Shown: piece by piece, positions 1 through 64,000 of the stretch
How positions within the stretch are numbered: position 1 is the stretch's first letter
Layout of the letters: the number at the start of each line of letters is the position of its first letter
DNA from: Acidimicrobiaceae bacterium
GTDB taxonomy: Bacteria > Actinomycetota > Acidimicrobiia > Acidimicrobiales > RAAP-2
Assembly (NCBI GenBank): GCA_003132165.1
Contig: PKWW01000027.1
Location: forward strand, 3,312-67,311
Length of the DNA: 64,000 nucleotides
Direction: 5' to 3'
Program-made: the position numbers and the translations under genes
Notes under the pieces: model-generated
The model's input: only the letters and a program-made list of their open reading frames with translations
Databases searched by the model: none
Told to the model about the DNA's origin: nothing

Positions 1-429
1 CCGCAAGAGCTGCGCGAGAAGGCCGAGGCCGACCCTGCGTCAGAACTCTTCATCCACCCCGAGTGCGGGTGCGCCACACCAGCGTTGTGGCTCTCGGGCA
101 CGGGAGACCTTCCCACCGAGCGAACCCACGTTCTCTCCACCAGCGGGATGCTCGAGCGAGCTCGAACGACCAAGGCTCCTTCAGTTCTGGTCGCCACCGA
201 GACTGGAATGCTGCATCAACTGCGCAAGGCCAACCCCACCATCAAGTGGTCGTCCGTGAACGAGAACGCCGAGTGCGCCTACATGAAGATGACGACGCGC
301 GAGGTCCTCCTCAATTGCCTGCGAGAGGGAACCACCGAGGTGGTCGTTGATCCGGGCGTCGCGAGCCGGGCTCGCCGCGCCGTCGAGGCAATGATTGCCG
401 TGGGAACGTCGTCAATGGTCGGCGAATGA
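1..429 (+). CDS. nadA: Quinolinate synthase, 3' part (gene starts before the window)
   Basis: Frame 1 is open from base 1: ...LFIHPECGC... and CAYMK motifs; directly upstream of nadB with an ATGA overlap. Confidence 0.93.
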   Translation, partial: PQELREKAEADPASELFIHPECGCATPALWLSGTGDLPTERTHVLSTSGMLERARTTKAPSVLVATETGMLHQLRKANPTIKWSSVNENAECAYMKMTTREVLLNCLREGTTEVVVDPGVASRARRAVEAMIAVGTSSMVGE

Positions 430-2066
430 ACGTCGCCCCTATCCGGTACCTTCCCTCAGCACTTCGTTCCTGGAGTCGCGAGACCGACGTCGTGATCATC
501 GGCGCCGGCGCGGCCGGACTAAGCGCGGCCCTCGACGCGTCAAGAAGCGGACACCGAGTGATTCTGGTGTGCAAGGGAAACCTCCGTGGAGGTTCGACTC
601 TGCACGCACAGGGCGGCCTCGCAGCAGTCATGGACAGCGACGACTCGCTCGGCGCCCACGTCGATGACACCTTGATCGCCGCCGCCGGGCTCGCGGACGA
701 GGCGGCGGTGCACCAACTGGTGGCGGCTGCTCCCAGCGTGATCCGTTACCTCGTCGAATTGGGCGCTCATTTTGATGGCGGTCCACTTGGTCTCGAAGGC
801 GGTCACTCGCACCGTCGAATCGTCCACGCGGGGGGCGACGCAATCGGTGCCGAACTCCATCGGGCACTGCGCGAGGCAGTACTCACCTCGGACGTCGAGA
901 TCATGGAGCACACCGCTGCCATCGACGTCCTGCGAAACAGCCGCGGTGAAGCGGTCGGTGTCATCGCGGGAAGGGTGGACCAAACGTTCCAGCAGCGACT
1001 GGACGTGGGGGTGATCGCCGCGTACGCCGTCGTCGTGGCCACTGGAGGCATCGGCCAGGCCTTCGCGTCTTCGACAAATCCGATGGAGGTCACGGGCGAC
1101 GGTCAGGCCCTCGCGCTGCGCGCGGGTGCCGAGCTGGCGGACATCGAGTTTGTGCAATTTCACCCGACCGTTCTTTACGTGCCCGGCCAACGAGGCCAGT
1201 CACATCTCATCACCGAGGCCATCCGGGGCGCCGGTGCCACCATTCTTGATGGCAACGGCATCCCGGTCATGCTGGGACACCACGAGCGAGGTGATCTCGC
1301 ACCGCGCGACGTCGTCTCGTTCACCATGTTTCAACGAATGCACTCACCTGGCGATCCTCTCCCCAATCTCTGGCTTGACGCACGAACCATCGGTGAAGCC
1401 CGATTGGAGAAGGAGTTCCCGACAACCCTTGAATTGTGCCGAAGTGCGGGCGTCGACCCGGTGAACGAACTCGTTCCCATCGCGCCGGGGGCCCACTACG
1501 CGTGCGGAGGCATTCGGGCCGACCTTGACGGAAATACTTCAGTTCGCGGACTCTACGCAATCGGGGAATCGGCATCGACCGGCGTGCATGGCGCCAATCG
1601 CTTGGCATCAAACTCTCTTACCGAGGCCGTCATCTCGGGGCGCCGGCTCGCACGGCAATTGGACACTGCGCTCGCGAGTCGCTCCGTTCGCTCGACGATC
1701 GCCGATTTCGTCGAGCCAACTCGCGGATTCGGCGTGGAACCGACGACTCGAGCGAGCTTGGCCAGCCAAATGTCCGCGAACGTTGGCGTAGTTCGCAGCC
1801 GATCCGGCCTCGAAGATGTGCTCGAGACCCTGGCCAGCACGCCGGACGGATCAGCGGCGGCAGTGGACCTGCCCACCCTTGAAGCGACCAACCTCCATAC
1901 GGTGTCCCTCCTCGTCGCCTACGCCGCATCTCTTCGAGAAGAGAGTCGCGGTTGTCATCGTCGAAGTGACTTCCCGAACGTTTCCGATGATTGGGGCCAA
2001 TCAATCTCCCTCCACGTCTTCGAGCATGACGTCGTCGCCCGAGTGGCAACCTTGGCCGACGCATGA
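426..2066 (+). CDS. nadB: L-aspartate oxidase
   Basis: GAGAAG FAD motif, LEGGHSHRRIVHAGGDA, QFHPT, HGANRLASNSL; lies between nadA and nadC. Confidence 0.96.
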   Translation: MNVAPIRYLPSALRSWSRETDVVIIGAGAAGLSAALDASRSGHRVILVCKGNLRGGSTLHAQGGLAAVMDSDDSLGAHVDDTLIAAAGLADEAAVHQLVAAAPSVIRYLVELGAHFDGGPLGLEGGHSHRRIVHAGGDAIGAELHRALREAVLTSDVEIMEHTAAIDVLRNSRGEAVGVIAGRVDQTFQQRLDVGVIAAYAVVVATGGIGQAFASSTNPMEVTGDGQALALRAGAELADIEFVQFHPTVLYVPGQRGQSHLITEAIRGAGATILDGNGIPVMLGHHERGDLAPRDVVSFTMFQRMHSPGDPLPNLWLDARTIGEARLEKEFPTTLELCRSAGVDPVNELVPIAPGAHYACGGIRADLDGNTSVRGLYAIGESASTGVHGANRLASNSLTEAVISGRRLARQLDTALASRSVRSTIADFVEPTRGFGVEPTTRASLASQMSANVGVVRSRSGLEDVLETLASTPDGSAAAVDLPTLEATNLHTVSLLVAYAASLREESRGCHRRSDFPNVSDDWGQSISLHVFEHDVVARVATLADA

Positions 2067-2965
2067 ACGAAAGGCTGCAAGAGAAGCTGGAGGTCGCGGG
2101 CATTGACTACGCAGAACTCGAGTCTCTGATAGACGTAGCTCTCGGCGAGGACCTGCGATTCGGACCCGATGTGACCAGTGAAGCGACCATCGCGCCCGAT
2201 CAGAAGGCTGAGGCCGAAGTGGTGGCTCGCCAATCTGGCATTGTGTGCGGACTCCTCGTTGCCATAGCTGTCCTTGAGGCCGTCTCGTTTCCGCTCGCAG
2301 GGGTGACTCCCGTACGCCAGGACGGCGACATCATCGCACTTGGCGATTCCGTGCTGCACCTGTCGGGACCGCTTCGTCCACTGCTCTTGGCAGAACGAAC
2401 GATGTTGAACTTCATGACTCACATGTCGGGGATCGCCACCGCAACGAACGCTTGGGTCCGTGCTCTTGAGGGCACTCACTGTGAGGTTCGAGACACCAGA
2501 AAGACTACGCCAGGGCTTCGCCAATTGGAGAAGTACTCCGTTCGATGCGGTGGTGGGACCAACCATCGAATGGGCCTCGGCGACGCTGCTCTCATCAAGG
2601 ACAACCACATCGCCGCCGCGGGGGGCATCACGAAAGCCATCGCGGCGATTCGCTCATCCAATCCGACTATCGTCCTTGAGGTCGAGTGCGACACGCTTGA
2701 TCAAGTCCGCGAGGCAGTGGACGCCCAGTGCTCACTCATCCTCCTCGACAACATGGACACCGACACGATTGGGGCTGCCGTAGCCATCGCTCGCCGGTCA
2801 CCTACAACGCAAGTTGAAGCCAGCGGGGGGATGACCATTGAACGCGCACGTTCGGTTGCAGAGGCGGGTGTTGATTACATTGCGGTTGGCTCGCTCACCC
2901 ATTCAGTGGTTGCACTCGACCTTGGACTCGACATGGCATCCCCAGCGCCGAACTTTGATTCGTAA
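2063..2965 (+). CDS. nadC: Nicotinate-nucleotide diphosphorylase (carboxylating)
   Basis: DTRKTTPGLR, NHRMGL, LIKDNH, LLDNM and EASGG motifs; ATGA overlap with nadB. Confidence 0.97.
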   Translation: MNERLQEKLEVAGIDYAELESLIDVALGEDLRFGPDVTSEATIAPDQKAEAEVVARQSGIVCGLLVAIAVLEAVSFPLAGVTPVRQDGDIIALGDSVLHLSGPLRPLLLAERTMLNFMTHMSGIATATNAWVRALEGTHCEVRDTRKTTPGLRQLEKYSVRCGGGTNHRMGLGDAALIKDNHIAAAGGITKAIAAIRSSNPTIVLEVECDTLDQVREAVDAQCSLILLDNMDTDTIGAAVAIARRSPTTQVEASGGMTIERARSVAEAGVDYIAVGSLTHSVVALDLGLDMASPAPNFDS

Positions 2966-3200
2966 CCGGAAGTAGAACGACTCGAATCGAGAGGGAGCGG
3001 AGAATTTTGTGCCTCGCTTCCATGAGTCTTCGCTAACTGTCACAATGTCCGGCAATGACCGGTCGTCACAACAAATGCTTCACTCAAACGGTGAGATCAG
3101 AGCGCGCAAGGAATCGAGGCGGAACGGGACGCAGAGTACCAATGACGGTCTCCACGATGGTGTCCTTGATCAGAAGCCATCCGACCTCTGCATCGAACGA

Positions 3201-3280
3201 GGTTCCATTGCCGGAACGTAGGATCGATAGGTGCGTACCGCCTTTTAAGGTGGCGACGGGTTCCAATCCCGTTGGGATAC
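3201..3280 (+). pseudogene. Degenerate tRNA-Glu(UUC)-like element
   Basis: T-arm ACGGG-TTCCAAT-CCCGT; anticodon-like arm CCGCC-TTTTAA-GGTGG; acceptor-like GGTTCCA/TGGGATA pairing 6 of 7; D-arm broken. Confidence 0.45.
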
Positions 3281-3305
3281 TCGCGAAACGAAAGTCGGCA
3301 ATCGC

Positions 3306-3818
3306 ATGACCATCTGTGCACGATGTCACGTCGAGACACCAGCTTCGCCCAATTTCTGTCCGGCGTGTGGCGCCGATTTTTCATCCAGTTGTGCCGCTAC
3401 CTTACGGTCGTGGGTCTTCCTTACCCTGGCCATCGCATGGTCCGTGTTAACGATTGGCGTGTGTCTCGCTTACCACGCGCCAGAACCGTTGGGAGTACTG
3501 TCGATGACGATCAACGGGCACACCTACACGGGCAACCCGCCCGCACTCACGTTGTACCAACGTGACTCCGTCTCATTCTTCAACATCGTATTCGTCCTCG
3601 CGGCTGGATTGTTCGTCACGACGCTCGACCTCTCCCTTCGCACTCTTCGCCATTCTCGTCGGACCTGCGGTGGCGCGCTCGCCGCTGGCGCCGGTCTGCT
3701 CGTCGTATCGATCCTTGGATTGCTTCTCGGACTTGCGTCGGTCGGAGTGGTGGGATTCCTGCTCATCATGGCCGGGCTATCAATCAAACAAAAGGCTTCG
3801 ACTGCCAAGGCAAAGTGA
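3306..3818 (+). CDS. Zinc-ribbon membrane protein, function unknown
   Basis: N-terminal CARC...CPACG followed by about four hydrophobic segments. Confidence 0.75.
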   Translation: MTICARCHVETPASPNFCPACGADFSSSCAATLRSWVFLTLAIAWSVLTIGVCLAYHAPEPLGVLSMTINGHTYTGNPPALTLYQRDSVSFFNIVFVLAAGLFVTTLDLSLRTLRHSRRTCGGALAAGAGLLVVSILGLLLGLASVGVVGFLLIMAGLSIKQKASTAKAK

Positions 3819-3876
3819 CCCGTTCGCTTACGCGGGTACTTCCAATTTGACGATCAATCGTGGGGCGCACCGCGAT

Positions 3877-4053
3877 CTAGTGATGCAACGATTCAGTTGG
3901 TCGGACCTCGTGCGGCAGCGGACTTTCGAGTTGGTCGAGGTACTTGATTGCGGTGATCATCGTCTCGACGAAACGATCGGCGAGGTCCGTCCAGAGACCG
4001 TTACGAACCACTATTCGCCGCATTGTGAGACTCGAGAGATCTAGCGGCATCGG
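3877..4053 (-). pseudogene. Glutamate decarboxylase C-terminal remnant
   Basis: Reads PMPLDLSSLTMRRIVVRNGLWTDLADRFVETMITAIKYLDQLESPLPHEVRPTESLHH*, resembling actinobacterial GadB tails (MP..DL.V.RIVVRNG...FHH); in-frame stop just upstream; absent from the ORF track. Confidence 0.55.
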
Positions 4054-4202
4054 GCAACAAGTCGCTGATCAAGAACCAATCTCACGCGAATGTTCTCACT
4101 TCTTCGCGCCCTTACCAGCAGCGCACATCAGCTCCACGTCAATGAACTCCGTTGCCACTATCTCCTCATGGCGAGTATCGGTCATACTCTCGGTGCCCAT
4201 TC

Positions 4203-5768
4203 CTAGATCGCCCGGCCGGTCCCTTCCCAGTACGGATCACGCAGAAGCCGCTTGTAAAGTTTCCCCGTCGGTGATCGTGGCAGACGCTCCTCGAAGTCGA
4301 TCGACCTCGGAACCTTGTAACCGGCAAGGTTCCGTCGAACGAAGGTCATGAGTTCGGTAGCCAGCTCCGGTGAACCGATGACGCCCTCGACGAGTTCGAC
4401 CGCGGCCTTCACCTGTTCGCCCATCTCCTCGTCGGGTACTCCGAAGACTGCGGCGTCCGCAACTGCGGGGTGGGTGACGAGCACGCCTTCGATCTCTGCG
4501 GGATAGATGTTGACACCGCCGCTGATGATCATGTCGATCTTGCGGTCACTCAGGAACAAGTAACCTTCGTCGTCCAGGTATCCAACGTCACCGATCGTGC
4601 CGACGCCGGGTGCGAGATGGGCGGCCTCGGTCTTCTCCGTCGCCTTGTTGTACGAGAAGTCGGCCCCGCCGAGGCTCCGAAAGTAAATCTGGCCCACTTC
4701 TCCGGGCCCGCACGGCTGTTGGTGATCGTCAACAATCGTCACCTCGAAACCCTTCACGGGCTTGCCTACGCTCCCTGGGCGCTCCAGCCACTCAGGGCCG
4801 TGGATTACTGTGAGGAACCCGCTCTCGGTCCCGCCGTAGTACTCAGTGATCACCGGTCCCCACCAGTCGAGCATCTGCTGCTTCACCTTCAAGGGGCACG
4901 GCGCCGCGCCGTGTATCACCGATACGAGCGATGAACCGTCGAAGATCTCACGCGTCGCTTCGGGCAACTTGAGCAATCGACTGAGCTGCGTAGGAACGAG
5001 ATGGGTGTTGGTGACCCGGTGACGGTCAACCAACGTCAACAGCGAAGCCGCGTCGAAGTGCTGGCGCATCACGCAGGTGCTGCCGAGCGCCAGAAGCGGG
5101 TACAACGACAGCGCGAGTTGCGCCGAATGATAGGCGGGACCATCCAGCAACGTCACACCTTCGGCCGGAATCTGCAGGACCGAGCTGACACCGATTCCGA
5201 GAAGCTTGACGAGCGCTAGGTCGTTACCCGTGGCATTGAGGCCTGAGCGAACACCCTTGGGAAATCCAGTAGTACCCGAGGTGTAAAACATTGGACCGCC
5301 GCTCGCCTGATTATCGGGCTCGTCAGTGGGTTGATCCGCAATCACGTCCTCGTAGTTGAGAAAACCCGGTAACTCGCGCTCGCCAATGATGATCTTGGTG
5401 GTGCAACCGCTTGTCTGCGGGTCGAGGCACGCTTCGCGGGCCGCGTCGGCGAACTGGTCCTCGACGAAGAGCACCTTGGCGTCGCAGTCCGCGAGTACGT
5501 AGGCCAGCTCCCTGCTGACCCAGTGCCAGTTCACTGGGACGAACACCAACGAGGTGTGGGCCGCCGCCGCGGCCACCTCGAAGAACTCACGACGATTGCC
5601 CGACATTATGGCGACGGTGTCGCCCGGTTGCACACCAGTTGCTCGCAACAGATGAATCACCTGGTTGACCCGATCATTGAACAGCGACCACGTCGTCGCA
5701 CCCTGCTCATCGATGACCGCGATCGCCGACCCCTTTCGATCGACGACGTCCATAATGAGTTGCGCCAT
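4203..5768 (-). CDS. Acyl-CoA synthetase (AMP-binding, FadD4-like)
   Basis: [39 protein letters not shown] and TGKLYKR motifs. Confidence 0.92.
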
Positions 5769-5889
5769 GATCCCCCCTATCGATTCTGATTATTGCAGGT
5801 GCTCCGCCCAACGGGCCATGTCGGGAGCCAGCGCGTACGAGGTGCGGCGACTCTCGATTGGATGCGCACTCGCTGACGAGCGAACAGCG

Positions 5890-6771
5890 CTACGAGCGCC
5901 GCATCATACGGCCGAGCTTTCGCAGAGGCCGAGGAATCATCCGCTTGAGGAGGTCCAGCTCTGAGCGCAGCTCGGCGATTTCTGCGACCTGGGCGTCGTA
6001 GTGCGTCTGCAGCGCACCATTACGACGCGTCGCATCGCGAAGCTGATCGTTCAATTCGATGAGGTCCTTCGAGAGATTCTCGAGTGCGCTCGTATCATTG
6101 TCGCGTACTGCCTTTACGACGAACTGATAGGTCTCGGCTTCGCGTTCGACGAGGGCGGCCTTGAGTACTTGGTCATCGACATCGCCAGCCTCGACCCCGA
6201 TCTCAGTGGTAAAGACCGGTGCAGTCGCACGACAGAACTCCACCGGAGCCAAGCCCGCCTCGCGAAGTAGATCGAGCAGTGTCTCCTTCGTGAAGAAATG
6301 GACGTGGGTGCGGTCCAATAGTCCGGAGTCGGCGTAGGGGAACTCGCCGTTCAAGAGGGCGATCTTTATGTCCGCGTGGGCGATATTCGGCACCGAGACC
6401 ACGACTGTTCCTCCGGGTTGAAGGTACTGCAGCGACTTGCGCAGCGCTGCCAAAGGATCCCTGAGGTGTTCGAGCACGTCGCCGAACACAATCACGTCGA
6501 AGAATTCACCATCCAACTGGTCCCATACCTCGACGTCCTCAAGGTTCCCAACCACGATTCGTTCCAACCACTGCTTCGCGGATTCAGCTGCAATCGGATC
6601 GATTTCGACGCCAACCACGCGGCACTCGCGCGCTTTCAGAGCCTTACTCACGTGACCCGACGAGCAACCCGCTTCGAGCACCCTCTTGTTGAAACCCACC
6701 ATTCGAAGGATCAGGGAGTGTGAGTTGTTCTCGTCGTCCGGATTCACCTCAACGTGATAGTGGGAAAGCAT
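5890..6771 (-). CDS. Class I SAM-dependent methyltransferase with C-terminal coiled coil (type often linked to glycan modification)
   Basis: VLEAGCSSG motif I, FDVIVFGDVLEHL, LLDRTHVHFF; heptad-like tail. Confidence 0.85.
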   Translation of the reverse strand: MLSHYHVEVNPDDENNSHSLILRMVGFNKRVLEAGCSSGHVSKALKARECRVVGVEIDPIAAESAKQWLERIVVGNLEDVEVWDQLDGEFFDVIVFGDVLEHLRDPLAALRKSLQYLQPGGTVVVSVPNIAHADIKIALLNGEFPYADSGLLDRTHVHFFTKETLLDLLREAGLAPVEFCRATAPVFTTEIGVEAGDVDDQVLKAALVEREAETYQFVVKAVRDNDTSALENLSKDLIELNDQLRDATRRNGALQTHYDAQVAEIAELRSELDLLKRMIPRPLRKLGRMMRRS

Positions 6772-6922
6772 GACTGGAATCTAACGCACGAGCGCTGTGG
6801 TGCCCCATGTGAATATTCATACTGCTCATCGATCCAGAATTGCTGTCCCGGTAAGGCCTGCCCATTCCGAGGCGCACAGATCAGTCCCTCCTCGAAGATG
6901 GCGGACTCGGGAAATCCATTCG

Positions 6923-7368
6923 GCGGTGTTCGGTGGTGTCATCGCGTTGACGTTGGCCGTTCTCACCTTCACCAGTCCGTGACGTCCTGAGTCGAACACT
7001 CGACTGGCAAGGCGATCCTCTCCAGCTCTATTTGCTGTGACGCGACGTGTCGCCAAAACCGACAATCAGCGCTACCGCTCGAAAATGGGCGAACTCGTGT
7101 CATCGGATGTCGCCATGCGGCTCTTGAACAGGAAGTCAAAACTGAGTCGACCGGCCCCGAGGCACACGACGATGAGCGCCAACGCCGCGAGCGCCAAGTT
7201 CAACTCGTAGCCCGTCCTTGGTGGTGCGGCGTGAATTCCATTGGCCCACGTGACCGTGACCATGGCCATCATCATGTCGAGGAACAAGGCCATCCCGGCC
7301 AGACGCGTGACCAATCCGAGAGTGAGTGCGACGCCACCGCCAAACTCGATGACACCACCGAACACCGC
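6923..7368. repeat. 22-bp perfect inverted repeat pair (6923-6944 and 7347-7368)
   Basis: GCGGTGTTCGGTGGTGTCATCG at 6923 is the exact reverse complement of 7347-7368 inside doxX. Confidence 0.9.
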
Positions 7369-7608
7369 AAAGAATCCTCCGGGATGAAGGTGCGCGGTAT
7401 CCGCAAAGAACAGGGCAGTCTGGTGCAGTCCGGGGCCATTGAACGCCCCGAAAAGTTTGCCCGCTCCGTAGTAGATGAAGACCCACGCGAGGGCGAGGCG
7501 CGCGCCCGCGAGCGCGATATCGGCCGGTATCGACGGATTACGACTCTCCAACACAGTGATGAAGAACGTGCGCGCTCTGCCCCGATCTCGAGGCTCTTCT
7601 CTCAGCAT
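7072..7608 (-). CDS. DoxX family membrane protein
   Basis: ARLALAWVFIYYGAGKLFG, EFGGG..L.LGL.TR, GYELNL; start overlaps the desaturase stop. Confidence 0.88.
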   Translation of the reverse strand: MLREEPRDRGRARTFFITVLESRNPSIPADIALAGARLALAWVFIYYGAGKLFGAFNGPGLHQTALFFADTAHLHPGGFFAVFGGVIEFGGGVALTLGLVTRLAGMALFLDMMMAMVTVTWANGIHAAPPRTGYELNLALAALALIVVCLGAGRLSFDFLFKSRMATSDDTSSPIFER

Positions 7609-8729
7609 TCGCCAACCCCGGCATCAGCGTGCGCCGCCCGATCAGTGTCGTTACGCGCTCTCTGTTCGAGTTGCCGCTCGCTCGAGTACGCGCGGTCTGC
7701 GCCGGCGGGTGATACCCAGGGATCGCTGCCTTCGCCGATGGGGCGAAAGGGCGCGACGAGTTGGGCGGCGAAGACCCTGAGATGGCGCGGTCGGTCCCCC
7801 GCCTGTTCGACCATGAGTGGGCGCCCCGCGAGGCCCGTATCGATGCGGATGGTCTCGGACGTCGGGAAGAACGCACGATGCGAGAGCTGGTCCCAGATCG
7901 TCAACGCGAAGCCGAGATTCACGTCCTGCGGTCCGTCGAGGCGGTGGTGGATGCGGTGATAATTCGGGCTCACGAATAAACGACCAAGCGGTCCGAAGCC
8001 CAGATTCGTGTTCGAGTGGGCGAACGCGACCACGCCGGCGTACGCGACCAGCAACGCCGTCGTCACCGCCCCGTTGGCGAGCAGCACCGTGCCCGGAATC
8101 AGGGCGATCAGGTAGGAGACGTGAATCAGCGGGTGCGTGCGAAAGACGGTCAGCACGCTCATGTCCTCTTGTGAGTGATGCACCTCGTGGAACCGCCAGA
8201 GCACGCGCACCCTGTGGTTCGCCAGGTGCGCCAACCAATTACAGCCGTCCATCGCCACGAAGATCAGAGCAATGACGATCCAACGCGGCATCAGGCCGAG
8301 CCTCGGCATGACCACCCACGGCATTGTCGTGCGGGCCACTTCGGAAAACGAAAGGGTGAGCGCCACGACCAGTGGCGCGACCAGCGTGGCGTTCAGCACG
8401 GTGAAGAGAAGGTCATGACGGTAGCCACGCGCGAAAGGCGATCGGCGCTGTGCCGGGCGTAGACGTTCGACCATGAGGAAGACACCGAGCAAGAGGAGGG
8501 TCACCGGACCAACTGCGACAACACGCAGACTCGTCATCGCACCAGCGAAGCTCGCCCCTCCCCACCGGCTGGCCAGTCCGATCGCAGTCAGCGTGACCGC
8601 AACGGCCATGATCGAAAATGCTGGCAAATAGAGCCGTGACGCCAACGCACGTGCCATCGTACGAACGCGCCGCACGCGCGGAGCAACGAGCAATTCTGTA
8701 CGAACCGAAGTCACGACTGCTGTTGACAT
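7602..8729 (-). CDS. Sterol desaturase / fatty acid hydroxylase family protein
   Basis: His boxes HLANH, HEVHHS and YHRIHH; membrane segments. Confidence 0.88.
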   Translation of the reverse strand: MSTAVVTSVRTELLVAPRVRRVRTMARALASRLYLPAFSIMAVAVTLTAIGLASRWGGASFAGAMTSLRVVAVGPVTLLLLGVFLMVERLRPAQRRSPFARGYRHDLLFTVLNATLVAPLVVALTLSFSEVARTTMPWVVMPRLGLMPRWIVIALIFVAMDGCNWLAHLANHRVRVLWRFHEVHHSQEDMSVLTVFRTHPLIHVSYLIALIPGTVLLANGAVTTALLVAYAGVVAFAHSNTNLGFGPLGRLFVSPNYHRIHHRLDGPQDVNLGFALTIWDQLSHRAFFPTSETIRIDTGLAGRPLMVEQAGDRPRHLRVFAAQLVAPFRPIGEGSDPWVSPAGADRAYSSERQLEQRARNDTDRAAHADAGVGEC

Positions 8730-8754
8730 GATTCTCCCCCGGCTATCAACCTGG

Positions 8755-9291
8755 CTAGAACGAGACCCCTCCACTACTCGGGCTCGTTGTTGTTGTCGTT
8801 GTCGACGAACCGGACGTAACGGCGGCCTTGGTCACGACGACGGACCACTTTCCCCACGTGTCGGTCACGTTGCCGTTGACCTGGTCCGGGGCGGTGTCGC
8901 CGGCGAACCGGTAGAGGGCCTTACCGGCGTAGGTGACCTGGAGCGCACCTCCGGTGCGCCTGATGACCCCCAGCTTGGCGGCGCTGACGCCGCTGCCCGC
9001 AGTTGCCTTGGTCGCGCCTTTGGGCAAGAGGACCTCAGGCCACACCGCGAGGCAACTGGCCTTGCAGGCCGTCGCGCTGGGCTTCAGGCTATAGACCGTT
9101 TTCCCGCTGACCAGGATGGTCCCGTACTGGGTGGTCTTTAGAGTTGCGACGACGACACCCTTGACCGCGTGGCTCTTCGCAGCACCCGCCGAGTTGACCA
9201 TGACCGACGCGGACAACCCGCTGATCGTGATACACGCAACTCCCACGTATCGGAGCAGAATTCGACGCGACTTCCTCTTCTTCACAATCAT
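8755..9291 (-). CDS. Secreted protein of COG4315 / Yx(FWY)xxD repeat type
   Basis: Basic n-region plus hydrophobic signal peptide; C..SC...WP and QVTYAGKALYRFAGD motifs; Thr/Ser-rich tail. Confidence 0.8.
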   Translation of the reverse strand: MIVKKRKSRRILLRYVGVACITISGLSASVMVNSAGAAKSHAVKGVVVATLKTTQYGTILVSGKTVYSLKPSATACKASCLAVWPEVLLPKGATKATAGSGVSAAKLGVIRRTGGALQVTYAGKALYRFAGDTAPDQVNGNVTDTWGKWSVVVTKAAVTSGSSTTTTTTSPSSGGVSF

Positions 9292-9349
9292 CGCCACCTC
9301 AATTGCCTCCTCTGCAGCCTGCGCCGCGGTCTCTTCGTTCGTTCTAAGT

Positions 9350-9377
9350 GATACGGAGGGCCCGATGAAAAGGATCA
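9350..9377 (-). promoter_or_regulatory. Putative ECF sigma promoter for the secreted protein-desaturase-doxX operon
   Basis: Minus strand TGATCC-N17-GTATC, same layout as the site upstream of the sigma gene. Confidence 0.7.
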
Positions 9378-9421
9378 CGGGAACCAACCGAAATCTTGGA
9401 TATTCGCGAAACCACCGCCGA

Positions 9422-10102
9422 TCACACCGACAGACGGGCGCTTGCGATAACGGCACCATCGGCGGCCACGATTCGAGCGCTGCGAACCTGAGCGGCGCTC
9501 ACCGTCAAACGAGCCGCCCACGCGCTGTAGTCGCCAGACAGATTGAACCACCCGACCGTCAAAGTCTGGCCGTTGTTCAGCGTGACTTCGCAGGAAACGT
9601 CGCCCGACAACTTTGCGGAATCGACAGTCACGAACATCCACGTAGGCTGATCAGTGGAAATGACTACTTGGCCCATGACCCGTCCGTTCGAGGTGAGTTG
9701 AGCCAGGGCTGGAGCGGCTGCGACGGACCGATTGGGGCTTCCCGTCCCGTTGTTCGAGACAAAGACACCTACGCCGAAGCCGAGAACGGCGACGAGCACG
9801 GCCGCTATCGCGAATGCGCTCACTCGTCGAAATCGTCGTGACCGGTCTCGCTGAGCTGCCTCGCGAAGTTTCTCTGAAAGACGTGACTCAAATCCCAGGG
9901 GCGGCTCAATCTCGGGCGTCAGCATCAATAGCGTGTCCGCTGCGGTCGACAGCGATTCAAGTTCCGCCCCGCAGTGGGCGCAGGACTCGAGGTGATCGAG
10001 GACCTCGGCTCTTTCGCGGCCCGCAAGGATTCCGAGCGCGAGTTCGGCGAGATCATCCTGAACCATCTGACACTTATCTGGGTCTCGCGTGTACTGGCTC
10101 AT
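9422..10102 (-). CDS. Membrane-anchored zinc-finger (ZAS) anti-sigma factor
   Basis: HLESCAHC (HxxxCxxC), one TM helix, extracytoplasmic domain; ATGA overlap with the sigma stop. Confidence 0.88.
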   Translation of the reverse strand: MSQYTRDPDKCQMVQDDLAELALGILAGRERAEVLDHLESCAHCGAELESLSTAADTLLMLTPEIEPPLGFESRLSEKLREAAQRDRSRRFRRVSAFAIAAVLVAVLGFGVGVFVSNNGTGSPNRSVAAAPALAQLTSNGRVMGQVVISTDQPTWMFVTVDSAKLSGDVSCEVTLNNGQTLTVGWFNLSGDYSAWAARLTVSAAQVRSARIVAADGAVIASARLSV

Positions 10103-10677
10103 GGGCTCTCCGATATCACAAGAGTCTCTCGAAGCTTCGCCATCCCCAGCCGAATTCGACTCTTTGCAGTTCCCAATGGGATTGACTCCACGGCCGCCAC
10201 CTCGACAGCTGTCCTCCCGTACATCGCAGCCAGTACAACTGCGCGTCGCTGCTCCATCGGGAGGTTCGAGAGCGCAATCCGAACTCGGGTCATCGCGTCT
10301 GCGGCCAACGCGGTGTCCTCCGGCTGACGCTCGACACTCACGAGCTCGAGGAACACACGATCGTCGGGAGCGACTGGAATACTCCGTCGAATCCGTACGG
10401 CGTCGATGGCCAGATTGCGGGTGATGGTCAGCGTCCACGTTGTGACAGAACCCCGACGTGCATCGAACACCGAAGCGTGCCGCACTATCCGAATGAACGC
10501 CTCTTGGGCAACGTCCTCGGCCGTACCAACGTCGCCAACAATCCCGAATGCGAGTCCGAACAGTCGGCGCTGGTAACGCCGGACGAACGTCAATACAGCC
10601 TGCTCGTCACCTACCGCGATGCCGGAGAGAAGGGTCTCGTCCGAAACCCCTTCATCCTTGCCGTGACGCTTCCTCAT
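10099..10677 (-). CDS. ECF RNA polymerase sigma factor (SigK-like)
   Basis: AEDVAQEAF region 2, RNLAIDAVR, region 4 IPLGTAKSRIRLGM. Confidence 0.92.
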   Translation of the reverse strand: MRKRHGKDEGVSDETLLSGIAVGDEQAVLTFVRRYQRRLFGLAFGIVGDVGTAEDVAQEAFIRIVRHASVFDARRGSVTTWTLTITRNLAIDAVRIRRSIPVAPDDRVFLELVSVERQPEDTALAADAMTRVRIALSNLPMEQRRAVVLAAMYGRTAVEVAAVESIPLGTAKSRIRLGMAKLRETLVISESP

Positions 10678-10685
10678 CGTTAGAT

Positions 10686-10713
10686 AGTACGGCTGATGGG
10701 TCAATTTGGATCA
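10686..10713 (-). promoter_or_regulatory. Putative autoregulated ECF promoter, probably leaderless
   Basis: Minus strand TGATCC-N17-GTACT ending 8 nt before the ATG at 10677; no SD sequence in between. Confidence 0.7.
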
Positions 10714-10813
10714 GTCCTCGTGCCATCGAGTTCACTTCAGTGTCCCACGACTCGGGCGAATCTACGACGACGACGTCGCCGAACGCTGGCAATGTCGTCT
10801 TCTAGTACCGGGT

Positions 10814-12514
10814 CTATATGAAGTCCTCTTCACGGTATTCACCCTGTGGCCTCCCGTCGATGCGCTCGATTTCTGCGGTGCGTAGTTCGACGCGACGGAT
10901 CTTGCCGCTGATGGTCTTTGGAAGATTAGTGAACTCCAGACGTCGGATTCGCTTGTACGGCGCCAGATTCGCCCGGCAGTGGGCCAGAATCTCGCCGGCG
11001 AGTTCGCGACTCGGCTCGATGCCGACGACGAGTGTGACGTAGGCCTTGGGCACCGTCAGGCGCTTCTCGTCGGGCGCGGGTACGACCGCAGCCTCACCAA
11101 CGGCGTAGTGCTCGATCAGAACGCTCTCCAACTCGAAAGGACTGATCCGGTAGTCACTCGATTTGAACACGTCGTCGGTGCGGCCAATGAACGTGATGAA
11201 GCCGTCGTCGTCGCGCGCCGCCACGTCGCCCGTGTGGTAGCGACCACCGGCGAACGCCCGCTCGTTCACCTCGGTGCTCGAACCGATTCCGGTTTGGTAG
11301 CCGACCATCAAGCCCACCGGTCGGTCCGTTCCACAGCGCACGCAGATCTCACCTTCGTCGGCGACCGCGTCGGTGACGGGGTCGACGAGATCGATGTGGA
11401 ACCCCGGCATCGGGCGACCCATGGACCCCGCCTTCAGGGGCTGGCCCGGCGAGTTGCCGATCTGCAGTGTCGTCTCGGTCTGTCCGTAACCGTCACGAAT
11501 CACGAGACCCCACTCACGACGCACGTGTTCGATCACCTCGGGGTTCAGCGGCTCGCCGGCACTCAGGGCCTCGCGCAGCGACATCGACCACTTCGAGAGG
11601 TCTTGCTGGACCAACGTGCGCCACACCGTCGGTGGAGCGCAGAACGTCGTCACCTTGGCGTCACGAAGGACGTCGAGCATCGCGACCGGATCGAAGCGCT
11701 CGTAGTTGAACAGACAGATTGTCGCCCCCGCGATCCACGGCGCGAAGACGCACGACCAGGCGTGCTTGGCCCAGCCGGGGCTCGACACGTTGAGATGCAC
11801 GTCGCCGGGCTGGAGTCCGATCCAGTACATCGTCGAAAGATGCCCAATCGGATAGCTCACGTTAGTGTGCTCGACGATCTTCGGTAGCGACGTCGTGCCC
11901 GACGTGAAGTACACCAGCAGAAGATCGCTCGCCGCCGTCGGCGCGTCCACATCGAACGCCGTCGAACTGGCATCCGACTCCGTAAAGTCGTGCCAGCCGC
12001 TGACCGGCGCACCGACGGCGACGCGAAGGAAGTCGCCCGGTACGTCGTCGAAGTTGTGCGTCACGTCTGATCGTGCGATCACTGCGCCCGCCTCGGCCCG
12101 GTCAACACGGTCGCGCAGGTCGGCCGGGGTCAGCATCGTGGTCGCCGGTATGAGGACCGCCCCGAGCTTCATCGCCGCGAGGAACGACTCCCACAACTCC
12201 ACCTGATTGCCGAGCAGGACGAGAATTCGCGTGCCGCGCTTGACTCCGAGGTCGCGCAACCAGTTGGCCAGTTGGTTGGAGCGGTGCGAGAGTTGCGCGT
12301 AGGTATACGACGCATCGGTCCCGTCGCCCTCGATTATCCGCAGGGCCGCTCGGGTGGGGTGCTCGGCAACGAGCACACCGTCGAACCAGTCGATCGCGAA
12401 GTTGAAGTGCTCCGGTCGGGGCCAGACGAATTGTTCGTACGCGGTCTCGTAGTCGGAGCGGTGCTCGAGAAGAAAGTCCCGGGCCTTACGAAAATCCTCG
12501 GTCGCAGTAGCCAC
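10814..12514 (-). CDS. Acyl-CoA synthetase (short/medium-chain, acetate-CoA ligase-like)
   Basis: YFTSGTTSLPK, DGYGQTET, YHTGD, TISGKIRR. Confidence 0.92.
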   Translation of the reverse strand: MATATEDFRKARDFLLEHRSDYETAYEQFVWPRPEHFNFAIDWFDGVLVAEHPTRAALRIIEGDGTDASYTYAQLSHRSNQLANWLRDLGVKRGTRILVLLGNQVELWESFLAAMKLGAVLIPATTMLTPADLRDRVDRAEAGAVIARSDVTHNFDDVPGDFLRVAVGAPVSGWHDFTESDASSTAFDVDAPTAASDLLLVYFTSGTTSLPKIVEHTNVSYPIGHLSTMYWIGLQPGDVHLNVSSPGWAKHAWSCVFAPWIAGATICLFNYERFDPVAMLDVLRDAKVTTFCAPPTVWRTLVQQDLSKWSMSLREALSAGEPLNPEVIEHVRREWGLVIRDGYGQTETTLQIGNSPGQPLKAGSMGRPMPGFHIDLVDPVTDAVADEGEICVRCGTDRPVGLMVGYQTGIGSSTEVNERAFAGGRYHTGDVAARDDDGFITFIGRTDDVFKSSDYRISPFELESVLIEHYAVGEAAVVPAPDEKRLTVPKAYVTLVVGIEPSRELAGEILAHCRANLAPYKRIRRLEFTNLPKTISGKIRRVELRTAEIERIDGRPQGEYREEDFI

Positions 12515-13086
12515 TCTTGTCCATCCCTCTGTTGTCGGTGCCAGACTCCTGTTGAAGGCTGTCTACGTTCTAACCCGGGCTCCACGTTGCGTCAAATGCG
12601 CCATCACCCGATTATCGGTCAATCCTCATATTGGAACGTGGACATCTGGTTCGTTGGAAACTGTGATCGGACTTCCTTTCCCTTGCGCCCATTCGGCAAG
12701 CTCGGTTGGAGATGGAGTGCGGCAAATAGCGCTCCACACCGAGCTCTGAACCGAACTATGTCCTACGCGCCGACCGCCGCCAGCGTTTCGGTTGACGCTT
12801 CAACGGGGTGCGCCGGCGGCGAAACAACCGGGTCTTACCTCCCTCCACGTCCAGTACGGAGTTTGTCCCCGGCAGACCTTGACGGGCCAGGTTGAAGGCC
12901 GCGTAATTCATGTGGACTCCAGCATGAACCACCGAGGCGCAGCCCCTAAACAAAAACGTCAGTCTCTCTTTTGACCATCGATGATCAGGAGGTACGCCAA
13001 AGGCAAAGTTGTGACTTTCGACACCTATGAAGGCGGGGCGGTACCCGTACGTTCTAAATGGAGGCTTCACTTACGAAAGGATTTCT

Positions 13087-13485
13087 ATGGGCAGCCAAAA
13101 GAGGAACGAGGGTTTAGGGCTTGTCGCGGCAGTGGCGTGTTGCGGGATGATGCTCGGCGCGTGCGAGCACTGTCGACATGCGAGAAAACAACGTCGACAC
13201 CAGTGCTGTGATGCAAACGAAGGCCCCGGACACAAGCACGGCCACGGCCCTTGCGCCTGTAACGAGCACGGCCCCGGACATGACGAAGGCCCCGGACACA
13301 AGCACAGCCACGGTCCGTGCGCCTGCAACGAACACGGCCCCGGACATGACGAAGGCCCCGGACATCCCCACGGTCCCGGACACGAAGATGATCCGATCAG
13401 GATGCTCGACGTACGCTTCGCCAAGGGTGAGATCGACGAAGCTGATTACCTGCGCCGCCGCGAGATTCTCAAGGGCACGCACTAA
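13087..13485 (+). CDS. His/Cys-rich repeat protein with C-terminal SHOCT domain
   Basis: GAAAGGA RBS-like sequence; C-terminal LDVRFAKGEIDEADYLRRREIL; 17 His and 10 Cys in 132 aa. Confidence 0.8.
   Translation: MGSQKRNEGLGLVAAVACCGMMLGACEHCRHARKQRRHQCCDANEGPGHKHGHGPCACNEHGPGHDEGPGHKHSHGPCACNEHGPGHDEGPGHPHGPGHEDDPIRMLDVRFAKGEIDEADYLRRREILKGTH
13219..13365 (+). repeat. 66-bp in-frame tandem repeat, about 2.2 copies
   Basis: Units begin GAAGGCCCCGGACA at 13219, 13285 and 13351; encode EGPGHKH(G/S)HGPCACNEHGPGHD. Confidence 0.95.
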
Positions 13486-13580
13486 TACGAACATTCACCG
13501 AATGATCGCCGGCTCATTGAACAGAATCAGTGAGCCGGCGTCGGTTGGTCGCGACCTCACTCGAAGTAATGTGCGAGAAG

Positions 13581-15179
13581 ATGGAGCGGACACGAAGTTT
13601 CTGGGGCTGGGGATTCGAAGGCGAAGGTCTGAGCCCCAAGGACGAATTGGCCCTCGCCGCACGAGTCAAGCCATTCATCGAGATGGCGGATGACCGCACT
13701 GCGCCTCCGTCGCCTGACGAAATCAGATTGACACCGTCGCGGCTAGAGCCGCCCGATGTGCTCGCGTCATGGTGCACGACGAACGAACTCGCTCGCGCGG
13801 GTCACACCTACGGCAAGTCGTTCAGCGACATCGTTCGCGCACTCGAGCGCCGCTGGGATCGGCCGCCCGACGTCGTGGCCACACCGAACGACGAAAAGGG
13901 AATCGTCGAAGTACTCGACTGGGCGGCGCAAGTCGACGCCATCATCATTCCCTACGGTGGTGGATCGTCGGTAGTGGGCGGCGTGGAAGCCCCTTCGAAC
14001 GACGACCGTCCGGTGATCAGTTGCGACCTCAGCCGACTGGACCGGGTGCTCGAGATCGACGCCGCCTCACGAGCCGCGCTCATCCAGTCCGGTGTATACG
14101 GGCCATCACTCGAGGATCAGTTACGACCGCACGGCCTCACCTTGCGCCATTACCCGCAGAGTTTCGAGGTCTCGTCGCTCGGCGGTTGGATCGCGACGCG
14201 CTCGGGCGGTCACTATGCGACGTTGCACACTCACATCGACGATTTCGTCGAGTCGATCCGGGCGGTCACGCCAGCGGGACTCTGGGAATCGCGCCGCCTA
14301 CCGGGATCGGGCGCCGGACCCTCCCCAGACCGTCTGCTCCTCGGATCGGAGGGAATCCTCGGCATCATCACCCAGGCGTGGATGCGCTTGCAGGATCGAC
14401 CAGTGTTTCGCGCCTCGGCTGTCGCTAAATTCTCGACCTTCGACAGCGGCGCCCGAGCCGCGCGGGCCTTGGCACAGTCGGGACTCTGGCCGACGAACTG
14501 CCGACTTCTCGACGCGGCGGAAGCGATGATGACCGGAGCCGGCACGGGCGAAGCCCACCTTTTGCTGATCGCATTCGAATCCGCCGACCACCCGGTCGAC
14601 GAGGCCATGGCGAGAGCAACAGAGTTGGCGCACGACCATGGCGGGACCGTCGAGTTGCGGACGAACGGGGCCGACGCCTCGCCCGACGAACGGGCGAACC
14701 CAGCTGACCAGTGGCGTTCCGCGTTCCTTCGCGCGCCCTACACGCGCGACAGTCTCGTCTGCTTGGGCCTCATCAGCGAGACCTTCGAGACCGCGATCAC
14801 GTGGAATCGCTTTGACGAGTTCATCCACGACATCAAGACCACTACCGAAGAGGCCCTCCGGTCGGTGGGCGCCTGGCCGGCCATCGTCACGTGCCGGCTC
14901 ACGCACGTCTATCCCGACGGCGCTGCTCCCTACTTCACTGTGCTCGCACCCGGTCGCGCCTCTGGACGTCTCGCGCAGTGGCGCGAGGTGAAGAGCGCAG
15001 TCATGGCTGCGATTACTAAAGGCGGCGGGACGGTGACGCACCACCACTCGGTCGGACGCGACCACCGCCCCGGCTACGACCTCCAGCGTCCCGAACTCTT
15101 CGCCGCCCAGTTGCGCGCCGCGAAGAGAGTCGTCGATCCCCAGGCCATGTTGAACCCCGGCGTACTCATCGATCCCTAG
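13581..15179 (+). CDS. FAD-linked oxidoreductase, alkyl-DHAP synthase-like (VAO family)
   Basis: SFWGWG start, PYGGGSSVVGG, SLGGWIATRSGG, THHHSVG, MLNPG. Confidence 0.88.
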   Translation: MERTRSFWGWGFEGEGLSPKDELALAARVKPFIEMADDRTAPPSPDEIRLTPSRLEPPDVLASWCTTNELARAGHTYGKSFSDIVRALERRWDRPPDVVATPNDEKGIVEVLDWAAQVDAIIIPYGGGSSVVGGVEAPSNDDRPVISCDLSRLDRVLEIDAASRAALIQSGVYGPSLEDQLRPHGLTLRHYPQSFEVSSLGGWIATRSGGHYATLHTHIDDFVESIRAVTPAGLWESRRLPGSGAGPSPDRLLLGSEGILGIITQAWMRLQDRPVFRASAVAKFSTFDSGARAARALAQSGLWPTNCRLLDAAEAMMTGAGTGEAHLLLIAFESADHPVDEAMARATELAHDHGGTVELRTNGADASPDERANPADQWRSAFLRAPYTRDSLVCLGLISETFETAITWNRFDEFIHDIKTTTEEALRSVGAWPAIVTCRLTHVYPDGAAPYFTVLAPGRASGRLAQWREVKSAVMAAITKGGGTVTHHHSVGRDHRPGYDLQRPELFAAQLRAAKRVVDPQAMLNPGVLIDP

Positions 15180-15188
15180 GATTCCTTA

Positions 15189-16226
15189 CTAACCCCTGAC
15201 CGCGTCGATGATCCGCTGGCGCGACTTCTCTTGGGGCCAACCTCCGAGGATCATGGTTGTGAGACATGTCGGGCGCCACTTGTGCTCGATCTCTTCGATG
15301 ATCTTGTCCGCGGGACCTAGGAGCGCAACGTCCTCGACCATAGCCGTAGGCACCATCGCGACGGCCCCCTCACGGTCACCGGCGAGGTACGCGTTCTGGA
15401 TGGCTTCGCACTCGTCCACCCAGCCCATGCGCACGAAGACGTCGTGGTGAAAGTTGGCGTCTTTCGCACCCATTCCCCCGATGTAGAGCGCCAACACGGG
15501 CTTCAAGAACGACGCCGCCACCTCCACGTCATCGTGTTCCACCAGCCACACCGTGCAAGCGATCTCGAATGCGTCGGGTGTCGAATGCGCACCCTCGCGG
15601 GCGAAGCCCTCCGCCAGTGCCTCTCGATAGAAGGTGTCGGACTTGGGTGAGAACCACAGCGGCAACCAACCGTCGCCGATTTCGGCGGCGAGGGCCACGT
15701 TCTTCGGCCCCTCGGCGGCGAGCAGGATAGGAATCGATGTCCGATACGGATGGATGGTCGACTTCAGCGCCTTACCGAGATGCGCGCCACCGTCGAGCGG
15801 CAGTTGGTAGTGGCGACCTTCGTAGGAGACGGGCCTCTCACGCGCCATCACCTGGCGCATGATCTCCACATACTCGCGAGTTCGCTCCAGCGGACGAGGG
15901 TACGGCTGCCCGTACCAACCTTCGACGACCTGAGGACCCGACGCACCGATGCCGAGCATCACCCTTCCGCCCGACAGGTGGTCGAGGGTCATCGCGGCCA
16001 TCGCCAACGCCGTCGGCGTTCGAGCCGCCATCTGGCAGATGGACGTACCCAACTTGATCGAGTTCGTCTTCGCCCCCCACCACGCCAGCGGTGTCAGCGC
16101 GTCCGAGCCGTAGGCTTCAGCCGTCCAGAAGCTGTCGACACCGAGCGCCTCGGCTTCGCGCAACTGCTGCTCGACACCCGCGGGTGGTCCCGAGCCCCAG
16201 TAACCGGCAGTGATCCCAACTTTCAT
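15189..16226 (-). CDS. LLM class F420-dependent oxidoreductase
   Basis: WTAEAYGSDA, LDHLSGGR, GASGPQVVEGW, LAAEGPKN. Confidence 0.9.
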   Translation of the reverse strand: MKVGITAGYWGSGPPAGVEQQLREAEALGVDSFWTAEAYGSDALTPLAWWGAKTNSIKLGTSICQMAARTPTALAMAAMTLDHLSGGRVMLGIGASGPQVVEGWYGQPYPRPLERTREYVEIMRQVMARERPVSYEGRHYQLPLDGGAHLGKALKSTIHPYRTSIPILLAAEGPKNVALAAEIGDGWLPLWFSPKSDTFYREALAEGFAREGAHSTPDAFEIACTVWLVEHDDVEVAASFLKPVLALYIGGMGAKDANFHHDVFVRMGWVDECEAIQNAYLAGDREGAVAMVPTAMVEDVALLGPADKIIEEIEHKWRPTCLTTMILGGWPQEKSRQRIIDAVRG

Positions 16227-16334
16227 CGCTACTCCATTCGCTGTTGACGACACGCTTTCGACGCGCCAGATGAACGCCTCGGTCGACGATGCGCGATTGT
16301 ATCTCTGCCCCTAGTCATTGCCGAAGCGAACGAC

Positions 16335-18224
16335 CTATTCGGACTCGAGGGGCCAACTGGTGAGACGTCGAAGGAGGTTGATCTTCTTCGATTGATGGCT
16401 ACTCATTCGATGAATAATGTCGTCCAACGCCCGCACCGCTTGGACGATATAGGGTCCCTTGTTCAGCATGACGCACTCGGCCCGTCCGGCCATTGCGGCG
16501 TCCGAGATCTCAGCCCGCGAGGGCTGACCGGTCCTCGCCATCTGATCAAGGACCTGCGTAGCCCAGATTACGGGCACATGCGCTGCGTCACAGAGGCACA
16601 GCATCTCCTCTTGAACCTCAGCGAGCCGTTCGAATCCACATTCGATCGCCAGATCGCCGCGCGCCACCATGACCCCGATGCGTTCCGATGCCATCGCTGT
16701 GAGCAGAATCTCCGGCAGCGCGTTGAAACCGCGCACCGTCTCAATCTTCAGGACAATTCCGATGCCGCTCCCCCCAAACTCTTCCAGTCGCTTCTGGAGA
16801 GTCGCCACATCTGAACCGGCCTGCGTGAACGAAAGCTCCACAAGATCGGCGTGCGCCACGACAAACCGGAGGATCAGTTCATCCTCGGGGCTCATCAATG
16901 GGAGGTGTAGGTCGGTGTCGGGGAGATTGATGCCCTTCTCAGCGCGTAGCTTCGACCCCCCGGGCGCGGCCGAAGTGATTCTCACGTCCGATCCAGTCGG
17001 TCGGACATTGATGGCTTCTCCACCGATTTTTCCATCATCGAAAAGGACTCGGTCACCCACTTTCAGATCCCGGAAGACCTCGGGCATGGTGCAGCCAATA
17101 CTCGACCGTTTCGACCGTCGTTGACCCACGTCGCGCCCATCGCTTTGAACACTGTTCGCCAACGCCGGCGACAGGTCAGATGAAAGCGTCAGCACATCGC
17201 CCACTTTGAGAATGATCGCCTGGCTAACCGCCGGGATGTCGCCCACTACCACGGCGCCGAATTCCGTGCTGTTCAGCACGGTGCCAGTCCCGATATACGT
17301 CGTGTCATGAGCGTGCACCTCGACTCCGGCCGCATCGATACTGGTCACCTCAAGTTCTCGGGTCGAGTCCCTCGTGTCACGTAACGTGAGCCGAGCGCCG
17401 ACACGAAGTTTCGACAACCAGTCAGCGCGAACCGGAATTCGGGTCAATGCGACTTCACCGACCCGTTGCCCGGCTCCGCTGGAAGATTCCGCTACGAGTA
17501 GGGCACGGGCCGGAACAATTGATCGACCCCGCGCATCGCGAACTGGACGCAGACGCACGACCTTCGGGCCGGACTCAATCGGTCCCGTTCGAAGTTTTGG
17601 TCCCGGAAGATCCATGAGGACCGGACAGTGACCACCGGTCTCGGCCTCGGCCCGACGAATATTCTCGACCATGCGTAGCCACTGTTCGTCGGTGTCGTGG
17701 GCACAATTGATGCGAGCGCAGTCCATGCCACTGGTCATGAGTTCGAGGACGAGGTCATAGTCCTGTGCGGCCTCGCTGGGCATGGTCACGAGAATTCGGG
17801 TGGAGCGCCCGGGGCGCAGTGGCCCCAAGAGCGCGAGCGTATTGGTACGTAGCAACTCCCTTCCCTCCCAGAAACTCACCGCAGACTCAGTACTCATCCA
17901 TTCGCCAGTGCCGGCGAGGACCTTCAAGTTGTCAATCACACGCTCAACCGTGACAATCACGTGCTCTTCGGTTCGCCCGAGTGACGACAACCCGAGTTCC
18001 GCGAGAGAATCCTGGATGTCACGTAGGTCGTACTGCCGGAGTGTCAAGTAGTCAATAAGGTTCGCTGCGCTCTGACGATGGTTCGGACGAACTTTCCCGA
18101 AGGATGACTCGAACTCACTAAAACGTCGGCGCATCTCGTCTCGTAGCGGCTCCAATCTCGCGGCGAGTACTTCGGGCGGTGGACAGGGGCTGTGCCTCGC
18201 CTTGGTCACATCGTGCATCGGCAC
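16335..18224 (-). CDS. pyk: Pyruvate kinase, long atypical form
   Basis: ARINCAH, MDLPGPKLRTG, KGINLPD, KIET, MVARGDL, WATQVL, AECVMLNKG. Confidence 0.9.
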   Translation of the reverse strand: MPMHDVTKARHSPCPPPEVLAARLEPLRDEMRRRFSEFESSFGKVRPNHRQSAANLIDYLTLRQYDLRDIQDSLAELGLSSLGRTEEHVIVTVERVIDNLKVLAGTGEWMSTESAVSFWEGRELLRTNTLALLGPLRPGRSTRILVTMPSEAAQDYDLVLELMTSGMDCARINCAHDTDEQWLRMVENIRRAEAETGGHCPVLMDLPGPKLRTGPIESGPKVVRLRPVRDARGRSIVPARALLVAESSSGAGQRVGEVALTRIPVRADWLSKLRVGARLTLRDTRDSTRELEVTSIDAAGVEVHAHDTTYIGTGTVLNSTEFGAVVVGDIPAVSQAIILKVGDVLTLSSDLSPALANSVQSDGRDVGQRRSKRSSIGCTMPEVFRDLKVGDRVLFDDGKIGGEAINVRPTGSDVRITSAAPGGSKLRAEKGINLPDTDLHLPLMSPEDELILRFVVAHADLVELSFTQAGSDVATLQKRLEEFGGSGIGIVLKIETVRGFNALPEILLTAMASERIGVMVARGDLAIECGFERLAEVQEEMLCLCDAAHVPVIWATQVLDQMARTGQPSRAEISDAAMAGRAECVMLNKGPYIVQAVRALDDIIHRMSSHQSKKINLLRRLTSWPLESE

Positions 18225-18378
18225 CGGACTCTCCTCACCCAATCCAGATGATTGTGCGCGTCGCACAAACTCACCGGAGGTCGCATCGAGCGACACTCAA
18301 CTGTCCCAATCATCTCCATGAGCTTCAAGGGTCAAAGGTCCTTCGTTCTGGTATCGGCACCGTGGTACGGTCCTAAAG

Positions 18379-19233
18379 ATGAAGGGCCCCACTTTGGTTA
18401 TTTTGGCCGCCGGACGAGCTCGTCGATACGGTGGGCTTAAACAACTCGCCCCCATCGGCAAGCACGGTGAAGCGGTCATCGATTTGCTCGCCACTGACGC
18501 GATAACGGCCGGTTTCGATGAATTCGTCCTCGTTATCAACCGCGACACGGGTCCCACGATCAAAGAGCACGTCGAAGAGTTCTGGCCGAGCGACCATCGG
18601 GTGTCGTTCGCCATCCAAGAGACGCTTCGCGGCACCGTTGACGCCGTGCTCGCCGCCGAACCATTCGTGGACCCCGAGAGTCCCTTCGGCATTTCCAACG
18701 CCGACGACATCTACGGACAGGACGCACTTTCCAAACTCAGTCGCCACCTCGAGACCAACCCGGACAACTGCCTGGTGGGCTTCGATCTCGAGAATTCGCT
18801 GGTCGGGGACCTTCCCGTGTCAAGGGGAACCTGTCAGGTGCACGACGGCCGCCTCGTCGAGATCGTGGAGCGTCGAAACGTCCACTTCACCCCCGACGGA
18901 TTCGCCGCCGATGACGGGAAGTCGCCGATCATCCTCGACGCGCAAACCATGGTGTCGATGAATCTCTGGGGCTTTCGCCCAACGATGTGGCCGCTGCTGC
19001 ACCGCGCGATGGACGAACACGACTTCGACGAGAGTGCCGAAGTGCTGCTGCCCATCGTGGTCGGGAATCTCTTAAAGAAATCCCAGATGCGCTTCGACGT
19101 TCTCACGACGAACTCGCGTTGTATCGGTGTCACCCACGCGGATGATCTCCCATTGGCCCAGTTCCTCGTGCGTGAGGAGATCAAGATTGGCCAGCGACCA
19201 GAGTTCGCGTTCCCTCAAAGCCGCATGGAGTGA
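18379..19233 (+). CDS. Sugar-phosphate nucleotidyltransferase (NTP_transferase family)
   Basis: LAAGRARRYGGLKQL, NADDIYG, VSMNLWGF. Confidence 0.88.
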   Translation: MKGPTLVILAAGRARRYGGLKQLAPIGKHGEAVIDLLATDAITAGFDEFVLVINRDTGPTIKEHVEEFWPSDHRVSFAIQETLRGTVDAVLAAEPFVDPESPFGISNADDIYGQDALSKLSRHLETNPDNCLVGFDLENSLVGDLPVSRGTCQVHDGRLVEIVERRNVHFTPDGFAADDGKSPIILDAQTMVSMNLWGFRPTMWPLLHRAMDEHDFDESAEVLLPIVVGNLLKKSQMRFDVLTTNSRCIGVTHADDLPLAQFLVREEIKIGQRPEFAFPQSRME

Positions 19234-19259
19234 AGAGGGCTCTCGTGGTTGAAGTTGAA

Positions 19260-21413
19260 CTAGTGGTTCGCCCGGTAGATGTGATCGACATAGTCGTTCA
19301 CCATTCTCGCTGAGCTGTACATCGGTCCGAGTGAGCGCAGCGACGAGCGCACCCGCGCGAGCCAGCCAACCGGGATGCCGTTGGCGTCGCGTGTGAAGTA
19401 CAGGGTCTTGACCTCGTTCTCCAACAGGTCGTAGAGCGCCTTGGCGTCGCGTTCGTCCTGTTCGCGAGCGTCCTCGACTACCGAACCGTCGATCGCCCAG
19501 CCATTCTGTCCGTTATACCCTTCGCACCACCAGCCGTCGAGCACACTCAGGTTCAGTCCGCCGTTGAGCGCCGACTTCATGCCACTCGTACCACTCGCTT
19601 CGAGCGGAGGTCGCGGCATGTTCAGCCAAACGTCGCATCCGGCGACGAGCTGAGGCGCCACGCGAAGGTCGTAGTCCTCGAGGAACACGACCCGATTGGG
19701 GATATCCAAACCTCGCTTCACGGCGAACATGTTCCTCGCCACTTCCTTCGCCTCGCGGTCGAGCGGGTGCGCCTTGCCCGCGATGATGAACTGGGCGCCC
19801 TGCTCGTGGTCGATGATGCCGCGCAATCGGTCGACGTCGTGGAACAGCAGGTCGAGCCGCTTGTAGGTGGCCAGACGGCGCGCGAAACCAATGGTGAGGT
19901 GCGTGGGGTCAAAGGCGTTGAACGCGGATTCGGCGTGGTCGACCTCTTCGCCCCGAGCCAACCGGTCAACGCCAATGTGACTGCGGATCATCTCAATCAG
20001 GTTGAGGCGCAACTTGCATCGCGTCTCCCACAGGTCAATGTCGGGAATCTCGTCTACGTGGCTCCACAGACCGGGGTCGTCCGCGTGGCGTTCCCAGTCC
20101 GCACCGAAGAACGTCGTGAGCAGACCGCGCATTTCGGGCGCCATCCACGTCGGCAGGTGCACCGCGTTGGTCACGTGTGTGATCGGCACCTGATCCGGCC
20201 CGACACTCGCAAAGAGCGGGTTCCACATCTCGCGTGCCACTTCGCCGTGTCGCTTGCTCACGGCATTGGTCGATCGCGAGCAGCGGATCGCGAGCGGCGA
20301 GAAGCCCAGCGGTTCGCTCGTCGCCGTCGGGTCGATGCGGCTCTCCTCGCTCAATTGCTCGCGCGAGATGCCCATGAGGTCAACGGCCCGGCCGAGCACG
20401 GAGAAGAACTCATCGGGTTCGTAGGTCTCGTTGCCCGCGGGCACCGGCGTGTGGGTCGTGAATACGAAGCGGTCACGACCGGTCGCGAGCAAATCCTTGA
20501 GCTCGAGAGGTTCGCCCGAAAGCCCGGTCGACACTTGTGAGGCGATCTCCAGCGCCGACAGCGCGGGGTGGCCCTCATTGAGGTGGAAGAGTCCCGGCGT
20601 GATGCCCATGGCGTCGAGTGCGCGCACGCCCCCGATGCCGAGCACCGCATACTGCGCCAGTCGAATCTCGTGCGAACCTTCGTAGAGACGAGCGGTGACC
20701 CAACGTTCGAGCGGACCGTTCTCCTCGAGTTCGGCGTCGAGCAGGTAGAGCGGTGTTCTTCCCACATTGACCCTCCACACCTGCGCGGAGAGCTCACCCT
20801 CCCACACGGGAACCGTCACCTTCACGGGCAATCCGTCGGCACCTCGCACTCGCACTGCGGGCAACTGATCAGTGTTCGCTTCAATCCAGTACTCATGCTG
20901 CCAGCCCTCGAGGGTCATCCTCTGGTGCAGATAGCCACGCCGGTAGAGAAGACCCATCGCGACGACGTCGAGCGCTTGATCGGACGTCTCCTTCAGATAG
21001 TCCCCGGCGAGGACCCCGAGGCCGCCCGAGTACACGGGCAATGACGAATGGACGCCGAACTCAGCGCAGAAAAAGGCCACCGGCCCGCTCGCGAGCAAGC
21101 GCTGGGCGGGGCGCTGCATGTGGGCTTCCATGCTCTGAGCCACCTCGGCCACGCAGTCGAGCAAATCAGGGTTGGTCGCGGCGCGCAGCAGGTCACGCTC
21201 GGGAAGATTGAGCAGGAATCGAACGGGATTCTCGCCCGCCAACATGAAGCGATGCGCGTCGATCATGCGGAACATCTCGGGGCCACCCGGGGTCCAGGAC
21301 CACAGGTAGTTGTACGAGATCCAAGCGAGGTCCTCGAGGGGCTCGGGAAGGCGTCGAGCCAGGCGGTCAACTGCGCGGTCCACGTCGCGTGAACCATCAA
21401 AACGCTTGTTCAT
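19260..21413 (-). CDS. glgP: Alpha-glucan (glycogen) phosphorylase, copy 1
   Basis: SGGLGVLAGD, HLNEGH, FARRLATYKR, EASGTSGMK PLP-lysine signature. Confidence 0.95.
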   Translation of the reverse strand: MNKRFDGSRDVDRAVDRLARRLPEPLEDLAWISYNYLWSWTPGGPEMFRMIDAHRFMLAGENPVRFLLNLPERDLLRAATNPDLLDCVAEVAQSMEAHMQRPAQRLLASGPVAFFCAEFGVHSSLPVYSGGLGVLAGDYLKETSDQALDVVAMGLLYRRGYLHQRMTLEGWQHEYWIEANTDQLPAVRVRGADGLPVKVTVPVWEGELSAQVWRVNVGRTPLYLLDAELEENGPLERWVTARLYEGSHEIRLAQYAVLGIGGVRALDAMGITPGLFHLNEGHPALSALEIASQVSTGLSGEPLELKDLLATGRDRFVFTTHTPVPAGNETYEPDEFFSVLGRAVDLMGISREQLSEESRIDPTATSEPLGFSPLAIRCSRSTNAVSKRHGEVAREMWNPLFASVGPDQVPITHVTNAVHLPTWMAPEMRGLLTTFFGADWERHADDPGLWSHVDEIPDIDLWETRCKLRLNLIEMIRSHIGVDRLARGEEVDHAESAFNAFDPTHLTIGFARRLATYKRLDLLFHDVDRLRGIIDHEQGAQFIIAGKAHPLDREAKEVARNMFAVKRGLDIPNRVVFLEDYDLRVAPQLVAGCDVWLNMPRPPLEASGTSGMKSALNGGLNLSVLDGWWCEGYNGQNGWAIDGSVVEDAREQDERDAKALYDLLENEVKTLYFTRDANGIPVGWLARVRSSLRSLGPMYSSARMVNDYVDHIYRANH

Positions 21414-23462
21414 CTAAGAGAATCTAATCGGTGGTACCGAAGTCGCTTCTCGGGTCACGACTGAACTCATGCCGAGCGCTTTAGCCAGTGGCGCCACAAT
21501 GCTGAGGTCTGGCGCAGGGTTCTGTCCGGCAATGGCGACAATCGCTCGCCTGATCGAAGCCTCTCCAATGGGCGTCACGTATCGTGGAGCGCCAGCCAGG
21601 GCGACCAGCACGGCCACTTCGTCTTCGCCGGCCGGATTCGCCAACACCCGTGCCACCAGGAGATTAAGCGCCTCTTCGTAATCTGCGCTGCCCGTACCCG
21701 CCAGCCACGAGGCGCCGACCCTCGCGATGACGTCCGCGCCGAGTTCACCGAGACTGACTTCTCGAATCGCGGTCCCATCGTCGACTCGAACCCGGATGCC
21801 GAGATGTCCGGTCCGCTGCGAGCTTGTTCGAAATTCACGTTCCCGAAATGTCAACGTGTTGGTCAGTGTGACGCGAAGCTCGGCCGGGTCACTCTCGACC
21901 ATCTCAGCCCGCGCTCGCCAGTAACCCCGCTCGATTCGCGCGTGTCCGACACACGCGAGGCGCTCAGCGGCAAAGCCCGCCGCAATCCTCTCCTCGTCGA
22001 AACGAAAGGGGTCGCACGCCAGCGCCCAGAGAACGGACCCGCCGATTCCCGGACGATTCGAGTGGACCCCGCCCAAGTGCTCCAGGAACTCGGGCTCGTA
22101 ATCCTTACCCAACGTCCGGCGAACTATCCCCAGGGCGACCGCCGCGTAGCGCAGAACGATCGACGTCTCGATTTCGGCCGGATCGGCGAAGAACCACGCG
22201 CAACTCGTGAAGCTGTAGAGAAGGTTGCGGTGGACCTCGCAGAATTCGAGCACGAGGGCGACCTCGGCGGCGTCGAGGTCACGAACTGCGCGGGCCGCGA
22301 CGAAGTCGTGGGGATCCACCTCGCCCGAAAGCACTGTTCCGTACTGCAGCAGCGCCTCACCCGACGAATGAAGGTATTCCGCGAGTGCCTGGTCGACGGC
22401 GCCTCCGAGAGTGGCGCGCAACCAGTCGAGCGATTCGCGCAGCGGTTCACGCCAGGTCTGTCGCCAACCCGGCTGCTCACCGGTCACGCATCCGCAGTCG
22501 CTACGCCAGCGCTCGACGCCGTGCGCGCAACTCCACGATGACACTTCGGCGAGTTCGACCTCGTAGGTGGGCTCACGTCGCGCGAGCCACACCCCGAGCG
22601 TGGTCTCGAAACCGTAATGGTGCCGCAGCCGACGAAGTGCCCACGCCAACCCCAAGTCACCGAAGTGGTGGTGATGCCCGTACGTCTCACCATCCGCCAC
22701 GAGCAGCACCGCGCCGTCCTCACCATCGAGTGCACCGGCCATCTCGTCAGCGAGGGCGATCCCGTCATCGATCAGGTCACCGAAGGCCACGCGCTGCGAA
22801 AGACTGCCGTGACCGAATACAACGTTGATCGTGCGCCCCTGCGCGAGTCGGACGAAGTACGCCTTGGACGTGTCGAGCGAATTGGCATCCACCGTTCGCC
22901 ATTCCGCACCAGGCTCGCGCACGCGCAGGACCTGGGTGGGCATGAGGACCGTGTACTGAATACCTTGACGCGCGAGGCAATCGAGGCTCGCCAGATCGAC
23001 TGCGGTCTCGGGCAACCACATGCCGAGAGGCGTGGCGCCGAAACGACGCCGGTAGTCAGCGATTCCCCACGCCACGAGACGCTCCCGGTCGTCGGCGTTC
23101 GCGAGGGGGATGATCGCATGCACGAGCGGCGCGGCGATCATCAGCGACTGCGGCCCTGAGTTGGCGTGGTCCACCTGATACGAGAGTGCCTGATCGACGT
23201 CCGGTGAACACTGCTCCAGCCACCGGTGCAGCGTGGGCCCGATGTCGGTGCTGCTCATCGTGAGGGGTTCGACCAGTTCGGTCGCCGTCTCGTCGCCGTT
23301 GGTGACCGCGACAGCGATCAAAGCGCGGTAGCACTCAGTTGCAATCCGCTCGTTCCAGTCGTGATAGGGCCACGCGCTCCATTCGTTGGTCACCACGCCC
23401 AACCACGGGTCTTCGCGGGGAGGTTGATAGAGGTGCAGGTGGAAGCCGGCGAGTGGTGGCAT
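21414..23462 (-). CDS. GH57 family glycoside hydrolase with DUF3536
   Basis: HLYQPPRE, WLPETA (nucleophile), DGETYGHH (acid/base), WSCAHGVERW. Confidence 0.9.
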   Translation of the reverse strand: MPPLAGFHLHLYQPPREDPWLGVVTNEWSAWPYHDWNERIATECYRALIAVAVTNGDETATELVEPLTMSSTDIGPTLHRWLEQCSPDVDQALSYQVDHANSGPQSLMIAAPLVHAIIPLANADDRERLVAWGIADYRRRFGATPLGMWLPETAVDLASLDCLARQGIQYTVLMPTQVLRVREPGAEWRTVDANSLDTSKAYFVRLAQGRTINVVFGHGSLSQRVAFGDLIDDGIALADEMAGALDGEDGAVLLVADGETYGHHHHFGDLGLAWALRRLRHHYGFETTLGVWLARREPTYEVELAEVSSWSCAHGVERWRSDCGCVTGEQPGWRQTWREPLRESLDWLRATLGGAVDQALAEYLHSSGEALLQYGTVLSGEVDPHDFVAARAVRDLDAAEVALVLEFCEVHRNLLYSFTSCAWFFADPAEIETSIVLRYAAVALGIVRRTLGKDYEPEFLEHLGGVHSNRPGIGGSVLWALACDPFRFDEERIAAGFAAERLACVGHARIERGYWRARAEMVESDPAELRVTLTNTLTFREREFRTSSQRTGHLGIRVRVDDGTAIREVSLGELGADVIARVGASWLAGTGSADYEEALNLLVARVLANPAGEDEVAVLVALAGAPRYVTPIGEASIRRAIVAIAGQNPAPDLSIVAPLAKALGMSSVVTREATSVPPIRFS

Positions 23463-26400
23463 CTAGGACTTTCTCTTGAGCACGACGAGCGACAACGGGG
23501 GGAGAACCACGCGAAGTCCATGCCGGTCGGAGCCGTCACGGGACGCCGGAAACTCGCGCACCCGCAAGTAGCCGCTGCCGCCGAAGTCGGGATCGTCGCT
23601 GTTGGCGACCACAGCCCACGCCGATGACGCCGTGACCGGTATCTCGTAGTCGTCACGGGGGACCGGCGTGAAGTTGGCGAGCATGACGAGTTCCTCGTCG
23701 CCGCTACCGCGTCGCCAGATGAGCACGCTCTGGGACGCGTCATCGCAGCTCAGCCACGCGAAATCCTCCCCTGTGGCGTCGTCACGGTGCAGCGCCGTCT
23801 CATTGGCGTAGAGCGAATTGAGACGGCGTACCCACGACGCGACTCCCCGATGACCCGCGTCTGCGAGTAGATGCCAGTCGAGGGACCGCTCATGATCCCA
23901 CTCGCTGGTCTGGGCGAACTCGTCACCCATGAAGAGCAGCTTCTTACCGGGAATCGTGTACTGGTAACCAAACAGCAGTCTCAGATTCGCCCGCTTCTGC
24001 CATTCATCACCACTCATCTTGGCGAGCAGCGAGCCTTTGCCGTGCACGACCTCATCGTGCGAGAGCGGGAGCATGAAATGTTCGTTGGCCGCGTAGATCG
24101 CACGGAACGTCAGTTCACTCTGGTGGTACTGGCGGTACAGCGAATCGCGTTCGAGATAGTCAAGGGTGTCGTGCATCCACCCGAGGTCCCACTTGAAGGT
24201 GAAACCCAGGCCGTTGCCCGAGACGGGTCCGGTCACCTGCGACCACGACGTCGACTCCTCGGCGACGATCATCACCCCGGGGAACGCCCGGGTCGTCTCG
24301 GAGGTGCACTGGCGCAGGAACTCAACCGCATCAAGGTCCTCTCGTCCCCCGAGACGATTGGGAACCCACTGGCCCGGTCCTCTCGAATAATCGAGGTACA
24401 GCATCGACGCGACCGCGTCGAGTCGAAGTCCATCGACGTGGTATTCGTCAAGCCAGAAGTTTGCGCTTGAGATGAGGAAGCTTCGTACTTCATTGCGGCC
24501 GTAATTGAAGGTCCAACTCTTCCACTCGGGGTGCACGCGCTGTCGCACGTCGGCGTGCTCGTACAGATACGAACCGTCAAAGCGCGCGAGCGCGAACGAG
24601 TCGGACGGGAAGTGTGAGGGGACCCAGTCGAGGATCACGCCGATCCCGGCCTGGTGGAGGTGATCCACCAGGAACTTGAAGTCGTCGGGCGTGCCCATGC
24701 GCGACGTGGGTGCGAAGTAGCCGGTCGTCTGATAACCCCACGAGCCGTAGAACGGATGCTCCATAACCGGCAGTAACTCCACGTGAGTGAAGCCCATCTC
24801 GATCGCGTAGTCGGCGAGCAGTGGCGCCAGTTCCCGGTAGCTCAACGAACGGTCGCCCTCCTCGGGCACCCGCCGCCACGATCCGAGGTGCACTTCATAA
24901 ACGGTAACCGGTCGCTCGCGCGAGTTGCACTGGGACCGGCCAGCCATCCACACCCCGTCATCCCACTGGTGGCTCGAACGCCACACACGCGTCGCCGTCG
25001 CCGACGGGACTTCGAAATAGCGACCCATCGGATCGGTCTTGTCGAACTCCTCACCACCCAGGCGCGAGTGCAGACGATACTTGTAGGCCATCAACGGCTC
25101 GGCCCCGGGCACGAAGCCCTCCCACACCCCTGAACTCTCGCGCGGTGAAAGAGGGTTCTGCGTACCGTGCCAGTCGTTGAAGTCCCCGATGACCGAGACC
25201 CGGTCGGCGTTCGGCGCCCAGACGGCGAAATAGCAGCCCGCGACGCCTTCGACAACCATCGGGTGACACCCCAAGTGATCGTAGAGACGGAAGTGGCGGC
25301 CCTCATTGAAGAGGTGTAGGTCCTCGGCCGTGAACAGCGTCGCGCTCGGCGTCATTCGAATCCCGACACGGTCGTGCACCGCGTCGGGGTAGCCCCGTCG
25401 CTCACTTAGGGGAGCGAGAGCCTTCGCGAGCGTCGTGGAGGATGCCAACTCCTCAAGACTCAATCGCGAGCGTCGGCTCCAGTTCGCACGCTCCGTCGAA
25501 GTGCCCGGCAGGTTGACCGCCAGGGACTCACCCAACAGGTCCTCGAGTTGCACCATGACGAGACCGGCCTCGCTGTCGGCGAGAAAGACGTGCACGGCGT
25601 TGAGCACGGCGTCAGGGCTAGCGTCCTCGGCACAACCGAGCGCACTGATCAGATTGCGACGCTGCGTGGCGCGACGCGCACGGGCCTCTTGCGCCGTCGA
25701 TTCATCGAAGTGACCTAATTGCAATCGCTCGTCAATATCCGTGCCACTCCACCACCCGGCGAAGGTGGCCGTGTCGTGGGTGGCGAACGAGGCCACCGAT
25801 CCGCTCGGAACCTCATCGAGATGCTCGTCGTTGACCGCGTACTGCACGACGTACGTGCGACGGATGCCGTTACTCTGCATCGCGTCACGCAGCTCGTCGT
25901 GCACCGTGCCGAGGTCCTCTCCCACGACGTCGACGCCCGCACGCTGAGCCTCGACGGCCACGACCGCCAGCAGCTCGTCAAAGGGCATGTTGACGTAGAG
26001 TCCCTGCTCCGGCGAGGCTCCCTCGGGTATCCAGAACAGTCGCTGCAGTCCCATGAAGTGATCGATCCGCACGACGCCGGCGACCCGCATGTGAAACTGC
26101 AGAGCCTCGCGAAACTTACTGTGCACGTCATCTCGACATCGGTCGGGGTGAAGCGGCGGCGAGGCCCAACTCTGCCCGCGAGCCGAAAGGTCGTCGGGTG
26201 GTGCGCCGATGGACATGCTCGTGACGTAGTCCTCCGGGTTCTTCCACACGTCATACCCGTAGGGGTGCACACCGACCGGTATGTCCAGTCCCAGCGTCTG
26301 GCCCCGCTGAGCGAGCCGGGACGACAGGTCGGTCATCTGTCCGTCCATGATCCATTGAGCGAACATGTGATAACGAACCAGGATCGGGTCGACGTCGTTC

Positions 26401-27476
26401 CACCGCAGCAGTCCGCTGCGCGCGGTCGAGGGCCACTGGTGGAAATCGAGACCGAAGCGCTCACCGGCGGCGCGAAACCGGGCGTAGTCGTTCAACTCGG
26501 GATGGCCCATCACGTACGAGAGCAATCCGCTCTCCTTTTGGGTCATGAAGTCGCTCTGGGTCGCGGCCCACGCCTGAATGACGTTTCGCTTAGCGGCGAA
26601 GGCCGCGGCACCGTCCACGAGCCCGTCGACGGTCCAGGCCTGACGGTGACGCGGGGAATAGGTCTCGTTCATCAGACGCAGGGCGGCGGGCGACTGGGCG
26701 AGATACTCGACCTGGTCCAGTGCGATCCATCGATCACTCCAGAACCGCCGACTCACCGGTCGGTAGGGACTCGCCTCAAAATTGTCGGGGCCGAATGTCG
26801 CGAGCAGCGGCAAAGTCGACACGACCGTAGCGTGCTGATTGGCGACCAGTCGCGCGAATTCGTCGAGGTCACCAACGTCACCACTGCCCCAACTGCGTTG
26901 CGAGTGCAGCGAGAAGACCGGCGCCTGCACGGAGAAGGCGCGCCAATCCGGTGAGAATCGATGCGACGCGCCACGTATCGGGCGCGCGATGATGATCGCG
27001 CGTACCGAACGGCGCCCGACCGTCACATGCAAGTGGTGGTAGCCCACGCGCATTGCCGGTAACTGAAGGCCCAGGACAGGTTCGTCTCGGCCATCGGACT
27101 TGGGTCTCGCAACTAATGAATCCGGTGACATCGTCCAAGAGATCTCGCCTCCGGACTCGAACTCCAGCCGACACTCCAGATCCGCCCCCCGGCGAGCGAG
27201 GCGTATGGGTACGACCGATTGGCTGCCCTCCTCGACCACGTAGACCGACTCGACGATTCGGTCCGTCCGCTGTTGGCGGAGTTGGCGTGCCACTGCCTTG
27301 GCATCGTTCTGGTTCGAGAGTTCATCGGTATCCCCGAAGGAATTCAGGATGGCCATCAGCACGTCGGGATCAGCGGACCGGAGCACGCCGCGTCCGTCCT
27401 CGTACTCGAGGCCTACGCCACGAAATTCCGCTAACTCGCGTAGCGCCGATTTGATCACGGACTTCTCCGCACTCAT
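23463..27476 (-). CDS. malQ-glgB: Fused 4-alpha-glucanotransferase (GH77, MalQ) and 1,4-alpha-glucan branching enzyme (GH13, GlgB)
   Basis: N half: RIDHFMG, GEDLG, THDTAT; C half: LRLDAVASM, AEEST, LSHDEVVHGK; no stop codon across the junction near 25355. Confidence 0.9.
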   Translation of the reverse strand: MSAEKSVIKSALRELAEFRGVGLEYEDGRGVLRSADPDVLMAILNSFGDTDELSNQNDAKAVARQLRQQRTDRIVESVYVVEEGSQSVVPIRLARRGADLECRLEFESGGEISWTMSPDSLVARPKSDGRDEPVLGLQLPAMRVGYHHLHVTVGRRSVRAIIIARPIRGASHRFSPDWRAFSVQAPVFSLHSQRSWGSGDVGDLDEFARLVANQHATVVSTLPLLATFGPDNFEASPYRPVSRRFWSDRWIALDQVEYLAQSPAALRLMNETYSPRHRQAWTVDGLVDGAAAFAAKRNVIQAWAATQSDFMTQKESGLLSYVMGHPELNDYARFRAAGERFGLDFHQWPSTARSGLLRWNDVDPILVRYHMFAQWIMDGQMTDLSSRLAQRGQTLGLDIPVGVHPYGYDVWKNPEDYVTSMSIGAPPDDLSARGQSWASPPLHPDRCRDDVHSKFREALQFHMRVAGVVRIDHFMGLQRLFWIPEGASPEQGLYVNMPFDELLAVVAVEAQRAGVDVVGEDLGTVHDELRDAMQSNGIRRTYVVQYAVNDEHLDEVPSGSVASFATHDTATFAGWWSGTDIDERLQLGHFDESTAQEARARRATQRRNLISALGCAEDASPDAVLNAVHVFLADSEAGLVMVQLEDLLGESLAVNLPGTSTERANWSRRSRLSLEELASSTTLAKALAPLSERRGYPDAVHDRVGIRMTPSATLFTAEDLHLFNEGRHFRLYDHLGCHPMVVEGVAGCYFAVWAPNADRVSVIGDFNDWHGTQNPLSPRESSGVWEGFVPGAEPLMAYKYRLHSRLGGEEFDKTDPMGRYFEVPSATATRVWRSSHQWDDGVWMAGRSQCNSRERPVTVYEVHLGSWRRVPEEGDRSLSYRELAPLLADYAIEMGFTHVELLPVMEHPFYGSWGYQTTGYFAPTSRMGTPDDFKFLVDHLHQAGIGVILDWVPSHFPSDSFALARFDGSYLYEHADVRQRVHPEWKSWTFNYGRNEVRSFLISSANFWLDEYHVDGLRLDAVASMLYLDYSRGPGQWVPNRLGGREDLDAVEFLRQCTSETTRAFPGVMIVAEESTSWSQVTGPVSGNGLGFTFKWDLGWMHDTLDYLERDSLYRQYHQSELTFRAIYAANEHFMLPLSHDEVVHGKGSLLAKMSGDEWQKRANLRLLFGYQYTIPGKKLLFMGDEFAQTSEWDHERSLDWHLLADAGHRGVASWVRRLNSLYANETALHRDDATGEDFAWLSCDDASQSVLIWRRGSGDEELVMLANFTPVPRDDYEIPVTASSAWAVVANSDDPDFGGSGYLRVREFPASRDGSDRHGLRVVLPPLSLVVLKRKS

Positions 27477-30025
27477 TGGGACCACGTGATCAAGCCGGGC
27501 AGAGCTTCGCCATCGGTGTGCACCGGCGACGGGAGGATTCTCGCCACGAGTTCGACGAGCTCACCGTGGCGAGTCCATTCGACAATCGCCACGTAGCGCG
27601 CGGTCGATCCCGTCCTTTGCGCGAGCGACGCCGACACCGGTCGCGGCGTTGCCCCACTCGCCACCAGCCAAAGCTGCACCAGCAGGTCGGCGGGGTCCAG
27701 CAACCCGAGGTTGACCACCATCTCTATCTGCTCGCTCGTCTCAGATATTGGATTGCGATGGGTGACAGTGATGGCGAGACCCAGCCAGTTCGACCCCAAT
27801 CGCTCCAGTTCCCTCGTCCGGTCACGCGCCGACTTCGCGCCTCCGGATTGAAGCTGTCGGACCTTCACGAGTCCGGGCAAGTAGTACGACTCGGTGTACT
27901 CGCGGGTCATTCGAAGCGAATCCCACGTCGGAGCCAGGGTGGACATCGACTGTTTCACCGCCGCAATCCACGAGCGCGGTACACCGTTGGCGTCGCGGTC
28001 GTAGAACGAAGGGACAATCTCATTCTCCAGTACCTCGTAGAGCGATGCCGCATCCAGCGCGTCCTGGGTCTCCTCGTCGAGGTAAGGACCCGCCGTCCCG
28101 ATCGTGAAGCCAATGGGCGCCGCGGACTCGTTCGCATCGAGGCACGCCTCATCCCACCACCCGTCGACGGTGCTGAAGTTCAGCGCGCCGTTCATGCCCG
28201 CCTTCATACCGCCGACGCCGCAGGCTTCGAGAGGACGACGCGGCGTATTCAACCAGACATCGGCTCCTTGGGCCAATGCTCGATCCATGGTGGTGTCGAA
28301 GTCGACAATGAAGACCACCCGGTCGGAAACCCCGTACTCGGCGGCGAACTCAATCATGTCCTGCAGCAGCAACTTGCCCGACTCATCGTTCGGATGGGCC
28401 TTGCCGGCAAAGACGACCTGCACCGGACGCTCGGTGTTCTTCAACAATCTCGCAAAACGCTCGGGGTCGCTCAAGAGCAGGGTGGGACGCTTGTAGGCGA
28501 CGAACCGTCCAACGAATCCAATGGTCAGCCACTCGGGATTGAGGAGCGTCACCGAGGTCACACGCTCGCTCGGCGCGTGGCGACGCGCCAGCTCATTGCG
28601 CGCGCGGCGTCGAGTGAACTCCACGAGCTCGTTTCGCGCGGCGTTCTTCACTCGCCAAAGTTCTGCATCATCGACCTGCAGCAACTTCGACCACATCACA
28701 GGATCGCCCGGCGTCGTCTGCCACTGCGCGCCTACCGCGGACGTCAGCAGGTCGCTGTACTCGCTCGTCGTCCATGACTCCAGGTGGACACCGTTGGTGA
28801 CGTGGCCGATTGGCACCTCATCGAGTGGTAGACGAGGCCAGAGCTCGGCCCACTGCTCCCTCGTCACGCGCCCGTGCAGTCGACTGACGCCGTTTCGGTG
28901 CCCCGCCATCCTCATGGCGAAGACTGTCGGACAGAATGAGTCGCTCGGGTCGTCCGCCTTGAAGCGGCCGAGCGCCACCAGTGTCTCGGTGTCGACGCCG
29001 AGCTGAGTGGCGTAAGCCGCGAGAAAACGCCGCGCCACCGCGGGAGCGAAGTAATCATGTCCCGCCGCCACCGGCGTATGTGTCGTGAATACGATACCCG
29101 GACGCACCGCAGTGCGAGCCTCATTGAAACTCAAACCCTCCTGGGCCATGGCCCGGCGGATCTGCTCCACGATGGCAAAGACCGAATGACCCTCGTTGAG
29201 ATGAAGGACCTCAGGTTCGATGTCGAGCGCGGCGAGAGCGCGAACGCCGCCGATGCCCAAAATCAGTTCCTGGGAAAACCGGATGTCCACGTCGCTGTCG
29301 TACAGACGTGTCGTCAATGTCTGATCGGCCATCGAGTTCGAATCCACCGCGCTGTCGAGCAAGAGCAGATGGTTTCGCCCGACCTTCGCACGATAGACAG
29401 CGACTTGAACGTCGCGCCCCGGCAGACTTACCGTAACCTCCACGTGCCGACCGTGTGTGTCGCTCGCGCGCTCGATCGGCATCAAGTTCGGCGAAATCAT
29501 GTCCCAGGCTTCGTGTTGGCGCCCTTCGCGGTCGAGCCACTGGTGCGACGTCCCGCGATAGAGCAGCCCGACGCCCACAATCGGTACTCCGAGAGCGCTG
29601 GAGGCTTTCAGTTGTTCACCGGCGACGGTGCCCAACCCGCCCGCGAAGATCGGTAGCGAGTCGGTGAGCGAGTACTCCGCGGCGAAGTAGGCGACGATCA
29701 GGTCCTTCTGGCGGCGGTGCTCGGTCAAGAACCACGAATCATTGGTCCTTAGCTCGTACGTTCGAAAGTCATCGACAACCGACTGCGCCAGTTGAGCGGT
29801 CTCGGGATCCGAATCCATGAGGGCAGTGACCTTGGCCCGTCCGAGACCAAGTAGGAGTTGATGCGGCCACTCCAAAGCGCCGGGACTGGCGTCGGGATCC
29901 AATCTCGCGAAGAGACGCCTGGCTTCAATTTTCCAGGTCCAACGTAGGTTCAGCGAGACGTCGAGCAGGTCGTCATAAATCGCTGCAGAGCGCTTCAGCC
30001 CACCGTTCGACTTCGAAACTGGCAC
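27473..30025 (-). CDS. glgP: Alpha-glucan phosphorylase, copy 2 (long form)
   Basis: AGGLGTVAG, HLNEGH, FVGRFVAYKR, EACGVGGMK; TGA overlaps the ATG of malQ-glgB. Confidence 0.93.
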   Translation of the reverse strand: MPVSKSNGGLKRSAAIYDDLLDVSLNLRWTWKIEARRLFARLDPDASPGALEWPHQLLLGLGRAKVTALMDSDPETAQLAQSVVDDFRTYELRTNDSWFLTEHRRQKDLIVAYFAAEYSLTDSLPIFAGGLGTVAGEQLKASSALGVPIVGVGLLYRGTSHQWLDREGRQHEAWDMISPNLMPIERASDTHGRHVEVTVSLPGRDVQVAVYRAKVGRNHLLLLDSAVDSNSMADQTLTTRLYDSDVDIRFSQELILGIGGVRALAALDIEPEVLHLNEGHSVFAIVEQIRRAMAQEGLSFNEARTAVRPGIVFTTHTPVAAGHDYFAPAVARRFLAAYATQLGVDTETLVALGRFKADDPSDSFCPTVFAMRMAGHRNGVSRLHGRVTREQWAELWPRLPLDEVPIGHVTNGVHLESWTTSEYSDLLTSAVGAQWQTTPGDPVMWSKLLQVDDAELWRVKNAARNELVEFTRRRARNELARRHAPSERVTSVTLLNPEWLTIGFVGRFVAYKRPTLLLSDPERFARLLKNTERPVQVVFAGKAHPNDESGKLLLQDMIEFAAEYGVSDRVVFIVDFDTTMDRALAQGADVWLNTPRRPLEACGVGGMKAGMNGALNFSTVDGWWDEACLDANESAAPIGFTIGTAGPYLDEETQDALDAASLYEVLENEIVPSFYDRDANGVPRSWIAAVKQSMSTLAPTWDSLRMTREYTESYYLPGLVKVRQLQSGGAKSARDRTRELERLGSNWLGLAITVTHRNPISETSEQIEMVVNLGLLDPADLLVQLWLVASGATPRPVSASLAQRTGSTARYVAIVEWTRHGELVELVARILPSPVHTDGEALPGLITWSQ

Positions 30026-30146
30026 ACCACCCTCCTCTGCTCCGTCGCGCGCTGAAAAGTCAAGTGATGGCCCCAAGGCACGTGCCCCAGCCTAACGTCG
30101 AACAGCCATTGTCCCATTAGGAGATTGCGCACGAGCGCGCCCCACG

Positions 30147-30522
30147 CGTAACGTCGCGGCTGCCCACATCACGGCAATGAACGTCCCCGCCGCCGCGGGT
30201 CGGCGGTACCTCTGCGCACTCGAAGGAGTGCCCTTGCGCGACATCGCGTTGATCCTGTCGCACCATATACCGCGACCCGGGATTCAAGATCCCGACCGGA
30301 AGAATCCCGAAGCCCCTCCTGCGCATTGCGACGCTCTTCGACCGCGACCTGCGACTGGTCGTCAACGACGTCGGCCAACCCTTTCGAATCGACGCCAGCA
30401 AGACCGTCCATGAATTGGGTTTCGACCCGCGCAACCTCGCCAAGATGACAATCGCCATGGCGGACTCGATGATCCGCTTCGGTGTTGTGCGCGACCGCTC
30501 AGCGCCCATCACGCCACGTTGA
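30147..30522 (+). pseudogene. Truncated, frameshifted NAD-dependent epimerase/aldehyde reductase (DFR-like) C-terminal fragment
   Basis: RNVAAAHITAMNVPAAAGRRYLC...ILSHH, then after one extra base near 30267 YRDPGFKIPTGRIPKPLLRIATLFD...ELGFDPR...ADSMIRFGVV*. Confidence 0.65.
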
Positions 30523-30575
30523 CCATGCGGATCAATGAAGTCGACTGCCACGAACGTGTGCGAGATTGCCAGTCG

Positions 30576-31526
30576 TCAAAGATGAAAGGGCGTAACCATT
30601 GATCGAGCCGACCGGGCGGCTGCCAGCAGTTTCAGGTGGAGCAGCGTCTCGGTCGTGGCGAGAAGTGAATAGTGATTGAACCGGATGCCGACCTGCTCGC
30701 CACGGGCGACTGACGGGGCGATCACCAGCGTCGGAACGCGATTCGACGCCTGGGAATCGTTCTCGTCGAAGGTGATAAACAGCACGAGCGAGGACGTCTG
30801 ATACTGCGGACTGGCCAGAATGGTGGGCACCAACTGTCGGAGCCATGCGTCGCCCACTCCAACAGCGCAACTGTGCATGTCGTCGCAGATGTTCGGAGCG
30901 ATGAAAGTGAAAGCGGCACTCAAATCGAGCGGCTGGGTCAACGCAATATCGTCAACGCGACAGGCCCTCGCGACGTTCAGGAAGTACACGGCCGGATTGT
31001 GACGTGCCGCGTACTGCCCACTCGTGACGCGATCACACGGCGAAGGCATCGACTCGGCGAACGCACGCCAGTTGGAGCCGAGCTCGGAGAAGATGCTCGG
31101 CGCACGAAGAGGATGTGCACTCGGCTCGTTATCATCAGTAATCCCCTGCGTCGAACCCGAGGTCATGGCCACGTAGTTCGGAAGGCTCGGGTGCGCGATG
31201 GCGTCGTAGTTGGTAGCCAGTCCACACGCCGAGGCGAGTCCGTTCAGATACCGAGCACTCGGTGAACCAATCACGGAATAGCCCACGTTCTCGAGGACGA
31301 TCCACACGACATGCTCGTAGTTCGTCGTGGTCGCGACCGAGCACGGAGACGAGGGAGATATTGCCAGTTTGGCCCCGGCGTTGAAAACTGGAATAATTGA
31401 AGCCGCGGCAGTGAGCAGAAGAATCAGGGCCAGCCGCCACCTTCGAGTGAACACAGCCCATCTTGACAACGGAGATCTCGAGGCGGAATCACGTTTGTGC
31501 AACGCCAGCCCCCTGGTAAGTCGCAT
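30576..31526 (-). CDS. Secreted phosphoesterase (alkaline phosphatase superfamily)
   Basis: Signal peptide; HVVWIVLEN, HPSLPNY, RHNP, NICDDMH, FITFDE, NHYSLL. Confidence 0.88.
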   Translation of the reverse strand: MRLTRGLALHKRDSASRSPLSRWAVFTRRWRLALILLLTAAASIIPVFNAGAKLAISPSSPCSVATTTNYEHVVWIVLENVGYSVIGSPSARYLNGLASACGLATNYDAIAHPSLPNYVAMTSGSTQGITDDNEPSAHPLRAPSIFSELGSNWRAFAESMPSPCDRVTSGQYAARHNPAVYFLNVARACRVDDIALTQPLDLSAAFTFIAPNICDDMHSCAVGVGDAWLRQLVPTILASPQYQTSSLVLFITFDENDSQASNRVPTLVIAPSVARGEQVGIRFNHYSLLATTETLLHLKLLAAARSARSMVTPFHL

Positions 31527-31529
31527 GGG

Positions 31530-31691
31530 CTACTTCGCCGCGTTACGAATTGCCGCAACAATCCGCAGCGCTTCGAGCATCCCCTGCGCGAAGCCGTTCT
31601 CGAAATCGCTTTGGCGCGCAAGCGACAACTTCAAATGGTGCTGCGACTCGTGTTGCAATTGATAGAACGCTTCGTCAATCTTTGGGCTCAC
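31530..31691 (-). CDS. Small hypothetical protein, 53 aa
   Basis: GAGGAG RBS ahead of a GTG; plausible helical sequence MSPKIDEAFYQLQHESQHHLKL... Confidence 0.45.
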   Translation of the reverse strand: MSPKIDEAFYQLQHESQHHLKLSLARQSDFENGFAQGMLEALRIVAAIRNAAK

Positions 31692-31830
31692 GTCGTTCTC
31701 CTCAACATTGTTCGCTGACGACAACGCTATTGGCAACGCGTGATGGAATCGTGACTTCTGCGCGACAATGGCAGCACGCCCTTCACGGCGGAGACCAATC
31801 TGACATCACCCCGCGTGAGGAAGTGGATCC

Positions 31831-32142
31831 TCAGACCTCTTTGCCCTCGTTCGTCACTTCGTCAGCCAAGGCCGCGTAGCCGGCCGCGGTCAACATTCGT
31901 CGCAAATCGACGACTTGTTGAACCTCGATGTCCTTGTGGCGGGGTCGCGTGAATATTTGCTCCTCGCCACCCACGAGGACACGAAAACTTCCCTCGTGGA
32001 TCTCCTCAGCCGTGCCGACCGCCTCAAGCAATGACACGACCGCTTTCCAGTCGATGTTATGGCTCGTTGGATGCTGGAAAATCGACACCAGAGTGTCACG
32101 ATGGTGGTTGTTCAAGTGAATGGGTAAATTGTTTTCGGGCAT
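31831..32142 (-). CDS. HicA-like family protein
   Basis: NNHHRDTLVSIFQHPTSHNIDW..V.SLLEAVG and FTRPRHKD..QQVVDLRRML pattern; GAGGAG RBS. Confidence 0.7.
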   Translation of the reverse strand: MPENNLPIHLNNHHRDTLVSIFQHPTSHNIDWKAVVSLLEAVGTAEEIHEGSFRVLVGGEEQIFTRPRHKDIEVQQVVDLRRMLTAAGYAALADEVTNEGKEV

Positions 32143-32373
32143 ACATCTCCTCTCGCAACCCCACCCTAAACCAGACGAACTCGACCCGTGCAGGGACTTA
32201 CGCCACAATCCGTAATCGGGTTGCGTTCAACCAACGGTGAGACAGCCGACACCGGATTCGAGAAGCGGCCGCGTGAACAGTGTTGTGAATCGGCCCTGAC
32301 GGAATACGTAGCGGTCGGTCCGACGTACTATTCAAAGAGGGGACACGTAACCGGCGACAAGCGAACGGCACAC

Positions 32374-33453
32374 ATGGACCACGGAAATTCAAATCACAAT
32401 GGGACTTCAGCTGCAACAAGTCCTCAGCATTTCTGGGCCGAGTGGCGCGACGCTGTCGAACCCCGTACGGTGGCCCTGATCGTCGGCGTGCTGTTCCTTC
32501 AGCTCGGCTTCATCCTCTCCTACGTCGGCGCATTTCACGCGCCCAAGCCACACGAGATACCGGTCGTCGTCGTCGCGCCAACGTCCTACTCCACCAAGAT
32601 CATCGCGGAGCTGAATGGTCTGACGACATCCCCCTTGAAGGCGCGCGTCGTCAGCAGCGTCTCCGTGGCGAAGAAAGGAATTCGCACCGACCAGACGTCG
32701 GCGGTGTTCATCTTCAACCCCCAGTCCAGGACCGACAAGCTCCTGGTCACCACGGCCGGCGGGTCTGCCGTCGTCAAGGCCGTGACCACGGTAGTCACCC
32801 AATTTGAGACGGCCCAAAGCCGGTCGGTCAGTGTCATTGATCTAGTCCCCGGCCAGTCAGGCGATCAGAGTGGTCTCGCCGGTTTCTATCTCGTGATTGG
32901 TTGGATTGTGGGCGGCTATCTCGTTGCATCACTGCTCGGGGTCGCGAGAGGTTCGAGACCCGCGAACCGGCGAAGGGCGATCTTCCGCTTGGGGGCAATT
33001 ATCCCCTACGCGTTGCTCTCGGGGCTCGGTGGCGCACTCGTCGTGGACCAGTTGCTCAACGCCCTCACCGGCCACTTCGTCGCCCTCTGGTTGCTCGGTG
33101 CGCTGCTCGTCGCATCGGCGGCGACGGTCACCATGGCCTTCCAAGTTCTCTTCGGCGTCTTCGGCATCGGCGTCACGGTGCTGCTCTTCGTGATCCTTGG
33201 CAATCCCTCGGCGGGCGGCGCCTACCAACCGTCAGTGCTGCCCCCGTTCTGGCGAACTCTCTCGGGCGCACTGCCGAACGGAGCGGGCACCGACGCCGTT
33301 CGCAGAATCGTCTACTTCGGCGCCAACGGCATCGGCGGGAACCTCGTGGTCATCAGCCTGTACGTCGTCGGAGGCGTATTCGCGACAATCGTAGGAACAC
33401 ATTTTCATCATCGCAGGACAACGCGCCTCGAACAGTTGCCCTCGACGGCGTAG
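32374..33453 (+). CDS. DUF3533 / ABC-2-like membrane protein
   Basis: FILSYVGAFHAPKPH, extracytoplasmic loop, LGNPSAGGAY, LPNGAG. Confidence 0.82.
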   Translation: MDHGNSNHNGTSAATSPQHFWAEWRDAVEPRTVALIVGVLFLQLGFILSYVGAFHAPKPHEIPVVVVAPTSYSTKIIAELNGLTTSPLKARVVSSVSVAKKGIRTDQTSAVFIFNPQSRTDKLLVTTAGGSAVVKAVTTVVTQFETAQSRSVSVIDLVPGQSGDQSGLAGFYLVIGWIVGGYLVASLLGVARGSRPANRRRAIFRLGAIIPYALLSGLGGALVVDQLLNALTGHFVALWLLGALLVASAATVTMAFQVLFGVFGIGVTVLLFVILGNPSAGGAYQPSVLPPFWRTLSGALPNGAGTDAVRRIVYFGANGIGGNLVVISLYVVGGVFATIVGTHFHHRRTTRLEQLPSTA

Positions 33454-33488
33454 GGCTTCGACTCTAGGCCACCGCTAGGCTCGCCGCG

Positions 33489-34322
33489 ATGACGCCGATA
33501 CCGGAAGTGACCCTTATCGCCGCGACGGTCTGTGCCCTTGCGTGGGTCGCGTCGCTGATCACCGGAGACACGTCGTGGGTCGACAGAATCTGGTCAATCG
33601 TCCCCGCGGTCTACGTGTGGGTCTTCGCCCTGTTCGCCCACCTGGACAATCAGCGTCTCGACGTCATGGCCATCGCCGTCACCGTCTGGGGAGCACGCCT
33701 GACGTTCAATTTCGCGAGAAGGGGCGGCTATTCCGGTGTCGAGGACTATCGCTGGTCAGTGTTGAGGGCATCGATGCCACGCTGGCAGTTCCAACTGTTC
33801 AACTTCTTCTTCATCGTGCTCTACCAGAACTTCCTACTGGTCCTCATCGCGATGCCGGCGTACACGGCCTACCAGCACCGCGGCACCTCTTTCAGTTTCC
33901 TCGACCTGGTACTCGTCGCGATCTTCCTTGCCTGCACCCTGGGTGAGACAATCGCCGACCAGCAGCAATGGAACTTCCAATCGAACAAGCACCGTGAGAT
34001 CGCCGCCGGTCGCGTACCCGCCGAGCAGTTCCTTCAGACGGGGCTCTTTCGATACTCGCGCCATCCCAACTACTTCTTCGAACTCGCGCAGTGGTGGCTC
34101 GTCTTTCTCTTGGGGGCCGTGGCCGCCCGCTCGGTGATGGAGTGGACCGTCATCGGGGTGGTGCTGCTTACCGCGCTCTTCATCGGCTCCACGAGCTTCA
34201 CCGAGAAGATCACCCTCTCGAAGTACCCCGAGTACTCGTTGTATCAACAACGGACGTCCGCCGTCATCCCATGGTCGCCGCGACGGCAGCGTCGAACCGC
34301 CGAAGCCTTCGACGCCGAATAG
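33489..34322 (+). CDS. DUF1295 family membrane protein (steroid 5-alpha-reductase-like)
   Basis: SWVDRIWS, WGARLT, EDYRW, ETIADQQQ, GLFRYSRHPNYF. Confidence 0.88.
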   Translation: MTPIPEVTLIAATVCALAWVASLITGDTSWVDRIWSIVPAVYVWVFALFAHLDNQRLDVMAIAVTVWGARLTFNFARRGGYSGVEDYRWSVLRASMPRWQFQLFNFFFIVLYQNFLLVLIAMPAYTAYQHRGTSFSFLDLVLVAIFLACTLGETIADQQQWNFQSNKHREIAAGRVPAEQFLQTGLFRYSRHPNYFFELAQWWLVFLLGAVAARSVMEWTVIGVVLLTALFIGSTSFTEKITLSKYPEYSLYQQRTSAVIPWSPRRQRRTAEAFDAE

Positions 34323-34613
34323 CCATCACGCCCACTGGATGATCGGCTTCGCCTCGCTCGAATGCGTGAGGCTCGTTGTTCTAGGAACTGGGATCGTGCA
34401 CGAGTGCCGTTACTCATCCGTGGTGCGTCCCCGACATCATTCGTCTTAATCCGATCACGCAATCGTGGCGGGGTTATCACGATCTTGAAGCCCGTAATGG
34501 GTATGGTCGCTGGTGAAGTTTGCATTTGTCCCCGGTGGCTATACTTGAGGCCCTTGTTAATTTCGAGCGATACTGCCCGTAGCGGACGCTCCCCCAGCTG
34601 AGAGGAACCCGCG

Positions 34614-35858
34614 ATGAACCCCTTTGAGGAACTCGAGTCGAACGTCCGCTATTACTGTCGCCGGTGGCCGGCCGTGTTCTCGACCGCCAATGGCTCGACC
34701 ATCGTCGACGAGGACGGCAACGAATACCTGGACTTCTTCGCGGGCGCGGGGGCTCTCTCCTACGGGCACAACAATCCCGTACTGGTGGAGGTCGCCATCG
34801 AGCACCTGCGCGCCGGCAAGATCCTGCACAGCCTGGACACGTTCACGGTGGAAAAGCGCCGTTTCCTCGAATCGATGCAGCGCCACGTGCTCGCGCCACG
34901 CCACCTCGATATGGTCGTCCAGACCGTCGGACCGACCGGCGCCACCGCCGTCGAGGCCGCGTTGCAGCTGGCCCAACGGATCACCGGGAATCGGGCCGTC
35001 GTCGGCTTCGCCGGTAGTTACCACGGCATGACCTACCGCACGGCCTCAATCTCGGCCTCGATGTCCGGACGCGCGACCAGCGCACACCTGAAGGAATTCG
35101 TCGCGCTGCCCTTTGTTGAGAACGTGACCGAGTCCGACATCGAACTGCTGGACGCGACCCTGCGCTCGACGATCGACGGCCAGCGAATCGGGGCCGTCAT
35201 CATCGAGCCCACACAGGGCGAGGGCGGCGCGCGGCCGTTCGACCCCGCGTACTTGCGCGCCATTCGAGAGCGCTGCAGCGAGCTCGGCGTGCTCGTCATC
35301 GCCGACGAGGTGCAGGCCGGTGTCGGACGAACCGGCTCCTTCTTCTCCTTTGAGAGTTCCGCCCTCGATCCCGACATTATCTGTGTCTCCAAGTCGATCA
35401 GTGGGCTGGGCCTTCCCATGGCGCTCAACCTGGTTCGTCGAAACTTTGACACCTGGGCGCCCGGCGAGTTCTCGGGAACCTTCCGTGGCAACAACCTGGC
35501 CTTCGCCACATCGGCGACGATGCTCGAGACCTACTGGGCCGACTCCAACCTCGAGAAGGGGACCGAGCAGCGCGGGCTCATGGTGCGCGCGGCGCTCGAA
35601 GAGATGTCCGTGCAGTTCGGCGACAGCGACTTCGTCGTTCGCGGCAATGGGCTGCTCTGCGGTTTGGACGTCGGCGACACGAAGCTCGCTGCCGACATCG
35701 CCGAGGCGGCATTCACGCGCAAGCTCATCGTCGAGACCTGCGGCGCTGGTGACACCACGGTCAAACTGCTCCCTCCTCTCGTGATCGATGAGGAGCAGCT
35801 CGCCGACGGGCTCGCACGACTTGGTGAAGCGGTCGCGCAGGCAACCTCCGCACGTTGA
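34614..35858 (+). CDS. dat: Diaminobutyrate--2-oxoglutarate transaminase (Dat/EctB family)
   Basis: ESNVRYYCRRWP, DFFAGAGALSYGHNNP, ADEVQAG, SKSISG, GTFRGNNLAF. Confidence 0.88.
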   Translation: MNPFEELESNVRYYCRRWPAVFSTANGSTIVDEDGNEYLDFFAGAGALSYGHNNPVLVEVAIEHLRAGKILHSLDTFTVEKRRFLESMQRHVLAPRHLDMVVQTVGPTGATAVEAALQLAQRITGNRAVVGFAGSYHGMTYRTASISASMSGRATSAHLKEFVALPFVENVTESDIELLDATLRSTIDGQRIGAVIIEPTQGEGGARPFDPAYLRAIRERCSELGVLVIADEVQAGVGRTGSFFSFESSALDPDIICVSKSISGLGLPMALNLVRRNFDTWAPGEFSGTFRGNNLAFATSATMLETYWADSNLEKGTEQRGLMVRAALEEMSVQFGDSDFVVRGNGLLCGLDVGDTKLAADIAEAAFTRKLIVETCGAGDTTVKLLPPLVIDEEQLADGLARLGEAVAQATSAR

Positions 35859-37300
35859 ACGATATTCCGGACTGGCGCAATCTGGTCGTCACACTCGATG
35901 ACGATGGCTTGACCGCGCTCGCGCGTGGCGTCGACCGTGTGATCGAGAGCCTTCGCTCCGTTGAGGAAGGTCCGAGGTCGAACAGGTCGCCCGACCAACT
36001 GCACGAGTTAGTTACGGGGCTGGAGATATGCCCCGAGGTGGGCATCGCGCTCGAAACGGTCCTCGAGGAGTTGGGTTCCATCGTCTGGGCGAACGGTGTT
36101 GTTCCGAGCGATCCAGCGACGGTCGCCCACCTTCACCCACCGGCCCTGGTGCCGGCGGTGGTGACCGAACTCGCAATCGCCGCGACCAACCAATCAATGG
36201 ACTCGTGGGATCAGGCACCGGCCGCGACCGAGGTGGAACTACACCTGATGCAGTGGCTCGCCAATCTGATCGGCTTGCCTGATTCGGGGTCGGGCGTGAT
36301 GACTTCAGGCGGCACCGCGTCGAACGTCCTCGGCATCACGCTCGCGCGCTCGTGGGCCGCAGCGAAGCTCAGCGTCGATGTCCTGAAGTCCGGATTGCCA
36401 CCACAAGCAGCCGACTGGCGCATCATCTGCTCTAATCAGGCCCACTTCTCGGTACAGCGCGCCGCAGCCCAGCTGGGGCTGGGTCGCGACGCCGTCGTCA
36501 CCGTTGCCACTACCTCATCGGGGTCAATGGACATCGAGGCGCTCGACGCGATGATCGAGGAACTCTCAAGGTTGGGGCTGCACGCCATCGCAGTAGTCGG
36601 TACCGCCGGTACCACGGACCTCGGCGCCCTCGATCCCCTGACTGCAATAGGGGAACGAGCTCGCCAGCACTCAATGTGGTTCCACGTCGACGCTGCCGTG
36701 GGAGGAGCCTTCCTCCTGTCGGGTCGGCTTCGGACCGGACTCGCGGGCATCGAGCTCGCCGATTCGGTCACTATTGACTTCCACAAGCTCTGGTGGCAGC
36801 CGTTCAATGCCAGCGCTCTGGTCGTGCGCGACGTCGAGAGTTTCGATCTGCTGCGCGTGAAGTCGAACTATCTGGACCGCGGCGACGAGCTCGAGGGAAT
36901 GGTCAATCTGGTCGGTCGTTCGCTCGACACCTCGCGACGGTTCGACGCCGCCAAGGTCGTGGCGTCACTTCGCACGCTCGGTCGTCACGCGCTTGGCGAG
37001 ATGCTCGAACACCTCGTCGACCTCGCCCGCTACGCCGCCACCACGATTGACGCGCACCCGAGACTTGAACTCGTGGCACACCCGGCGTCGGTCATGTGCG
37101 TCTTCGATGCCCCTGGTGCCGGTCCCGACGATCTGCGCCGCGTGCAGCAGCACCTACTCGCCCGCGGTGAGATGGTGTTGGGGCGAACGTCGATCAAAGG
37201 TCGGGCAGCTCTCAAGTTCACATTCATGAATCCATTGGCGACAACCGACGATGTGGACCGCCTCATCGCGATCGTCGTGAAGGAACTGGACGCAAACTAG
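35855..37300 (+). CDS. ddc: PLP-dependent group II decarboxylase, probable L-2,4-diaminobutyrate decarboxylase
   Basis: AHLHPP, NQSMDSWDQAPAAT, AGTTDLG, HVDAA, DFHK PLP lysine; 4-bp overlap with dat. Confidence 0.82.
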   Translation: MNDIPDWRNLVVTLDDDGLTALARGVDRVIESLRSVEEGPRSNRSPDQLHELVTGLEICPEVGIALETVLEELGSIVWANGVVPSDPATVAHLHPPALVPAVVTELAIAATNQSMDSWDQAPAATEVELHLMQWLANLIGLPDSGSGVMTSGGTASNVLGITLARSWAAAKLSVDVLKSGLPPQAADWRIICSNQAHFSVQRAAAQLGLGRDAVVTVATTSSGSMDIEALDAMIEELSRLGLHAIAVVGTAGTTDLGALDPLTAIGERARQHSMWFHVDAAVGGAFLLSGRLRTGLAGIELADSVTIDFHKLWWQPFNASALVVRDVESFDLLRVKSNYLDRGDELEGMVNLVGRSLDTSRRFDAAKVVASLRTLGRHALGEMLEHLVDLARYAATTIDAHPRLELVAHPASVMCVFDAPGAGPDDLRRVQQHLLARGEMVLGRTSIKGRAALKFTFMNPLATTDDVDRLIAIVVKELDAN

Positions 37301-37348
37301 CCAGCGAGTTTCCTCGGCCCGCTCAGCCCGCGAACGTGACAACCCGCT

Positions 37349-37735
37349 CTAGCCAAGAAGATCCCATCGATTTCCCAGATAGTCGCGAAAGACCACGACT
37401 TTGCCATAGGTTTCCTCACGCGGCTCGGTCAGCAGTTCGACACCCGCCACCCGCATTCGATCCAGCGTTGCGTCGAAGTCGTCGACCCTCAGAAAGAATC
37501 CGACGCGGTCACCAACTTGGTCGCCGACTCTCGAGCGCTGATGATCACCGTCAGCGCGCGCCAACAAGATCCCCGTGTGCGCGTTCACCGGGCGCACCAC
37601 GACCCATCGCTTGGTCTCGCCGCTCGTCGTTACAGACGGTGAGTCCTCGACCAGCTCAAGACCCAGCACGTCGACGAAGAATTTGATGGCCGAGTCGTAG
37701 TCGTCGACGACAATGCTGAAGAGATCAATGTTCAT
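37349..37735 (-). CDS. VOC/glyoxalase family protein
   Basis: VVDDYDSAIKFF, KRWVVV, YGKVVVFRDYLGNRWDL. Confidence 0.9.
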   Translation of the reverse strand: MNIDLFSIVVDDYDSAIKFFVDVLGLELVEDSPSVTTSGETKRWVVVRPVNAHTGILLARADGDHQRSRVGDQVGDRVGFFLRVDDFDATLDRMRVAGVELLTEPREETYGKVVVFRDYLGNRWDLLG

Positions 37736-37882
37736 CGGAAAGAGGCTAGAGGACGTCCAGCGTCGGCCCGAGATCGTACAGATGACCTTGTGCTCTAGCG
37801 TCGCCCGATCCGGACGGGCCGACGTCCGCAAGACTCCTTACGAGGATGGGAGGTTTGTCATCCTCCTACGAAGCAGGAACGC

Positions 37883-39040
37883 ATGACCACAGCGCACATC
37901 ACATCGGAATCGAGTTCGACCCATCGAGGTCAGTTCGAGAGTCGGCCGCTCTTGGTCTTTTGGGAGATGACCAAGGCGTGCGGCCTCGCCTGCCAGCACT
38001 GTCGCGCCTGCGCTCAACTTGAGCCGGGACCCGATGAGCTCTCGACCGCGGAGGGCTTCGCCCTCATCGACGGCCTCGCCGAGATAGGCCGACCTCGGCC
38101 CATCCTGATTCTCACGGGTGGCGACTGTTTACAACGCGACGATATCGTCGAGATCGCCAGGTACGCCCAAAGTCGACTCGTCCCCGTCGCGATCTCACCC
38201 TCGGTGACATCGAAACTTACGTCAACTCTCCTCGACGAACTGAGGATGTGCGGTGTCCACAGTGCGTCACTGAGCCTCGACGGCTCGAACGCCGTGACCC
38301 ACGACACGCTGCGCGGGATTCCGGGCCACTACGACGCGACACTTGACGCGATCAAGTTATTGAAGCAACACGGCTACACCACCCAGATCAATACGACCGT
38401 GATGTCGAGCAACCTGCACGAACTCGCTGATATCGCAGTCACGATGCACGACTACGGCGTCGACGTCTGGGAGGTCTTCTTTCTCATCTCGATCGGCCGC
38501 GGTAGCGAGGTACTCGAGTCGAGCGCACTCGAGAACGAAGACGTCTGCAACTTCCTCGTCGACGCATCACGCTACGGCTTCACCGTTCGCACGGTCGAGG
38601 CGCCGTTCTTTCGCCGGGTGGCCGCCCAACGAAAACTCCAACTCGACCAGGAGACCACTTTCGAGCACGGTGCCCTGTACGACGAACTCCACGATCGGCT
38701 CATTGAGAAGCTCGGCAAACCGACCGCCCCCGTTCGCGCCCCGAGCGCCGCGACGAGGGACGGCAAGGGGATCATCTTCGTGGCCACCAATGGCGACATC
38801 TACCCGTCGGGCTTCATGCCCTACCGCCTCGGCAACATTCGCGAACAGAAGCTCATCGACGTGTACCGGGAGAATCCGGTCCTTCTCGCCATTCGAGCCG
38901 CCACCTTCGAAGAGCCGTGCGGTTCGTGCGAGTTCGCCCAACTGTGCGGCGGCTCGAGGGCCCGGGCCTACGCGCAGTCGGGTAATCCGCTCGGCGCGGA
39001 CCCGGGTTGTCTCCTGGTGGCGCGAGCGCGCGCGCTCTGA
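37883..39040 (+). CDS. Radical SAM/SPASM protein, TIGR04053-like
   Basis: WEMTKACGLACQHCRA (CxxxCxxC), GDIYPSGFM, CGSC....CGGSRARAY....DPGC. Confidence 0.87.
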   Translation: MTTAHITSESSSTHRGQFESRPLLVFWEMTKACGLACQHCRACAQLEPGPDELSTAEGFALIDGLAEIGRPRPILILTGGDCLQRDDIVEIARYAQSRLVPVAISPSVTSKLTSTLLDELRMCGVHSASLSLDGSNAVTHDTLRGIPGHYDATLDAIKLLKQHGYTTQINTTVMSSNLHELADIAVTMHDYGVDVWEVFFLISIGRGSEVLESSALENEDVCNFLVDASRYGFTVRTVEAPFFRRVAAQRKLQLDQETTFEHGALYDELHDRLIEKLGKPTAPVRAPSAATRDGKGIIFVATNGDIYPSGFMPYRLGNIREQKLIDVYRENPVLLAIRAATFEEPCGSCEFAQLCGGSRARAYAQSGNPLGADPGCLLVARARAL

Positions 39041-39208
39041 AACCTCCCCGTTGGCAACATCGCCGCCGGTGGGGCACCAGTTCGTCCCATAGCTCACGAG
39101 TCGTTCGGTGCAGGTTTCCTGCTCGTTCGTCATTCGCCCACTTGGAGACCACGAATTCCCCAGCACCGGTAAGAAACCGTGGCCCACGAAGGCCCGCATC
39201 TTGACGGC

Positions 39209-40045
39209 TCAGGTCACGTTCATGGTGTCGAGGTCGAGGGACGTGAGGTCGCTACCCATCACGATCAACCCTTCGAATGCGGATGCCAGAGCCCGCCATT
39301 CGTCCTCACTGCCCGGATTGGGTGCGGGCACGTAGTGGGTCATGACCAGCGCCTGGACACCAGCCCGTCGCGCGGTGTCGGCAGCTTGCTCGACGCTCGA
39401 GTGGTAGTCGAGGATGTCCTGAAGTCGGGCGCTCGGAACCTGCTTCACGAGATCGTCGCGGATGACGGTCTGGACGTAAGCGCCCGCACCCTTCACCAAC
39501 TCGTCGAGCGACGCGCACGGAACTCCATCACCGGCGATCACGATGCTCTGTTCGCCGCTTTCGATGCGGTACGCCAGTGACGGCTCCACCGGCCGGTGGT
39601 CAGTCGCTCCGACCAGCACGGTCTCACCGCCGATGGTGAAGGTTTCACCGGGGTGCACCTCGAGCACCTCAAGAAGTGGCCCTTCGTTCAGATCCGCGTG
39701 GTGATCGATCCGGTAGCCAATGTCGACACGCAGTGATGCGAGCGTTGCCTCGACGAAGTCCATCGTTCCGACGGGTCCGACAATCCTGAGCATCGTCGGA
39801 CCGGGACTCATCACCCAATGCGTGGTGATCACGTCGTTGAGGTCACAGACATGGTCACTGTGCAAGTGAGTCAGGACGACGCCCGACAACATGATGGGCA
39901 ACAATTGCGCGCCCGCGAGTCGCATCACGACTCCCCTGCCGGCGTCGAAGAGGATGTTCGCATGCGTCGTCTGGACGAGGGTGGCGGGACCCGAGCGATC
40001 GGGATTGGGGAGAGGAGAGCCAGTACCGAGCAGTGTGATCTTCAT
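39209..40045 (-). CDS. MBL-fold metallohydrolase, RNase Z/BN-like
   Basis: LLGTGSP, THLHSDH, AGD, THYVP. Confidence 0.85.
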   Translation of the reverse strand: MKITLLGTGSPLPNPDRSGPATLVQTTHANILFDAGRGVVMRLAGAQLLPIMLSGVVLTHLHSDHVCDLNDVITTHWVMSPGPTMLRIVGPVGTMDFVEATLASLRVDIGYRIDHHADLNEGPLLEVLEVHPGETFTIGGETVLVGATDHRPVEPSLAYRIESGEQSIVIAGDGVPCASLDELVKGAGAYVQTVIRDDLVKQVPSARLQDILDYHSSVEQAADTARRAGVQALVMTHYVPAPNPGSEDEWRALASAFEGLIVMGSDLTSLDLDTMNVT

Positions 40046-40145
40046 GGGACTCCAAACGGGATAGAGACGAAAACTAGCAACAACCCGCCTAATAGCGCCG
40101 TGAATTGCGTGGGCGGGCTCGTCGCAGAGTCAGTACATTGGTGCC

Positions 40146-40664
40146 ATGCCAGCCAACGCCACCTGCGAAGGATGCGGTTTTCGATGGAGCGAGGTCACCG
40201 CGGACGAGGTTCCCTCTCGCATCAGTGTGGCGACCTCGTCTTTCGTGCACGTCATAGAGACCGCCGGAGCGAACGCGAACGCCCGGCCGTCACCGGAGCG
40301 GTGGTCAATCCTTGAGTACGCGGGTCACATGCGCGACGTCTTCATTTCCATTCGCGAGCGGATCATGAGAGCGTGCGTGGAAGACGAGCCGGTCGGAACC
40401 CCGATGTATCGCGAGGAGCGCGTCAACTTGGGCCTGTACCGTCTCGACACACCAAGCATTGTGGCGAAGGAATTGGCGACGCTCTCAGGTTTGTTCGCGA
40501 GAACCTTCCAGTCGCTTCCTGGACCATTCTTGGAGCGACGCCTCACCTACAGCACGGTGACGCCGGCGAAGGTGACAATCCTTTGGGCCGGGGCCCAAGC
40601 CGTGCACGAGGTCGAACACCATTTGGCTGATGCCCAGGAGAACCTCCGGCTTCTGAAGGCCTGA
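40146..40664 (+). CDS. DinB family protein
   Basis: CEGCGF, RPSPERWSILEYAGHMRD, AVHEVEHHL. Confidence 0.82.
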   Translation: MPANATCEGCGFRWSEVTADEVPSRISVATSSFVHVIETAGANANARPSPERWSILEYAGHMRDVFISIRERIMRACVEDEPVGTPMYREERVNLGLYRLDTPSIVAKELATLSGLFARTFQSLPGPFLERRLTYSTVTPAKVTILWAGAQAVHEVEHHLADAQENLRLLKA

Positions 40665-41026
40665 ACAGTGGGGGTCGAGTCCCCTTTCGTACGACGGAAC
40701 TGGCCGACGTGAAGGCCGTGCTCGAATTCCGGACTCGTACGCGCAGCACCATTCGCGAGCGCTCGACAGCCCCAGGTCGATTCATGCCTTATTGGCGCGA
40801 CTTCGAAGCTCCCACTCGTCTTGGACGAAAAAGCCCTCGTCGAGTCGATGATCGCCGGATGGGATGAAGGGGGACCTCAAGCTACCGCCTGGCGGCGCAT
40901 CCTGACTCGAGAAACCAGGGCATCGCCCGCGAACCCGTCACACGGGCCATTGATCACGGCACGGGTCCGGTCGCTTCCTTGTTGGGTGCCACCAAGAGCT
41001 CGAGACGATGTCGATAAAATCGACGT

Positions 41027-41920
41027 GTGGAACTCCAGAAGGTCATTCTGTATTACGGGTTCACGCCACTCGCAGACCCCGAGGCCGTGCGCCTCTGGCA
41101 ATGGACTCTTTGCGAGAGCCTTGATCTCAAGGGACGAATCCTCATCTCGCACCACGGCCTCAATGGAACACTCGGCGGCGATATGGCGGCCCTGAAGAGG
41201 TACGTGCGCCGGACCAAGGAATACCCCGGCTTCAAGAACATCGACTTTAAGTGGTCCGACGGCACGGGCGAGGACTTCCCGCGCCTGAGGGTTCGCGTCC
41301 GCGATGAGATCGTCTCGTTCGGCGCACCCGGCGAACTCAAGGTCGACGAGCAGGGCGTCATCGGCGGCGGCGTCCGCCTGAAGCCCGAGCAGGTCAACCA
41401 GCTCGTCGAAGAACGTGGTGATGACGTCGTCTTCTTCGACGGCCGCAACGCGTTTGAGGCGAAGATCGGCAAGTTCAAGAACGCAGTCGTTCCCGACGTC
41501 AAGACCACCAGGGACTTCGTGAGCGAACTCGAGAGTGGTCGGTACGACCACTTGAAAGACAAGGCCATCGTGACCTACTGCACCGGAGGTATTCGTTGCG
41601 AGGTCCTCTCGTCGGTAATGAAGAACCGTGGCTTCAACGAGGTGTACCAGATTGAGGGCGGCATCGTTCGCTACGGCGAGCAGTTCGCCGACAAGGGACT
41701 TTGGGAGGGATCGCTCTACCTCTTCGACGCGCGCATGAACCACGAGTTCAGTGATCAGTCCAAGGTCATTGGTGAGTGCGAACGTTGCGGGACACCCACC
41801 AGCAAGTTCTACAACTGCGCGAACCTGGCCTGTCGAAAGCTGATTCTCCTCTGCGCAGAGTGCACGTCTGACAATGTCAGCAAGAACTGCTCGCCAAACC
41901 ATGCAACTTGGCAGACTTGA
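41027..41920 (+). CDS. trhO: Rhodanese-related tRNA U34 hydroxylase
   Basis: [39 protein letters not shown]. Confidence 0.88.
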
Positions 41921-42002
41921 GCCCATACGAGCTTGATGACAGTTCTTGTGCCATTCACGCGGATGGCGTCACACGAGCACTCGTCCAGATGACGGAGGCA
42001 AG

Positions 42003-42773
42003 ATGATCAGGGTAACGCGAGATGGTGCAGTGGGAATCGTGACGCTCAATCGTCCGGAGTCCCGCAATGCACTCACCGGGCAGATGATGCGAGACCTTTT
42101 CTCCTCACTCATCGACCTCGATCATGACGAGGACATCCGCGCAGTCGTGCTGACCGGCGCCGATCCCGCCTTTTGCGCCGGGCTCGACCTCAATGACCTC
42201 GCCAGCACATACAGCGACATGCAACTCTCGTCCGACGTCGATGTGCCTCAACGCGGACTGATACCAGCATTGCGCACCCCGATCATCGCCGCGGTCAACG
42301 GACCTGCGGTCACCGGTGGCCTCGAGTTGGCTCTCGGGTGTGACTGGATGATCGCCTCGCGCCAATACGCCACGTTTGCCGACACTCACGCCAGGGTTGG
42401 CGTGATGCCTGGTGCCGGTATGACCATCCGACTTCCTCAACTCATTGGTATTAACCGTGCTCGCCAGATGTCCTTCACCGGCAATTTCATCAACGCGACC
42501 ACCGCCTACGAGTGGGGGCTTGTCAATGAGATCTGCGAACACGAGCAACTGATGCCTCGGGCTCTCGAGATGGCGGGCGCCATCGCCGACGCGGATCCCC
42601 TCGCCGTGCACGAGCTTCGACACATGTACGAGGAGTTGGGTCTTCGCACCGACGGTGATGCCTACCGTGAGGAGTCTCGTTGGAGCCGACGCTGGATGAA
42701 GGAGCGTTTCGACGGCGGTGCCTTCTCGAAGAAGAGGGACGACATCATCGCTCGCGGCAGCGCCCAGCAGTAG
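42003..42773 (+). CDS. Enoyl-CoA hydratase family protein
   Basis: LNRPESRNAL, FCAGLDL, AVTGGLELAL, FADTHARVG. Confidence 0.92.
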   Translation: MIRVTRDGAVGIVTLNRPESRNALTGQMMRDLFSSLIDLDHDEDIRAVVLTGADPAFCAGLDLNDLASTYSDMQLSSDVDVPQRGLIPALRTPIIAAVNGPAVTGGLELALGCDWMIASRQYATFADTHARVGVMPGAGMTIRLPQLIGINRARQMSFTGNFINATTAYEWGLVNEICEHEQLMPRALEMAGAIADADPLAVHELRHMYEELGLRTDGDAYREESRWSRRWMKERFDGGAFSKKRDDIIARGSAQQ

Positions 42774-42860
42774 TTCCTCAGTCACGAGGCGCCAATTTCA
42801 ATCTCGACCATTAATCGTTGGTCACCGGTCGAGATTGAGATCCTGATGTAGACAAGGTCC

Positions 42861-43895
42861 ATGGCGACGCACGAACATGAACTGACCCAACCCGTTGACC
42901 TCTGCACCCCGGATGGGCTTTTGCTCAATCCCGCGGCCAAAGGTTGGTCGCGATTCCCCCTTCACCGGGCGAACCTCGGTGGTCCTTTCGGGCTCAACAA
43001 GCGATGGGACTATTGGGCCATTCTCGCCGGTGACTTCATCGTGTCGTTGACCTTCGCCGACGTCGATCACCTTGGTCTCGCCGACGTCTACTGGGCTGAC
43101 CTCGCAACAACCGAAACTGGTGGTCAGGCAATTGTTCTGGGAGCGGGCGAGGGGATCTCGCTACCCGAACGGCCAGGTACCGATCCTCTCATAATCGATC
43201 ACGGTTCGTTCTCACTTCACATCACTGACGATGAAGAGGGCACGCATCTGGTCGCTTCGTGGGTCGAGCTCGACGGGCGGCCGGGGTCGCTCGACGTGTT
43301 CGTCGGGCTCCCCTCGGGCCACGAGTCGCTCAATGTCGTCATCCCATGGAGCGACGAACTCTTCAACTTCACTTCCAAACATCAAGCGCGTCCCGCGCTC
43401 GGCGAGCTGACCGTCGGTGACCAGCGCTGGCCCATTGGCGGACACGACGGGGACGCGTCGTGGGGTGTCCTTGACGTCGGGCGAGGGCGCTGGCCATCGC
43501 GGATCGCCTGGAACTGGGGCGGTGGAGCTGGGCGCAGCGGGTCCCACGTGATCGGCCTTCAGATCGGCGCGAAATGGACGGCCGGGAGCGGCTTCACCGA
43601 AAATGCTCTCATCGTCGATGGACGTCTCTCCAAGATTGGAAGCGAACTGGAGTGGATCTACGACTGGGACAGCCCAATGAAGCCCTGGCAGATCACTGAT
43701 CCCAACGGTCAGCTCGATGCGATACTCACGCCACGTTTTGACAAGCACACGCTGGTCGACGTCAGCCCCGAACTCGGCAGCGAAGTCCATCAGGTGTTCG
43801 GCACATGGTCGGGTCGACTCGTGACTGACGACGACGTAGCGATCGAGTTCAACGATCTCCAAGGCTTCGCCGAAGAGGCCCGTCAGCGCTGGTAA
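42861..43895 (+). CDS. DUF2804 family protein
   Basis: AKGWSR, NKRWDYW, DVGRGRWP, WNWGGG, HQVFGTWSG, FAEEARQRW. Confidence 0.8.
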   Translation: MATHEHELTQPVDLCTPDGLLLNPAAKGWSRFPLHRANLGGPFGLNKRWDYWAILAGDFIVSLTFADVDHLGLADVYWADLATTETGGQAIVLGAGEGISLPERPGTDPLIIDHGSFSLHITDDEEGTHLVASWVELDGRPGSLDVFVGLPSGHESLNVVIPWSDELFNFTSKHQARPALGELTVGDQRWPIGGHDGDASWGVLDVGRGRWPSRIAWNWGGGAGRSGSHVIGLQIGAKWTAGSGFTENALIVDGRLSKIGSELEWIYDWDSPMKPWQITDPNGQLDAILTPRFDKHTLVDVSPELGSEVHQVFGTWSGRLVTDDDVAIEFNDLQGFAEEARQRW

Positions 43896-43947
43896 TCACT
43901 CGTTTCGCCGAAGGTGCCTCGAACGCGGTTCTCGGCGAGACGTTGAA

Positions 43948-44400
43948 CTACACGCCCGGCTCGAGCAACCGCGCGGGGTTGTACTTGATTTCACCAAGGA
44001 CGATTCGACTTTGCACGTCGCGAGCGCCGAGCTGGCGAAGGGTGTCGACGACGGACTGCAGTTCATCGGTGTTGCGACTGACGATCCATAGTTGGTAGTC
44101 GAGCTCGCCCGTCGTGTGAATCGCGCTCTGCACCTGGGGAACACTATTCAGATTGTGCTCAAAGTCGTGACGGTCGACCGTCTCTTTGAGTTTGATGTCG
44201 GTCAGCGAGTGCAAAGTTCGCCCGAGGGCGGCAAGGTTGAGCTCGGCGTGCACCCCTTCGAGGACTCCGGATTGGCGAAGCCGGCGAACACGGTCTGCTG
44301 TGCTGTTCGAGCTCAAATGTACGCGAGTGGCTAATTGCTGATAACTCAGACGGCCATCGTCAATCAGAGCTTCCAATAATTGGCGGTCGATATGGTCCAT
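43948..44400 (-). CDS. Lrp/AsnC family transcriptional regulator
   Basis: DHIDRQLLEALIDDGRLSY HTH, TTGELDY. Confidence 0.92.
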   Translation of the reverse strand: MDHIDRQLLEALIDDGRLSYQQLATRVHLSSNSTADRVRRLRQSGVLEGVHAELNLAALGRTLHSLTDIKLKETVDRHDFEHNLNSVPQVQSAIHTTGELDYQLWIVSRNTDELQSVVDTLRQLGARDVQSRIVLGEIKYNPARLLEPGV

Positions 44401-44443
44401 GTCACGTCCCCCACTAGCGAACCTCACTAAACGAGGTAATTAT

Positions 44444-44458
44444 TAGAATATAATACAC
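44444..44458 (+). promoter_or_regulatory. Candidate Lrp box overlapping a TATAAT -10 element in the divergent promoter
   Basis: TAGAATATAATACAC matches 12 of 15 positions of the E. coli Lrp consensus YAGHAWATTWTDCTR; lies in an AT-rich stretch. Confidence 0.4.
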
Positions 44459-44532
44459 TATTCGAGGTTTAAGTAGCACTTATGAACCATAATCCGAGTC
44501 ATTTGAGGTAGTAAGGCACGTAATCTGGAAGC

Positions 44533-45348
44533 ATGTTTTTCCTCGTTCTTCGTATCATTATTGCCCCTCTTGTTGTTGTCGGTGGAACCTTCGTGCAGCG
44601 TCGATTTGGCCATGTTGTCAGCGGTTTGGTCATCGGTCTGCCCCTTACCAGCCTCCCTCTCCTGTGGCTCGTCGCCATCCAGCACGGCACGCTGTTCGCG
44701 CGGTCCATGTCGAGCGCCAGCCTGGTTGGCTGCGTCGCCGAGATCGTCATGATCTGGACCTACGCGACTCTGGCCCGTCGTCTCTCCCCGACCCGCACGT
44801 TGCTCGCCTCGCTGGCGGTCTTCACGCTCACGGCGGGGGTCATCGACCTCTTCACCTTCTCAGCGCTCCTCGGCGGACTACTCGCAGCCGGCGGATTTGC
44901 CATCGCCTTGCGTTTCTGGCCCACAACTATCGACGAGCCTGTCGAGGGAAGTGGCCGCTACCGGCTCACACTACGAGCCGTTCTCGCAGCGGGCTTCAGT
45001 TTTCTCGTGATCACGATGGCCGGACGGATTGGGCCGGGCCTTTCCGGTCTCGCCGAGGCGCTTCCGATCATGAGTCTCGTGATCGCGTTCATCACACACC
45101 AGGAGATCGGCGCCCACGCCACATCACGCTTCCTGCAAGGCGTGGTCAAGGGATCCTTCTCCTACGTCGCCTCAATTCTCGTGTTCACCGAGTTGATGGC
45201 CAGTGGTCCCATTTGGATTGCCATCCTTGTCGCCCTCGGCGTTGCGGGGACGGCCCAGGTCGCCGTCCAGTACCTGGACTCATGGCCGGGCTTCAAACGC
45301 GTCATCAGCTACTCCTTCTTCAGCGCACGGGTGTCACTGGAGAGCTAG
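44533..45348 (+). CDS. Multi-pass membrane protein with internal duplication, putative exporter
   Basis: Two similar halves (RRFGHVVSGLVIGLP / GRIGPGLSGLAEALP); divergent from the Lrp gene. Confidence 0.75.
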   Translation: MFFLVLRIIIAPLVVVGGTFVQRRFGHVVSGLVIGLPLTSLPLLWLVAIQHGTLFARSMSSASLVGCVAEIVMIWTYATLARRLSPTRTLLASLAVFTLTAGVIDLFTFSALLGGLLAAGGFAIALRFWPTTIDEPVEGSGRYRLTLRAVLAAGFSFLVITMAGRIGPGLSGLAEALPIMSLVIAFITHQEIGAHATSRFLQGVVKGSFSYVASILVFTELMASGPIWIAILVALGVAGTAQVAVQYLDSWPGFKRVISYSFFSARVSLES

Positions 45349-45370
45349 GTCCGTGACCTGTCACGGACCT
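45347..45370 (+). terminator. Perfect 11-bp inverted repeat at the stop codon, terminator-like
   Basis: AGGTCCGTGAC-CT-GTCACGGACCT; no U-tract. Confidence 0.45.
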
Positions 45371-45643
45371 CCGTCACTGACGCGAAGTACTGGATTCTGG
45401 TTTGCTGCTCCGCCGTCTCGGGCGCGAGCTGTATCCAAGGAAAAGAACGCGGCGTTCCTGGCTTTAGCCAACTTCGAGTTCTTCTCATGAGAGAACCGTC
45501 GTCAAAGCCCAGCCCCATCAGTGGGGTGAGCTTTGTCACGCAAGGCCACACGCTGGCGTTCGTTTCACGAAGGAACGAGATTCTCCGCTGCTCGTTAATC
45601 TCGGTGTGGACGAGATCGTTCGTCCACAGAATCGGAGAACGCA

Positions 45644-46360
45644 ATGACCGCTGCCTCGCTGCCGGGACCGCTCGCATTGGTTGGGTCGGGTGAGTACCTG
45701 CCCCAGATGGCGGACATCGAGGCCGGACTGCTCGAAGGCCGACCTCCCCGTTACGTCCAACTCGCTACTGCGGCCGTTCCCGACGGACCGTCGGTCGTCG
45801 AGTACTGGCACAATCTGGGTATCGAGCAGGCCAAGCGACTCGGTGTCGAGCCCGTGATCGTCCCAGTCAACAACACTGACGACGCCAACGACGAACAGCT
45901 CGCGCAGCTCGTTCGCGGGGCGGGGCTCATCTACCTTTCAGGGGGAAATCCCGCATTCCTCGCCGACACCTTGCGTGGTTCAAAGGTCTGGAAGGCGATC
46001 GTCGCCACGTGGGAACAAGGCGCGGCGCTCGCGGGTTGCAGCGCCGGGGCCATGGCCCTCACCTCGTGGGTACCTTCGCTTCGTCACCCGCGCAAGGGGG
46101 GCACCGAGGGTCTCGGTCTCTTGCCCCATCTGCGGGTGATCCCGCATTTCGACGCCTTCGCCGCGAGGATGCCGGACCTGGTAACCCGCTTCATACTGCC
46201 CCACGATCCTTCGATCACGGTCCTCGGCGTCGACGAGGACACCGCTCTCGTCGGGGGCCCCAGCACGTGGACCGTACGGGGGCGCCAGTCGGCCTGGATA
46301 CTGACTCTGGACGGCAAGCAAGAGCTCACCGAGGGCTCGACCATCACTACCGGCAGTTGA
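45644..46360 (+). CDS. Peptidase S51 / class I glutamine amidotransferase-like protein
   Basis: LVGSGEY, YLSGGNP, AGCSAGAM nucleophile, IPHFD. Confidence 0.85.
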   Translation: MTAASLPGPLALVGSGEYLPQMADIEAGLLEGRPPRYVQLATAAVPDGPSVVEYWHNLGIEQAKRLGVEPVIVPVNNTDDANDEQLAQLVRGAGLIYLSGGNPAFLADTLRGSKVWKAIVATWEQGAALAGCSAGAMALTSWVPSLRHPRKGGTEGLGLLPHLRVIPHFDAFAARMPDLVTRFILPHDPSITVLGVDEDTALVGGPSTWTVRGRQSAWILTLDGKQELTEGSTITTGS

Positions 46361-46536
46361 CCGGCCTCACTCTGTCAACGAGTCTCCATCGACGTCGCGG
46401 AACGTGACGACCGAGCGTTGGGCCCCCGGGGTTCGGATGGCGCTTCGAATGGCGGTTGAGGACCTCGACACTGACCAGCAGCTCTTCGATTATGCCGGTG
46501 AACGGTTTGCGCACCATGATCCATATGCCGCCTTCG

Positions 46537-47127
46537 CTACGCAACGCCCGTGACGGTGGACGTGCGCACCAACATGAAACCGAATGGAACCGCGATGATT
46601 AACTGGGCGAGGAACAGGACATGGAGGACGTCGAAGTAGTCGATGGCCCCGAGCGCGAAACCGAGTAATTCGATACCGAGCAACCCCCGACGCCACGAGG
46701 TGCCCGTCAACTGGAAGTACATCCACAGGCTCGCCACAGGCTCGAACAGCATGGTCGCGATCCCCACGACCGTGTGAAAGTCCTTCAGCGGCACCGAGCG
46801 CGTATAGACGTACGTACTCACCAGTGTGAGCAACATCAAGAGTCCGTAGCAGCGAAGCAGCCACGCGAAGATCCCACGACGCCAACCCGCTCTGCGCAGT
46901 CCGTGCGCGCCGAGCAGCGACAGATACGACGCGAGCCCGAATCCCAGCGTGTAGGGAATGACTGTCTTGATATGGATGCCGTAGTTGGAGAAACCACCTT
47001 CGTCCCACTTGAGTACGAAGCCGGGGTGCAGCGCGAGGCATACCAATGAGAAGAACGCCAGCGAGAGTTGCCCGTACTTGACGTACCTCGTCGCTCGAGC
47101 GCTCATGGGCTGAGTGTAACGAGCCAC
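46537..47127 (-). CDS. Hypothetical membrane protein
   Basis: About six hydrophobic segments; GFSNYG and FHT motifs; no family recognised. Confidence 0.7.
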   Translation of the reverse strand: MARYTQPMSARATRYVKYGQLSLAFFSLVCLALHPGFVLKWDEGGFSNYGIHIKTVIPYTLGFGLASYLSLLGAHGLRRAGWRRGIFAWLLRCYGLLMLLTLVSTYVYTRSVPLKDFHTVVGIATMLFEPVASLWMYFQLTGTSWRRGLLGIELLGFALGAIDYFDVLHVLFLAQLIIAVPFGFMLVRTSTVTGVA

Positions 47128-47159
47128 CGCTTCGCAGCGTGGAGAAGTAGTTTCTCCCT

Positions 47160-47777
47160 ATGAGCCTCTACAGCGAGATCGTCGTCCCGCGCCTCGTCAA
47201 CTTGACGTGTGGCACGAAGGGGATGCAACGTTGGAGGGAGCGAGCCTGCGCCGAGTTAACGGGTGTCGTAGTGGAGATCGGCTTCGGTTCGGGCACTAAC
47301 GTGCAGCACTTGCCCGCGTCGGTGGAGAGGTTGTACGCGATAGAGCCGAGCGGTGTCGCGAGGAAGCTCGCCGCGAGGCGAATCGACGACTCCTCGGTGC
47401 CCATCGATCACATCGGTCTCGACGGTGAAGACATCCCCCTACCCGACGAGAGTTGCGACAGTGCGTTGTGCACGTTCACGCTCTGCACCGTGCCCCATCC
47501 CGATATTGCATTGAGGGAACTTCTTCGTGTCCTGAAACCGGGTGGCACGCTGCACTACCTTGAGCACGGCCTCGCTCCCGATGCGTCAGTCGCCAAGTGG
47601 CAGCACCGGATCGACCCGATCGAGCGACGAATCGCCGACGGTTGCCTGCTCACCCGAGATCCTGTCGCCCTCATCAAGATGGCGGGCTTCGAGACGGTAT
47701 GGACCAGGCAGCGCTACGTGAAAGGTCCGAAGCCCTGGAGTTACTTCAGCACTGGCGTCGCGCGAAAAATCGTCTGA
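47160..47777 (+). CDS. Class I SAM-dependent methyltransferase
   Basis: VEIGFGSG, FTLCTVP, LKPGG.LHYLEHG. Confidence 0.9.
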   Translation: MSLYSEIVVPRLVNLTCGTKGMQRWRERACAELTGVVVEIGFGSGTNVQHLPASVERLYAIEPSGVARKLAARRIDDSSVPIDHIGLDGEDIPLPDESCDSALCTFTLCTVPHPDIALRELLRVLKPGGTLHYLEHGLAPDASVAKWQHRIDPIERRIADGCLLTRDPVALIKMAGFETVWTRQRYVKGPKPWSYFSTGVARKIV

Positions 47778-47783
47778 GGGGTC

Positions 47784-48695
47784 TCACTGCCCCGGGAGCC
47801 ATGCACCGGGTGCGCCACGGTAGAAACTGATGGTGCCGATTCCGACGCCGACCTTCAGGTTCAGATTCGACAGCGCGGAGGTGGACCCCGCGTCGGCGAA
47901 GAACGACTTCTCGCCGAATGGATAGTCGATGTTGTTGCTTCCGCTCTGAGCGACAAGATTCACTCGCACCCCCGGTGGAATCTCGATCGTGAGGTCCCCG
48001 GCGGCGACTGTCGCGGTGACGCTCACCGTGTGGCGCGCGAAATTGACGCTACGAAGGTCGATGGTCATATCCCCGAACGCCAGACGGTACGTTGGGTGCA
48101 CCTCACCAATCGACGTGGGCTCGTAGATCTTCTGTCCGATGCCGCCCGAGACTGGTGTGCCCGCCGATGACACGTACACCAACAACGCGCCCGACGCGAG
48201 GATCACGATACTCAGGACTCCAATGAATAATCCCGCGATCAGACGTGTGAACGAAAGACGCCGCACCGGTCGGCGCAGCGACAGCACCGCCAGCACCACC
48301 AGAAACACGAGCCATGCGAGACTGATCCCCTTTGCCAAACCCGGGCCACCTAGGGCCACCGAAGCGAATATGAGTCCCACGCAGAGTGCCGCAGCGATCA
48401 GCGCGAGACTGCGAAGACCGAAGCGCTTGGCTCGTGACTCGTCCGGTAACTCGTCATTGGACCCATACGTCGTTCCCGACGCGGGGACCAAAGCCCACAT
48501 GGCCAGATAGATCGCCGCACCCAGGCCCCAAAGACAGGTGAGGACGACGAAGACCACCCGAACGATGTTCGCGTCGACCTCAAATCGCTCGCCTATGCCC
48601 CCGGCGACACCACCCAACTTGCGGTGCACTGCACTTCGGTGCAATCCCTCTTCCGGAACTGGCTCTTGCACGGGGATCTCTTCGACGTCGCTCAT
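47784..48695 (-). CDS. PspC domain protein with LiaF-like C-terminal domain
   Basis: LHRS..HRKLGGVAGGIGERF, AAIYLAMW; C-terminal FGDMTIDLR..IEIPPGV. Confidence 0.85.
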   Translation of the reverse strand: MSDVEEIPVQEPVPEEGLHRSAVHRKLGGVAGGIGERFEVDANIVRVVFVVLTCLWGLGAAIYLAMWALVPASGTTYGSNDELPDESRAKRFGLRSLALIAAALCVGLIFASVALGGPGLAKGISLAWLVFLVVLAVLSLRRPVRRLSFTRLIAGLFIGVLSIVILASGALLVYVSSAGTPVSGGIGQKIYEPTSIGEVHPTYRLAFGDMTIDLRSVNFARHTVSVTATVAAGDLTIEIPPGVRVNLVAQSGSNNIDYPFGEKSFFADAGSTSALSNLNLKVGVGIGTISFYRGAPGAWLPGQ

Positions 48696-48732
48696 GTGAA
48701 CGATGATAAGGAGATCGAACCGGCTATTTCTA

Positions 48733-48779
48733 TAGGGATAAACCCTGAGTCCGGGCCCATCGCTAAGGGTTGACCCCGA
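48733..48779. promoter_or_regulatory. Two imperfect palindromes AGGG-N5-CCC(T/G), candidate response-regulator sites
   Basis: TAGGGATAAACCCTGA at 48733 and AAGGGTTGACCCCGA at 48765, 32 bp apart, in the divergent intergenic region. Confidence 0.55.
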
Positions 48780-48826
48780 TTGTGGGTGCGCTTCAGGGGT
48801 GCCAGACTTTGGCCATCACGAAGAAC

Positions 48827-50098
48827 ATGAACTCCACCGCAACTGCGACTCGACGCGCGTATTCTCGTCCCGAGCGCCCGCTACGACGATCGACCGGCGA
48901 CGCAATCCTCGGCGGGGTCTGCAGTGGACTCGCACGACGGCTCGGCGTGCCGACGCGGACGGTACGAATCATCGCCGTCGTGACCATCTTCTTCGCCGCC
49001 GTTGGGCCCGCAATTTATCTGGCGCTCTGGATTATGACCATCCGACGTGGGGAGAGCGAGTCAATCTTCGATCGAACACGCTCGGACAAGCGCGAGAAGG
49101 AGATCATCTTCGTCGTCTCGATCGCAGTGATAGCCCTGCTCATCGCTCTACGCACGCTGGGGCTTCACGTGCTCGGGTTGTTCTTCTGGGTCCTGACACT
49201 GTGCGTGCTCGAGGGACTCATGGTGTGGCGCGGTTCGTCGGGCGACGAACGCGACCACCTGCGCGGTCTCACCACCTCGCCGCTGGTCACATCAATGACC
49301 GACACCAAGGGATGGCGCGGCGTCGCCATTCGTACGGGCGTAGGGATCGTCGTCGGCGTCTGGGGAATATCGCTCCTCTCACGCGTGGGCAACGAACAGG
49401 GTGCCGCCGCCTACGTCCTGATCGGCGCCGTGGCACTGCTCTTGGGGGTCCTCGTCCTCTTCGCTCCCTGGTGGGTCAGCACCGTTCGAGACCTCACCCA
49501 AGAGCGCAGGGCCCGTATCCGCGCTCAGGACCGAGCCGATATGGCGGCACACGTCCACGATTCAGTCATGCAGACCTTGTCGCTCATCCAACGCGCCGCC
49601 AATGATCCGGGCGAAGTGACCAGGCTGGCGCGGATACAGGAAAGAGACCTCCGTATCTGGCTGGCCAACCCCGAGTCCTTCGGAAGGCCGACCACCAATC
49701 CCAGTACGCTCGCCCAGGCCGCCTTCGAGATCGAGCGCGAAGTGGAGGACAACTACGGTGTCGGCGTCGACGTGGTGGTGGTTGGTGACGCGCAGCTCGA
49801 TGACAACTCGTCGGCCGTACTGGCGGCCGGTCGCGAGGCGACGATCAATGCAGCGAAATGGTCCGGGGCCACGAGTATCTCTCTTTACATCGAAGCCGAG
49901 CCCGACCAACTTTCGATGTACGTTCGCGATCAAGGTACCGGCTTCAACGTCGACGCGGTCCCACGAGATCGCCAGGGGATCTCGCGTTCCATCGTCGAGC
50001 GAATGGAACGCCACGGCGGCACTGCGGTAATCAGGACTTCGCCCGAATCCGGCACCGAGGTTGAACTGCGGCTTCCAGTGTCGAGCAATCCCTCGTGA
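48827..50098 (+). CDS. PspC-domain sensor histidine kinase
   Basis: N-terminal ILGGVCSGLA PspC motif; AAHVHDSVMQTL H-box; NAAKWSG, DQGTGF, GTEV. Confidence 0.92.
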   Translation: MNSTATATRRAYSRPERPLRRSTGDAILGGVCSGLARRLGVPTRTVRIIAVVTIFFAAVGPAIYLALWIMTIRRGESESIFDRTRSDKREKEIIFVVSIAVIALLIALRTLGLHVLGLFFWVLTLCVLEGLMVWRGSSGDERDHLRGLTTSPLVTSMTDTKGWRGVAIRTGVGIVVGVWGISLLSRVGNEQGAAAYVLIGAVALLLGVLVLFAPWWVSTVRDLTQERRARIRAQDRADMAAHVHDSVMQTLSLIQRAANDPGEVTRLARIQERDLRIWLANPESFGRPTTNPSTLAQAAFEIEREVEDNYGVGVDVVVVGDAQLDDNSSAVLAAGREATINAAKWSGATSISLYIEAEPDQLSMYVRDQGTGFNVDAVPRDRQGISRSIVERMERHGGTAVIRTSPESGTEVELRLPVSSNPS

Positions 50099-50757
50099 GC
50101 CCCGAGAAGGCCCGCGTCTTCATGGTCGATGACCACGCCCTCATTCGAGCCGGCATCAAGGCGGAGCTTGCTGGTTCTGTGGAATTCATTGGCGAGGCCG
50201 ACGAGGTGGCGGCGGCGATCGAGATGATCATCGAGCGGTCCCCCGACGTCGTCCTTCTCGACGTGCACATGCCCGATGGTGGAGGGCTCGCGGTTCTCGA
50301 GGGCGTGGTCGAGCGCGACGCCAGTGTGAAGTTCCTCGCCCTATCGGTATCCGATGCGGCCGAGGACGTCATTGCGATCATCCGCGCGGGCGCTCGCGGC
50401 TACGTGACCAAGAGCATCGAGGGTCCCGAGCTCATCGAGGCGATCGAGCGAACTGCGGCCGGTGACGCGGTCTTCTCGCGTCGGCTCGCGGGCTTCGTGC
50501 TCGACGCCTTCACGAAGGGTGCCGACCAACTCCACACCACCCCTTCGATGCTCGATCCCGAGCTCGATCAGTTGACACCGCGCGAGATCGAGGTGCTTCG
50601 GCTGATCGCGCGCGGCTATTCGTACAGGGAGATCGCAACCCAACTCGACATCTCGATCAAGACCGTCGAAAGTCACGTCTCGGCGGTGCTGCGCAAGCTC
50701 CAGCTCTCCAACCGTCACCAACTCACGAACTGGGCCACCGAGCGCCGACTCCTGTAA
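50095..50757 (+). CDS. NarL/LuxR family response regulator
   Basis: VDDH, LLDVHMP, GYVTK, LTPREIEVL..IARG HTH; GTGA overlap with the kinase. Confidence 0.95.
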   Translation: MSPEKARVFMVDDHALIRAGIKAELAGSVEFIGEADEVAAAIEMIIERSPDVVLLDVHMPDGGGLAVLEGVVERDASVKFLALSVSDAAEDVIAIIRAGARGYVTKSIEGPELIEAIERTAAGDAVFSRRLAGFVLDAFTKGADQLHTTPSMLDPELDQLTPREIEVLRLIARGYSYREIATQLDISIKTVESHVSAVLRKLQLSNRHQLTNWATERRLL

Positions 50758-50910
50758 TCGCCTCGGTAGAACATCGCCAACATCGTCGTGTGACGCCATT
50801 CACGTATCAGGGTGCGACGTCGTGACGGCCACGGTCGACCTCGGTCGTGGTGCCCCTAATCTGAAGCGACAGTCACGTCGCTTCTCGACTGCGGTACGTA
50901 GGAGAGACCA

Positions 50911-52632
50911 ATGGTCGGCTTGCTTTTCATCGGGTTCTTTGCGGGCATGATCGCCGGCGTGTCGCCGTGCATTCTTCCCGTCCTGCCGGTGGTACTGGTC
51001 GGCTGGTCCGCACCCGTCGAGGACACGCAGCACCCGTATCGCGCACGTCGGCGCCGCTCCGCGACGGTGGTCACCGGTCTGATTGTAAGTTTCAGTTTGA
51101 TCACGGCGGCTGGTTCGGCCGTGCTCAGCTCACTGGGGCTCCCCCAGGACCTTCTGCGCGACCTCGGCATCGCGCTGCTTGTCCTGTTCGGCGTCGGGCT
51201 CTTGATTCCCAGGATCGAGACCTTCTTGGAGCGACCCTTCGCCCGCCTCGCGCGCCAGTCGCCTCGAGGTACCGGTTCGGCCTTCGTGCTCGGACTCGGC
51301 CTCGGTATGGTGTTCGTTCCGTGCGCCGGGCCGGTCCTTGCCGCAATCTCAGTACTCGGCGCACGCCACCACGTCAGCTTCTACAGCGTCCTCTTGAGCT
51401 TCTTCTTCGGCGCTGGAGCAGCGCTGCCGCTTTTCGCCATCGCATTGACGGGTGACCGTCTCATCGAACGAAACCGCACCATCGCTCAGCGCACCAGGCG
51501 ACTCCGGCCGTTTGCGGGCGTCCTGCTGATCCTCATGGCGCTCGCGATCGCCTTCAACGCCACCAACGCCGTGCAGCGATGGGTGCCGGGTTACACCAAC
51601 ACTTTGCAGCAACATCTCGAGGGCAACACCTTCACCGTCAAAGCCATCAGAGGCCTGGAGGCGCCCACGAGCAACGACGGCTCGCTGACAGCGTGCGAGA
51701 ACGCGGCCTCGATCGAGACGGTGTCGGGCCTCCAGAAGTGCGGCAAAGCTCCGGCGTTCGCCGGTATCACGTCGTGGTTGAACACCCCGGGTGACAGACC
51801 TCTTGCCTTGCAGGGTCTGCACGGACACGTCGTGCTGGTGGACTTTTGGACGTACTCGTGCATCAACTGCCAGCGCTCGCTGCCGCACGTGGAAGCTTGG
51901 TACCAGAAGTACCACCAGTACGGACTCGACATCATCGGAGTCCAGGCACCCGAGTTCGCGTTCGAGCACGTACTCGGCAACATCAAGAGCGCCGCGAAGA
52001 GTCTCGGCGTGAAGTACCCGATTGCGGTCGACAACAACCTCGACACGTGGACGGCCTACGCCAACGAGTACTGGCCCGCCGAGTACCTGATCGACGCCAA
52101 CGGCATCATCCGCCACGTCGACTACGGTGAGGGCGACTACACCGGCACCGAGTCGCTGCTACGCCAGCTCCTCGTGATGGCGAACCCCTCGGTGGCGTTG
52201 CCCCGCGCCACCGACGTGCCCAATCTGACACCCATCGAGGCGATCAGCCCCGAGACCTACCTCGGCTACGAGCGGTCCCAGTACCTGGTCGGTGGTTCAA
52301 TCGAGGAGAACAAGTCCGCCAGGTACACGTCGCCCTCGACGGTTCCACCGGGGAACTACGCACTCGCCGGTGACTGGTTGACCAAGAAACAGGAGATCAC
52401 GGCGGGTAAGAACGCACAGCTCGATCTGGCCTTTCAGGCCAATGACGTCTATCTGGTGTTGGGAGGCACCGGCACGATCACCGAGACCTTCAACGGCGTG
52501 TTCTACAAGACACTGAAGGCGAGCGGCTTCCCTCGCCTCTACACGCTCTACTCCGACCACTCCGACCGAACGGGTCTTCTCGGACTGCACTTCACGAAGA
52601 ACATCGAGGCCTACGACTTCACGTTCGGTTGA
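50911..52632 (+). CDS. dipZ: Cytochrome c biogenesis/redoxin protein (CcdA-like TM domain plus thioredoxin)
   Basis: SPCILP, VPCAGP, DFWTYSCINC, PEFAFE, ISPETYLG. Confidence 0.9.
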   Translation: MVGLLFIGFFAGMIAGVSPCILPVLPVVLVGWSAPVEDTQHPYRARRRRSATVVTGLIVSFSLITAAGSAVLSSLGLPQDLLRDLGIALLVLFGVGLLIPRIETFLERPFARLARQSPRGTGSAFVLGLGLGMVFVPCAGPVLAAISVLGARHHVSFYSVLLSFFFGAGAALPLFAIALTGDRLIERNRTIAQRTRRLRPFAGVLLILMALAIAFNATNAVQRWVPGYTNTLQQHLEGNTFTVKAIRGLEAPTSNDGSLTACENAASIETVSGLQKCGKAPAFAGITSWLNTPGDRPLALQGLHGHVVLVDFWTYSCINCQRSLPHVEAWYQKYHQYGLDIIGVQAPEFAFEHVLGNIKSAAKSLGVKYPIAVDNNLDTWTAYANEYWPAEYLIDANGIIRHVDYGEGDYTGTESLLRQLLVMANPSVALPRATDVPNLTPIEAISPETYLGYERSQYLVGGSIEENKSARYTSPSTVPPGNYALAGDWLTKKQEITAGKNAQLDLAFQANDVYLVLGGTGTITETFNGVFYKTLKASGFPRLYTLYSDHSDRTGLLGLHFTKNIEAYDFTFG

Positions 52633-52723
52633 AGGTTCCGCGAGTTTGTAATTGACCGACGGTGCGTCAATACTTGAGTGGGAATCCTTTCAGTTCCCAA
52701 CACCACCCACGCCAGGAGCCAAC

Positions 52724-53800
52724 ATGACCACCCCCACCGCCAGGATCATCGTCTGTGACGGCGACCAGACCGGCCAGGAACTTCTGGAGGAGGCACTGCG
52801 CGCCATGACGCCCGAGTTACTCGGCGTACCGATTGAACTCGTTCACCACGATCTCTCGCTCGAGAAGCGTCGTGCCACGAACAACGACGTCGTGCGAGAG
52901 GCCGCCCAAGCCATGGTCGCGACGGGCCTCGGACTAAAGGCCGCGACGATTACGCCTCCCGACCGCGGCGGCGTGGGCTCGCCCAACCGCCTCCTGCGCG
53001 AAGGCATCGGTGGCTCGGTCATCGTGCGCACCGGCCGACGGATTCCCGGTGTCGCCCCGGTCGTGGCGACCAACAAGCCGATCATCGTCATTCGTATGGC
53101 CGTGGGCGACGCCTACGGCGCCGAAGAGGGACGTGAGGGCGAGGTGGGATCGTTCGACGAAAGTGCGTGGCGCACCGAGCGCATCGAGCGTTCCACCTGC
53201 CGTTTCGTCTCGGAGTACGCGTTCAAGGCGGCCTCCCAGATCGACGGCATGGTCTACGGCGGCCCGAAGTGGACGGTGTCACCCACCTACGAGGGCATGC
53301 TGAAAGAGGAGATGGACGCCGCCGCCGAGCGCTATCCCGACGTCGCCTACCGGCCCGTACTGATTGACGCCACCTACGCCGGATTGCTGACCGACGTGCA
53401 CGACCAGGCCCTCGTGATCCCGGCGCTCAATCGCGACGGTGACTGCCTGAGTGACATGGTGCTCGCCATGTTCGGGTCAATCGCTGGCGCCGAGTCGGTG
53501 CTCATGTCGCTCGACAAGAACCTTCACCCCCAAGTCGCCATGGCCGAAGCCCCCCACGGCACCGCACCATCGCTCGAGGGCAAGAACGTCGCGAACCCCA
53601 TGGCAATGCTCCTCGCCGAAGCGGCGCTGCTCGATCAGGCGTCGCTCCACCTCGACGACCCGGCGTTCCGCGAAGCCGGGGAGCGTCTGCGGTCCGCGAC
53701 GCTGGCGGGCGCCGCCGCGGGGATTCGAACCTTCGACCTCGGCGGCGATTCCACCACGAGTGGTGTCGTCGACGACGTCATCGCGCGTCTGCGCGGTTAG
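52724..53800 (+). CDS. Isocitrate/isopropylmalate dehydrogenase family protein
   Basis: DGDQTGQE, KAATITP, NRDGDCLSD, EAPHGTAP, ANPMAM. Confidence 0.85.
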   Translation: MTTPTARIIVCDGDQTGQELLEEALRAMTPELLGVPIELVHHDLSLEKRRATNNDVVREAAQAMVATGLGLKAATITPPDRGGVGSPNRLLREGIGGSVIVRTGRRIPGVAPVVATNKPIIVIRMAVGDAYGAEEGREGEVGSFDESAWRTERIERSTCRFVSEYAFKAASQIDGMVYGGPKWTVSPTYEGMLKEEMDAAAERYPDVAYRPVLIDATYAGLLTDVHDQALVIPALNRDGDCLSDMVLAMFGSIAGAESVLMSLDKNLHPQVAMAEAPHGTAPSLEGKNVANPMAMLLAEAALLDQASLHLDDPAFREAGERLRSATLAGAAAGIRTFDLGGDSTTSGVVDDVIARLRG

Positions 53801-55731
53801 GGCAGCACGATCTCGAAGCCGAAATCGAAGACATCAAGGCTCTCGACGAACTGCGCCAGCAGCGCCAGTTCGCCGGTGGCGCGAAAACCGTCGGTGCCGA
53901 GAAGTTCCTCGAGACTCTTGGAGCCCGATGCGAAGGCCGAAAAGGACTCGATCGTCGATTCGATCTCGACGAGCGCCGAGGTGCTTCGCACCCCGTGACG
54001 GGCGTGAATGACCCCGTGACGGGTGCCGAAGGTCCATAGGTCGCCGTCGCGGTCGCTGATCACGAGGTTCACGTCGAGTTCGAGTCGCTCGGCGCGCGGC
54101 CCGTTGAGGCGAACGCCCAGCAGGTCGACCAGCAGGTCGACGGTCATCGATCGGACGAGACCGGGTCCGAGTGCGTTGCCCCGCACTCCCTTCAACGCGG
54201 TGCCGTTGGCACGAAGTTCGAGCGCACCGGTGAGATAGAAGTCGCGCCAAGGGCCCGATTCACTCTGGTAGCCGAGTTGCTCGAGCGCGTCAGCTTGTAA
54301 CAGTCGCGCCGACTCGTTGCCCGGCTCGGCGAAGACCACGTGGTTCACGACCTCGACGACCCAGCGGTAGTCGCCCTCATTGAAGTATCTCGCCGCCTTC
54401 TCCAACACGGCGGCCGACCCACCCATGAACTCGACGTAGCGTCTCGCCGCTTCGACGGGCGGGTGGGGCCAGAGGTGCGCCGGATTTCCGTCGAACCAGC
54501 CCAGGTAGCGCTGGTAGACGGCCTTTGCGTTGTGTGAGACGGTCCCGTAGTAGCCGTAGTTGAAGAACTCGTCGCCGAGCCCATCGGGAAGCTCCAACTG
54601 TTCGGCGATCTCGTTCATGGTGAAACCCTGGTTCGCGAGACGCAACGTCTGGTCGTGCACGTAGCGGTACGCGTCGCGCTGGCTCGAGAGGAAATGCTCG
54701 ATCTGCTCGTGGCCCCAGCGCGGCCAGTGGTGACTCGCGAAGAGGATGTCGGTGTCGTCGCCGTACAGGACGATCGACTCGTCGATGTACTTGCTCCAGA
54801 GCAACGCGTCGCGAACCTGCGCGCCACGAAGCGTGTAGACGTTGTGTTGGTTGGAAGTGCAGTTCTCGGCCATGCAGAGCGCGCGCTGGTCGGGAAAGAA
54901 GATGTTCATCTCCGCGGGCGCCTCGGTGCCCGGCGTGATCTGGAACACCATTCGCACACCGTCGATGGTCAGCTCGGTCCCCGTCGCCTCGATTTCGAGC
55001 GTCGGAGCGACCAAGCCGACCGTCGGCAACGCGGGTAGGCCTTTGCCGAGCCCGGTGTCGACGTGACCCTGCGCGTCGTGGGGCAAGAAGGCACCGTACA
55101 TGTACATGGCTCGACGCAGCATCGCGGTACCCGCCAACACGTTCTCGCTGATTGCAGCCTCGAGGAAGCCCGCCGGGGCAATCAATTCGACCCGACCCGA
55201 TTCGAGGTCCTCGTCACTGAGTAGTCCGTGGATGCCGCCAAAGTGGTCGGTGTGGCTGTGGGTATAGATCACCGCATGCACCGATCGCGCGCCCAGTTGC
55301 TCATCGACGAGCGCGAGCGCGGCGCGCGCCGTCTCCTCGGCGGTCAACGGATCGATGACGATCCATCCGGTGTCGCCCGCGATGAATGTGACGTTGGAGA
55401 TATCCATGCCCCGGACCTGGAAGATGGTGGGCGCCACCTCGAAGAGTCCCGCGATGTTGTTGAGCCGTCCCTGTCGCCAGAGGCTCGGGTTCACCGTCGT
55501 CGGCGGATTCTGTTCGAACGCCGGGTCGTCGAGGAACGCGTAGCTGTCGAGGTCCCATACGGCGTGACCGAAGCGACCCAGGATCTGGCGAGGTGACCCA
55601 GGGGCGATTCGTCCTCTCTCCGCGAGGAGGAAGTCTTCTCGGCCGGCGCGCGAAATCTTGCGCAGTTTCGCGGCCTGACGGACCTCGGTGGCCTCGCTCG
55701 CGGGCTTGCGCTCCGTGTTGAATTCACTCAC
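53797..55731 (-). CDS. Alkyl/aryl sulfatase (SdsA1/BDS1-like) with SCP2-like tail
   Basis: NPSLWRQ, RGMDISN, THSHTDHFGG, PGTEAPAEM, SHHWP, YGTVSHN. Confidence 0.92.
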   Translation of the reverse strand: MSEFNTERKPASEATEVRQAAKLRKISRAGREDFLLAERGRIAPGSPRQILGRFGHAVWDLDSYAFLDDPAFEQNPPTTVNPSLWRQGRLNNIAGLFEVAPTIFQVRGMDISNVTFIAGDTGWIVIDPLTAEETARAALALVDEQLGARSVHAVIYTHSHTDHFGGIHGLLSDEDLESGRVELIAPAGFLEAAISENVLAGTAMLRRAMYMYGAFLPHDAQGHVDTGLGKGLPALPTVGLVAPTLEIEATGTELTIDGVRMVFQITPGTEAPAEMNIFFPDQRALCMAENCTSNQHNVYTLRGAQVRDALLWSKYIDESIVLYGDDTDILFASHHWPRWGHEQIEHFLSSQRDAYRYVHDQTLRLANQGFTMNEIAEQLELPDGLGDEFFNYGYYGTVSHNAKAVYQRYLGWFDGNPAHLWPHPPVEAARRYVEFMGGSAAVLEKAARYFNEGDYRWVVEVVNHVVFAEPGNESARLLQADALEQLGYQSESGPWRDFYLTGALELRANGTALKGVRGNALGPGLVRSMTVDLLVDLLGVRLNGPRAERLELDVNLVISDRDGDLWTFGTRHGVIHARHGVRSTSALVEIESTIESFSAFASGSKSLEELLGTDGFRATGELALLAQFVESLDVFDFGFEIVLP

Positions 55732-55931
55732 CGCAGCGCCCCCTGGTCGTACCTGACGTGGTGGACGTAACTCTAACCACGCAACAAAAACCACTAGGTT
55801 CGCGCACTCTCGAACGCCGCACGCGCCGGGCGGCCGGGCCAAGGTAATGCGAAGGTGAAATTTGCGACAAAAGTAAGCCAAATAGAGGCTTTTCCGAAGG
55901 AACTTCTTCATTTGCTTGGTAAAAGTGAAAC

Positions 55932-57092
55932 GTGCATAATTCTTTCGTTCTCGTTTTTGTCGTCCTTATTGCAATTGGCTTCGACTTCACGAACGGCTTC
56001 CACGACACCGCGAATTCAGTGGCACCCACTGTCGCGACCGGTGCGCTCAAGCCGAGGACCGCGGTCCTGCTCAGCAGCGCACTCAACCTCGTCGGTGCCT
56101 TCCTCTCATTGAAGGTCGCCGCAACCATCGCGAGTGGCATCGTGAGTCAGACGAGCATCATCATGCCCGTTGTCTTCGGCGGCCTGATCGGGGCCATCGC
56201 GTGGAACGTGACGACGTGGTATTTCGGAATTCCCTCCTCCTCCAGTCACGCGCTGATCGGTGGCGTGATCGGGGCGATGCTGGCGCACGCCGGCGGCAGT
56301 GCCGTGCTCTGGGGCGGCGTGATCGGCAAGGTGCTGGCCCCCGCGGTCGCCGCGCCAATCGTCGCACTCTCCCTTGCCGCCATTGCCACCACGATGGCGC
56401 GCCGTCTTACGAAGAACACGGATAGTTCGACGAAGTCACTGGGCATGCGTGTGGGTCAGATTGGGTCGACGTCGCTGCTCTCCATCGCCCACGGCACCAA
56501 TGACGCGCAGAAGACAATGGGTGTCGTCACACTCGCCCTCGTCGCCAACGGCTCACTCGCGGCCGGTGGCACCACGCCCAAGTGGGTGGTGCTGGTGTGC
56601 GGACTCGCAATCGCCGCGGGCACCATGATCGGCGGATGGCGGATCATTCGGACACTGGGCCAGGGCTTCACGAAGCTGAGCCCGACTCAAGGCTTCGCAT
56701 CGCAGATGACCTCATCGGTCGTCATCCTCACCTCCAGTCACATGGGCATGCCCTTGTCGACCACGCACGTTGCCACGGGTGCGATCCTCGGATCGGGTGT
56801 GGGCACGCGCAAGCGTTCGGTGCGCTGGTCGCTCGCCGGACGTGTTGGAATCGCATGGCTGGTCACGCTGCCGGCGTCGGCCATCTGCGGCGCGCTCGCC
56901 TTCTACGGCCAGCGCCTCTTCGGCACGTCCCTCGGTATCGTCGTCATAACCGCCATTCTCGTCACCTACTGCGTGATTATCTTCGTGCTCTCGCGCAAGG
57001 ACAAGATCGACGCGCACAACGTGAACGACCACTGGGGAGAGCACGGCGAGGCTTTCGAGGGTCTGCCCGAGCCCACGAAGGTGAAGGTCTGA
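55932..57092 (+). CDS. pit: Inorganic phosphate transporter, PiT family
   Basis: Both PiT signatures: NGFHDTANS and HGTNDAQKTMG. Confidence 0.93.
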   Translation: MHNSFVLVFVVLIAIGFDFTNGFHDTANSVAPTVATGALKPRTAVLLSSALNLVGAFLSLKVAATIASGIVSQTSIIMPVVFGGLIGAIAWNVTTWYFGIPSSSSHALIGGVIGAMLAHAGGSAVLWGGVIGKVLAPAVAAPIVALSLAAIATTMARRLTKNTDSSTKSLGMRVGQIGSTSLLSIAHGTNDAQKTMGVVTLALVANGSLAAGGTTPKWVVLVCGLAIAAGTMIGGWRIIRTLGQGFTKLSPTQGFASQMTSSVVILTSSHMGMPLSTTHVATGAILGSGVGTRKRSVRWSLAGRVGIAWLVTLPASAICGALAFYGQRLFGTSLGIVVITAILVTYCVIIFVLSRKDKIDAHNVNDHWGEHGEAFEGLPEPTKVKV

Positions 57093-57096
57093 GATC

Positions 57097-57345
57097 GTGA
57101 CGACCACCACGACGGCCGTACCGCTTTTCGACTGGCACACGCTCGGCCAGTCGACGATGACCAGCGCCGTGATCAGCATCGGCGTGGTCGTGCTCTTCTC
57201 TATCGCCGTCTACTCGCTGTCGATCTTCCGTCGCAGCGACACGACGGTCGCCGTTCGCAGCATGAGCGCCATCGTGATGTCGACCATCTCTCTGATCATC
57301 ATCGCCACCCTCGTATGGGGCTTCTACATCATCGTCAACAAGTAG
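57097..57345 (+). CDS. Small two-TM membrane protein following pit
   Basis: Starts 4 bp after the pit stop; two hydrophobic helices. Confidence 0.75.
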   Translation: MTTTTTAVPLFDWHTLGQSTMTSAVISIGVVVLFSIAVYSLSIFRRSDTTVAVRSMSAIVMSTISLIIIATLVWGFYIIVNK

Positions 57346-57491
57346 GGTTCGACCGGCGTCACACCAAAGTCGTCGAAACCGCACCGGCGATGTCTTCGAG
57401 CTAACAGGACGTACCGTCAGGAACCTCACCGACAACGACCTCGAGACCAAGTGCACTTGAAGGCCCGCAACGCCTGCACTACTTTGGGCCC

Positions 57492-57872
57492 ATGTCACTC
57501 GTCCAGTTCCAACTCACCGCGCTCGATTGTCCCGACCCGCTCGCCCTCGCTGGCTTCTATTCACGCCTCACCGGCCTGGAGGTCGAACCGCTCGGTGACT
57601 TCAAACCCGAAGACGTCGTGTGGATCGAACTGCTCAATGGTGAGAAGCCGACGCTGGCCTTCCAGAAGATCGACAACTTCGTGGCCCCCACCTGGCCCGG
57701 GGGCTCAGTGCCCCAGCAGCTGCATCTCGACTTTCTCGTCGACGACCTGGACATCGCCGAGGAGCACGCACTCGCCCAGGGTGCGACGAAGCATGAATTT
57801 CAGCCGCAGCCATCGTTTCGGGTGTTCCTCGACCCGGTAGGGCACCCATTCTGTCTCGTGCGACGTTCGTAG
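57492..57872 (+). CDS. VOC/glyoxalase-like protein
   Basis: LDCPDPLALAGFY, LAFQ, QQLHLD, FRVFLDPVGHPFCL. Confidence 0.9.
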   Translation: MSLVQFQLTALDCPDPLALAGFYSRLTGLEVEPLGDFKPEDVVWIELLNGEKPTLAFQKIDNFVAPTWPGGSVPQQLHLDFLVDDLDIAEEHALAQGATKHEFQPQPSFRVFLDPVGHPFCLVRRS

Positions 57873-57897
57873 TCCGGACTGCGCAGACGACGCAGGC

Positions 57898-58734
57898 TCA
57901 ACCGATGCTGAGTAGGGCGATCCCGGCGACGACGAGCGCCGCGGGAAGAACGATACGTCGAAGTCGTCCCTCTCGAAACACCACGACGCCGATGAGCGCC
58001 GCCCACAGAACGCCCGTCTCGCGCAGAGCGCTCACGACGCCGAGCGGGGCGTGCAACTGAGCCCACAGCACCGTCACGTAACCCACCATCGAGAGCACGC
58101 CTGCGCCCATCCCAATGGCGGCAACCCGCGTACCGGGCCACCAGCCACGATGTTGACGCGCGACGACGCCGATCAGCCAGACAAACGACTCGATCGCGAA
58201 CAACATCGCGGCGTAGCGCGGGGCGCTGTGGCTGGCCCGCACGCCCAGACCGTCCACCACCGTGTAGCTCGCGATCGCCACGCCGGTCGCGAGCGCCCAG
58301 TAGACGCCGTGCAGGTTGCTGAGTCCGCCGCCGCGACGAAACGCAAGGCTGATGATGCCCAGGACGATGCCAAAGATTCCAAGCAGCCCGCGCGCGCTCA
58401 AGTGCTCACTGGCGAAAAGAAGCCCCGCCACCGACACCAACAAGGGCGCGATGCCCCGAGCAATGGGATACGACTGGGAGAAATTTGCCCGCCGATACGC
58501 TCCCATGAGGAAGAGTTCGTAGCCCACGTGGCAGGCGATGGAAAACCCGAGGTAGACGAACGCGGCCGACCGGGGCAGCCCGATGAAGGGCCACGCGACC
58601 CAACAGACGACGGCGACGCCCAGGTTCAAGAGCGCGAAGCTCACGAACTGGTCGTGAATGCTCTTGGCCATCGCGTTCCAGATCGCGTGGATGAGTCCGG
58701 CGCCCAGGACCACCAGGACGACGGTGGTGCTCAT
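57898..58734 (-). CDS. EamA/DMT family transporter
   Basis: HAIWNA, SQSYPIARG, YTVVDG, VSALRET. Confidence 0.9.
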   Translation of the reverse strand: MSTTVVLVVLGAGLIHAIWNAMAKSIHDQFVSFALLNLGVAVVCWVAWPFIGLPRSAAFVYLGFSIACHVGYELFLMGAYRRANFSQSYPIARGIAPLLVSVAGLLFASEHLSARGLLGIFGIVLGIISLAFRRGGGLSNLHGVYWALATGVAIASYTVVDGLGVRASHSAPRYAAMLFAIESFVWLIGVVARQHRGWWPGTRVAAIGMGAGVLSMVGYVTVLWAQLHAPLGVVSALRETGVLWAALIGVVVFREGRLRRIVLPAALVVAGIALLSIG

Positions 58735-58893
58735 CGTTGCCGCGCTGGTTCTCGGCGGGGCGACAGCGCATCAGGCACGACAGGGAGTCTACGAGTTGGC
58801 GAATTCCTTTGATTTTGCGCGCCTCGAAGCAACATCGTCACAACGGATAGACTTACAATTCGCGTCTCGAGGTCTTGACTTCGAGAACACCGA

Positions 58894-58968
58894 GGACCTG
58901 TGGTGCAGCTCGGAGTGCACGCCGCCCTGTCAAGGCGGAGGTCGCGGGTTCAAATCCCGTCAGGTCCG
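58894..58968 (+). tRNA. tRNA-Asp(GTC)
   Basis: Acceptor GGACCTG/CAGGTCC, D-stem GTGC/GCAC, anticodon loop CTGTCAA, T-loop TTCAAAT; CCA not encoded. Confidence 0.95.
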
Positions 58969-58996
58969 CTCGACACCCGAAAGGGTGACGAGGTTA

Positions 58997-59072
58997 GGTC
59001 GAGTAGCTCAGTTGGTAGAGCGCGCGCCTGAAAAGCGTGAGGTCACCGGATCGACGCCGGTCTCGACCACCA
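58997..59072 (+). tRNA. tRNA-Phe(GAA)
   Basis: Acceptor GGTCGAG/CTCGACC, anticodon loop CTGAAAA, T-loop ATCGACG, encoded CCA. Confidence 0.96.
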
Positions 59073-59076
59073 CCTC

Positions 59077-59112
59077 GGTCGTCTCTTGGAAATCTCTTTC
59101 CTTGGGACGACC
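59077..59112 (+). terminator. Probable intrinsic terminator of the tRNA operon
   Basis: GGTCGTCTCTTGGAAA-TCTC-TTTCCTTGGGACGACC hairpin (two mismatches) followed by ATCTTTATTT. Confidence 0.6.
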
Positions 59113-59458
59113 ATCTTTATTTAGACGATCCACGAACCGGCTCGACGCGCACGAGCGCGTGGTGCCTGCTCGAAGTCGTGCGCCACGGTCCGGCGACCAC
59201 GAGACTGCGGTGAAGGCCGTACAGGGCCATCTCGTGGTCACTGATTTTCTTGTGCACGAAGCCGAGTGGTTCAATGCGTGCCACGACCTTCGAACCGTGG
59301 CAACGTCCCACGAGATAGGCACTCACGAGGTTGCGATGGTTCCTCGACACCAATAATGATCGGCAGAAGTACCAGTCGATCGATTCGACGTCCCCCGGTG
59401 CCATTGCCAGAACCTAATCAGACGCTGTGACACAATGCTCTGAGGAATTGGGGGGACT

Positions 59459-60538
59459 ATGGGCGAACTACCGAAGGTCGTGGCGAACTTCGTGGAGCAA
59501 CCGACGGGTGTCGCGTGGCCGACGAGCGAGTGGCCACGTTCGACGTGCGCGTCGCAACGTGACCTCGAAGATGTCGCCGCAGAGGCCTTCGGATCTGAAT
59601 TGCTCGGCGCCACGAACGCCGTGGTAGTCATCCAGGGAGGCCGAGTCCTCCTCGAACGTTACGGCGGGGTCCTGGAGTTCTTCGACCGGCCCGCTGAGGC
59701 CGTCGACGCCAGCAGCCAGCTCCTCTCCTGGTCAATGGCGAAGTCGATGCTGCACATGATCATCGGCACGCTCGTCGATGGGGGCGTCCTGTCGCCGGAT
59801 CAGATCGCCCCGGTCCGGGAGTGGTCGAGTCTCGACGATCCGCGTCACATGATCCATATCCGCGACCTGCTCGCCATGCGCGACGGTCTCGCCTTCGTGG
59901 AGAACTACGTGGTCGGCGAGGTCAGCCACGTCATCGAGATGCTCTTCGGCGAAGGCAAGGACGACGTCGCCGCTTACACCGCCCAACTCCCCCTCGCCCA
60001 CGAACCCGGCACGTTCTTCAACTACTCGAGCGGCACGACCAACGTGCTCAGCCGGATAGTGGCGGACCAGGTGGGCTACGGCGACGCCTACCGCGCGTAC
60101 CTCGACCAACAGCTCTTCGCGCCGCTCGGCATGAAGAGCGCCGAAGCGACGTTCGACCCGACCGGCGTCTTCATCGCGTCGAGCTACGTCCACGCGACCG
60201 CGCTCGACTTCGCCAAGTTCGGATTGCTCTACCTGCGCGGCGGCCAATGGGACACGCAACGCCTCATCTCCGAGACCTGGGCCGGCACCGCCCAGCTCCC
60301 CCACAGTCTCGACGAGGAAAGTGGCAACTTCTACTCGTGGCAGTGGTGGGTCACCGGTGACCGGTACGGAACGTACTGGGCCAACGGCTACGAGGGCCAG
60401 ATGATCAACGTGATCCCCGCGATGGACGCGCTGGTGCTGCGATTCGGCCACACTGACGCCGCGAACTACCCGGCGCTCAACGAGTGGCGCCATCGCGTAC
60501 TCGAGGTGCTCGCGAAGGAGTTCTACGCGCCTTCGTAG
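59459..60538 (+). CDS. Serine hydrolase, beta-lactamase class C-like
   Basis: SWSMAKS (SxxK), FNYSSG (YxS), WANGYEGQ. Confidence 0.9.
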   Translation: MGELPKVVANFVEQPTGVAWPTSEWPRSTCASQRDLEDVAAEAFGSELLGATNAVVVIQGGRVLLERYGGVLEFFDRPAEAVDASSQLLSWSMAKSMLHMIIGTLVDGGVLSPDQIAPVREWSSLDDPRHMIHIRDLLAMRDGLAFVENYVVGEVSHVIEMLFGEGKDDVAAYTAQLPLAHEPGTFFNYSSGTTNVLSRIVADQVGYGDAYRAYLDQQLFAPLGMKSAEATFDPTGVFIASSYVHATALDFAKFGLLYLRGGQWDTQRLISETWAGTAQLPHSLDEESGNFYSWQWWVTGDRYGTYWANGYEGQMINVIPAMDALVLRFGHTDAANYPALNEWRHRVLEVLAKEFYAPS

Positions 60539-61077
60539 GGGAAGCCCAGATCGGGTGCGCTGAAGAGCGCCGCAAAACTCAGGCCCTCCTCGGCCGCCAT
60601 GGCGGTAACGGTGCCGCCGCGGTCGACGACCGCGAGCAGCAGCACCACTTCGGCGCCGTAGTCGCGTACGACTCGGGCGGCCTCGAGCAAGCTCGAGCCG
60701 CGCGTGACAGTGTCCTCGGTGATGGCCACGCGATCGCCCACCAGCAACGATCCGGCGATGCGTCCGCCCGCTCCGTGATCCTTCACTTCCTTACGCACAC
60801 TGAAGGCCCGTAACATCCTCCCGCGCGTGGCCGCGACGCCCGCGGTGATGAAGGTGACGCCGTCGGCGCCCATGGTGAGCCCCCCGATCGCAGTGGTGCC
60901 GCTCGGAATCTTCTCGAGCACGAGCGAAGCGACATCGACCATCATCTCCGGAGCGCAGACCGTCTGCTTCGAGTCGATGAACCACGACGAGGTCCGCCCC
61001 GACTTCAAGACGAAGTTGCCCCGCCGCACCGAGTGCTCGAGCAGGTGTGCCAGTACCCGGCTACGCGCGTCGCTCAC
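60523..61077 (-). CDS. pyrE: Orotate phosphoribosyltransferase
   Basis: FVLKSG, VRKEVKDHG, AITEDTVTRGSS PRPP motif. Confidence 0.93.
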   Translation of the reverse strand: MSDARSRVLAHLLEHSVRRGNFVLKSGRTSSWFIDSKQTVCAPEMMVDVASLVLEKIPSGTTAIGGLTMGADGVTFITAGVAATRGRMLRAFSVRKEVKDHGAGGRIAGSLLVGDRVAITEDTVTRGSSLLEAARVVRDYGAEVVLLLAVVDRGGTVTAMAAEEGLSFAALFSAPDLGFPYEGA

Positions 61078-62135
61078 GACAGCACGACCGATCCCGAACC
61101 CGAACGAATGTTCCCGATCACCGAGACCGTGATGCCACAGGCCCGCACCGTCTCAACGGCCTCGTCGACATCGTCGGCGTCGACGCACACGACCATGCCG
61201 AGCCCGCAGTTGAAGACGCGCACCATCTCATCGGCGCTCACCGCGCCGCGCCGCTGGATCTCGAAGAAGATCTCCGGGGTCTCGAAACTCTCCATATGGA
61301 TCACCGCATCGCGCGTCGGGGGAAGGATGCGCACTACGTTACCGAGGATTCCTCCACCCGTGATGTGCGCGGCGGCGCGTAGCCCCACGCCGAGCACGTC
61401 GCGCAGGGCGACGATGGCGGGTGCGTAGATGACCGACGGTACGAGCAACTCGTCGCCGAGCGTGCGTGCGGCACCTTCGTAGGCGGGCTCGTTCAAAGAG
61501 TCCGGGCCCGTCATGAGCACCTTGCGGGCCAGCGAGTAGCCGTTCGAACGAAGGCCCGGTGACGCGAATCCCAACAGCACGTCACCCTTGTGGACCCGAT
61601 GCGGTCCGAGCTCGTGGCCGCGCTCGACGACGCCAACCGCAAATCCGGCGACGTCCAATTCGTCGGGCTTCATGACACCGCCGTGTTCGGCGGTCTCGCC
61701 ACCCAACAGGGCGGTGTTGGCTGTTCGACAACCCAGGGCGATCCCGCTCACGAGTTCCTCGAGCCGACTGGGATCGAGCGCTCCGACCGCCACGTAGTCG
61801 AGCAGGAAGAGCGGTTCGGCGCCGACGCAGGCGAGATCGTCGACCAGCATCGCCACGAGGTCGATCCCGACCGAGTCGTAGCGCCCGACCTGTCGGGCCA
61901 CCTCCAGCTTCGTGCCCACGCCGTCGGCCGAGGCGACGAGCACGGGGTCCTTCAGCTTCTTCGTATTCAGTGCGAATAGACCAGCGAAGCCGCCGATGCC
62001 GCCGAGGACCTCAGGGCGCTTCGTGCTGTTGACCGCATCCTTGATCCTCTCGACCGCCTCATCGCCCACCTCGATGGAAACCCCCGCCGCGGCGTAGGTC
62101 ATCCCCCCGTCGGGCTGATCAAGCAGTCGGCTCAC
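61074..62135 (-). CDS. purM: Phosphoribosylformylglycinamidine cyclo-ligase
   Basis: TYAAAGV, DGVGTKL, GGETAEH, SNGYSL, HITGGG, FNCGLG. Confidence 0.97.
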   Translation of the reverse strand: MSRLLDQPDGGMTYAAAGVSIEVGDEAVERIKDAVNSTKRPEVLGGIGGFAGLFALNTKKLKDPVLVASADGVGTKLEVARQVGRYDSVGIDLVAMLVDDLACVGAEPLFLLDYVAVGALDPSRLEELVSGIALGCRTANTALLGGETAEHGGVMKPDELDVAGFAVGVVERGHELGPHRVHKGDVLLGFASPGLRSNGYSLARKVLMTGPDSLNEPAYEGAARTLGDELLVPSVIYAPAIVALRDVLGVGLRAAAHITGGGILGNVVRILPPTRDAVIHMESFETPEIFFEIQRRGAVSADEMVRVFNCGLGMVVCVDADDVDEAVETVRACGITVSVIGNIRSGSGSVVLS

Positions 62136-63532
62136 CAGCGCCCGCCCGCGATGCCCAGCGCGACCGGCGTCGGAGCGGGGTAGTTGCCGGTGAGACACGC
62201 GTCACAGCACTCCCCGTCGAGACGGATCGCGGTGCGCAGATTCTCGAGCGTGATGAACTCGAGCGTGTCCGAGCCAATGAAGTCGTTCATCTCGGCGATC
62301 GAATGGTTGGCAGCGAGCAGGTCGTCGCGCGTGGGCGTGTCGATGCCGAAGTAGCACGGCCACATGAACGGCGGCGACGAGATGCGCAGATGCACTTCCT
62401 TTGCGCCGGCGTCGCGCAGCATCTTGACCAGCGCCTGGGTGGTGGTGCCGCGCACGATCGAGTCGTCGACGACGACCAGTCGCTGGCCCTCGATGTTCTC
62501 GCGCAGGGGATTGAGTTTGCGCCGAACGCTCGCGGCCCGCTTGTTCTGGTCGGGGGCGATGAACGTACGTCCGATGTAACGGTTCTTCACCAGTCCGTAG
62601 CCAAAGGGAATCCCTGACGCCTTGGCGTAACCCTCGGCGGCGGGCACGCCCGAGTCGGGCACGCCCATGACGATGTCCGCCTCGACCTTGGACTGGCCGG
62701 CGAGCAGTTCACCCATGCGTCGGCGGGTCGTGTGGACCTGGTGCCCCATGAGGTAGGTATCGGGTCTCGCGAAGTAGACGAACTCGAAGATGCACAGTTT
62801 CTGTTTTTCACCGGCGGGCTCGAGCAGTTGCACCGAGGTGACGCCTTCATTCGTGATCGTCACCATCTCGCCGGGACCGATCTCGCGGATGAACGATGCA
62901 CCCACGACGTCGAGCGCGGGCGACTCCGAAGCGACGATCCAGCCTTCGGGCTCGTCCTCGGTGCCGAGACGGCCGAGACAGAGCGGGCGGAATCCGTAGG
63001 GGTCGCGCACCGCGTGCACCACGTTGGCTTCGAGGATCACCATCGAGAAGGCGCCTTCTGCTCTCGCCAGCACTTCGCCCAGCGCGCCACTCAGTGTGAG
63101 ACCGCGGTCGACCGCACGCGCGAGCAGTTCTGCGACGAGGTCCGAGTCCGAGAGCATGGAGGTGACCTGGATGCCGGCGTGCGCGGCGAGTGCGTCGGTA
63201 TTGGTGAGGTTGCCGTTGTGCGCAATCGCAAAGCCCGAGGAGCCGGCCGAGCGGTACACGGGCTGCGCCGCGGTCCAGTTCGCCGAGCCCGACGTCGAGT
63301 AGCGCGTGTGGCCAATGACGAGCGATCCCGCGAGGGCACGAAGCGTGGTGTCGGCGAAGACGTGACTGACCAGTCCGTTGTCCTTCACGACCGTGATCTG
63401 CTGATTGTGGAACGTGGCCATACCAGCCGATTCCTGGCCGCGATGCTGTAGCGCGAAGAGCGCGTCGTAACAGAGATGTGAGACGTCGCGACCAGGAGCA
63501 ACTATTCCAACTACGCCGCAGGCTTCCTTCAT
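62132..63532 (-). CDS. purF: Amidophosphoribosyltransferase
   Basis: EACGVVG N-terminal Cys, QHRGQES, GHTRYST, VVDDSIVRGTT. Confidence 0.97.
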   Translation of the reverse strand: MKEACGVVGIVAPGRDVSHLCYDALFALQHRGQESAGMATFHNQQITVVKDNGLVSHVFADTTLRALAGSLVIGHTRYSTSGSANWTAAQPVYRSAGSSGFAIAHNGNLTNTDALAAHAGIQVTSMLSDSDLVAELLARAVDRGLTLSGALGEVLARAEGAFSMVILEANVVHAVRDPYGFRPLCLGRLGTEDEPEGWIVASESPALDVVGASFIREIGPGEMVTITNEGVTSVQLLEPAGEKQKLCIFEFVYFARPDTYLMGHQVHTTRRRMGELLAGQSKVEADIVMGVPDSGVPAAEGYAKASGIPFGYGLVKNRYIGRTFIAPDQNKRAASVRRKLNPLRENIEGQRLVVVDDSIVRGTTTQALVKMLRDAGAKEVHLRISSPPFMWPCYFGIDTPTRDDLLAANHSIAEMNDFIGSDTLEFITLENLRTAIRLDGECCDACLTGNYPAPTPVALGIAGGRW

Positions 63533-63627
63533 GCGCCCTCCACCTTATGGGTCACGGGATGGAAAGGCACTGCCATATTCTCGCACAGACGAAGGGACGG
63601 TCTACGCCGCATCTGTACTGTAGGTAC

Positions 63628-64000
63628 GTGATTGACCTCCATACGCACTCGAACTTCTCGGACGGCTCCGATTCTCCGGCTGAGTTGGCCCAAAAGGCTC
63701 ACGATCTGGGAATATCGGCGATTGCGCTCACGGACCACGACACGACGTTGAGCCACGAGGAGATGCAGGACGCTTGCGACCGGCTGGGAATGGAACTGAT
63801 CCCCGGTTTCGAGGTGTCACTGCGCGACGACCAATGGCTCAAACGACTTCCCGACGGAACCGAGAAGACGCGGAGCGTCCACGTCCTGGCGTACTTCGTC
63901 CCCCTCGAATCCGCTCATCCGCTGCAGCGCAAGTTGGAGTTGCTGCGTCACGACCGCGACGTGCGCAACAAGGAGTTGGTGGCGGTCCTCAACGGTTTGG
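63628..64000 (+). CDS. PHP domain protein, 5' part (runs off the window)
   Basis: GTG start; IDLHTHSNFSDG, ALTDHDT, GFEVS, VHVLAY; absent from the ORF track because it has no stop in the window. Confidence 0.88.
   Translation, partial: MIDLHTHSNFSDGSDSPAELAQKAHDLGISAIALTDHDTTLSHEEMQDACDRLGMELIPGFEVSLRDDQWLKRLPDGTEKTRSVHVLAYFVPLESAHPLQRKLELLRHDRDVRNKELVAVLNGL

Follow-up and report, generated by a model that had tools for sequence, protein, structure and literature searches.

The window analysed here is a 64,000-nt stretch of DNA from an uncultured peat/soil Acidimicrobiales bacterium with a 2.3 Mb, 94.7%-complete genome. Five genes on its minus strand, running from position 10677 down to 7072, raise the question of whether a sigma factor, an anti-sigma factor, a secreted protein, a membrane hydroxylase and a DoxX protein work as one regulatory unit, and what the output of such a unit would be. 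A preliminary description had read them as a self-contained envelope or redox stress module that is controlled by a zinc-binding anti-sigma (ZAS) factor and remodels a lipid. The features of the locus are as follows:

10099..10677, minus strand: ECF (group 4) sigma factor gene, 192 aa, with Sigma70_r2, r4_2 and r4 domains
9422..10102, minus strand: membrane anti-sigma factor gene, 226 aa, with zf-HC2 and one TM helix
8755..9291, minus strand: gene for a secreted Lipoprotein_15 (PF03640/COG4315) protein, 178 aa
7602..8729, minus strand: FA_hydroxylase / sterol desaturase superfamily gene, 375 aa (PF04116)
7072..7608, minus strand: gene for a DoxX-family membrane protein, 178 aa (PF07681)
10688..10713, minus strand: ECF-type promoter P1, an exact copy of TGATCC-N15-CCGTA before the sigma gene
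9352..9377, minus strand: ECF-type promoter P2, an exact copy of the same motif before the secreted-protein gene

Gene order, promoters and distribution

The junctions, read from the sequence, agree with the five co-oriented genes, the two overlaps and the 25-bp spacing that had been described for the locus. The sigma stop and the anti-sigma start share ATGA, the hydroxylase and doxX genes overlap by 7 nt (ATGCTGA), and exactly 25 nt lie between the stop of the secreted-protein gene and the hydroxylase ATG, while a gap of about 130 nt separates the anti-sigma gene from the secreted-protein gene. That description did not include the promoter, the methyltransferase gene of relatives or the conserved tail at the C-terminus of the secreted protein, all presented below. 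At a distance of 2.3 kb from the module lies the gene of a His/Cys-rich SHOCT protein; neither this gene nor the other flanking genes are conserved with the module among the loci of relatives that were compared.

The motif TGATCC-N15-CCGTA has two exact copies in the whole 2.3 Mb genome, and these are P1 and P2. P1 ends 10 nt upstream of the sigma ATG, so that the transcript of the sigma/anti-sigma pair probably lacks a leader and P1 is probably autoregulated. P2 lies inside the 130-nt gap, with about 60 nt between it and the start of the secreted-protein gene. Relatives were surveyed in 80 species-level genomes, labelled peat or soil Acidimicrobiales-type MAGs except for three oddly labelled records, using the motif ATC[CT]-N16-CGTA, which has a background of 0.022 per 300 nt. 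It was found upstream of the secreted-protein gene in 60 of 71 related loci, including loci without an adjacent sigma gene, 31-40 nt before the start of the sigma gene in 30 of 33 relatives, and upstream of extra Lipoprotein_15 paralogues in 19 of 24 cases. Of the 17 genomes whose secreted-protein, hydroxylase and doxX trio lies apart from any sigma gene, 16 have a sigma/anti-sigma pair of 53-60% identity elsewhere, and most of these distant pairs have an AATC[CT]-N16-CGTA site of their own. At all loci with an adjacent sigma gene (25/25), G precedes ATC in both promoters, and A or C takes this place in the trio promoter only where the sigma gene is not adjacent.

In terms of gene content, the trio was kept in 47 of 65 evaluable loci: 24 of the 65 have all five genes and 23 the trio alone, while a further 11 have the secreted protein and the hydroxylase. 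The secreted-protein gene is the tightest neighbour of the hydroxylase gene (68/77 loci), and doxX lies directly downstream of the hydroxylase in 61 of 75 relatives; since the remaining 14 lack doxX at this place, DoxX is not obligatory in cis. A paralogous clade with a 38-44% identical hydroxylase keeps the trio in 7 of 8 loci. A second gene order, in which the trio precedes the sigma and anti-sigma genes, also occurs in relatives, behind a TTGATCC...CCGTAG site. As judged from these loci, the conserved core is the secreted protein and the hydroxylase, with DoxX as a frequent third member. The idea of a self-contained system has to be narrowed, as the sigma/anti-sigma pair is adjacent in only 28 of 67 relatives (about 40%). 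Among 301 genomes sampled from the whole phylum one was found to have the module, as were about 14 of 49 genomes of the same GTDB genus, a patchy distribution that marks it as an accessory trait.

The limited adjacency of the pair and the unconserved flanking genes are what would be expected if an ordinary ECF pair had come to lie beside unrelated membrane genes by chance. This explanation is effectively refuted by the conservation of the promoter at both transcription units across dozens of species, the cognate pair found elsewhere in nearly all genomes without adjacency, and the independent second gene order. Because the five genes share a phylogenetically conserved ECF promoter and co-occur in two gene orders, the sequence comparisons strongly support one regulatory unit under a ZAS-type anti-sigma factor, as was originally proposed. 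Failure to co-occur in other genomes had been named as grounds for rejecting the proposal, and instead dozens of related species were found to share both the gene set and its promoter.

The sigma and anti-sigma factors

The sigma factor consists of regions 2 and 4 only, as expected of an ECF protein of about 190 aa, and matched Sigma70_r2 at 68.5 bits, r4_2 and r4 in Pfam, and TIGR02937 at 68.1 bits (cut-off 42.9). Its best NCBIfam match was the SigK subfamily NF007228 at 115.6 bits, below the cut-off of 226, and its best PDB matches, SigK 4nqw (E 1.2e-18) and SigW (E 1.6e-18), were equally good. It has zero cysteines, and the redox pair of Mycobacterium tuberculosis SigK (C133/C183) is thus missing. 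Cys-less SigK proteins exist in Nocardia (PMC7509140), so the absence of cysteines alone is not decisive, but together with the sub-threshold score it led us to reject a SigK / ECF19 identity.

The only Pfam domain of the anti-sigma factor is zf-HC2, at 24.3 bits against a cut-off of 22.2. The expected HxxxCxxC motif is present as H37-x3-C41-x2-C44, and a single TM helix spans residues 97-115. C11, H37, C41, C44 and C171 are invariant in 33-34 orthologues, and the first four occupy what we take to be the positions of the RsrA zinc ligands. With these features the N-terminal part qualifies as a predicted ZAS domain, which would be cytoplasmic and whose helices (residues 8-61) were confidently modelled. 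The invariant ligands suggest a redox-capable sensor; a ZAS motif by itself is no proof of redox sensing. On the other side of the membrane, a conserved 8-strand beta-sandwich of about 95 aa was modelled with pLDDT above 90 and had no significant fold match in the PDB. An RskA-type extracytoplasmic C-terminal domain was rejected, as residues 115-226 had no Pfam match even at E up to 10.

We infer that inactivation of the anti-sigma factor would free the sigma factor, either by oxidation or alkylation at the RsrA-like cytoplasmic Cys/His zinc site, or by a signal caught by the extracytoplasmic beta-sandwich and followed by proteolysis. The freed sigma factor would then transcribe from the two (T)GATCC-N16-CGTA promoters, so that P1 would yield its own, probably leaderless, operon, and P2 the operon of the Sec-secreted protein, the di-iron enzyme and the coupled DoxX.

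The membrane enzymes and the secreted protein

The hydroxylase is the most conserved gene product of the set, with 2036 relatives in the database, of which the best 120 are 66-79% identical to it. It matched PF04116 at 79.5 bits (cut-off 31) and has at least four hydrophobic helices and the His boxes HLANH, HEVHH and HRIHH, whose eight histidines (H168, H172, H181, H184, H185, H258, H261 and H262) are invariant in 18 homologues. No PDB relative was found by sequence and no curated equivalog model was reached. By these features it is assigned to the integral-membrane di-iron (His-box) enzymes of the FA hydroxylase / sterol desaturase superfamily. Two specific identities were rejected. As an OlsE ornithine-lipid hydroxylase it scored 57.6 bits against a cut-off of 475, and PF13444, the marker used for ornithine-lipid synthesis (OlsB/OlsF), had no match in the 94.7%-complete genome; for a CrtZ-type carotenoid hydroxylase or a sterol desaturase, PF00494 (phytoene or squalene synthase) had no match in the host genome, while control genomes do match. 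With these pathways missing, ornithine-lipid, carotenoid and sterol/hopanoid substrates are unlikely.

DoxX is a four-helix membrane protein, with the hydrophobic segments present, that matched PF07681 at 59.4 bits (cut-off 23.6) and DoxD at 23.6 bits, and the ATGCTGA overlap predicts translational coupling to the hydroxylase. Directly after doxX, 41 of 70 loci of relatives have a gene for a PEMT/ICMT membrane methyltransferase, which never occurs without doxX and is absent from the host genome. Its presence in most relatives and the invariant box histidines favour a membrane-lipid substrate, and the proposal that the module remodels a lipid is plausible.

On balance, and with moderate confidence, we favour an autoregulated ECF sigma/ZAS switch with a tiny regulon, the output of which would most likely be the oxidative modification of a hydrophobic substrate within the membrane, with the acyl chain or head group of a lipid as the best candidate. 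The methyltransferase that most relatives have would next add a methyl group to the modified substrate. The missing electron donor of the hydroxylase may be DoxX, through a link to the quinone pool, and the secreted protein would act at the outer face of the membrane or at the wall.

The product of the hydroxylase could also be part of the signal and not, or not only, the output, with a modified membrane lipid sensed by the anti-sigma factor in a feed-forward or feedback loop, as CarF plasmalogens act on CarR/CarQ in Myxococcus. A His-box membrane lipid desaturase is thus known to act upstream of an ECF anti-sigma factor, and by analogy the linkage of the hydroxylase to the sigma/anti-sigma pair in two gene orders and the membrane-embedded anti-sigma factor with its conserved outer domain would fit. 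However, CarF is a member of another His-box family (TMEM189/Kua), and the hydroxylase gene lies behind a sigma-dependent promoter and so looks like output. We regard this loop as quite unlikely.

The secreted protein fits its description as a Yx(FWY)xxD protein. It matched PF03640 at 41.4 bits (cut-off 24.4), has two repeats, contains LYRFAGD with Y89, F91 and D94 (mature numbering) invariant or nearly so, and starts with an AxA-type Sec signal peptide. A lipobox is absent from the protein of the window, and a lipobox-like match occurred in only 5 of 68 orthologues. The AF2 model (pLDDT 81) had no fold relative in the PDB, and the only named match was the NCBIfam SCO0930 model (56 against a cut-off of 275). 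Relatives have up to three regulated copies.

A CxxxC pair (C76, C80) is invariant in 45 sequences of this protein, which could then bind or buffer a metal such as copper, or carry a redox-active dithiol, in a bufferin-like metal or extracytoplasmic thiol-stress module where the task of the iron enzyme and DoxX would be to mature or redox-cycle this protein, and not to modify lipids. Caulobacter, Neisseria and Haemophilus provide known examples of ECF-run operons that encode a Sec-exported Cys product together with an iron oxidase and DoxX (PMC11626156, PMC7907618, PMC3511200). The best NCBIfam match of DoxX here is the HvfX family of Cu-RiPP maturation, and the His/Cys-rich SHOCT protein is encoded nearby. 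The HvfX match, however, reached 42.5 bits against a cut-off of 80, the five genes include no DUF2282-type precursor, MNIO (DUF692) or DUF2063 gene, and a bufferin/HvfX Cu-RiPP operon was rejected on these grounds. In addition, the two cysteines are accompanied by no invariant His or Met in the 45-sequence alignment, the His/Cys-rich neighbour is not conserved with the module, and, to our knowledge, FA_hydroxylase enzymes use lipids and not peptides. We regard a metal or thiol function as unlikely.

The protein ends in a polyThr linker followed by an invariant GGxxF, with the C-terminal F in 71 of 71 operon copies and all close paralogues, and Y in a paralogous clade. It is conceivable, but a long shot, that this polyThr-GGxx(F/Y)-COOH tail is a signalling or processing handle that is read by the anti-sigma beta-sandwich or a site-1 protease, or is modified in a process aided by the membrane enzymes of the operon. 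If true, monoderm Actinomycetota would have an envelope feedback circuit of a new kind and PF03640 its first function, and DoxX would be the first bacterial redox partner for an FA_hydroxylase enzyme. Very doubtful is the related view that the membrane enzymes have the secreted protein as their substrate or as an obligate partner, with its tail being modified or docking to the anti-sigma outer domain or a PDZ-type protease, in the way that DegS of E. coli is activated by C-terminal YxF peptides. ICMT-family enzymes methylate protein C-termini, and the tail and the close pairing with the hydroxylase gene would agree with this view, whereas the catalytic sites of FA_hydroxylase and ICMT enzymes are on the cytoplasmic side with lipidic substrates, and neither a C-terminal Cys nor a prenylation signal is present in the secreted protein.

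Comparison with known systems

The combination had not been recognised as a described system, and no account of the sigma/anti-sigma/Lipoprotein_15/hydroxylase/DoxX combination was found in the searchable literature. SigK-RskA of M. tuberculosis is similar in its ECF sigma gene that overlaps a single-pass anti-sigma gene, its very small, local regulon, and SigK being the best named match of this sigma factor. The SigK regulon includes the secreted proteins mpt70/mpt83 and the membrane lipid-modifying genes Rv0446c-Rv0449c. Secreted-protein, sigma and anti-sigma genes form a cassette with a conserved sigma-binding site there as well (PMC7509140; PMC4105308). The present system differs in its Cys-less, sub-threshold sigma factor, its lack of a detectable RskA C-terminal domain, and the presence of Lipoprotein_15 instead of FAS1 and of FA_hydroxylase and DoxX instead of the CFA-synthase set.

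The archetype of ZAS redox switches, Streptomyces coelicolor SigR-RsrA, shares C11, H37, C41 and C44 with the anti-sigma factor. RsrA is soluble, in contrast to the TM helix and conserved outer beta-sandwich found here, and SigR has a broad thiol-stress regulon compared to two promoters. The bufferin (buf/gig) operons under SigF-NrsF, SigE-MseR or RpoE2-HrsE resemble the module in their ECF control and their set of Sec-exported Cys product, iron-dependent oxidase and DoxX, and DoxX was dispensable in the bufferin operon, the only DoxX-containing ECF operon tested genetically (PMC11626156). In contrast, the oxidase here is a membrane His-box enzyme and not MNIO/DUF692, there is no DUF2063 partner, and a folded domain of about 100 aa is exported instead of a RiPP.

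S. coelicolor SCO0930, an exported protein of the Lipoprotein_15 family, is likewise in an ECF regulon, being listed as a SigU-RsuA regulon member (PMC6295645). Members of its family are lipoproteins of about 311 aa, compared to the 178-aa, lipobox-free protein that scored far below the family cut-off and is operonic with a hydroxylase. In Rhodobacter sphaeroides, the RpoE-ChrR singlet-oxygen regulon includes the conversion of fatty acids into furan fatty acids. ChrR is a soluble protein that carries a cupin domain, and its regulon uses other enzyme families (methylase, desaturase and DUF1365); as a ZAS anti-sigma factor over an ECF regulon that tailors membrane fatty acyl chains, it would nevertheless be an analog of the switch and output favoured here.

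Gene organization of the module

The module lies on the minus strand of the window, and when its gene order, strand, overlaps and motifs were re-read, all of the structural statements that the preliminary description had made on the five genes were found to be correct. The features are as follows:

7072-10713, minus: the module, five genes
10713..10688, minus: promoter P1, TGATCC-N15-CCGTA, ending 10 nt before the sigma ATG
10677..10099, minus: sigma gene, 192 aa, Sigma70 regions 2 and 4 only
10102..9422, minus: anti-sigma gene, 226 aa, zf-HC2 domain and one hydrophobic helix at residues 97-115
9377..9352, minus: promoter P2, TGATCC-N15-CCGTA, approximately 60 nt ahead of the secreted-protein ATG
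9291..8755, minus: secreted-protein gene, 178 aa, Sec-type signal peptide and PF03640 Lipoprotein_15 repeat
8755-8800, minus: C-terminal region of the secreted protein
8729..7602, minus: hydroxylase gene, 375 aa, FA_hydroxylase-superfamily membrane protein with His boxes HLANH, HEVHH and HRIHH
7608..7072, minus: DoxX gene, 178 aa, overlapping the hydroxylase gene by ATGCTGA

The TGA of the sigma gene and the ATG of the anti-sigma gene share an ATGA overlap, a gap of approximately 130 nt separates the anti-sigma gene from the secreted-protein gene, and the hydroxylase gene follows after a further spacing of 25 nt. The Yx(FWY)xxD motif of the secreted protein is the LYRFAGD of its Lipoprotein_15 repeat. 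Longer ORF starts are listed for the anti-sigma, secreted-protein and hydroxylase genes; the real starts lie elsewhere. P2 falls within the secreted-protein ORF if the longer start is taken, and database record P0001 contains the identical 375-aa hydroxylase as a called gene. Long open frames considered as hydroxylase-DoxX (Rosetta stone) fusions were found to be upstream extensions. The window's genome carries one copy of each of the five genes.

Co-occurrence of the module genes in relatives

More than 2000 relatives of the hydroxylase are present in the database, the best 120 of which share 66-79% identity, and a scan with one genome per species found a relative encoded in at least 559 genomes. 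The best 80 of these were examined as loci. With the exception of three records, they are labelled as Acidimicrobiales/Acidimicrobiaceae MAGs from palsa, bog, fen, SPRUCE peat and Danish soils. The three exceptions (L043, L061 and L074) were submitted as MAGs of Acidobacteria, Mycobacterium sp. and Candidatus Saccharibacteria; their orthologues share 66-74% identity with the window's hydroxylase, which is the range of the Acidimicrobiales-labelled loci, and the odd labels are probably the result of mis-binning or mislabelling.

Within the 80 loci, a Lipoprotein_15 gene was located directly upstream of the hydroxylase gene in 68 of 77 cases, doxX directly downstream in 61 of 75, and an orthologous sigma/anti-sigma pair (65-75% and 42-55% identity) directly upstream in 28-29 of 67. 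The preliminary description had proposed a self-contained system whose genes should co-occur in other genomes, and such co-occurrence was observed: of 65 fully evaluable loci, 24 contained all five genes, 23 the trio of secreted-protein, hydroxylase and DoxX genes without the regulators, and 11 the secreted-protein and hydroxylase genes only, in counts that are based on tblastn footprints as gene calls and that treat related species as independent. When the regulators were not adjacent, 16 of 17 genomes encoded a 53-60% identical sigma/anti-sigma pair elsewhere, and most of these distant pairs were preceded by an AATC[CT]-N16-CGTA site.

In a paralogous hydroxylase clade (38-44% identity), 7 of the 8 loci again had Lipoprotein_15 and doxX genes on either side of the hydroxylase gene, and a different ECF sigma gene was often close by. 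One genome had a second cluster arranged as lipo15-hyd-doxX-sigma-antisigma and preceded by a TTGATCC...CCGTAG site. The recurrence of the trio in the paralogous clade and this second gene order favour functional coupling over inherited synteny. The second cluster of the relative's genome G006 (L116:5825-6260, minus) has a doxX match that is split into two pieces lying in different frames, and a hydroxylase match limited to residues 73-329, which could represent a decaying duplicate module or an assembly error. The module is accessory, being found in 1 of 301 genomes sampled phylum-wide and in roughly 14 of 49 members of the same GTDB genus.

Regulators and their predicted promoter

The comparison of these loci showed an ECF sigma/ZAS anti-sigma pair with a conserved, predicted cognate promoter both on its own operon and on the trio operon. 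TGATCC-N15-CCGTA was found twice in the window where 0.12 copies were expected, a count that is no independent test since the pattern was derived from these same two regions; no copies besides P1 and P2 were present across the 2.3 Mb assembly. Conservation provided the independent test, in which ATC[CT]-N16-CGTA was sought within 300 nt upstream of genes in the loci of 80 other species-level genomes. Against a background of 0.022 per 300 nt, the motif preceded 60 of 71 orthologous secreted-protein genes, 19 of 24 additional Lipoprotein_15 paralogues, and 30 of 33 sigma genes. In the last group it was always 31-40 nt before the start, so that leaders are short or absent. The two-promoter layout is that of an ECF sigma factor that would regulate its own operon and a single further one, and the regulation of the module can be considered solid. 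When the whole genome was scanned with a relaxed promoter pattern, 30 matches were obtained, which is about chance level, and none of them pointed convincingly to an additional regulon member.

In each of the 25 loci with adjacent regulators, both promoters had GATC, and among trio promoters A or C before ATC was seen only in genomes with non-adjacent regulators, a trend for which species were counted without phylogenetic correction. Strict co-variation of the -35 element between sigma clade and target was rejected, being at most a trend confounded by phylogeny. In L087-L093, loci where the regulators are not beside the trio, a second motif copy in the opposite orientation (L091:846-1346, minus, and equivalents) points to the gene of a small four-helix membrane protein of approximately 166 aa, which is followed by a PIG-L/LmbE-type (AHPDDE) deacetylase gene; both are possible further regulon members.

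The sigma factor scored 115.6 bits against the 226-bit cut-off of the SigK subfamily, matched SigW as well as SigK in the PDB, and contains no cysteines, while the RskA C-domain was not detectable in the anti-sigma factor. The pair is SigK-like at best and for these reasons was not filed as SigK/RskA. Anti-sigma residues C11, H37, C41 and C44, which we take to follow the numbering of the RsrA zinc ligands, were kept in all 33-34 orthologues. The C-terminal part (approximately 110 aa) matched no Pfam family; the outer part is predicted to form an eight-strand beta-sandwich (pLDDT >90) with an invariant Cys171. A PDB sequence search returned no match for the anti-sigma factor, and in the fold search its matches were limited to generic beta-sandwiches (CBM29, Cu/Zn-SOD-like; E 0.008 or worse) that are not diagnostic. 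The conserved zinc site would allow cytoplasmic thiol oxidants or electrophiles as the input, and the conserved outer sandwich would allow an envelope cue followed by proteolysis.

Possible output and relation to known systems

Of the products, the secreted protein is the one most often regulated, and a locus can hold as many as three copies of it. All 71 operonic proteins examined, and all close paralogues, end in G-G-x-x-F-COOH after a polyThr/Ser/Gly linker; in the 38-44% paralogous clade the last residue is Tyr instead of Phe. No known sorting motif was recognised in this tail, which may be a docking or processing signal; alternatively, the secreted protein would itself be a substrate or ligand via the tail. 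Both cysteines of a CxxxC motif are invariant, and no lipobox was found. The AF2 model (pLDDT 81) gave no PDB match with E <1, and the PDB sequence search gave nothing meaningful. A third Lipoprotein_15-like gene, more distant in sequence (28-40% identity) and convergent to the operon, was noted in about a dozen relatives and ends in NGGxWYEMKxS rather than GGxxF (L019, L023, L028, L038, L042, L045, L048, L054 and L082; approximately 1.3-1.7 kb downstream of the hydroxylase gene on the opposite strand).

A gene for a PEMT/ICMT-family integral-membrane methyltransferase, located by tblastn, directly followed doxX in 41 of 70 relatives and was never found without doxX:

L001:7768-8508, L005:8944-9681, L071:8960-9697 and 38 further loci: PEMT/ICMT methyltransferase

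Unbiased ORF clustering of the neighbours yielded, besides module genes, wrong-frame artefacts only and missed PEMT. Neither a PEMT gene in the window's genome nor a remnant in the window was detected. Other neighbours in the window are:

5890-6771, minus: Methyltransf_23 gene, 293 aa, soluble class-I methyltransferase with a coiled-coil-like tail
4203-5768 and 10814-12514, minus, as the module: two AMP-binding acyl-CoA-synthetase-like genes
13027-13485, plus: His/Cys-rich protein with repeated GPGHKHxHGPCACNEHGPGHDE, a lipobox-like N-terminus and a SHOCT C-terminus

The Methyltransf_23 gene, which follows doxX on the same strand after approximately 300 nt, has the position of PEMT in relatives; it is unrelated to PEMT and not conserved (a single weak match). 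One AMP-binding gene ends 137 nt upstream of the sigma gene and the other lies approximately 1.3 kb downstream of doxX, past the Methyltransf_23 gene; because only weak counterparts (27-29%) were found, in 3 of 80 loci, both are probably outside the module. The SHOCT protein, probably metal-binding, showed no link to the module in relatives. A quinone-detoxification context (Flavodoxin_2, glyoxalase, HxlR and DoxX_2 in L001, L002 and L004) was not conserved over the 80 loci and was set aside as evidence.

The characterised FA_hydroxylase and PEMT/ICMT enzymes known to us all act on lipidic substrates at the membrane interface, and for this reason the output is tentatively read as the oxidative modification of a lipid or some other hydrophobic molecule that resides in the membrane, to which most relatives would add a methylation step. 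With 57.6 bits against 475, the hydroxylase does not qualify as an OlsE equivalog, and the window's genome contained no OlsB-type acyltransferase. It also contained no phytoene or squalene synthase, which speaks against carotenoids, hopanoids or sterols as the substrate even though "sterol desaturase" is the usual label. A CarF-like lipid signal is an alternative reading of the module. Another is a bufferin-like metal or thiol buffer; bufferin operons, however, carry MNIO and DUF2063 genes, both of which are absent from the module locus, and DoxX scored below the HvfX cut-off. Somewhat more doubtfully, DoxX, which is translationally coupled to the hydroxylase and related to the quinone-interacting DoxD, would supply electrons to the di-iron centre; in eukaryotic members of the hydroxylase family the donor is cytochrome b5. 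PDB sequence searches with the hydroxylase and DoxX gave no matches.

To our knowledge, no biochemical role is established in this setting for Lipoprotein_15/COG4315, for the bacterial "sterol desaturase family" enzymes or for DoxX, which are three of the four output families. With its readable promoter and dedicated switch, the module is an unusually clean handle on them: it has one sigma factor and two promoters, and its three or four output genes can be moved to a laboratory host, so that the FA_hydroxylase/DoxX product, DoxX as electron donor and the role of Lipoprotein_15 could be addressed. The host lineage is uncultured and abundant in peat and soil metagenomes, and a modified lipid induced by stress, should this be the product, could matter for the reading of peatland lipid biomarkers.

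ECF groups with conserved, uncharacterised neighbourhoods are numerous. The preliminary description had not recognised this combination as a described system, and our literature search likewise found no description of the output set, its promoter, or a function for the Lipoprotein_15-hydroxylase-DoxX(-PEMT) association. Its elements have precedents: ECF/ZAS pairs such as SigK-RskA control very small, local regulons with secreted proteins and lipid-modifying enzymes among their members (PMC7509140, PMC4105308), DoxX operons under ECF control are already known (PMC11626156, PMC7907618, PMC3511200), and the SigU regulon lists a Lipoprotein_15 protein (PMC6295645).

Follow-up and report, generated by a model that had tools for sequence, protein, structure and literature searches.

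The stretch of DNA analysed here, referred to below as the window, comprises 64,000 nt from an Acidimicrobiaceae bacterium (GCA_003132165.1, PKWW01000027.1:3312-67311). On its minus strand, an AMP-binding enzyme gene is followed by the genes of an ECF sigma factor and an anti-sigma factor, and then by three genes encoding a Lipoprotein_15 secreted protein or lipoprotein, a membrane protein of the fatty-acid hydroxylase/sterol-desaturase family and a DoxX-family membrane protein (Table 1). The sigma protein carries PF04542 with PF08281/PF04545 and no other domain, which is the composition of ECF (group 4) sigma factors, and scores 68.3 against the sigma70-ECF model TIGR02937 (cutoff 42.9); no second ECF sigma gene was found in the 64-kb window. 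The start codon of the anti-sigma gene overlaps the sigma stop codon (ATGA), an arrangement in keeping with the co-transcribed anti-sigma factor, bearing a class I anti-sigma domain, that is expected of an ECF sigma. The zinc motif of the anti-sigma protein, H-x3-C-x2-C, reads HLESCAHC and is followed by one transmembrane helix (a 22-residue hydrophobic segment) and an outside domain of about 95 aa. No Pfam domain other than zf-HC2 was detected in this protein, even at E up to 1, its scores against the NCBIfam anti-sigma models were all under cutoff, and neither it nor the lipoprotein has a solved relative among the PDB sequences. The lipoprotein ends in a conserved C-terminal tail (...SSGGVSF). 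Neither terminator-like hairpins nor sigma-70 consensus promoters were found between the genes of the operons, including the gap between the anti-sigma and lipoprotein genes, and the Rfam and tRNA scans returned nothing near the locus.

Two copies of a bipartite sequence, called P1 and P2 here, occupy the two longer gaps of this region. P1 lies within the 136 nt 5' of the sigma gene, where its CGTA ends 10 nt before the ATG, and P2 within the 130 nt that separate the anti-sigma stop (9422) from the lipoprotein ATG (9291); both point in the same direction as their downstream genes. The earlier note had described them as TGATCC-N17-GTA, occurring twice on the minus strand (10713-10686 and 9377-9350). 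Both sites were confirmed, with exactly two matches on both strands of the 64 kb versus 0.24 expected, although their natural form is TGATCC-N16-CGTA; the observation that both spacers end in CC holds when the C of CGTA is counted. Two matches were reached in 3 of 100 shuffles (p ~0.03), so that the window statistics for the two-box pattern alone are only suggestive. Indeed, a one-mismatch search for GATCC-N16-CGTA in the window showed no enrichment (15 found, 17.7 expected), and the in-window statistics therefore cannot carry the claim. Among the matching DNA sequencing runs, there were no variants in P1 or P2.

Table 1. Positions of the promoter boxes and genes in the 64,000-nt window.
Feature	Position	Strand	Remarks
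AMP-binding enzyme gene	ends 10814	minus	Upstream of the 136-nt gap with P1
P1 -35, TGATCC	10713-10708	minus	Read directly; same register in 74/80 orthologous loci as TGATC[CT] or [GC]AATCC
P1 spacer, aaattgacccatcagc	between 10713-10708 and 10691-10688	minus	16 nt, between TGATCC and CGTA
P1 -10, CGTA	10691-10688	minus	Followed by ctatctaacg, then ATG 10677; CGTA invariant across orthologues
ECF sigma gene	10677..10099	minus	192 aa; ATG 10677; Pfam Sigma70_r2 and r4_2
Anti-sigma gene	10102..9422	minus	226 aa; N-terminal zf-HC2 (Pfam PF13490)
P2 -35, TGATCC	9377-9372	minus	Counterpart between anti-sigma and Lipoprotein_15/FA-hydroxylase genes in 58 orthologous loci
P2 spacer, ttttcatcgggccctc	between 9377-9372 and 9355-9352	minus	16 nt, between TGATCC and CGTA
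P2 -10, CGTA	9355-9352	minus	Followed by TCAC; CGTAnnnC is the pattern typical of target sites
Lipoprotein_15 secreted/lipoprotein gene	9291..8755	minus	Pfam PF03640, E=4e-11; first gene after P2
Fatty-acid hydroxylase/sterol-desaturase-family membrane gene	8732..7602	minus	Pfam PF04116, E=4e-22; second gene of the P2 operon
DoxX-family membrane gene	7608..7072	minus	Pfam PF07681, E=6e-16; third gene of the P2 operon; overlaps the hydroxylase stop

Conservation of the two-box motif in orthologous loci

Relatives of the sigma factor number in the thousands. The closest are 70-81% identical and nearly all 192-194 aa long, and those with names come from Acidimicrobiales metagenome-assembled genomes. 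For the comparison, we used 80 orthologous loci of 8.5 kb from species-representative genomes, with sigma identities of 58-75%; the orthologues are mostly 192 aa long and share the same start Met. The anti-sigma gene is located beside the sigma gene in most of the 80 loci, the best anti-sigma match lying elsewhere in the locus in a few, and both the hydroxylase (63-79% identity) and the DoxX gene are syntenic in most of them.

In these loci, which amount to 635 kb, the motif [GA]ATC[CT]-N16-CGTA occurs 177 times on both strands, versus 10.8 expected from block shuffles, a 16-fold enrichment. In 74 of the 80 loci it precedes the sigma gene by 20-70 nt, and in 58 it is found before a Lipoprotein_15 or hydroxylase gene. 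Aligned on the sigma start, nearly all of the loci display TGATC[CT], or [GC]AATCC in a more distant clade, then 16 nt, CGTA, about 10 nt and the ATG or GTG start codon. Where the lipoprotein gene is instead located divergently upstream of the sigma gene (L021, L023, L028, L029, L046 and others), a second motif is present on the opposite strand, facing it. Judged from these arrangements, the putative promoter motif is one that travels with its target gene, unlike an accidental repeat. Counting enriched 5-mers with no motif assumed recovered the same words: CCGTA (13-fold) and TGATC rank at the top ahead of the sigma gene, and ahead of the lipoprotein gene these two words are joined by the Shine-Dalgarno sequence.

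With a position weight matrix built from the orthologues, the two window sites score 25.8 and 22.9, the next-best site in the window reaches 10.5, and shuffled windows have their top scores between 6.8 and 16.3. The scan for regulon members covered the 64-kb window and the 8.5-kb orthologous loci: beyond P1 and P2, neither the matrix nor the motif identified a further site in the window, and the orthologous loci yielded the 177 motifs described above. For the existence of a predicted two-box promoter motif, the comparative data are decisive where the window statistics only suggest.

Start codons and transcript boundaries

In 48 loci, a distance of 9-10 nt without any Shine-Dalgarno sequence separates the end of the CGTA box from the start codon of the sigma gene, and other targets begin 4-8 nt after CGTA. 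Among these short-distance targets are the hydroxylase of L050 and L059 and, in the AATCC clade, a membrane protein of 176 aa with four helices; neither the 176-aa protein nor the short tailed lipoproteins matched any NCBIfam family. Since CGTA lies 4-10 nt before start codons, transcription would be expected to start within about 10 nt of the box, in agreement with the earlier note, which had placed the start site close after it. Likewise, because the sigma ATG follows CGTA by only 10 nt without a Shine-Dalgarno sequence, the sigma mRNA is predicted to be leaderless or near-leaderless. At P2, transcription would start at about 9346-9343; the resulting leader would measure about 52-55 nt and contain the Shine-Dalgarno words GAGGAGG and GAGGTGG.

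RNA data bearing on these predictions consist of assembled metatranscriptome contigs rather than reads, with strand not recorded, and they bound the P1 start to within about 20 nt. The ATG of L011 is located at 4001, preceded by a CGTA box whose last base is 3990. In eight independent metatranscriptomes from peat, the contigs of this locus have their first base at 4012, 4013, 4013, 4023, 4032, 4048, 4048 and 4106; positions 3832-4011 are uncovered, even at a likeness of 85% in the four runs of greatest depth. In L013, whose organism was absent from the first run set and whose -10 region is CGTAGAAC (TAGAAC, not TANNNT), contigs begin at 4021, 4032 and 4136, with none between 3847 and 4020. Over these two orthologues and 12 run-by-locus observations, contig coverage sets in 11-23 nt inside the gene, in no case upstream of it. 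To a resolution of about 20 nt, the RNA contigs locate the start of the sigma mRNA shortly after P1 and rule out read-through from upstream. For the window itself, contigs are sparse and come from one metatranscriptome; P2 is crossed by one of them, while P1 is left uncovered.

The transcript boundary seen in the contigs concerns the position of P1 only, not that of P2. Contigs run across P2 in both L011 and the window, a sign of transcription continuing from the anti-sigma gene. Three of the four L013 runs give deeper coverage of the lipoprotein gene than of the sigma gene (30, 12 and 12 versus 0, 8 and 4), with a coverage gap between the two; the lipoprotein gene of this locus therefore has its own promoter. 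The contigs of this gene start at 5510-5537, some 90 nt past the predicted start, leaving the predicted leader uncovered; these late starts could be due to processing of the leader, an additional promoter or sparse coverage.

Alternative readings and the proposed circuit

At P1, the CGTA box is overlapped by TACTAT (10689-10684), which fits the housekeeping pattern TANNNT and lies 6 nt 5' of the A of the start codon. P1 might accordingly be, wholly or additionally, a leaderless sigma-A promoter in which TGATCC is incidental or a weak -35 element. The window and 29 of 74 orthologues have TACTAT in this register, its geometry relative to the ATG is ideal for an actinobacterial leaderless transcript, and L011, whose RNA contigs fit both readings, has it as well. 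However, TANNNT occurs at 34 of the 74 sigma-upstream sites and at none of the 68 target sites, which show CGTAnnnC instead, and the remaining 40 sigma-upstream sites as well as all 68 target sites keep CGTA and [GA]ATC[CT] at the fixed spacing without it. In addition, L013, with its TAGAAC, still has a transcript boundary just past the box, the scan for sigma-70 consensus promoters was empty, and P2 would be left unexplained. Across these sites, CGTA, and not the housekeeping TANNNT, is the invariant word of the predicted -10 element. To judge from the same counts, a housekeeping promoter cannot explain the whole family of sites, and a sigma-A-only reading was rejected. Such a promoter may overlap P1 in the window genome, but we consider sigma-A involvement at P1 unlikely, and plausible only as an overlapping basal promoter.

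That the boxes form a genuine ECF promoter read by a paralogous ECF sigma encoded elsewhere in the genome appears very improbable. ECF-rich actinobacteria often have paralogues of overlapping specificity, and two copies of the locus are present in some related genomes (L055/L058, L079, L044); against this, the motif is linked to the adjacent sigma gene in 74 of the 80 genomes, the window holds no other ECF gene, the -35 word switches along with residues of the adjacent sigma's recognition helix, and autoregulation is the rule for ECFs (PMC7826278). Regarding the -35 word, comparison of the type (G or A) at the sigma's own promoter with that at other sites of the same locus gave 83 concordant and 3 discordant cases, and in the recognition helix of sigma-4 (G-T-A-K-S-R-I-R-L) the AATCC-clade sigma factors carry S173T and L177A/T. 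As this co-variation represents a single phylogenetic split, the concerted change is consistent with cognate recognition, short of proof. Finally, an interpretation of the boxes as the operator of a repressor or activator, or as a chance repeat, could appeal to the weak in-window statistics (p ~0.03) and to GATC being a small palindrome. The motif is, however, asymmetric and bipartite, with a fixed 16-nt spacing, and always faces the downstream gene; in several leaderless genes 4-10 nt separate it from the start codon, and it is enriched 16-fold over 635 kb and equals a known ECF consensus. This interpretation is hardly credible and was rejected on account of the orientation, spacing, enrichment and short distance to leaderless starts.

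Our preferred reading, to which we assign a probability of roughly 85%, is that P1 and P2 are ECF-type promoters (-35 TGATCC, 16-nt spacer, -10 CGTA) for the adjacent sigma factor, P1 being autoregulatory and P2 driving the target operon. The earlier note's proposal of a cognate autoregulatory promoter and a second regulon promoter is in line with this, and finds strong support in the footprinting (74/80 and 58 loci), the co-migration of the motif with its targets, the 5-mers and the concerted -35 change. That the adjacent sigma reads the motif is suggested only indirectly, through their linkage, the lack of a paralogue in the window and the same concerted change. The motif, its positions and conservation, its movement with the target genes, the concerted -35 change and the transcript boundary at P1 are observations, and the sigma dependence, the exact starts, the inducing signal and the physiological role are inferences.

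Under the preferred reading, RNA polymerase carrying the ECF sigma (10677-10099) would recognise both P1 and P2. At rest, the membrane-spanning zinc-finger anti-sigma (H-x3-C-x2-C) would sequester the sigma factor, as its class implies, until an envelope or redox signal presumably frees it and both promoters fire. P1 would then drive the sigma/anti-sigma operon from a leaderless or near-leaderless mRNA, amplifying sigma and anti-sigma in a positive autoregulatory loop, while P2 would boost the three-gene operon and raise the output of the secreted Lipoprotein_15 protein, the hydroxylase-family enzyme and DoxX. Because there is no terminator between them, the P2 operon could also be reached by read-through from P1. 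The predicted products of this operon suggest a role in membrane-lipid or envelope redox maintenance.

Nearly all of the predicted exported products of the regulon terminate in GG-x-(G/S/A)-F/Y-COOH, preceded by a linker rich in Thr, Ser, Pro and Gly. A speculative extension, for which we see little probability, is that the locus represents an undescribed ECF group of peat and soil Acidimicrobiales with Streptomyces relatives, whose exported products share a C-terminal tail that is itself a signal. If true, the tail might bind the outside domain of the anti-sigma or a PDZ-type protease as a ligand and so complete a feedback loop. In E. coli, the sigma-E pathway is triggered by the C-termini of outer-membrane proteins, to which the tail signal proposed here would be analogous.

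Comparison with known ECF systems

The likely promoter word, the sigma/anti-sigma pair and a small conserved output provide a sequence-level handle on a regulatory circuit of abundant, uncultured peat Acidimicrobiales, and the motif may be used for regulon scans of metagenome-assembled genomes and for tracking how active this circuit is in metatranscriptomes. It is standard practice to predict the promoters of ECF sigma factors from operons that they autoregulate (Casas-Pastor 2021, PMC7826278), and the earlier note followed the same logic. In the searchable literature, queries on Lipoprotein_15/COG4315 and on ECF with DoxX retrieved no description of a Lipoprotein_15/FA-hydroxylase/DoxX ECF regulon. 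Prediction from autoregulated operons was reportedly also applied by Staron in 2009. Generic ECF promoters likewise consist of two boxes set 16 nt apart, with CGT in the -10 element, and the window promoters differ from them in the -35 word and the regulon; the SigW promoter of B. subtilis, for example, is TGAAAC-N16-CGTA.

As to its relatives of known structure or function, SigK (4NQW), SigW, SigE and R. sphaeroides RpoE all score 61-71 bits against the window sigma. The M. tuberculosis SigK-RskA system (ECF19, neighbouring ECF18) provides both the best NCBIfam model (NF007228) and the best PDB relative (4NQW, 70.8 bits); the sigma-4 helix motif K-S-R-x-R is common to both sigma factors, both anti-sigmas are membrane-anchored and both regulons are small. 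Nevertheless, the score of NF007228 on the window sigma, 115.4 bits, is under its cutoff of 226, and Pfam searches at E up to 1 detected no RskA C-terminal domain in the window anti-sigma. A cysteine pair is conserved in 94% of ECF18 and 56% of ECF19 members (PMC7509140), while neither the window sigma nor 23 aligned orthologues contain any cysteine. A SigK identity was rejected given the NF007228 score under cutoff and the lack of an RskA domain and of the cysteine pair; moreover, no mpt70/83-type gene is located near the window locus.

The sigma-E/anti-sigma-E pair of Thermus thermophilus (pTT27) also shows similarities. Its sigma is 37% identical to the window sigma, and its anti-sigma model, PRK13920, is the second-best NCBIfam match of the window anti-sigma, with all model scores under cutoff. 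Upstream of the Thermus sigma-E gene we found CAAACC-N15-CCGTA, with the same -10 word and spacing as in the window, a sequence said to match the Thermus sigma-E consensus that Shinkai et al. published in 2007. The systems differ in the -35 element (AAACC versus GATCC) and in the neighbouring genes, which are ferritin-like in Thermus. Closer to the window, a Streptomyces nigrescens homologue with 55% identity is preceded by CAATCC-N16-CGTA, 9 nt before its ATG; the design is retained in both of these more remote homologues.

The earlier note had pointed to SigK-type promoters with their GATCC-like -35; the documented correspondence in the promoter itself is instead with the RpoE/ChrR-type systems (ECF11), which include P. 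syringae PSPTO_1043, Shewanella RpoE2 and R. sphaeroides RpoE. Letter for letter, the window promoter has the same consensus as these, namely TGATCCnnnnnnnnnnnnnnnnCGTA, the TGATCC-N16-CGTA consensus of PSPTO_1043 obtained from ChIP-seq and qRT-PCR (PMC5507510), and the TGATCC/CGTA(A/T)T of Shewanella RpoE2 with its mapped start sites (PMC4336711). They also share an autoregulated sigma gene, which in the window is a prediction, and an anti-sigma with an N-terminal zinc H-x3-C-x2-C domain, and R. sphaeroides RpoE (2Q1Z) is a clear homologue of the window sigma (61 bits). However, ChrR is a soluble anti-sigma with a C-terminal cupin fold (PMC3597554), whereas the window anti-sigma spans the membrane and has no cupin match. 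None of the ECF11 core genes (photolyase, cyclopropane-fatty-acid synthase, SDR, amine oxidase) was found in the locus or downstream of motif sites, either in the window or in the orthologous loci. The window host is, furthermore, an actinobacterium, and its sigma is no more similar to the RpoE/ChrR type than to SigW or SigE. Membership in ECF11 was therefore rejected, given the missing cupin, the membrane-spanning anti-sigma and a regulon seen here without photolyase or cfa.

For the understanding of ECF regulation as a whole, the locus changes nothing: it would be an ordinary example of a known bacterial gene switch, unsurprising to a specialist. What the comparison adds is that TGATCC-N16-CGTA, known from the proteobacterial ECFs of the singlet-oxygen and oxidative-stress responses, would here serve an actinobacterial ECF with another anti-sigma and another output.

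The promoter before the sigma gene and the lipoprotein transcript

The copy of the ECF-type motif (-35 TGATCC or variants, N16 spacer, -10 CGTA) that precedes the ECF sigma gene of the window has its CGTA box overlapped by the hexamer TACTAT, with precisely 6 nt separating it from the A of the ATG. A housekeeping promoter for a leaderless transcript would have just this arrangement, so the site may be a dual promoter, read by both the ECF sigma and sigma-A. Of 74 orthologues, 29 retain TACTAT, and these seem to be the more closely related ones.

Transcript evidence for the lipoprotein gene comes from the orthologous locus L013, where region 5417-5537 was inspected in four metatranscriptomes. 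Contigs of the lipoprotein mRNA begin at 5510, 5532 and 5537, approximately 90 nt downstream of the start that the CGTA box at 5413-5416 would give, and the expected leader has no contig coverage. These late starts could be due to processing of the leader, a further promoter near the gene, or sparse coverage. Lipoprotein coverage exceeded that of the sigma gene in three of the four runs.

A shared C-terminal tail and other genes of the window

Exported proteins whose genes are preceded by the motif have a C-terminal tail in common, composed of a Thr/Ser/Pro/Gly-rich linker followed by a terminal GG[VIA][GSA][FY]. Among 6541 ORF segments in the 80 orthologous sigma loci, 83 end in this tail and 71 of these have the motif directly upstream; the endings counted include GGVGF (31), GGIGF (13), GGASF (5) and GGAGF (5). 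The carriers are Lipoprotein_15 proteins, tiny lipoproteins of 65-80 aa lacking this domain, for which an NCBIfam search retrieved no family model, and one cupredoxin (L080:1283).

Elsewhere in the window, a Cys/His-rich protein of 152 aa looks like a metal-binding protein; its SHOCT domain scores 25.3 bits, slightly below the cutoff of 27. Two paralogous AMP-binding genes flank the locus, the upstream one showing no synteny in the orthologous loci, where its sole weak match (29% identity) is in L025. Apart from two adjacent tRNA genes, the window gave no Rfam or ARAGORN match.

Features of the window and of related loci
Feature	Position	Strand	Remarks
TACTAT hexamer	10684-10689		
Tail of window lipoprotein	8755-8800		ends GGVSF
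Tail-bearing genes elsewhere	L050:6573, L055:8146, L056:7488, L058:8209, L059:7748		also most lipoprotein genes of L001-L062
Cys/His-rich 152-aa ORF	13027-13485	+	tandem GPGHKHxHGPCACNEHGPGHDE repeats, C-terminal SHOCT domain
tRNA-Asp(GTC), tRNA-Phe(GAA)	58894-59072	+	Rfam/ARAGORN
AMP-binding (acyl-CoA-synthetase-like) genes	4203-5768, 10814-12514	-	
Back-to-back motifs, L073	3952	-	
Back-to-back motifs, L073	3967	+	
Motif sites, L081	138, 2637, 3936		Streptomyces nigrescens plasmid SNP1, NZ_AP026074.1

Variant motifs in distant sigma loci

In a more distant clade (L063-L079, around 3920-3990), the -35 word is [GC]AATCC and two overlapping motif copies stand back-to-back, one directed toward the sigma gene and the other toward a leaderless gene whose start follows CGTA by 8 nt. 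The product of the latter is a four-helix membrane protein of 176 aa (IHFHLW...GY..IPTIGPLFLLQ), for which no Pfam or NCBIfam family was found.

A sigma homologue with 55% identity is encoded on the Streptomyces nigrescens plasmid, where CAATCC-N16-CGTA is placed 9 nt before the ATG and two further [GA]AATCC-N16-CGTA sites lie near the gene. Judging from these sites, the predicted pairing of this promoter with this sigma is not confined to Acidimicrobiales.

Follow-up and report, generated by a model that had tools for sequence, protein, structure and literature searches.

SHOCT domains occur in thousands of bacterial and archaeal proteins, and have no assigned biochemical role. The domain is defined by two short helices, a conserved glycine and a conserved glutamate, and a position less than 50 residues from the C-terminus (PMC3581485). 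The founding paper hypothesised that it mediates oligomerisation, but data from the CD4-fusion assay reported there did not support this (PMC3581485), and the function of oligomerisation module, which the preliminary description of the locus discussed here took for granted, is therefore not established. A comparative study predicts that SHOCT-like domains reside inside the cell, at the inner leaflet of the membrane, and links them to envelope-stress systems (PMC11237479). The TM-SHOCT proteins (PF09851, formerly DUF2078; COG3462, ‘predicted membrane protein’) have the same layout as the protein described below, namely a helix, a linker rich in Gly, His and Pro, and a hairpin, with demonstrable homology to it.

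Hpn and Hpn-2 of Helicobacter pylori, and the tails of SlyD, HypB and UreE, are rich in histidine—about 47% of residues in the case of Hpn—include some cysteine pairs, and are disordered when free of metal. They act in the cytoplasm as nickel and zinc stores, or as delivery tails. The bacterial metallothioneins, SmtA/BmtA (PF02069) and MymT of Mycobacterium tuberculosis, are small proteins in which CxC motifs are mixed with histidines, and which are probably unfolded in the metal-free state.

The gene considered here, P0001, lies in a stretch of 64,000 nucleotides that was analysed as a whole and that we call the window. The DNA comes from samples of the peat-bog type, and its source is an Acidimicrobiales bacterium that has not been cultured. 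The features of the gene and its flanks are as follows:

13012..13025, + strand: conserved 14-nt box, TGACTTTCGACACC, about 75–80 nt before the start codon; consensus TKACYTTSGNCMCY
13054..13059, + strand: candidate -10 element, CTAAAT (sAGAaT / GATAAT in relatives)
13076..13081, + strand: Shine-Dalgarno-like AAAGGA, 5 nt before the ATG, read from the sequence
13087..13485, + strand: coding sequence of the TM / His-Cys linker / SHOCT protein, 132 aa, supported by homologues, gene calls and repeat substitutions
13217..13364, + strand: 66-bp tandem duplication (TRF: period 66 bp, 2.2 copies, 93% matches)
13219-13284 and 13285-13350, + strand: the two repeat units, with a partial third from 13351
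13507..13540, + strand: hairpin with a 14-bp stem and 6-nt loop, 22 nt after the stop codon, from inverted repeat and fold

Translation of 13087-13485(+) gives MGSQKRNEGLGLVAAVACCGMMLGACEHCRHARKQRRHQCCDANEGPGHKHGHGPCACNEHGPGHDEGPGHKHSHGPCACNEHGPGHDEGPGHPHGPGHEDDPIRMLDVRFAKGEIDEADYLRRREILKGTH, uninterrupted by stops. Its 132 aa include 17 His and 10 Cys, as the preliminary description had counted, and 22 Gly and 10 Pro besides. It is a real gene, read in this frame. Sequence and profile searches alike return homologues of the interval in the P0001 frame only, and the substitutions within the repeat tell the same story. The 66-bp copies differ at five positions, and in the P0001 frame four of these differences are synonymous and one changes Gly to Ser; in the two other forward frames they alter four residues (the Thr/Ala-rich frame, 13178-13693) and five, and in the three reverse frames two, three and five. 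That the ORF is instead a chance frame over a DNA repeat, or that the Thr/Ala frame is the one translated, is scarcely credible. The single point in favour of such a reading is GC3, for which the P0001 ORF has a value of 0.67: its neighbours reach 0.77–0.81, and the alternative frame comes near it at 0.66. Against it stand the repeat substitutions, a SHOCT fold that AlphaFold2 predicts with confidence, and 829 profile matches in which the full architecture is kept in the P0001 frame alone. The Thr/Ala frame, moreover, is without a Pfam match, and would run through the terminator hairpin and on into the next gene.

A start codon at 13087 rather than 13027 is supported by the AAAGGA sequence, the alignment of homologues and the gene calls of four other assemblies. 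The AGG core of the Shine-Dalgarno sequence is invariant in an alignment of upstream regions, relatives start at the equivalent position, and the gene calls likewise give 132 aa. The ATG at 13027 sits in a non-coding conserved box, and has no Shine-Dalgarno sequence. These four assemblies carry the locus too, no less than 99.95% identical and unchanged in repeat copy number and allele, and they represent the same population as the source genome; GCA_003133365.1 carries an identical locus.

The protein divides into four segments:

13111..13164, + strand: single transmembrane helix, about aa 9-26, GLGLVAAVACCGMMLGAC, ending in LGAC (hydropathy, AlphaFold2)
13165..13209, + strand: basic, Cys-containing juxtamembrane patch, aa 27-41, EHCRHARKQRRHQCC, predicted to be cytoplasmic
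13210..13389, + strand: disordered linker rich in His, Cys, Gly and Pro, aa 42-101, pLDDT below 55; candidate metal-binding tract
13390..13479, + strand: SHOCT two-helix hairpin, aa 102-131 (Pfam PF09851; pLDDT 90–96)

In the AlphaFold2 model, which was built on an alignment of relatives, the N-terminal helix spans aa 11-38, residues 39-102 are predicted to be unstructured (pLDDT about 46–54), and the SHOCT helices occupy aa 103-112 and 118-131 (pLDDT 90–96). The juxtamembrane patch has five Lys/Arg residues compared with two in the N-tail, and a KHRR consensus is found at this place throughout the family. The roughly 60 residues of the linker (aa 42-101) include 14 His and 4 Cys, among them HxH, CxC and GPGH motifs. 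At the C-terminus, PF09851 matches aa 102-128 with E=9.9e-6 and 25.6 bits, 1.4 bits short of the gathering score of 27, and the match covers positions 1–27 of the 28-position profile. SHOCT is likewise recognised in each of the 31 aligned relatives (E=6.5e-10 at best), and a precomputed annotation assigns PF09851 to P0001 as well. G114, E115 and E118 are invariant in the alignment of relatives, and 4 residues follow the domain before the chain ends. By profile match, paired helices, conserved Gly and Glu, and C-terminal placement, then, this is a SHOCT domain as defined, and two elements already noticed in the first reading of the sequence, the C-terminal SHOCT motif and the N-terminal hydrophobic stretch ending in LGAC (here aa 9-26), hold good. 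A disordered tract beside a confidently predicted hairpin is also what one would expect of a metallothionein-like tract in its apo form.

A search with the single sequence against 1.84 billion cluster representatives returns only 21 matches; the profile search returns 829. The named ones are called ‘SHOCT domain-containing protein’ or ‘putative membrane protein’, and come from Acidimicrobiales, Streptomyces and others. P0001 belongs to a subfamily that stands apart and numbers 35 sequences or more, from uncultured Acidimicrobiia and, in nearly all cases, from metagenomes; among the genomes searched, five of the same genus hold a copy. Subfamily members begin with an N-tail of 7–13 residues, often M-E-C-E-N-C, and a single helix rich in small residues, followed by a KHRR-type basic patch, often with Cys, then by a disordered linker of 40–88 aa rich in His, Cys, Gly and Asp, a GPGR..DP segment, and SHOCT. 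The N-terminal CxxC (MECENC...) that many relatives have is absent from P0001. Across 132 family members the linker is 15% His, and contains three or more Cys in 30 of them; that of P0001 ranks second in richness among the 132, its 79 aa including 16 His and 7 Cys. The preliminary description portrayed the protein as a metallothionein fused to a SHOCT domain. No fusion need be invoked: the tract is the expanded linker of a TM-SHOCT branch, and linkers of this family are rich in His overall. NCBIfam has no match to P0001, and a sequence search of the PDB finds only low-complexity matches to the tail of a calcium-channel gamma subunit, and no relative with a solved structure. Our full-text literature search turned up nothing on a SHOCT branch rich in Cys and His. 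We regard P0001 as a variant, so far undescribed, within a family that is known but uncharacterised, the TM-SHOCT proteins (PF09851, DUF2078, COG3462).

His makes up 12.9% of P0001 and Cys 7.6%, compared with averages of 2.3% and 1.1% in the same genome, where long ORFs of high GC3 in the 2.3-Mb assembly served as a stand-in for its proteins. Among ORFs of at least 80 aa, P0001 is the most His+Cys-rich credible gene of the genome. The top-ranked ORF, on another contig (C63), is another frame over the PNPase gene and was dismissed for that reason. The remaining ORFs ranked above P0001, which were not individually inspected, look like off-frame ORFs of low GC3.

TRF and alignment of the units confirm what had been seen at the outset, a 22-aa unit repeated through a 66-bp duplication: unit 1 is aa 45-66, EGPGHKHGHGPCACNEHGPGHD, and unit 2 is aa 67-88, EGPGHKHSHGPCACNEHGPGHD. 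Each full unit encodes EGPGHKH(G/S)HGPCACNEHGPGHD, and the third copy stops after EGPGH. Nested within is an 18-nt sub-period that corresponds to the GPGH motif, present six times. Searched against 5.8 billion proteins (query aa 40-101), the 22-aa unit matches P0001 itself and nothing else. Repeats do come and go elsewhere in the family, however, so the suggestion that tract length varies through repeats is supported at that level. GH dipeptides are inserted or deleted within a clade that otherwise retains ECGHRGHGHCxHC; the linkers of P0007 and of a congener's copy, in genome G007, differ as HGHSHGQG and HGHGHGHGEG; and independent arrays of HDHDA (P0081) and of HHGPG (P0004, P0015, P0048) have arisen. 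The clade pattern ECGHRGHGHCxHC-GH-GH is retained at a column conservation of about 75–86%. Its His and Cys columns are no better conserved than the remaining columns, and it is therefore composition that is kept, rather than defined sites.

Which side of the membrane the tract occupies is the next question. Residues 22-26, MLGAC, conform to a PROSITE-type lipobox pattern, tested as [LVI][ASTVI][GAS]C following an n-region and an h-region. Were type II signal peptidase processing to occur before Cys26, P0001 would be an exported lipoprotein, and its His/Cys tract and SHOCT domain together an extracytoplasmic metal sink. K5 and R6 could supply the n-region, and the pattern is present, in context, in 17 of 35 subfamily members. 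We consider this improbable nonetheless. The lipobox Cys is readily exchanged among close orthologues: SAC in P0025 is SAW in P0026, IGCC in P0028 is IGRC in P0029, GAC in L004 is GAW in P0023 and GAF in P0034, and GAC in the G007 copy is GAR in P0007. N-tails are neutral or acidic in most relatives, and SHOCT-like domains are predicted to be intracellular (PMC11237479). Charge follows the helix as well. RHARKQRR comes directly after it in P0001, with five Lys/Arg in the 15 residues past Cys26, and relatives have up to nine (the post-helix residues of P0018 are KCARRRRRARRARHH); five to nine basic residues immediately beyond a putative cleavage site block Sec export, and mark the cytoplasmic side instead.

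The asymmetry is general. Among 132 members, Lys+Arg average 3.16 in the 15 residues past the helix, as against 1.19 in the whole N-tail, and the C-flank has more than the N-flank in 100 of them; the reverse is true of seven. According to the positive-inside rule, the flank of a helix that is rich in Lys and Arg stays in the cytoplasm. Because Lys+Arg are enriched after the helix, P0001 is probably oriented with its C-terminus in and its N-terminus out, which agrees with the location predicted for SHOCT-like domains (PMC11237479). The membrane-tethered lipoprotein of the preliminary description thus survives by half: the membrane anchor stands, and lipidation is unlikely given a Cys that is exchanged for Trp, Phe or Arg and the basic patch after the helix. 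A cytoplasmic location would also keep the thiols reduced.

The surroundings of the gene are varied. Its neighbours in the window are an ECF sigma factor with a zf-HC2 (zinc-finger) anti-sigma factor, two acyl-CoA synthetases, an FAD-linked oxidase, an LLM oxidoreductase, a pyruvate-kinase-like protein, NAD biosynthesis genes and a glycogen cluster, and no metal genes are found among them. The FAD oxidase gene that lies downstream of P0001 has an orthologue in a congener, genome G023, but there the gene before it encodes a DMT transporter and SHOCT is missing; the position of P0001 is therefore not conserved. One subfamily locus adjoins FTR1, a DtxR-type regulator, DUF3040 and Hsp20; others lie beside a hydantoinase and a peptide ABC transporter, SnoaL and an LLM oxidoreductase, a V-type ATPase and a short-chain dehydrogenase, or DUF1810 and a HAD hydrolase. 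A crude motif scan for P1B-ATPase or multicopper-oxidase signatures within 5 kb scored eight of 79 generic TM-SHOCT loci—these were collected with a SHOCT peptide pattern, and most encode SHOCT proteins of Streptomyces—and none of nine subfamily loci. For the Cys/His-rich branch, then, the neighbourhood provides no support for a role in metal metabolism. For the wider family, such neighbours, together with the induction by silver of a SHOCT membrane protein in Haloferax (PMC10694973), faintly hint at a link with metals, and FTR1 and the DtxR-type regulator beside one subfamily lineage are a hint of the same faint kind.

The 14-nt box upstream of the gene reads TGAC(C/T)TT(C/G)GCCCCT in most subfamily loci, and TTACCTTCGACCCT in that of P0002. 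It precedes every subfamily gene that we examined, including P0002 and the G007 copy, and its columns are invariant in an alignment of eight upstream regions from different genomes and metagenomes; the His-only SHOCT paralogues have no such box upstream. RNAalifold finds no structure in the conserved leader, and Rfam gives only a chance match (E about 1) across 12300-13700, so the upstream conservation is of DNA, not of a riboswitch. A transcription factor probably binds the box, which would coincide with the -35 region or lie immediately before it. It is separated from the candidate -10 element by 28 nt at the P0001 locus and by 22–23 nt elsewhere; columns 83–87 of the upstream alignment are an invariant A....T, and a sigma-70 scan called no promoter on the + strand, CTAAAT included. 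The hairpin beyond the stop codon folds at -35.3 kcal/mol (z = -5.7), a value equalled by none of 200 shuffled sequences. A scan for T-run-dependent terminators called none, and the hairpin is probably a terminator that lacks a U-tract. With a terminator hairpin at one end and a conserved box at the other, the gene looks monocistronic, and equipped with an operator of the subfamily's own.

Searched in degenerate form, the box has only two matches in the whole 2.3-Mb genome, and about two are expected by chance, as estimated from its information content. The second match, on contig C27 and so outside the window, has the same layout and precedes genes for a putative GNAT-type acetyltransferase, a deacetylase and a universal stress protein, assigned by eye; given the chance expectation, it is a lead only. 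As a marker for a regulon the box was rejected: in 201 genomes of the order it gave 68 matches compared with 12 for the control, yet none of the 30 loci retrieved had a SHOCT gene downstream, and it is therefore informative within the subfamily only. Many of the matches in those genomes seemed to be intragenic. A connection with the ECF sigma/anti-sigma pair 2.4 kb away was also rejected, as the box and its spacing do not fit the -35/-10 layout of ECF promoters.

What might such a protein do? The His/Cys tract has the composition typical of metal-binding tracts, as the preliminary description remarked and as the 17 His and 10 Cys attest, and on this ground we infer that it binds metal. Our proposal, which we hold with about even confidence, is that P0001 is a small bitopic inner-membrane protein that displays a ligand array like that of metallothionein or Hpn in the cytoplasm, tethered to the membrane, regulated through the box, and tuned in capacity by repeats. 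The N-tail, 7–8 residues, would lie outside, the helix (about aa 9-26) would cross the membrane, and the remainder would be cytoplasmic: the basic Cys/His patch against the membrane, then the disordered tract, and then the SHOCT hairpin. The tract may bind soft or borderline ions—Zn, Ni, Co, Cu(I) or Cd—at the cytoplasmic face, where ions enter or exit, and could act there as a local buffer, sink or hand-off point. SHOCT might keep the tract at the inner leaflet, or else attach it to a partner. Capacity would change over evolutionary time as short units slip and are duplicated; the 66-bp duplication in P0001 would be a recent instance. Transcription would proceed from a promoter of the gene's own that contains the 14-nt box. 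Being specific to the subfamily, the box would imply a dedicated regulator.

The same parts can be read in another way, with the helix and SHOCT forming a membrane-associated stress or assembly module rather than a metal store. We think this unlikely, if by no means negligible, and would say the same of its corollary, that the linker is a tunable spacer, or a switch responsive to pH, redox or metal, that alters the contact of SHOCT with the membrane or with a partner. It is consistent with this that the helix and SHOCT are conserved while the linker sequence drifts, and that SHOCT-like domains are tied to envelope-stress systems (PMC11237479). The company kept by some of the genes also suits a stress protein: Hsp20, rhodanese and MBL-fold genes adjoin the His-only paralogues, Hsp20 and DUF3040 adjoin one subfamily copy, and the acetyltransferase, deacetylase and universal-stress cluster follows the second genomic copy of the box. 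That second copy is within chance expectation (about two per genome), however, and the subfamily loci share no conserved partner gene. An enrichment in His and Cys so extreme and so well maintained, complete with CxC and HxH motifs, is hard to reconcile with a spacer.

If the metal-buffer proposal is correct, the few metal buffers known from the bacterial cytoplasm, such as metallothioneins and Hpn, would be joined by a membrane-tethered form, and a component of metal homeostasis would have been identified in the abundant, uncultured Acidimicrobiia of peat. Going further, and quite tentatively, P0001 and its relatives could possibly represent an undescribed class of membrane-tethered, disordered, metallothionein-like proteins of uncultured soil and peat Acidimicrobiia, with a regulator that acts at the TKACYTTSGNCMCY box and a capacity tuned by repeats; one branch of a widespread orphan family, SHOCT, would then have its first concrete function. 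Should the tract prove not to bind metal, what is left is an orphan-family protein of unusually low complexity. A branch in which the variable part is an obvious ligand array offers a tractable way into SHOCT function, and the conserved promoter box a handle on a putative regulator.

How P0001 stands in relation to known metal-binding proteins can be summarised briefly. Hpn-type proteins are soluble, have neither a transmembrane anchor nor SHOCT, and show no homology to P0001, the His content of which is 13%. In comparison with bacterial metallothioneins, P0001 contains only 7.6% Cys, has more His than Cys, and is anchored in the membrane; membership of that group was rejected, there being no Pfam or NCBIfam match and no Cys-dominated cluster motif. 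Transporters of the CDF/ZnT, ZIP and RcnA kinds have disordered, HxH-rich cytoplasmic loops that bind the metal to be transported, whereas the tract of P0001 hangs on a single helix, with no transport domain. P0001 as a ZIP transporter (PF02535) was considered and dismissed: the match (E=0.54, 9.9 bits against a cutoff of 35.1) is a low-complexity one to a His loop, and arises because HxH-rich disordered segments resemble the loops of transporters. The GHHPH repeats of vertebrate histidine-rich glycoprotein and the octarepeat of the prion protein bind Zn and Cu in proportion to copy number. They, too, are short units of Gly, Pro and His, like HHGPG in P0004, P0015 and P0048 and GPGH in P0001, but the proteins are unrelated, secreted and eukaryotic. 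The nearest kin remain the other TM-SHOCT proteins, from which P0001 is set apart by a linker of about 79 aa, where the family median is 39, by 7 Cys within it, by a Cys/Arg patch, and by a 22-aa unit that is unique; its subfamily as a whole is set apart by an upstream DNA box of its own.

The SHOCT gene appears to be under dedicated control. A short DNA element recurs at a nearly constant distance upstream of the genes for the Cys/His-rich TM-SHOCT proteins, and the genome that contains the window carries it once more:

Window 13012-13025: 14-nt, subfamily-specific DNA box, TKACYTTSGNCMCY, upstream of the SHOCT gene.
G000:C27:60875-60888 (another contig of the window's own genome), minus strand: second copy of the box, outside the window.

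The box lies ~75–80 nt 5' of all the Cys/His-rich TM-SHOCT genes checked, with a -10-like element 22–28 nt 3' of it; besides the window, it occupies the same position at loci L016, L017, L019, L020, L024, L027, L030, L031, L033 and L164. The upstream regions of the His-only SHOCT paralogues lack it. The box implies that the Cys/His-rich genes would have a regulator of their own. The copy on C27, the sole other one in the genome, displays the same arrangement of box, -10 and SD as the SHOCT gene and stands 85 nt 5' of a gene whose 218-aa product resembles a GNAT acetyltransferase; a deacetylase-like gene and one for a universal stress protein come next (all three identities were read by eye). 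Because ~2 matches to the box are expected in this genome by chance, co-regulation of the C27 cluster with the SHOCT gene is only a lead.

The box sits in an unusually long intergenic region, and a sigma/anti-sigma pair is encoded further upstream:

Window 9422-10704, minus strand: ECF sigma factor gene overlapping that of a membrane anti-sigma factor.
Window 12515-13086: non-coding stretch of ~570 bp between the divergent acyl-CoA synthetase gene and the SHOCT gene.
About 12756-12911, minus strand: 51-aa ORF within this stretch, from public gene callers.

The ORF has no family match, and at the locus of a relative, P0030, the equivalent gap is 1.3 kb. The anti-sigma factor carries a zf-HC2 (HxxxCxxC) zinc finger; the pair lies 2.4 kb upstream of the SHOCT gene, on the opposite strand, and we found no link between it and the SHOCT promoter.

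Downstream are the following:

Window 13507-13540: hairpin with a perfect stem and no U-tract, lying between the SHOCT and FAD oxidase genes.
Window 19260-30076: glycogen cluster.
Window 23463-27485, minus strand: gene for a 1339-aa fusion protein, within that cluster.

The longest FAD oxidase ORF begins inside the hairpin, at GTG 13530, and public gene calls start it just past, at about 13545; the orthologues compared with it (MEKIRNFWGWGFEG) point to an ATG further downstream, near 13581-13593. The fusion joins a GH77 4-alpha-glucanotransferase (MalQ), CBM48, and the catalytic and C-terminal domains of an alpha-amylase. The genes that flank it code for a GH57/DUF3536 protein and two glucan phosphorylases of the DUF3417 type.

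The genome also encodes a related protein:

G000:C18:19840-19989 (7992-8378 of locus L021), minus strand: second TM/His-rich/SHOCT paralogue.

This paralogue, whose sequence includes …PRAHDHHHGAPGPHDAHPGPQG…RILDERFAKGEIDADEY…, has no Cys; in congeners, genes for an MBL-fold hydrolase, Hsp20 and rhodanese adjoin its orthologues. The window's protein also matches 14 separate stretches of P0005, a 3420-aa metagenomic protein; the best aligns to the SHOCT region, suggesting that P0005 may carry a tandem array of SHOCT hairpins. Many proteins of the subfamily (P0019, P0034, P0053, P0057, P0062, P0068 and L004, among others) open with a CxxC, M-(E/D/K)-C-E-N-C, in a short tail predicted to lie outside. 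The window's protein, which starts MGSQKRNEG, has no such motif. In those that have it, the CxxC might provide an outer site as a counterpart to the inner His/Cys tract.
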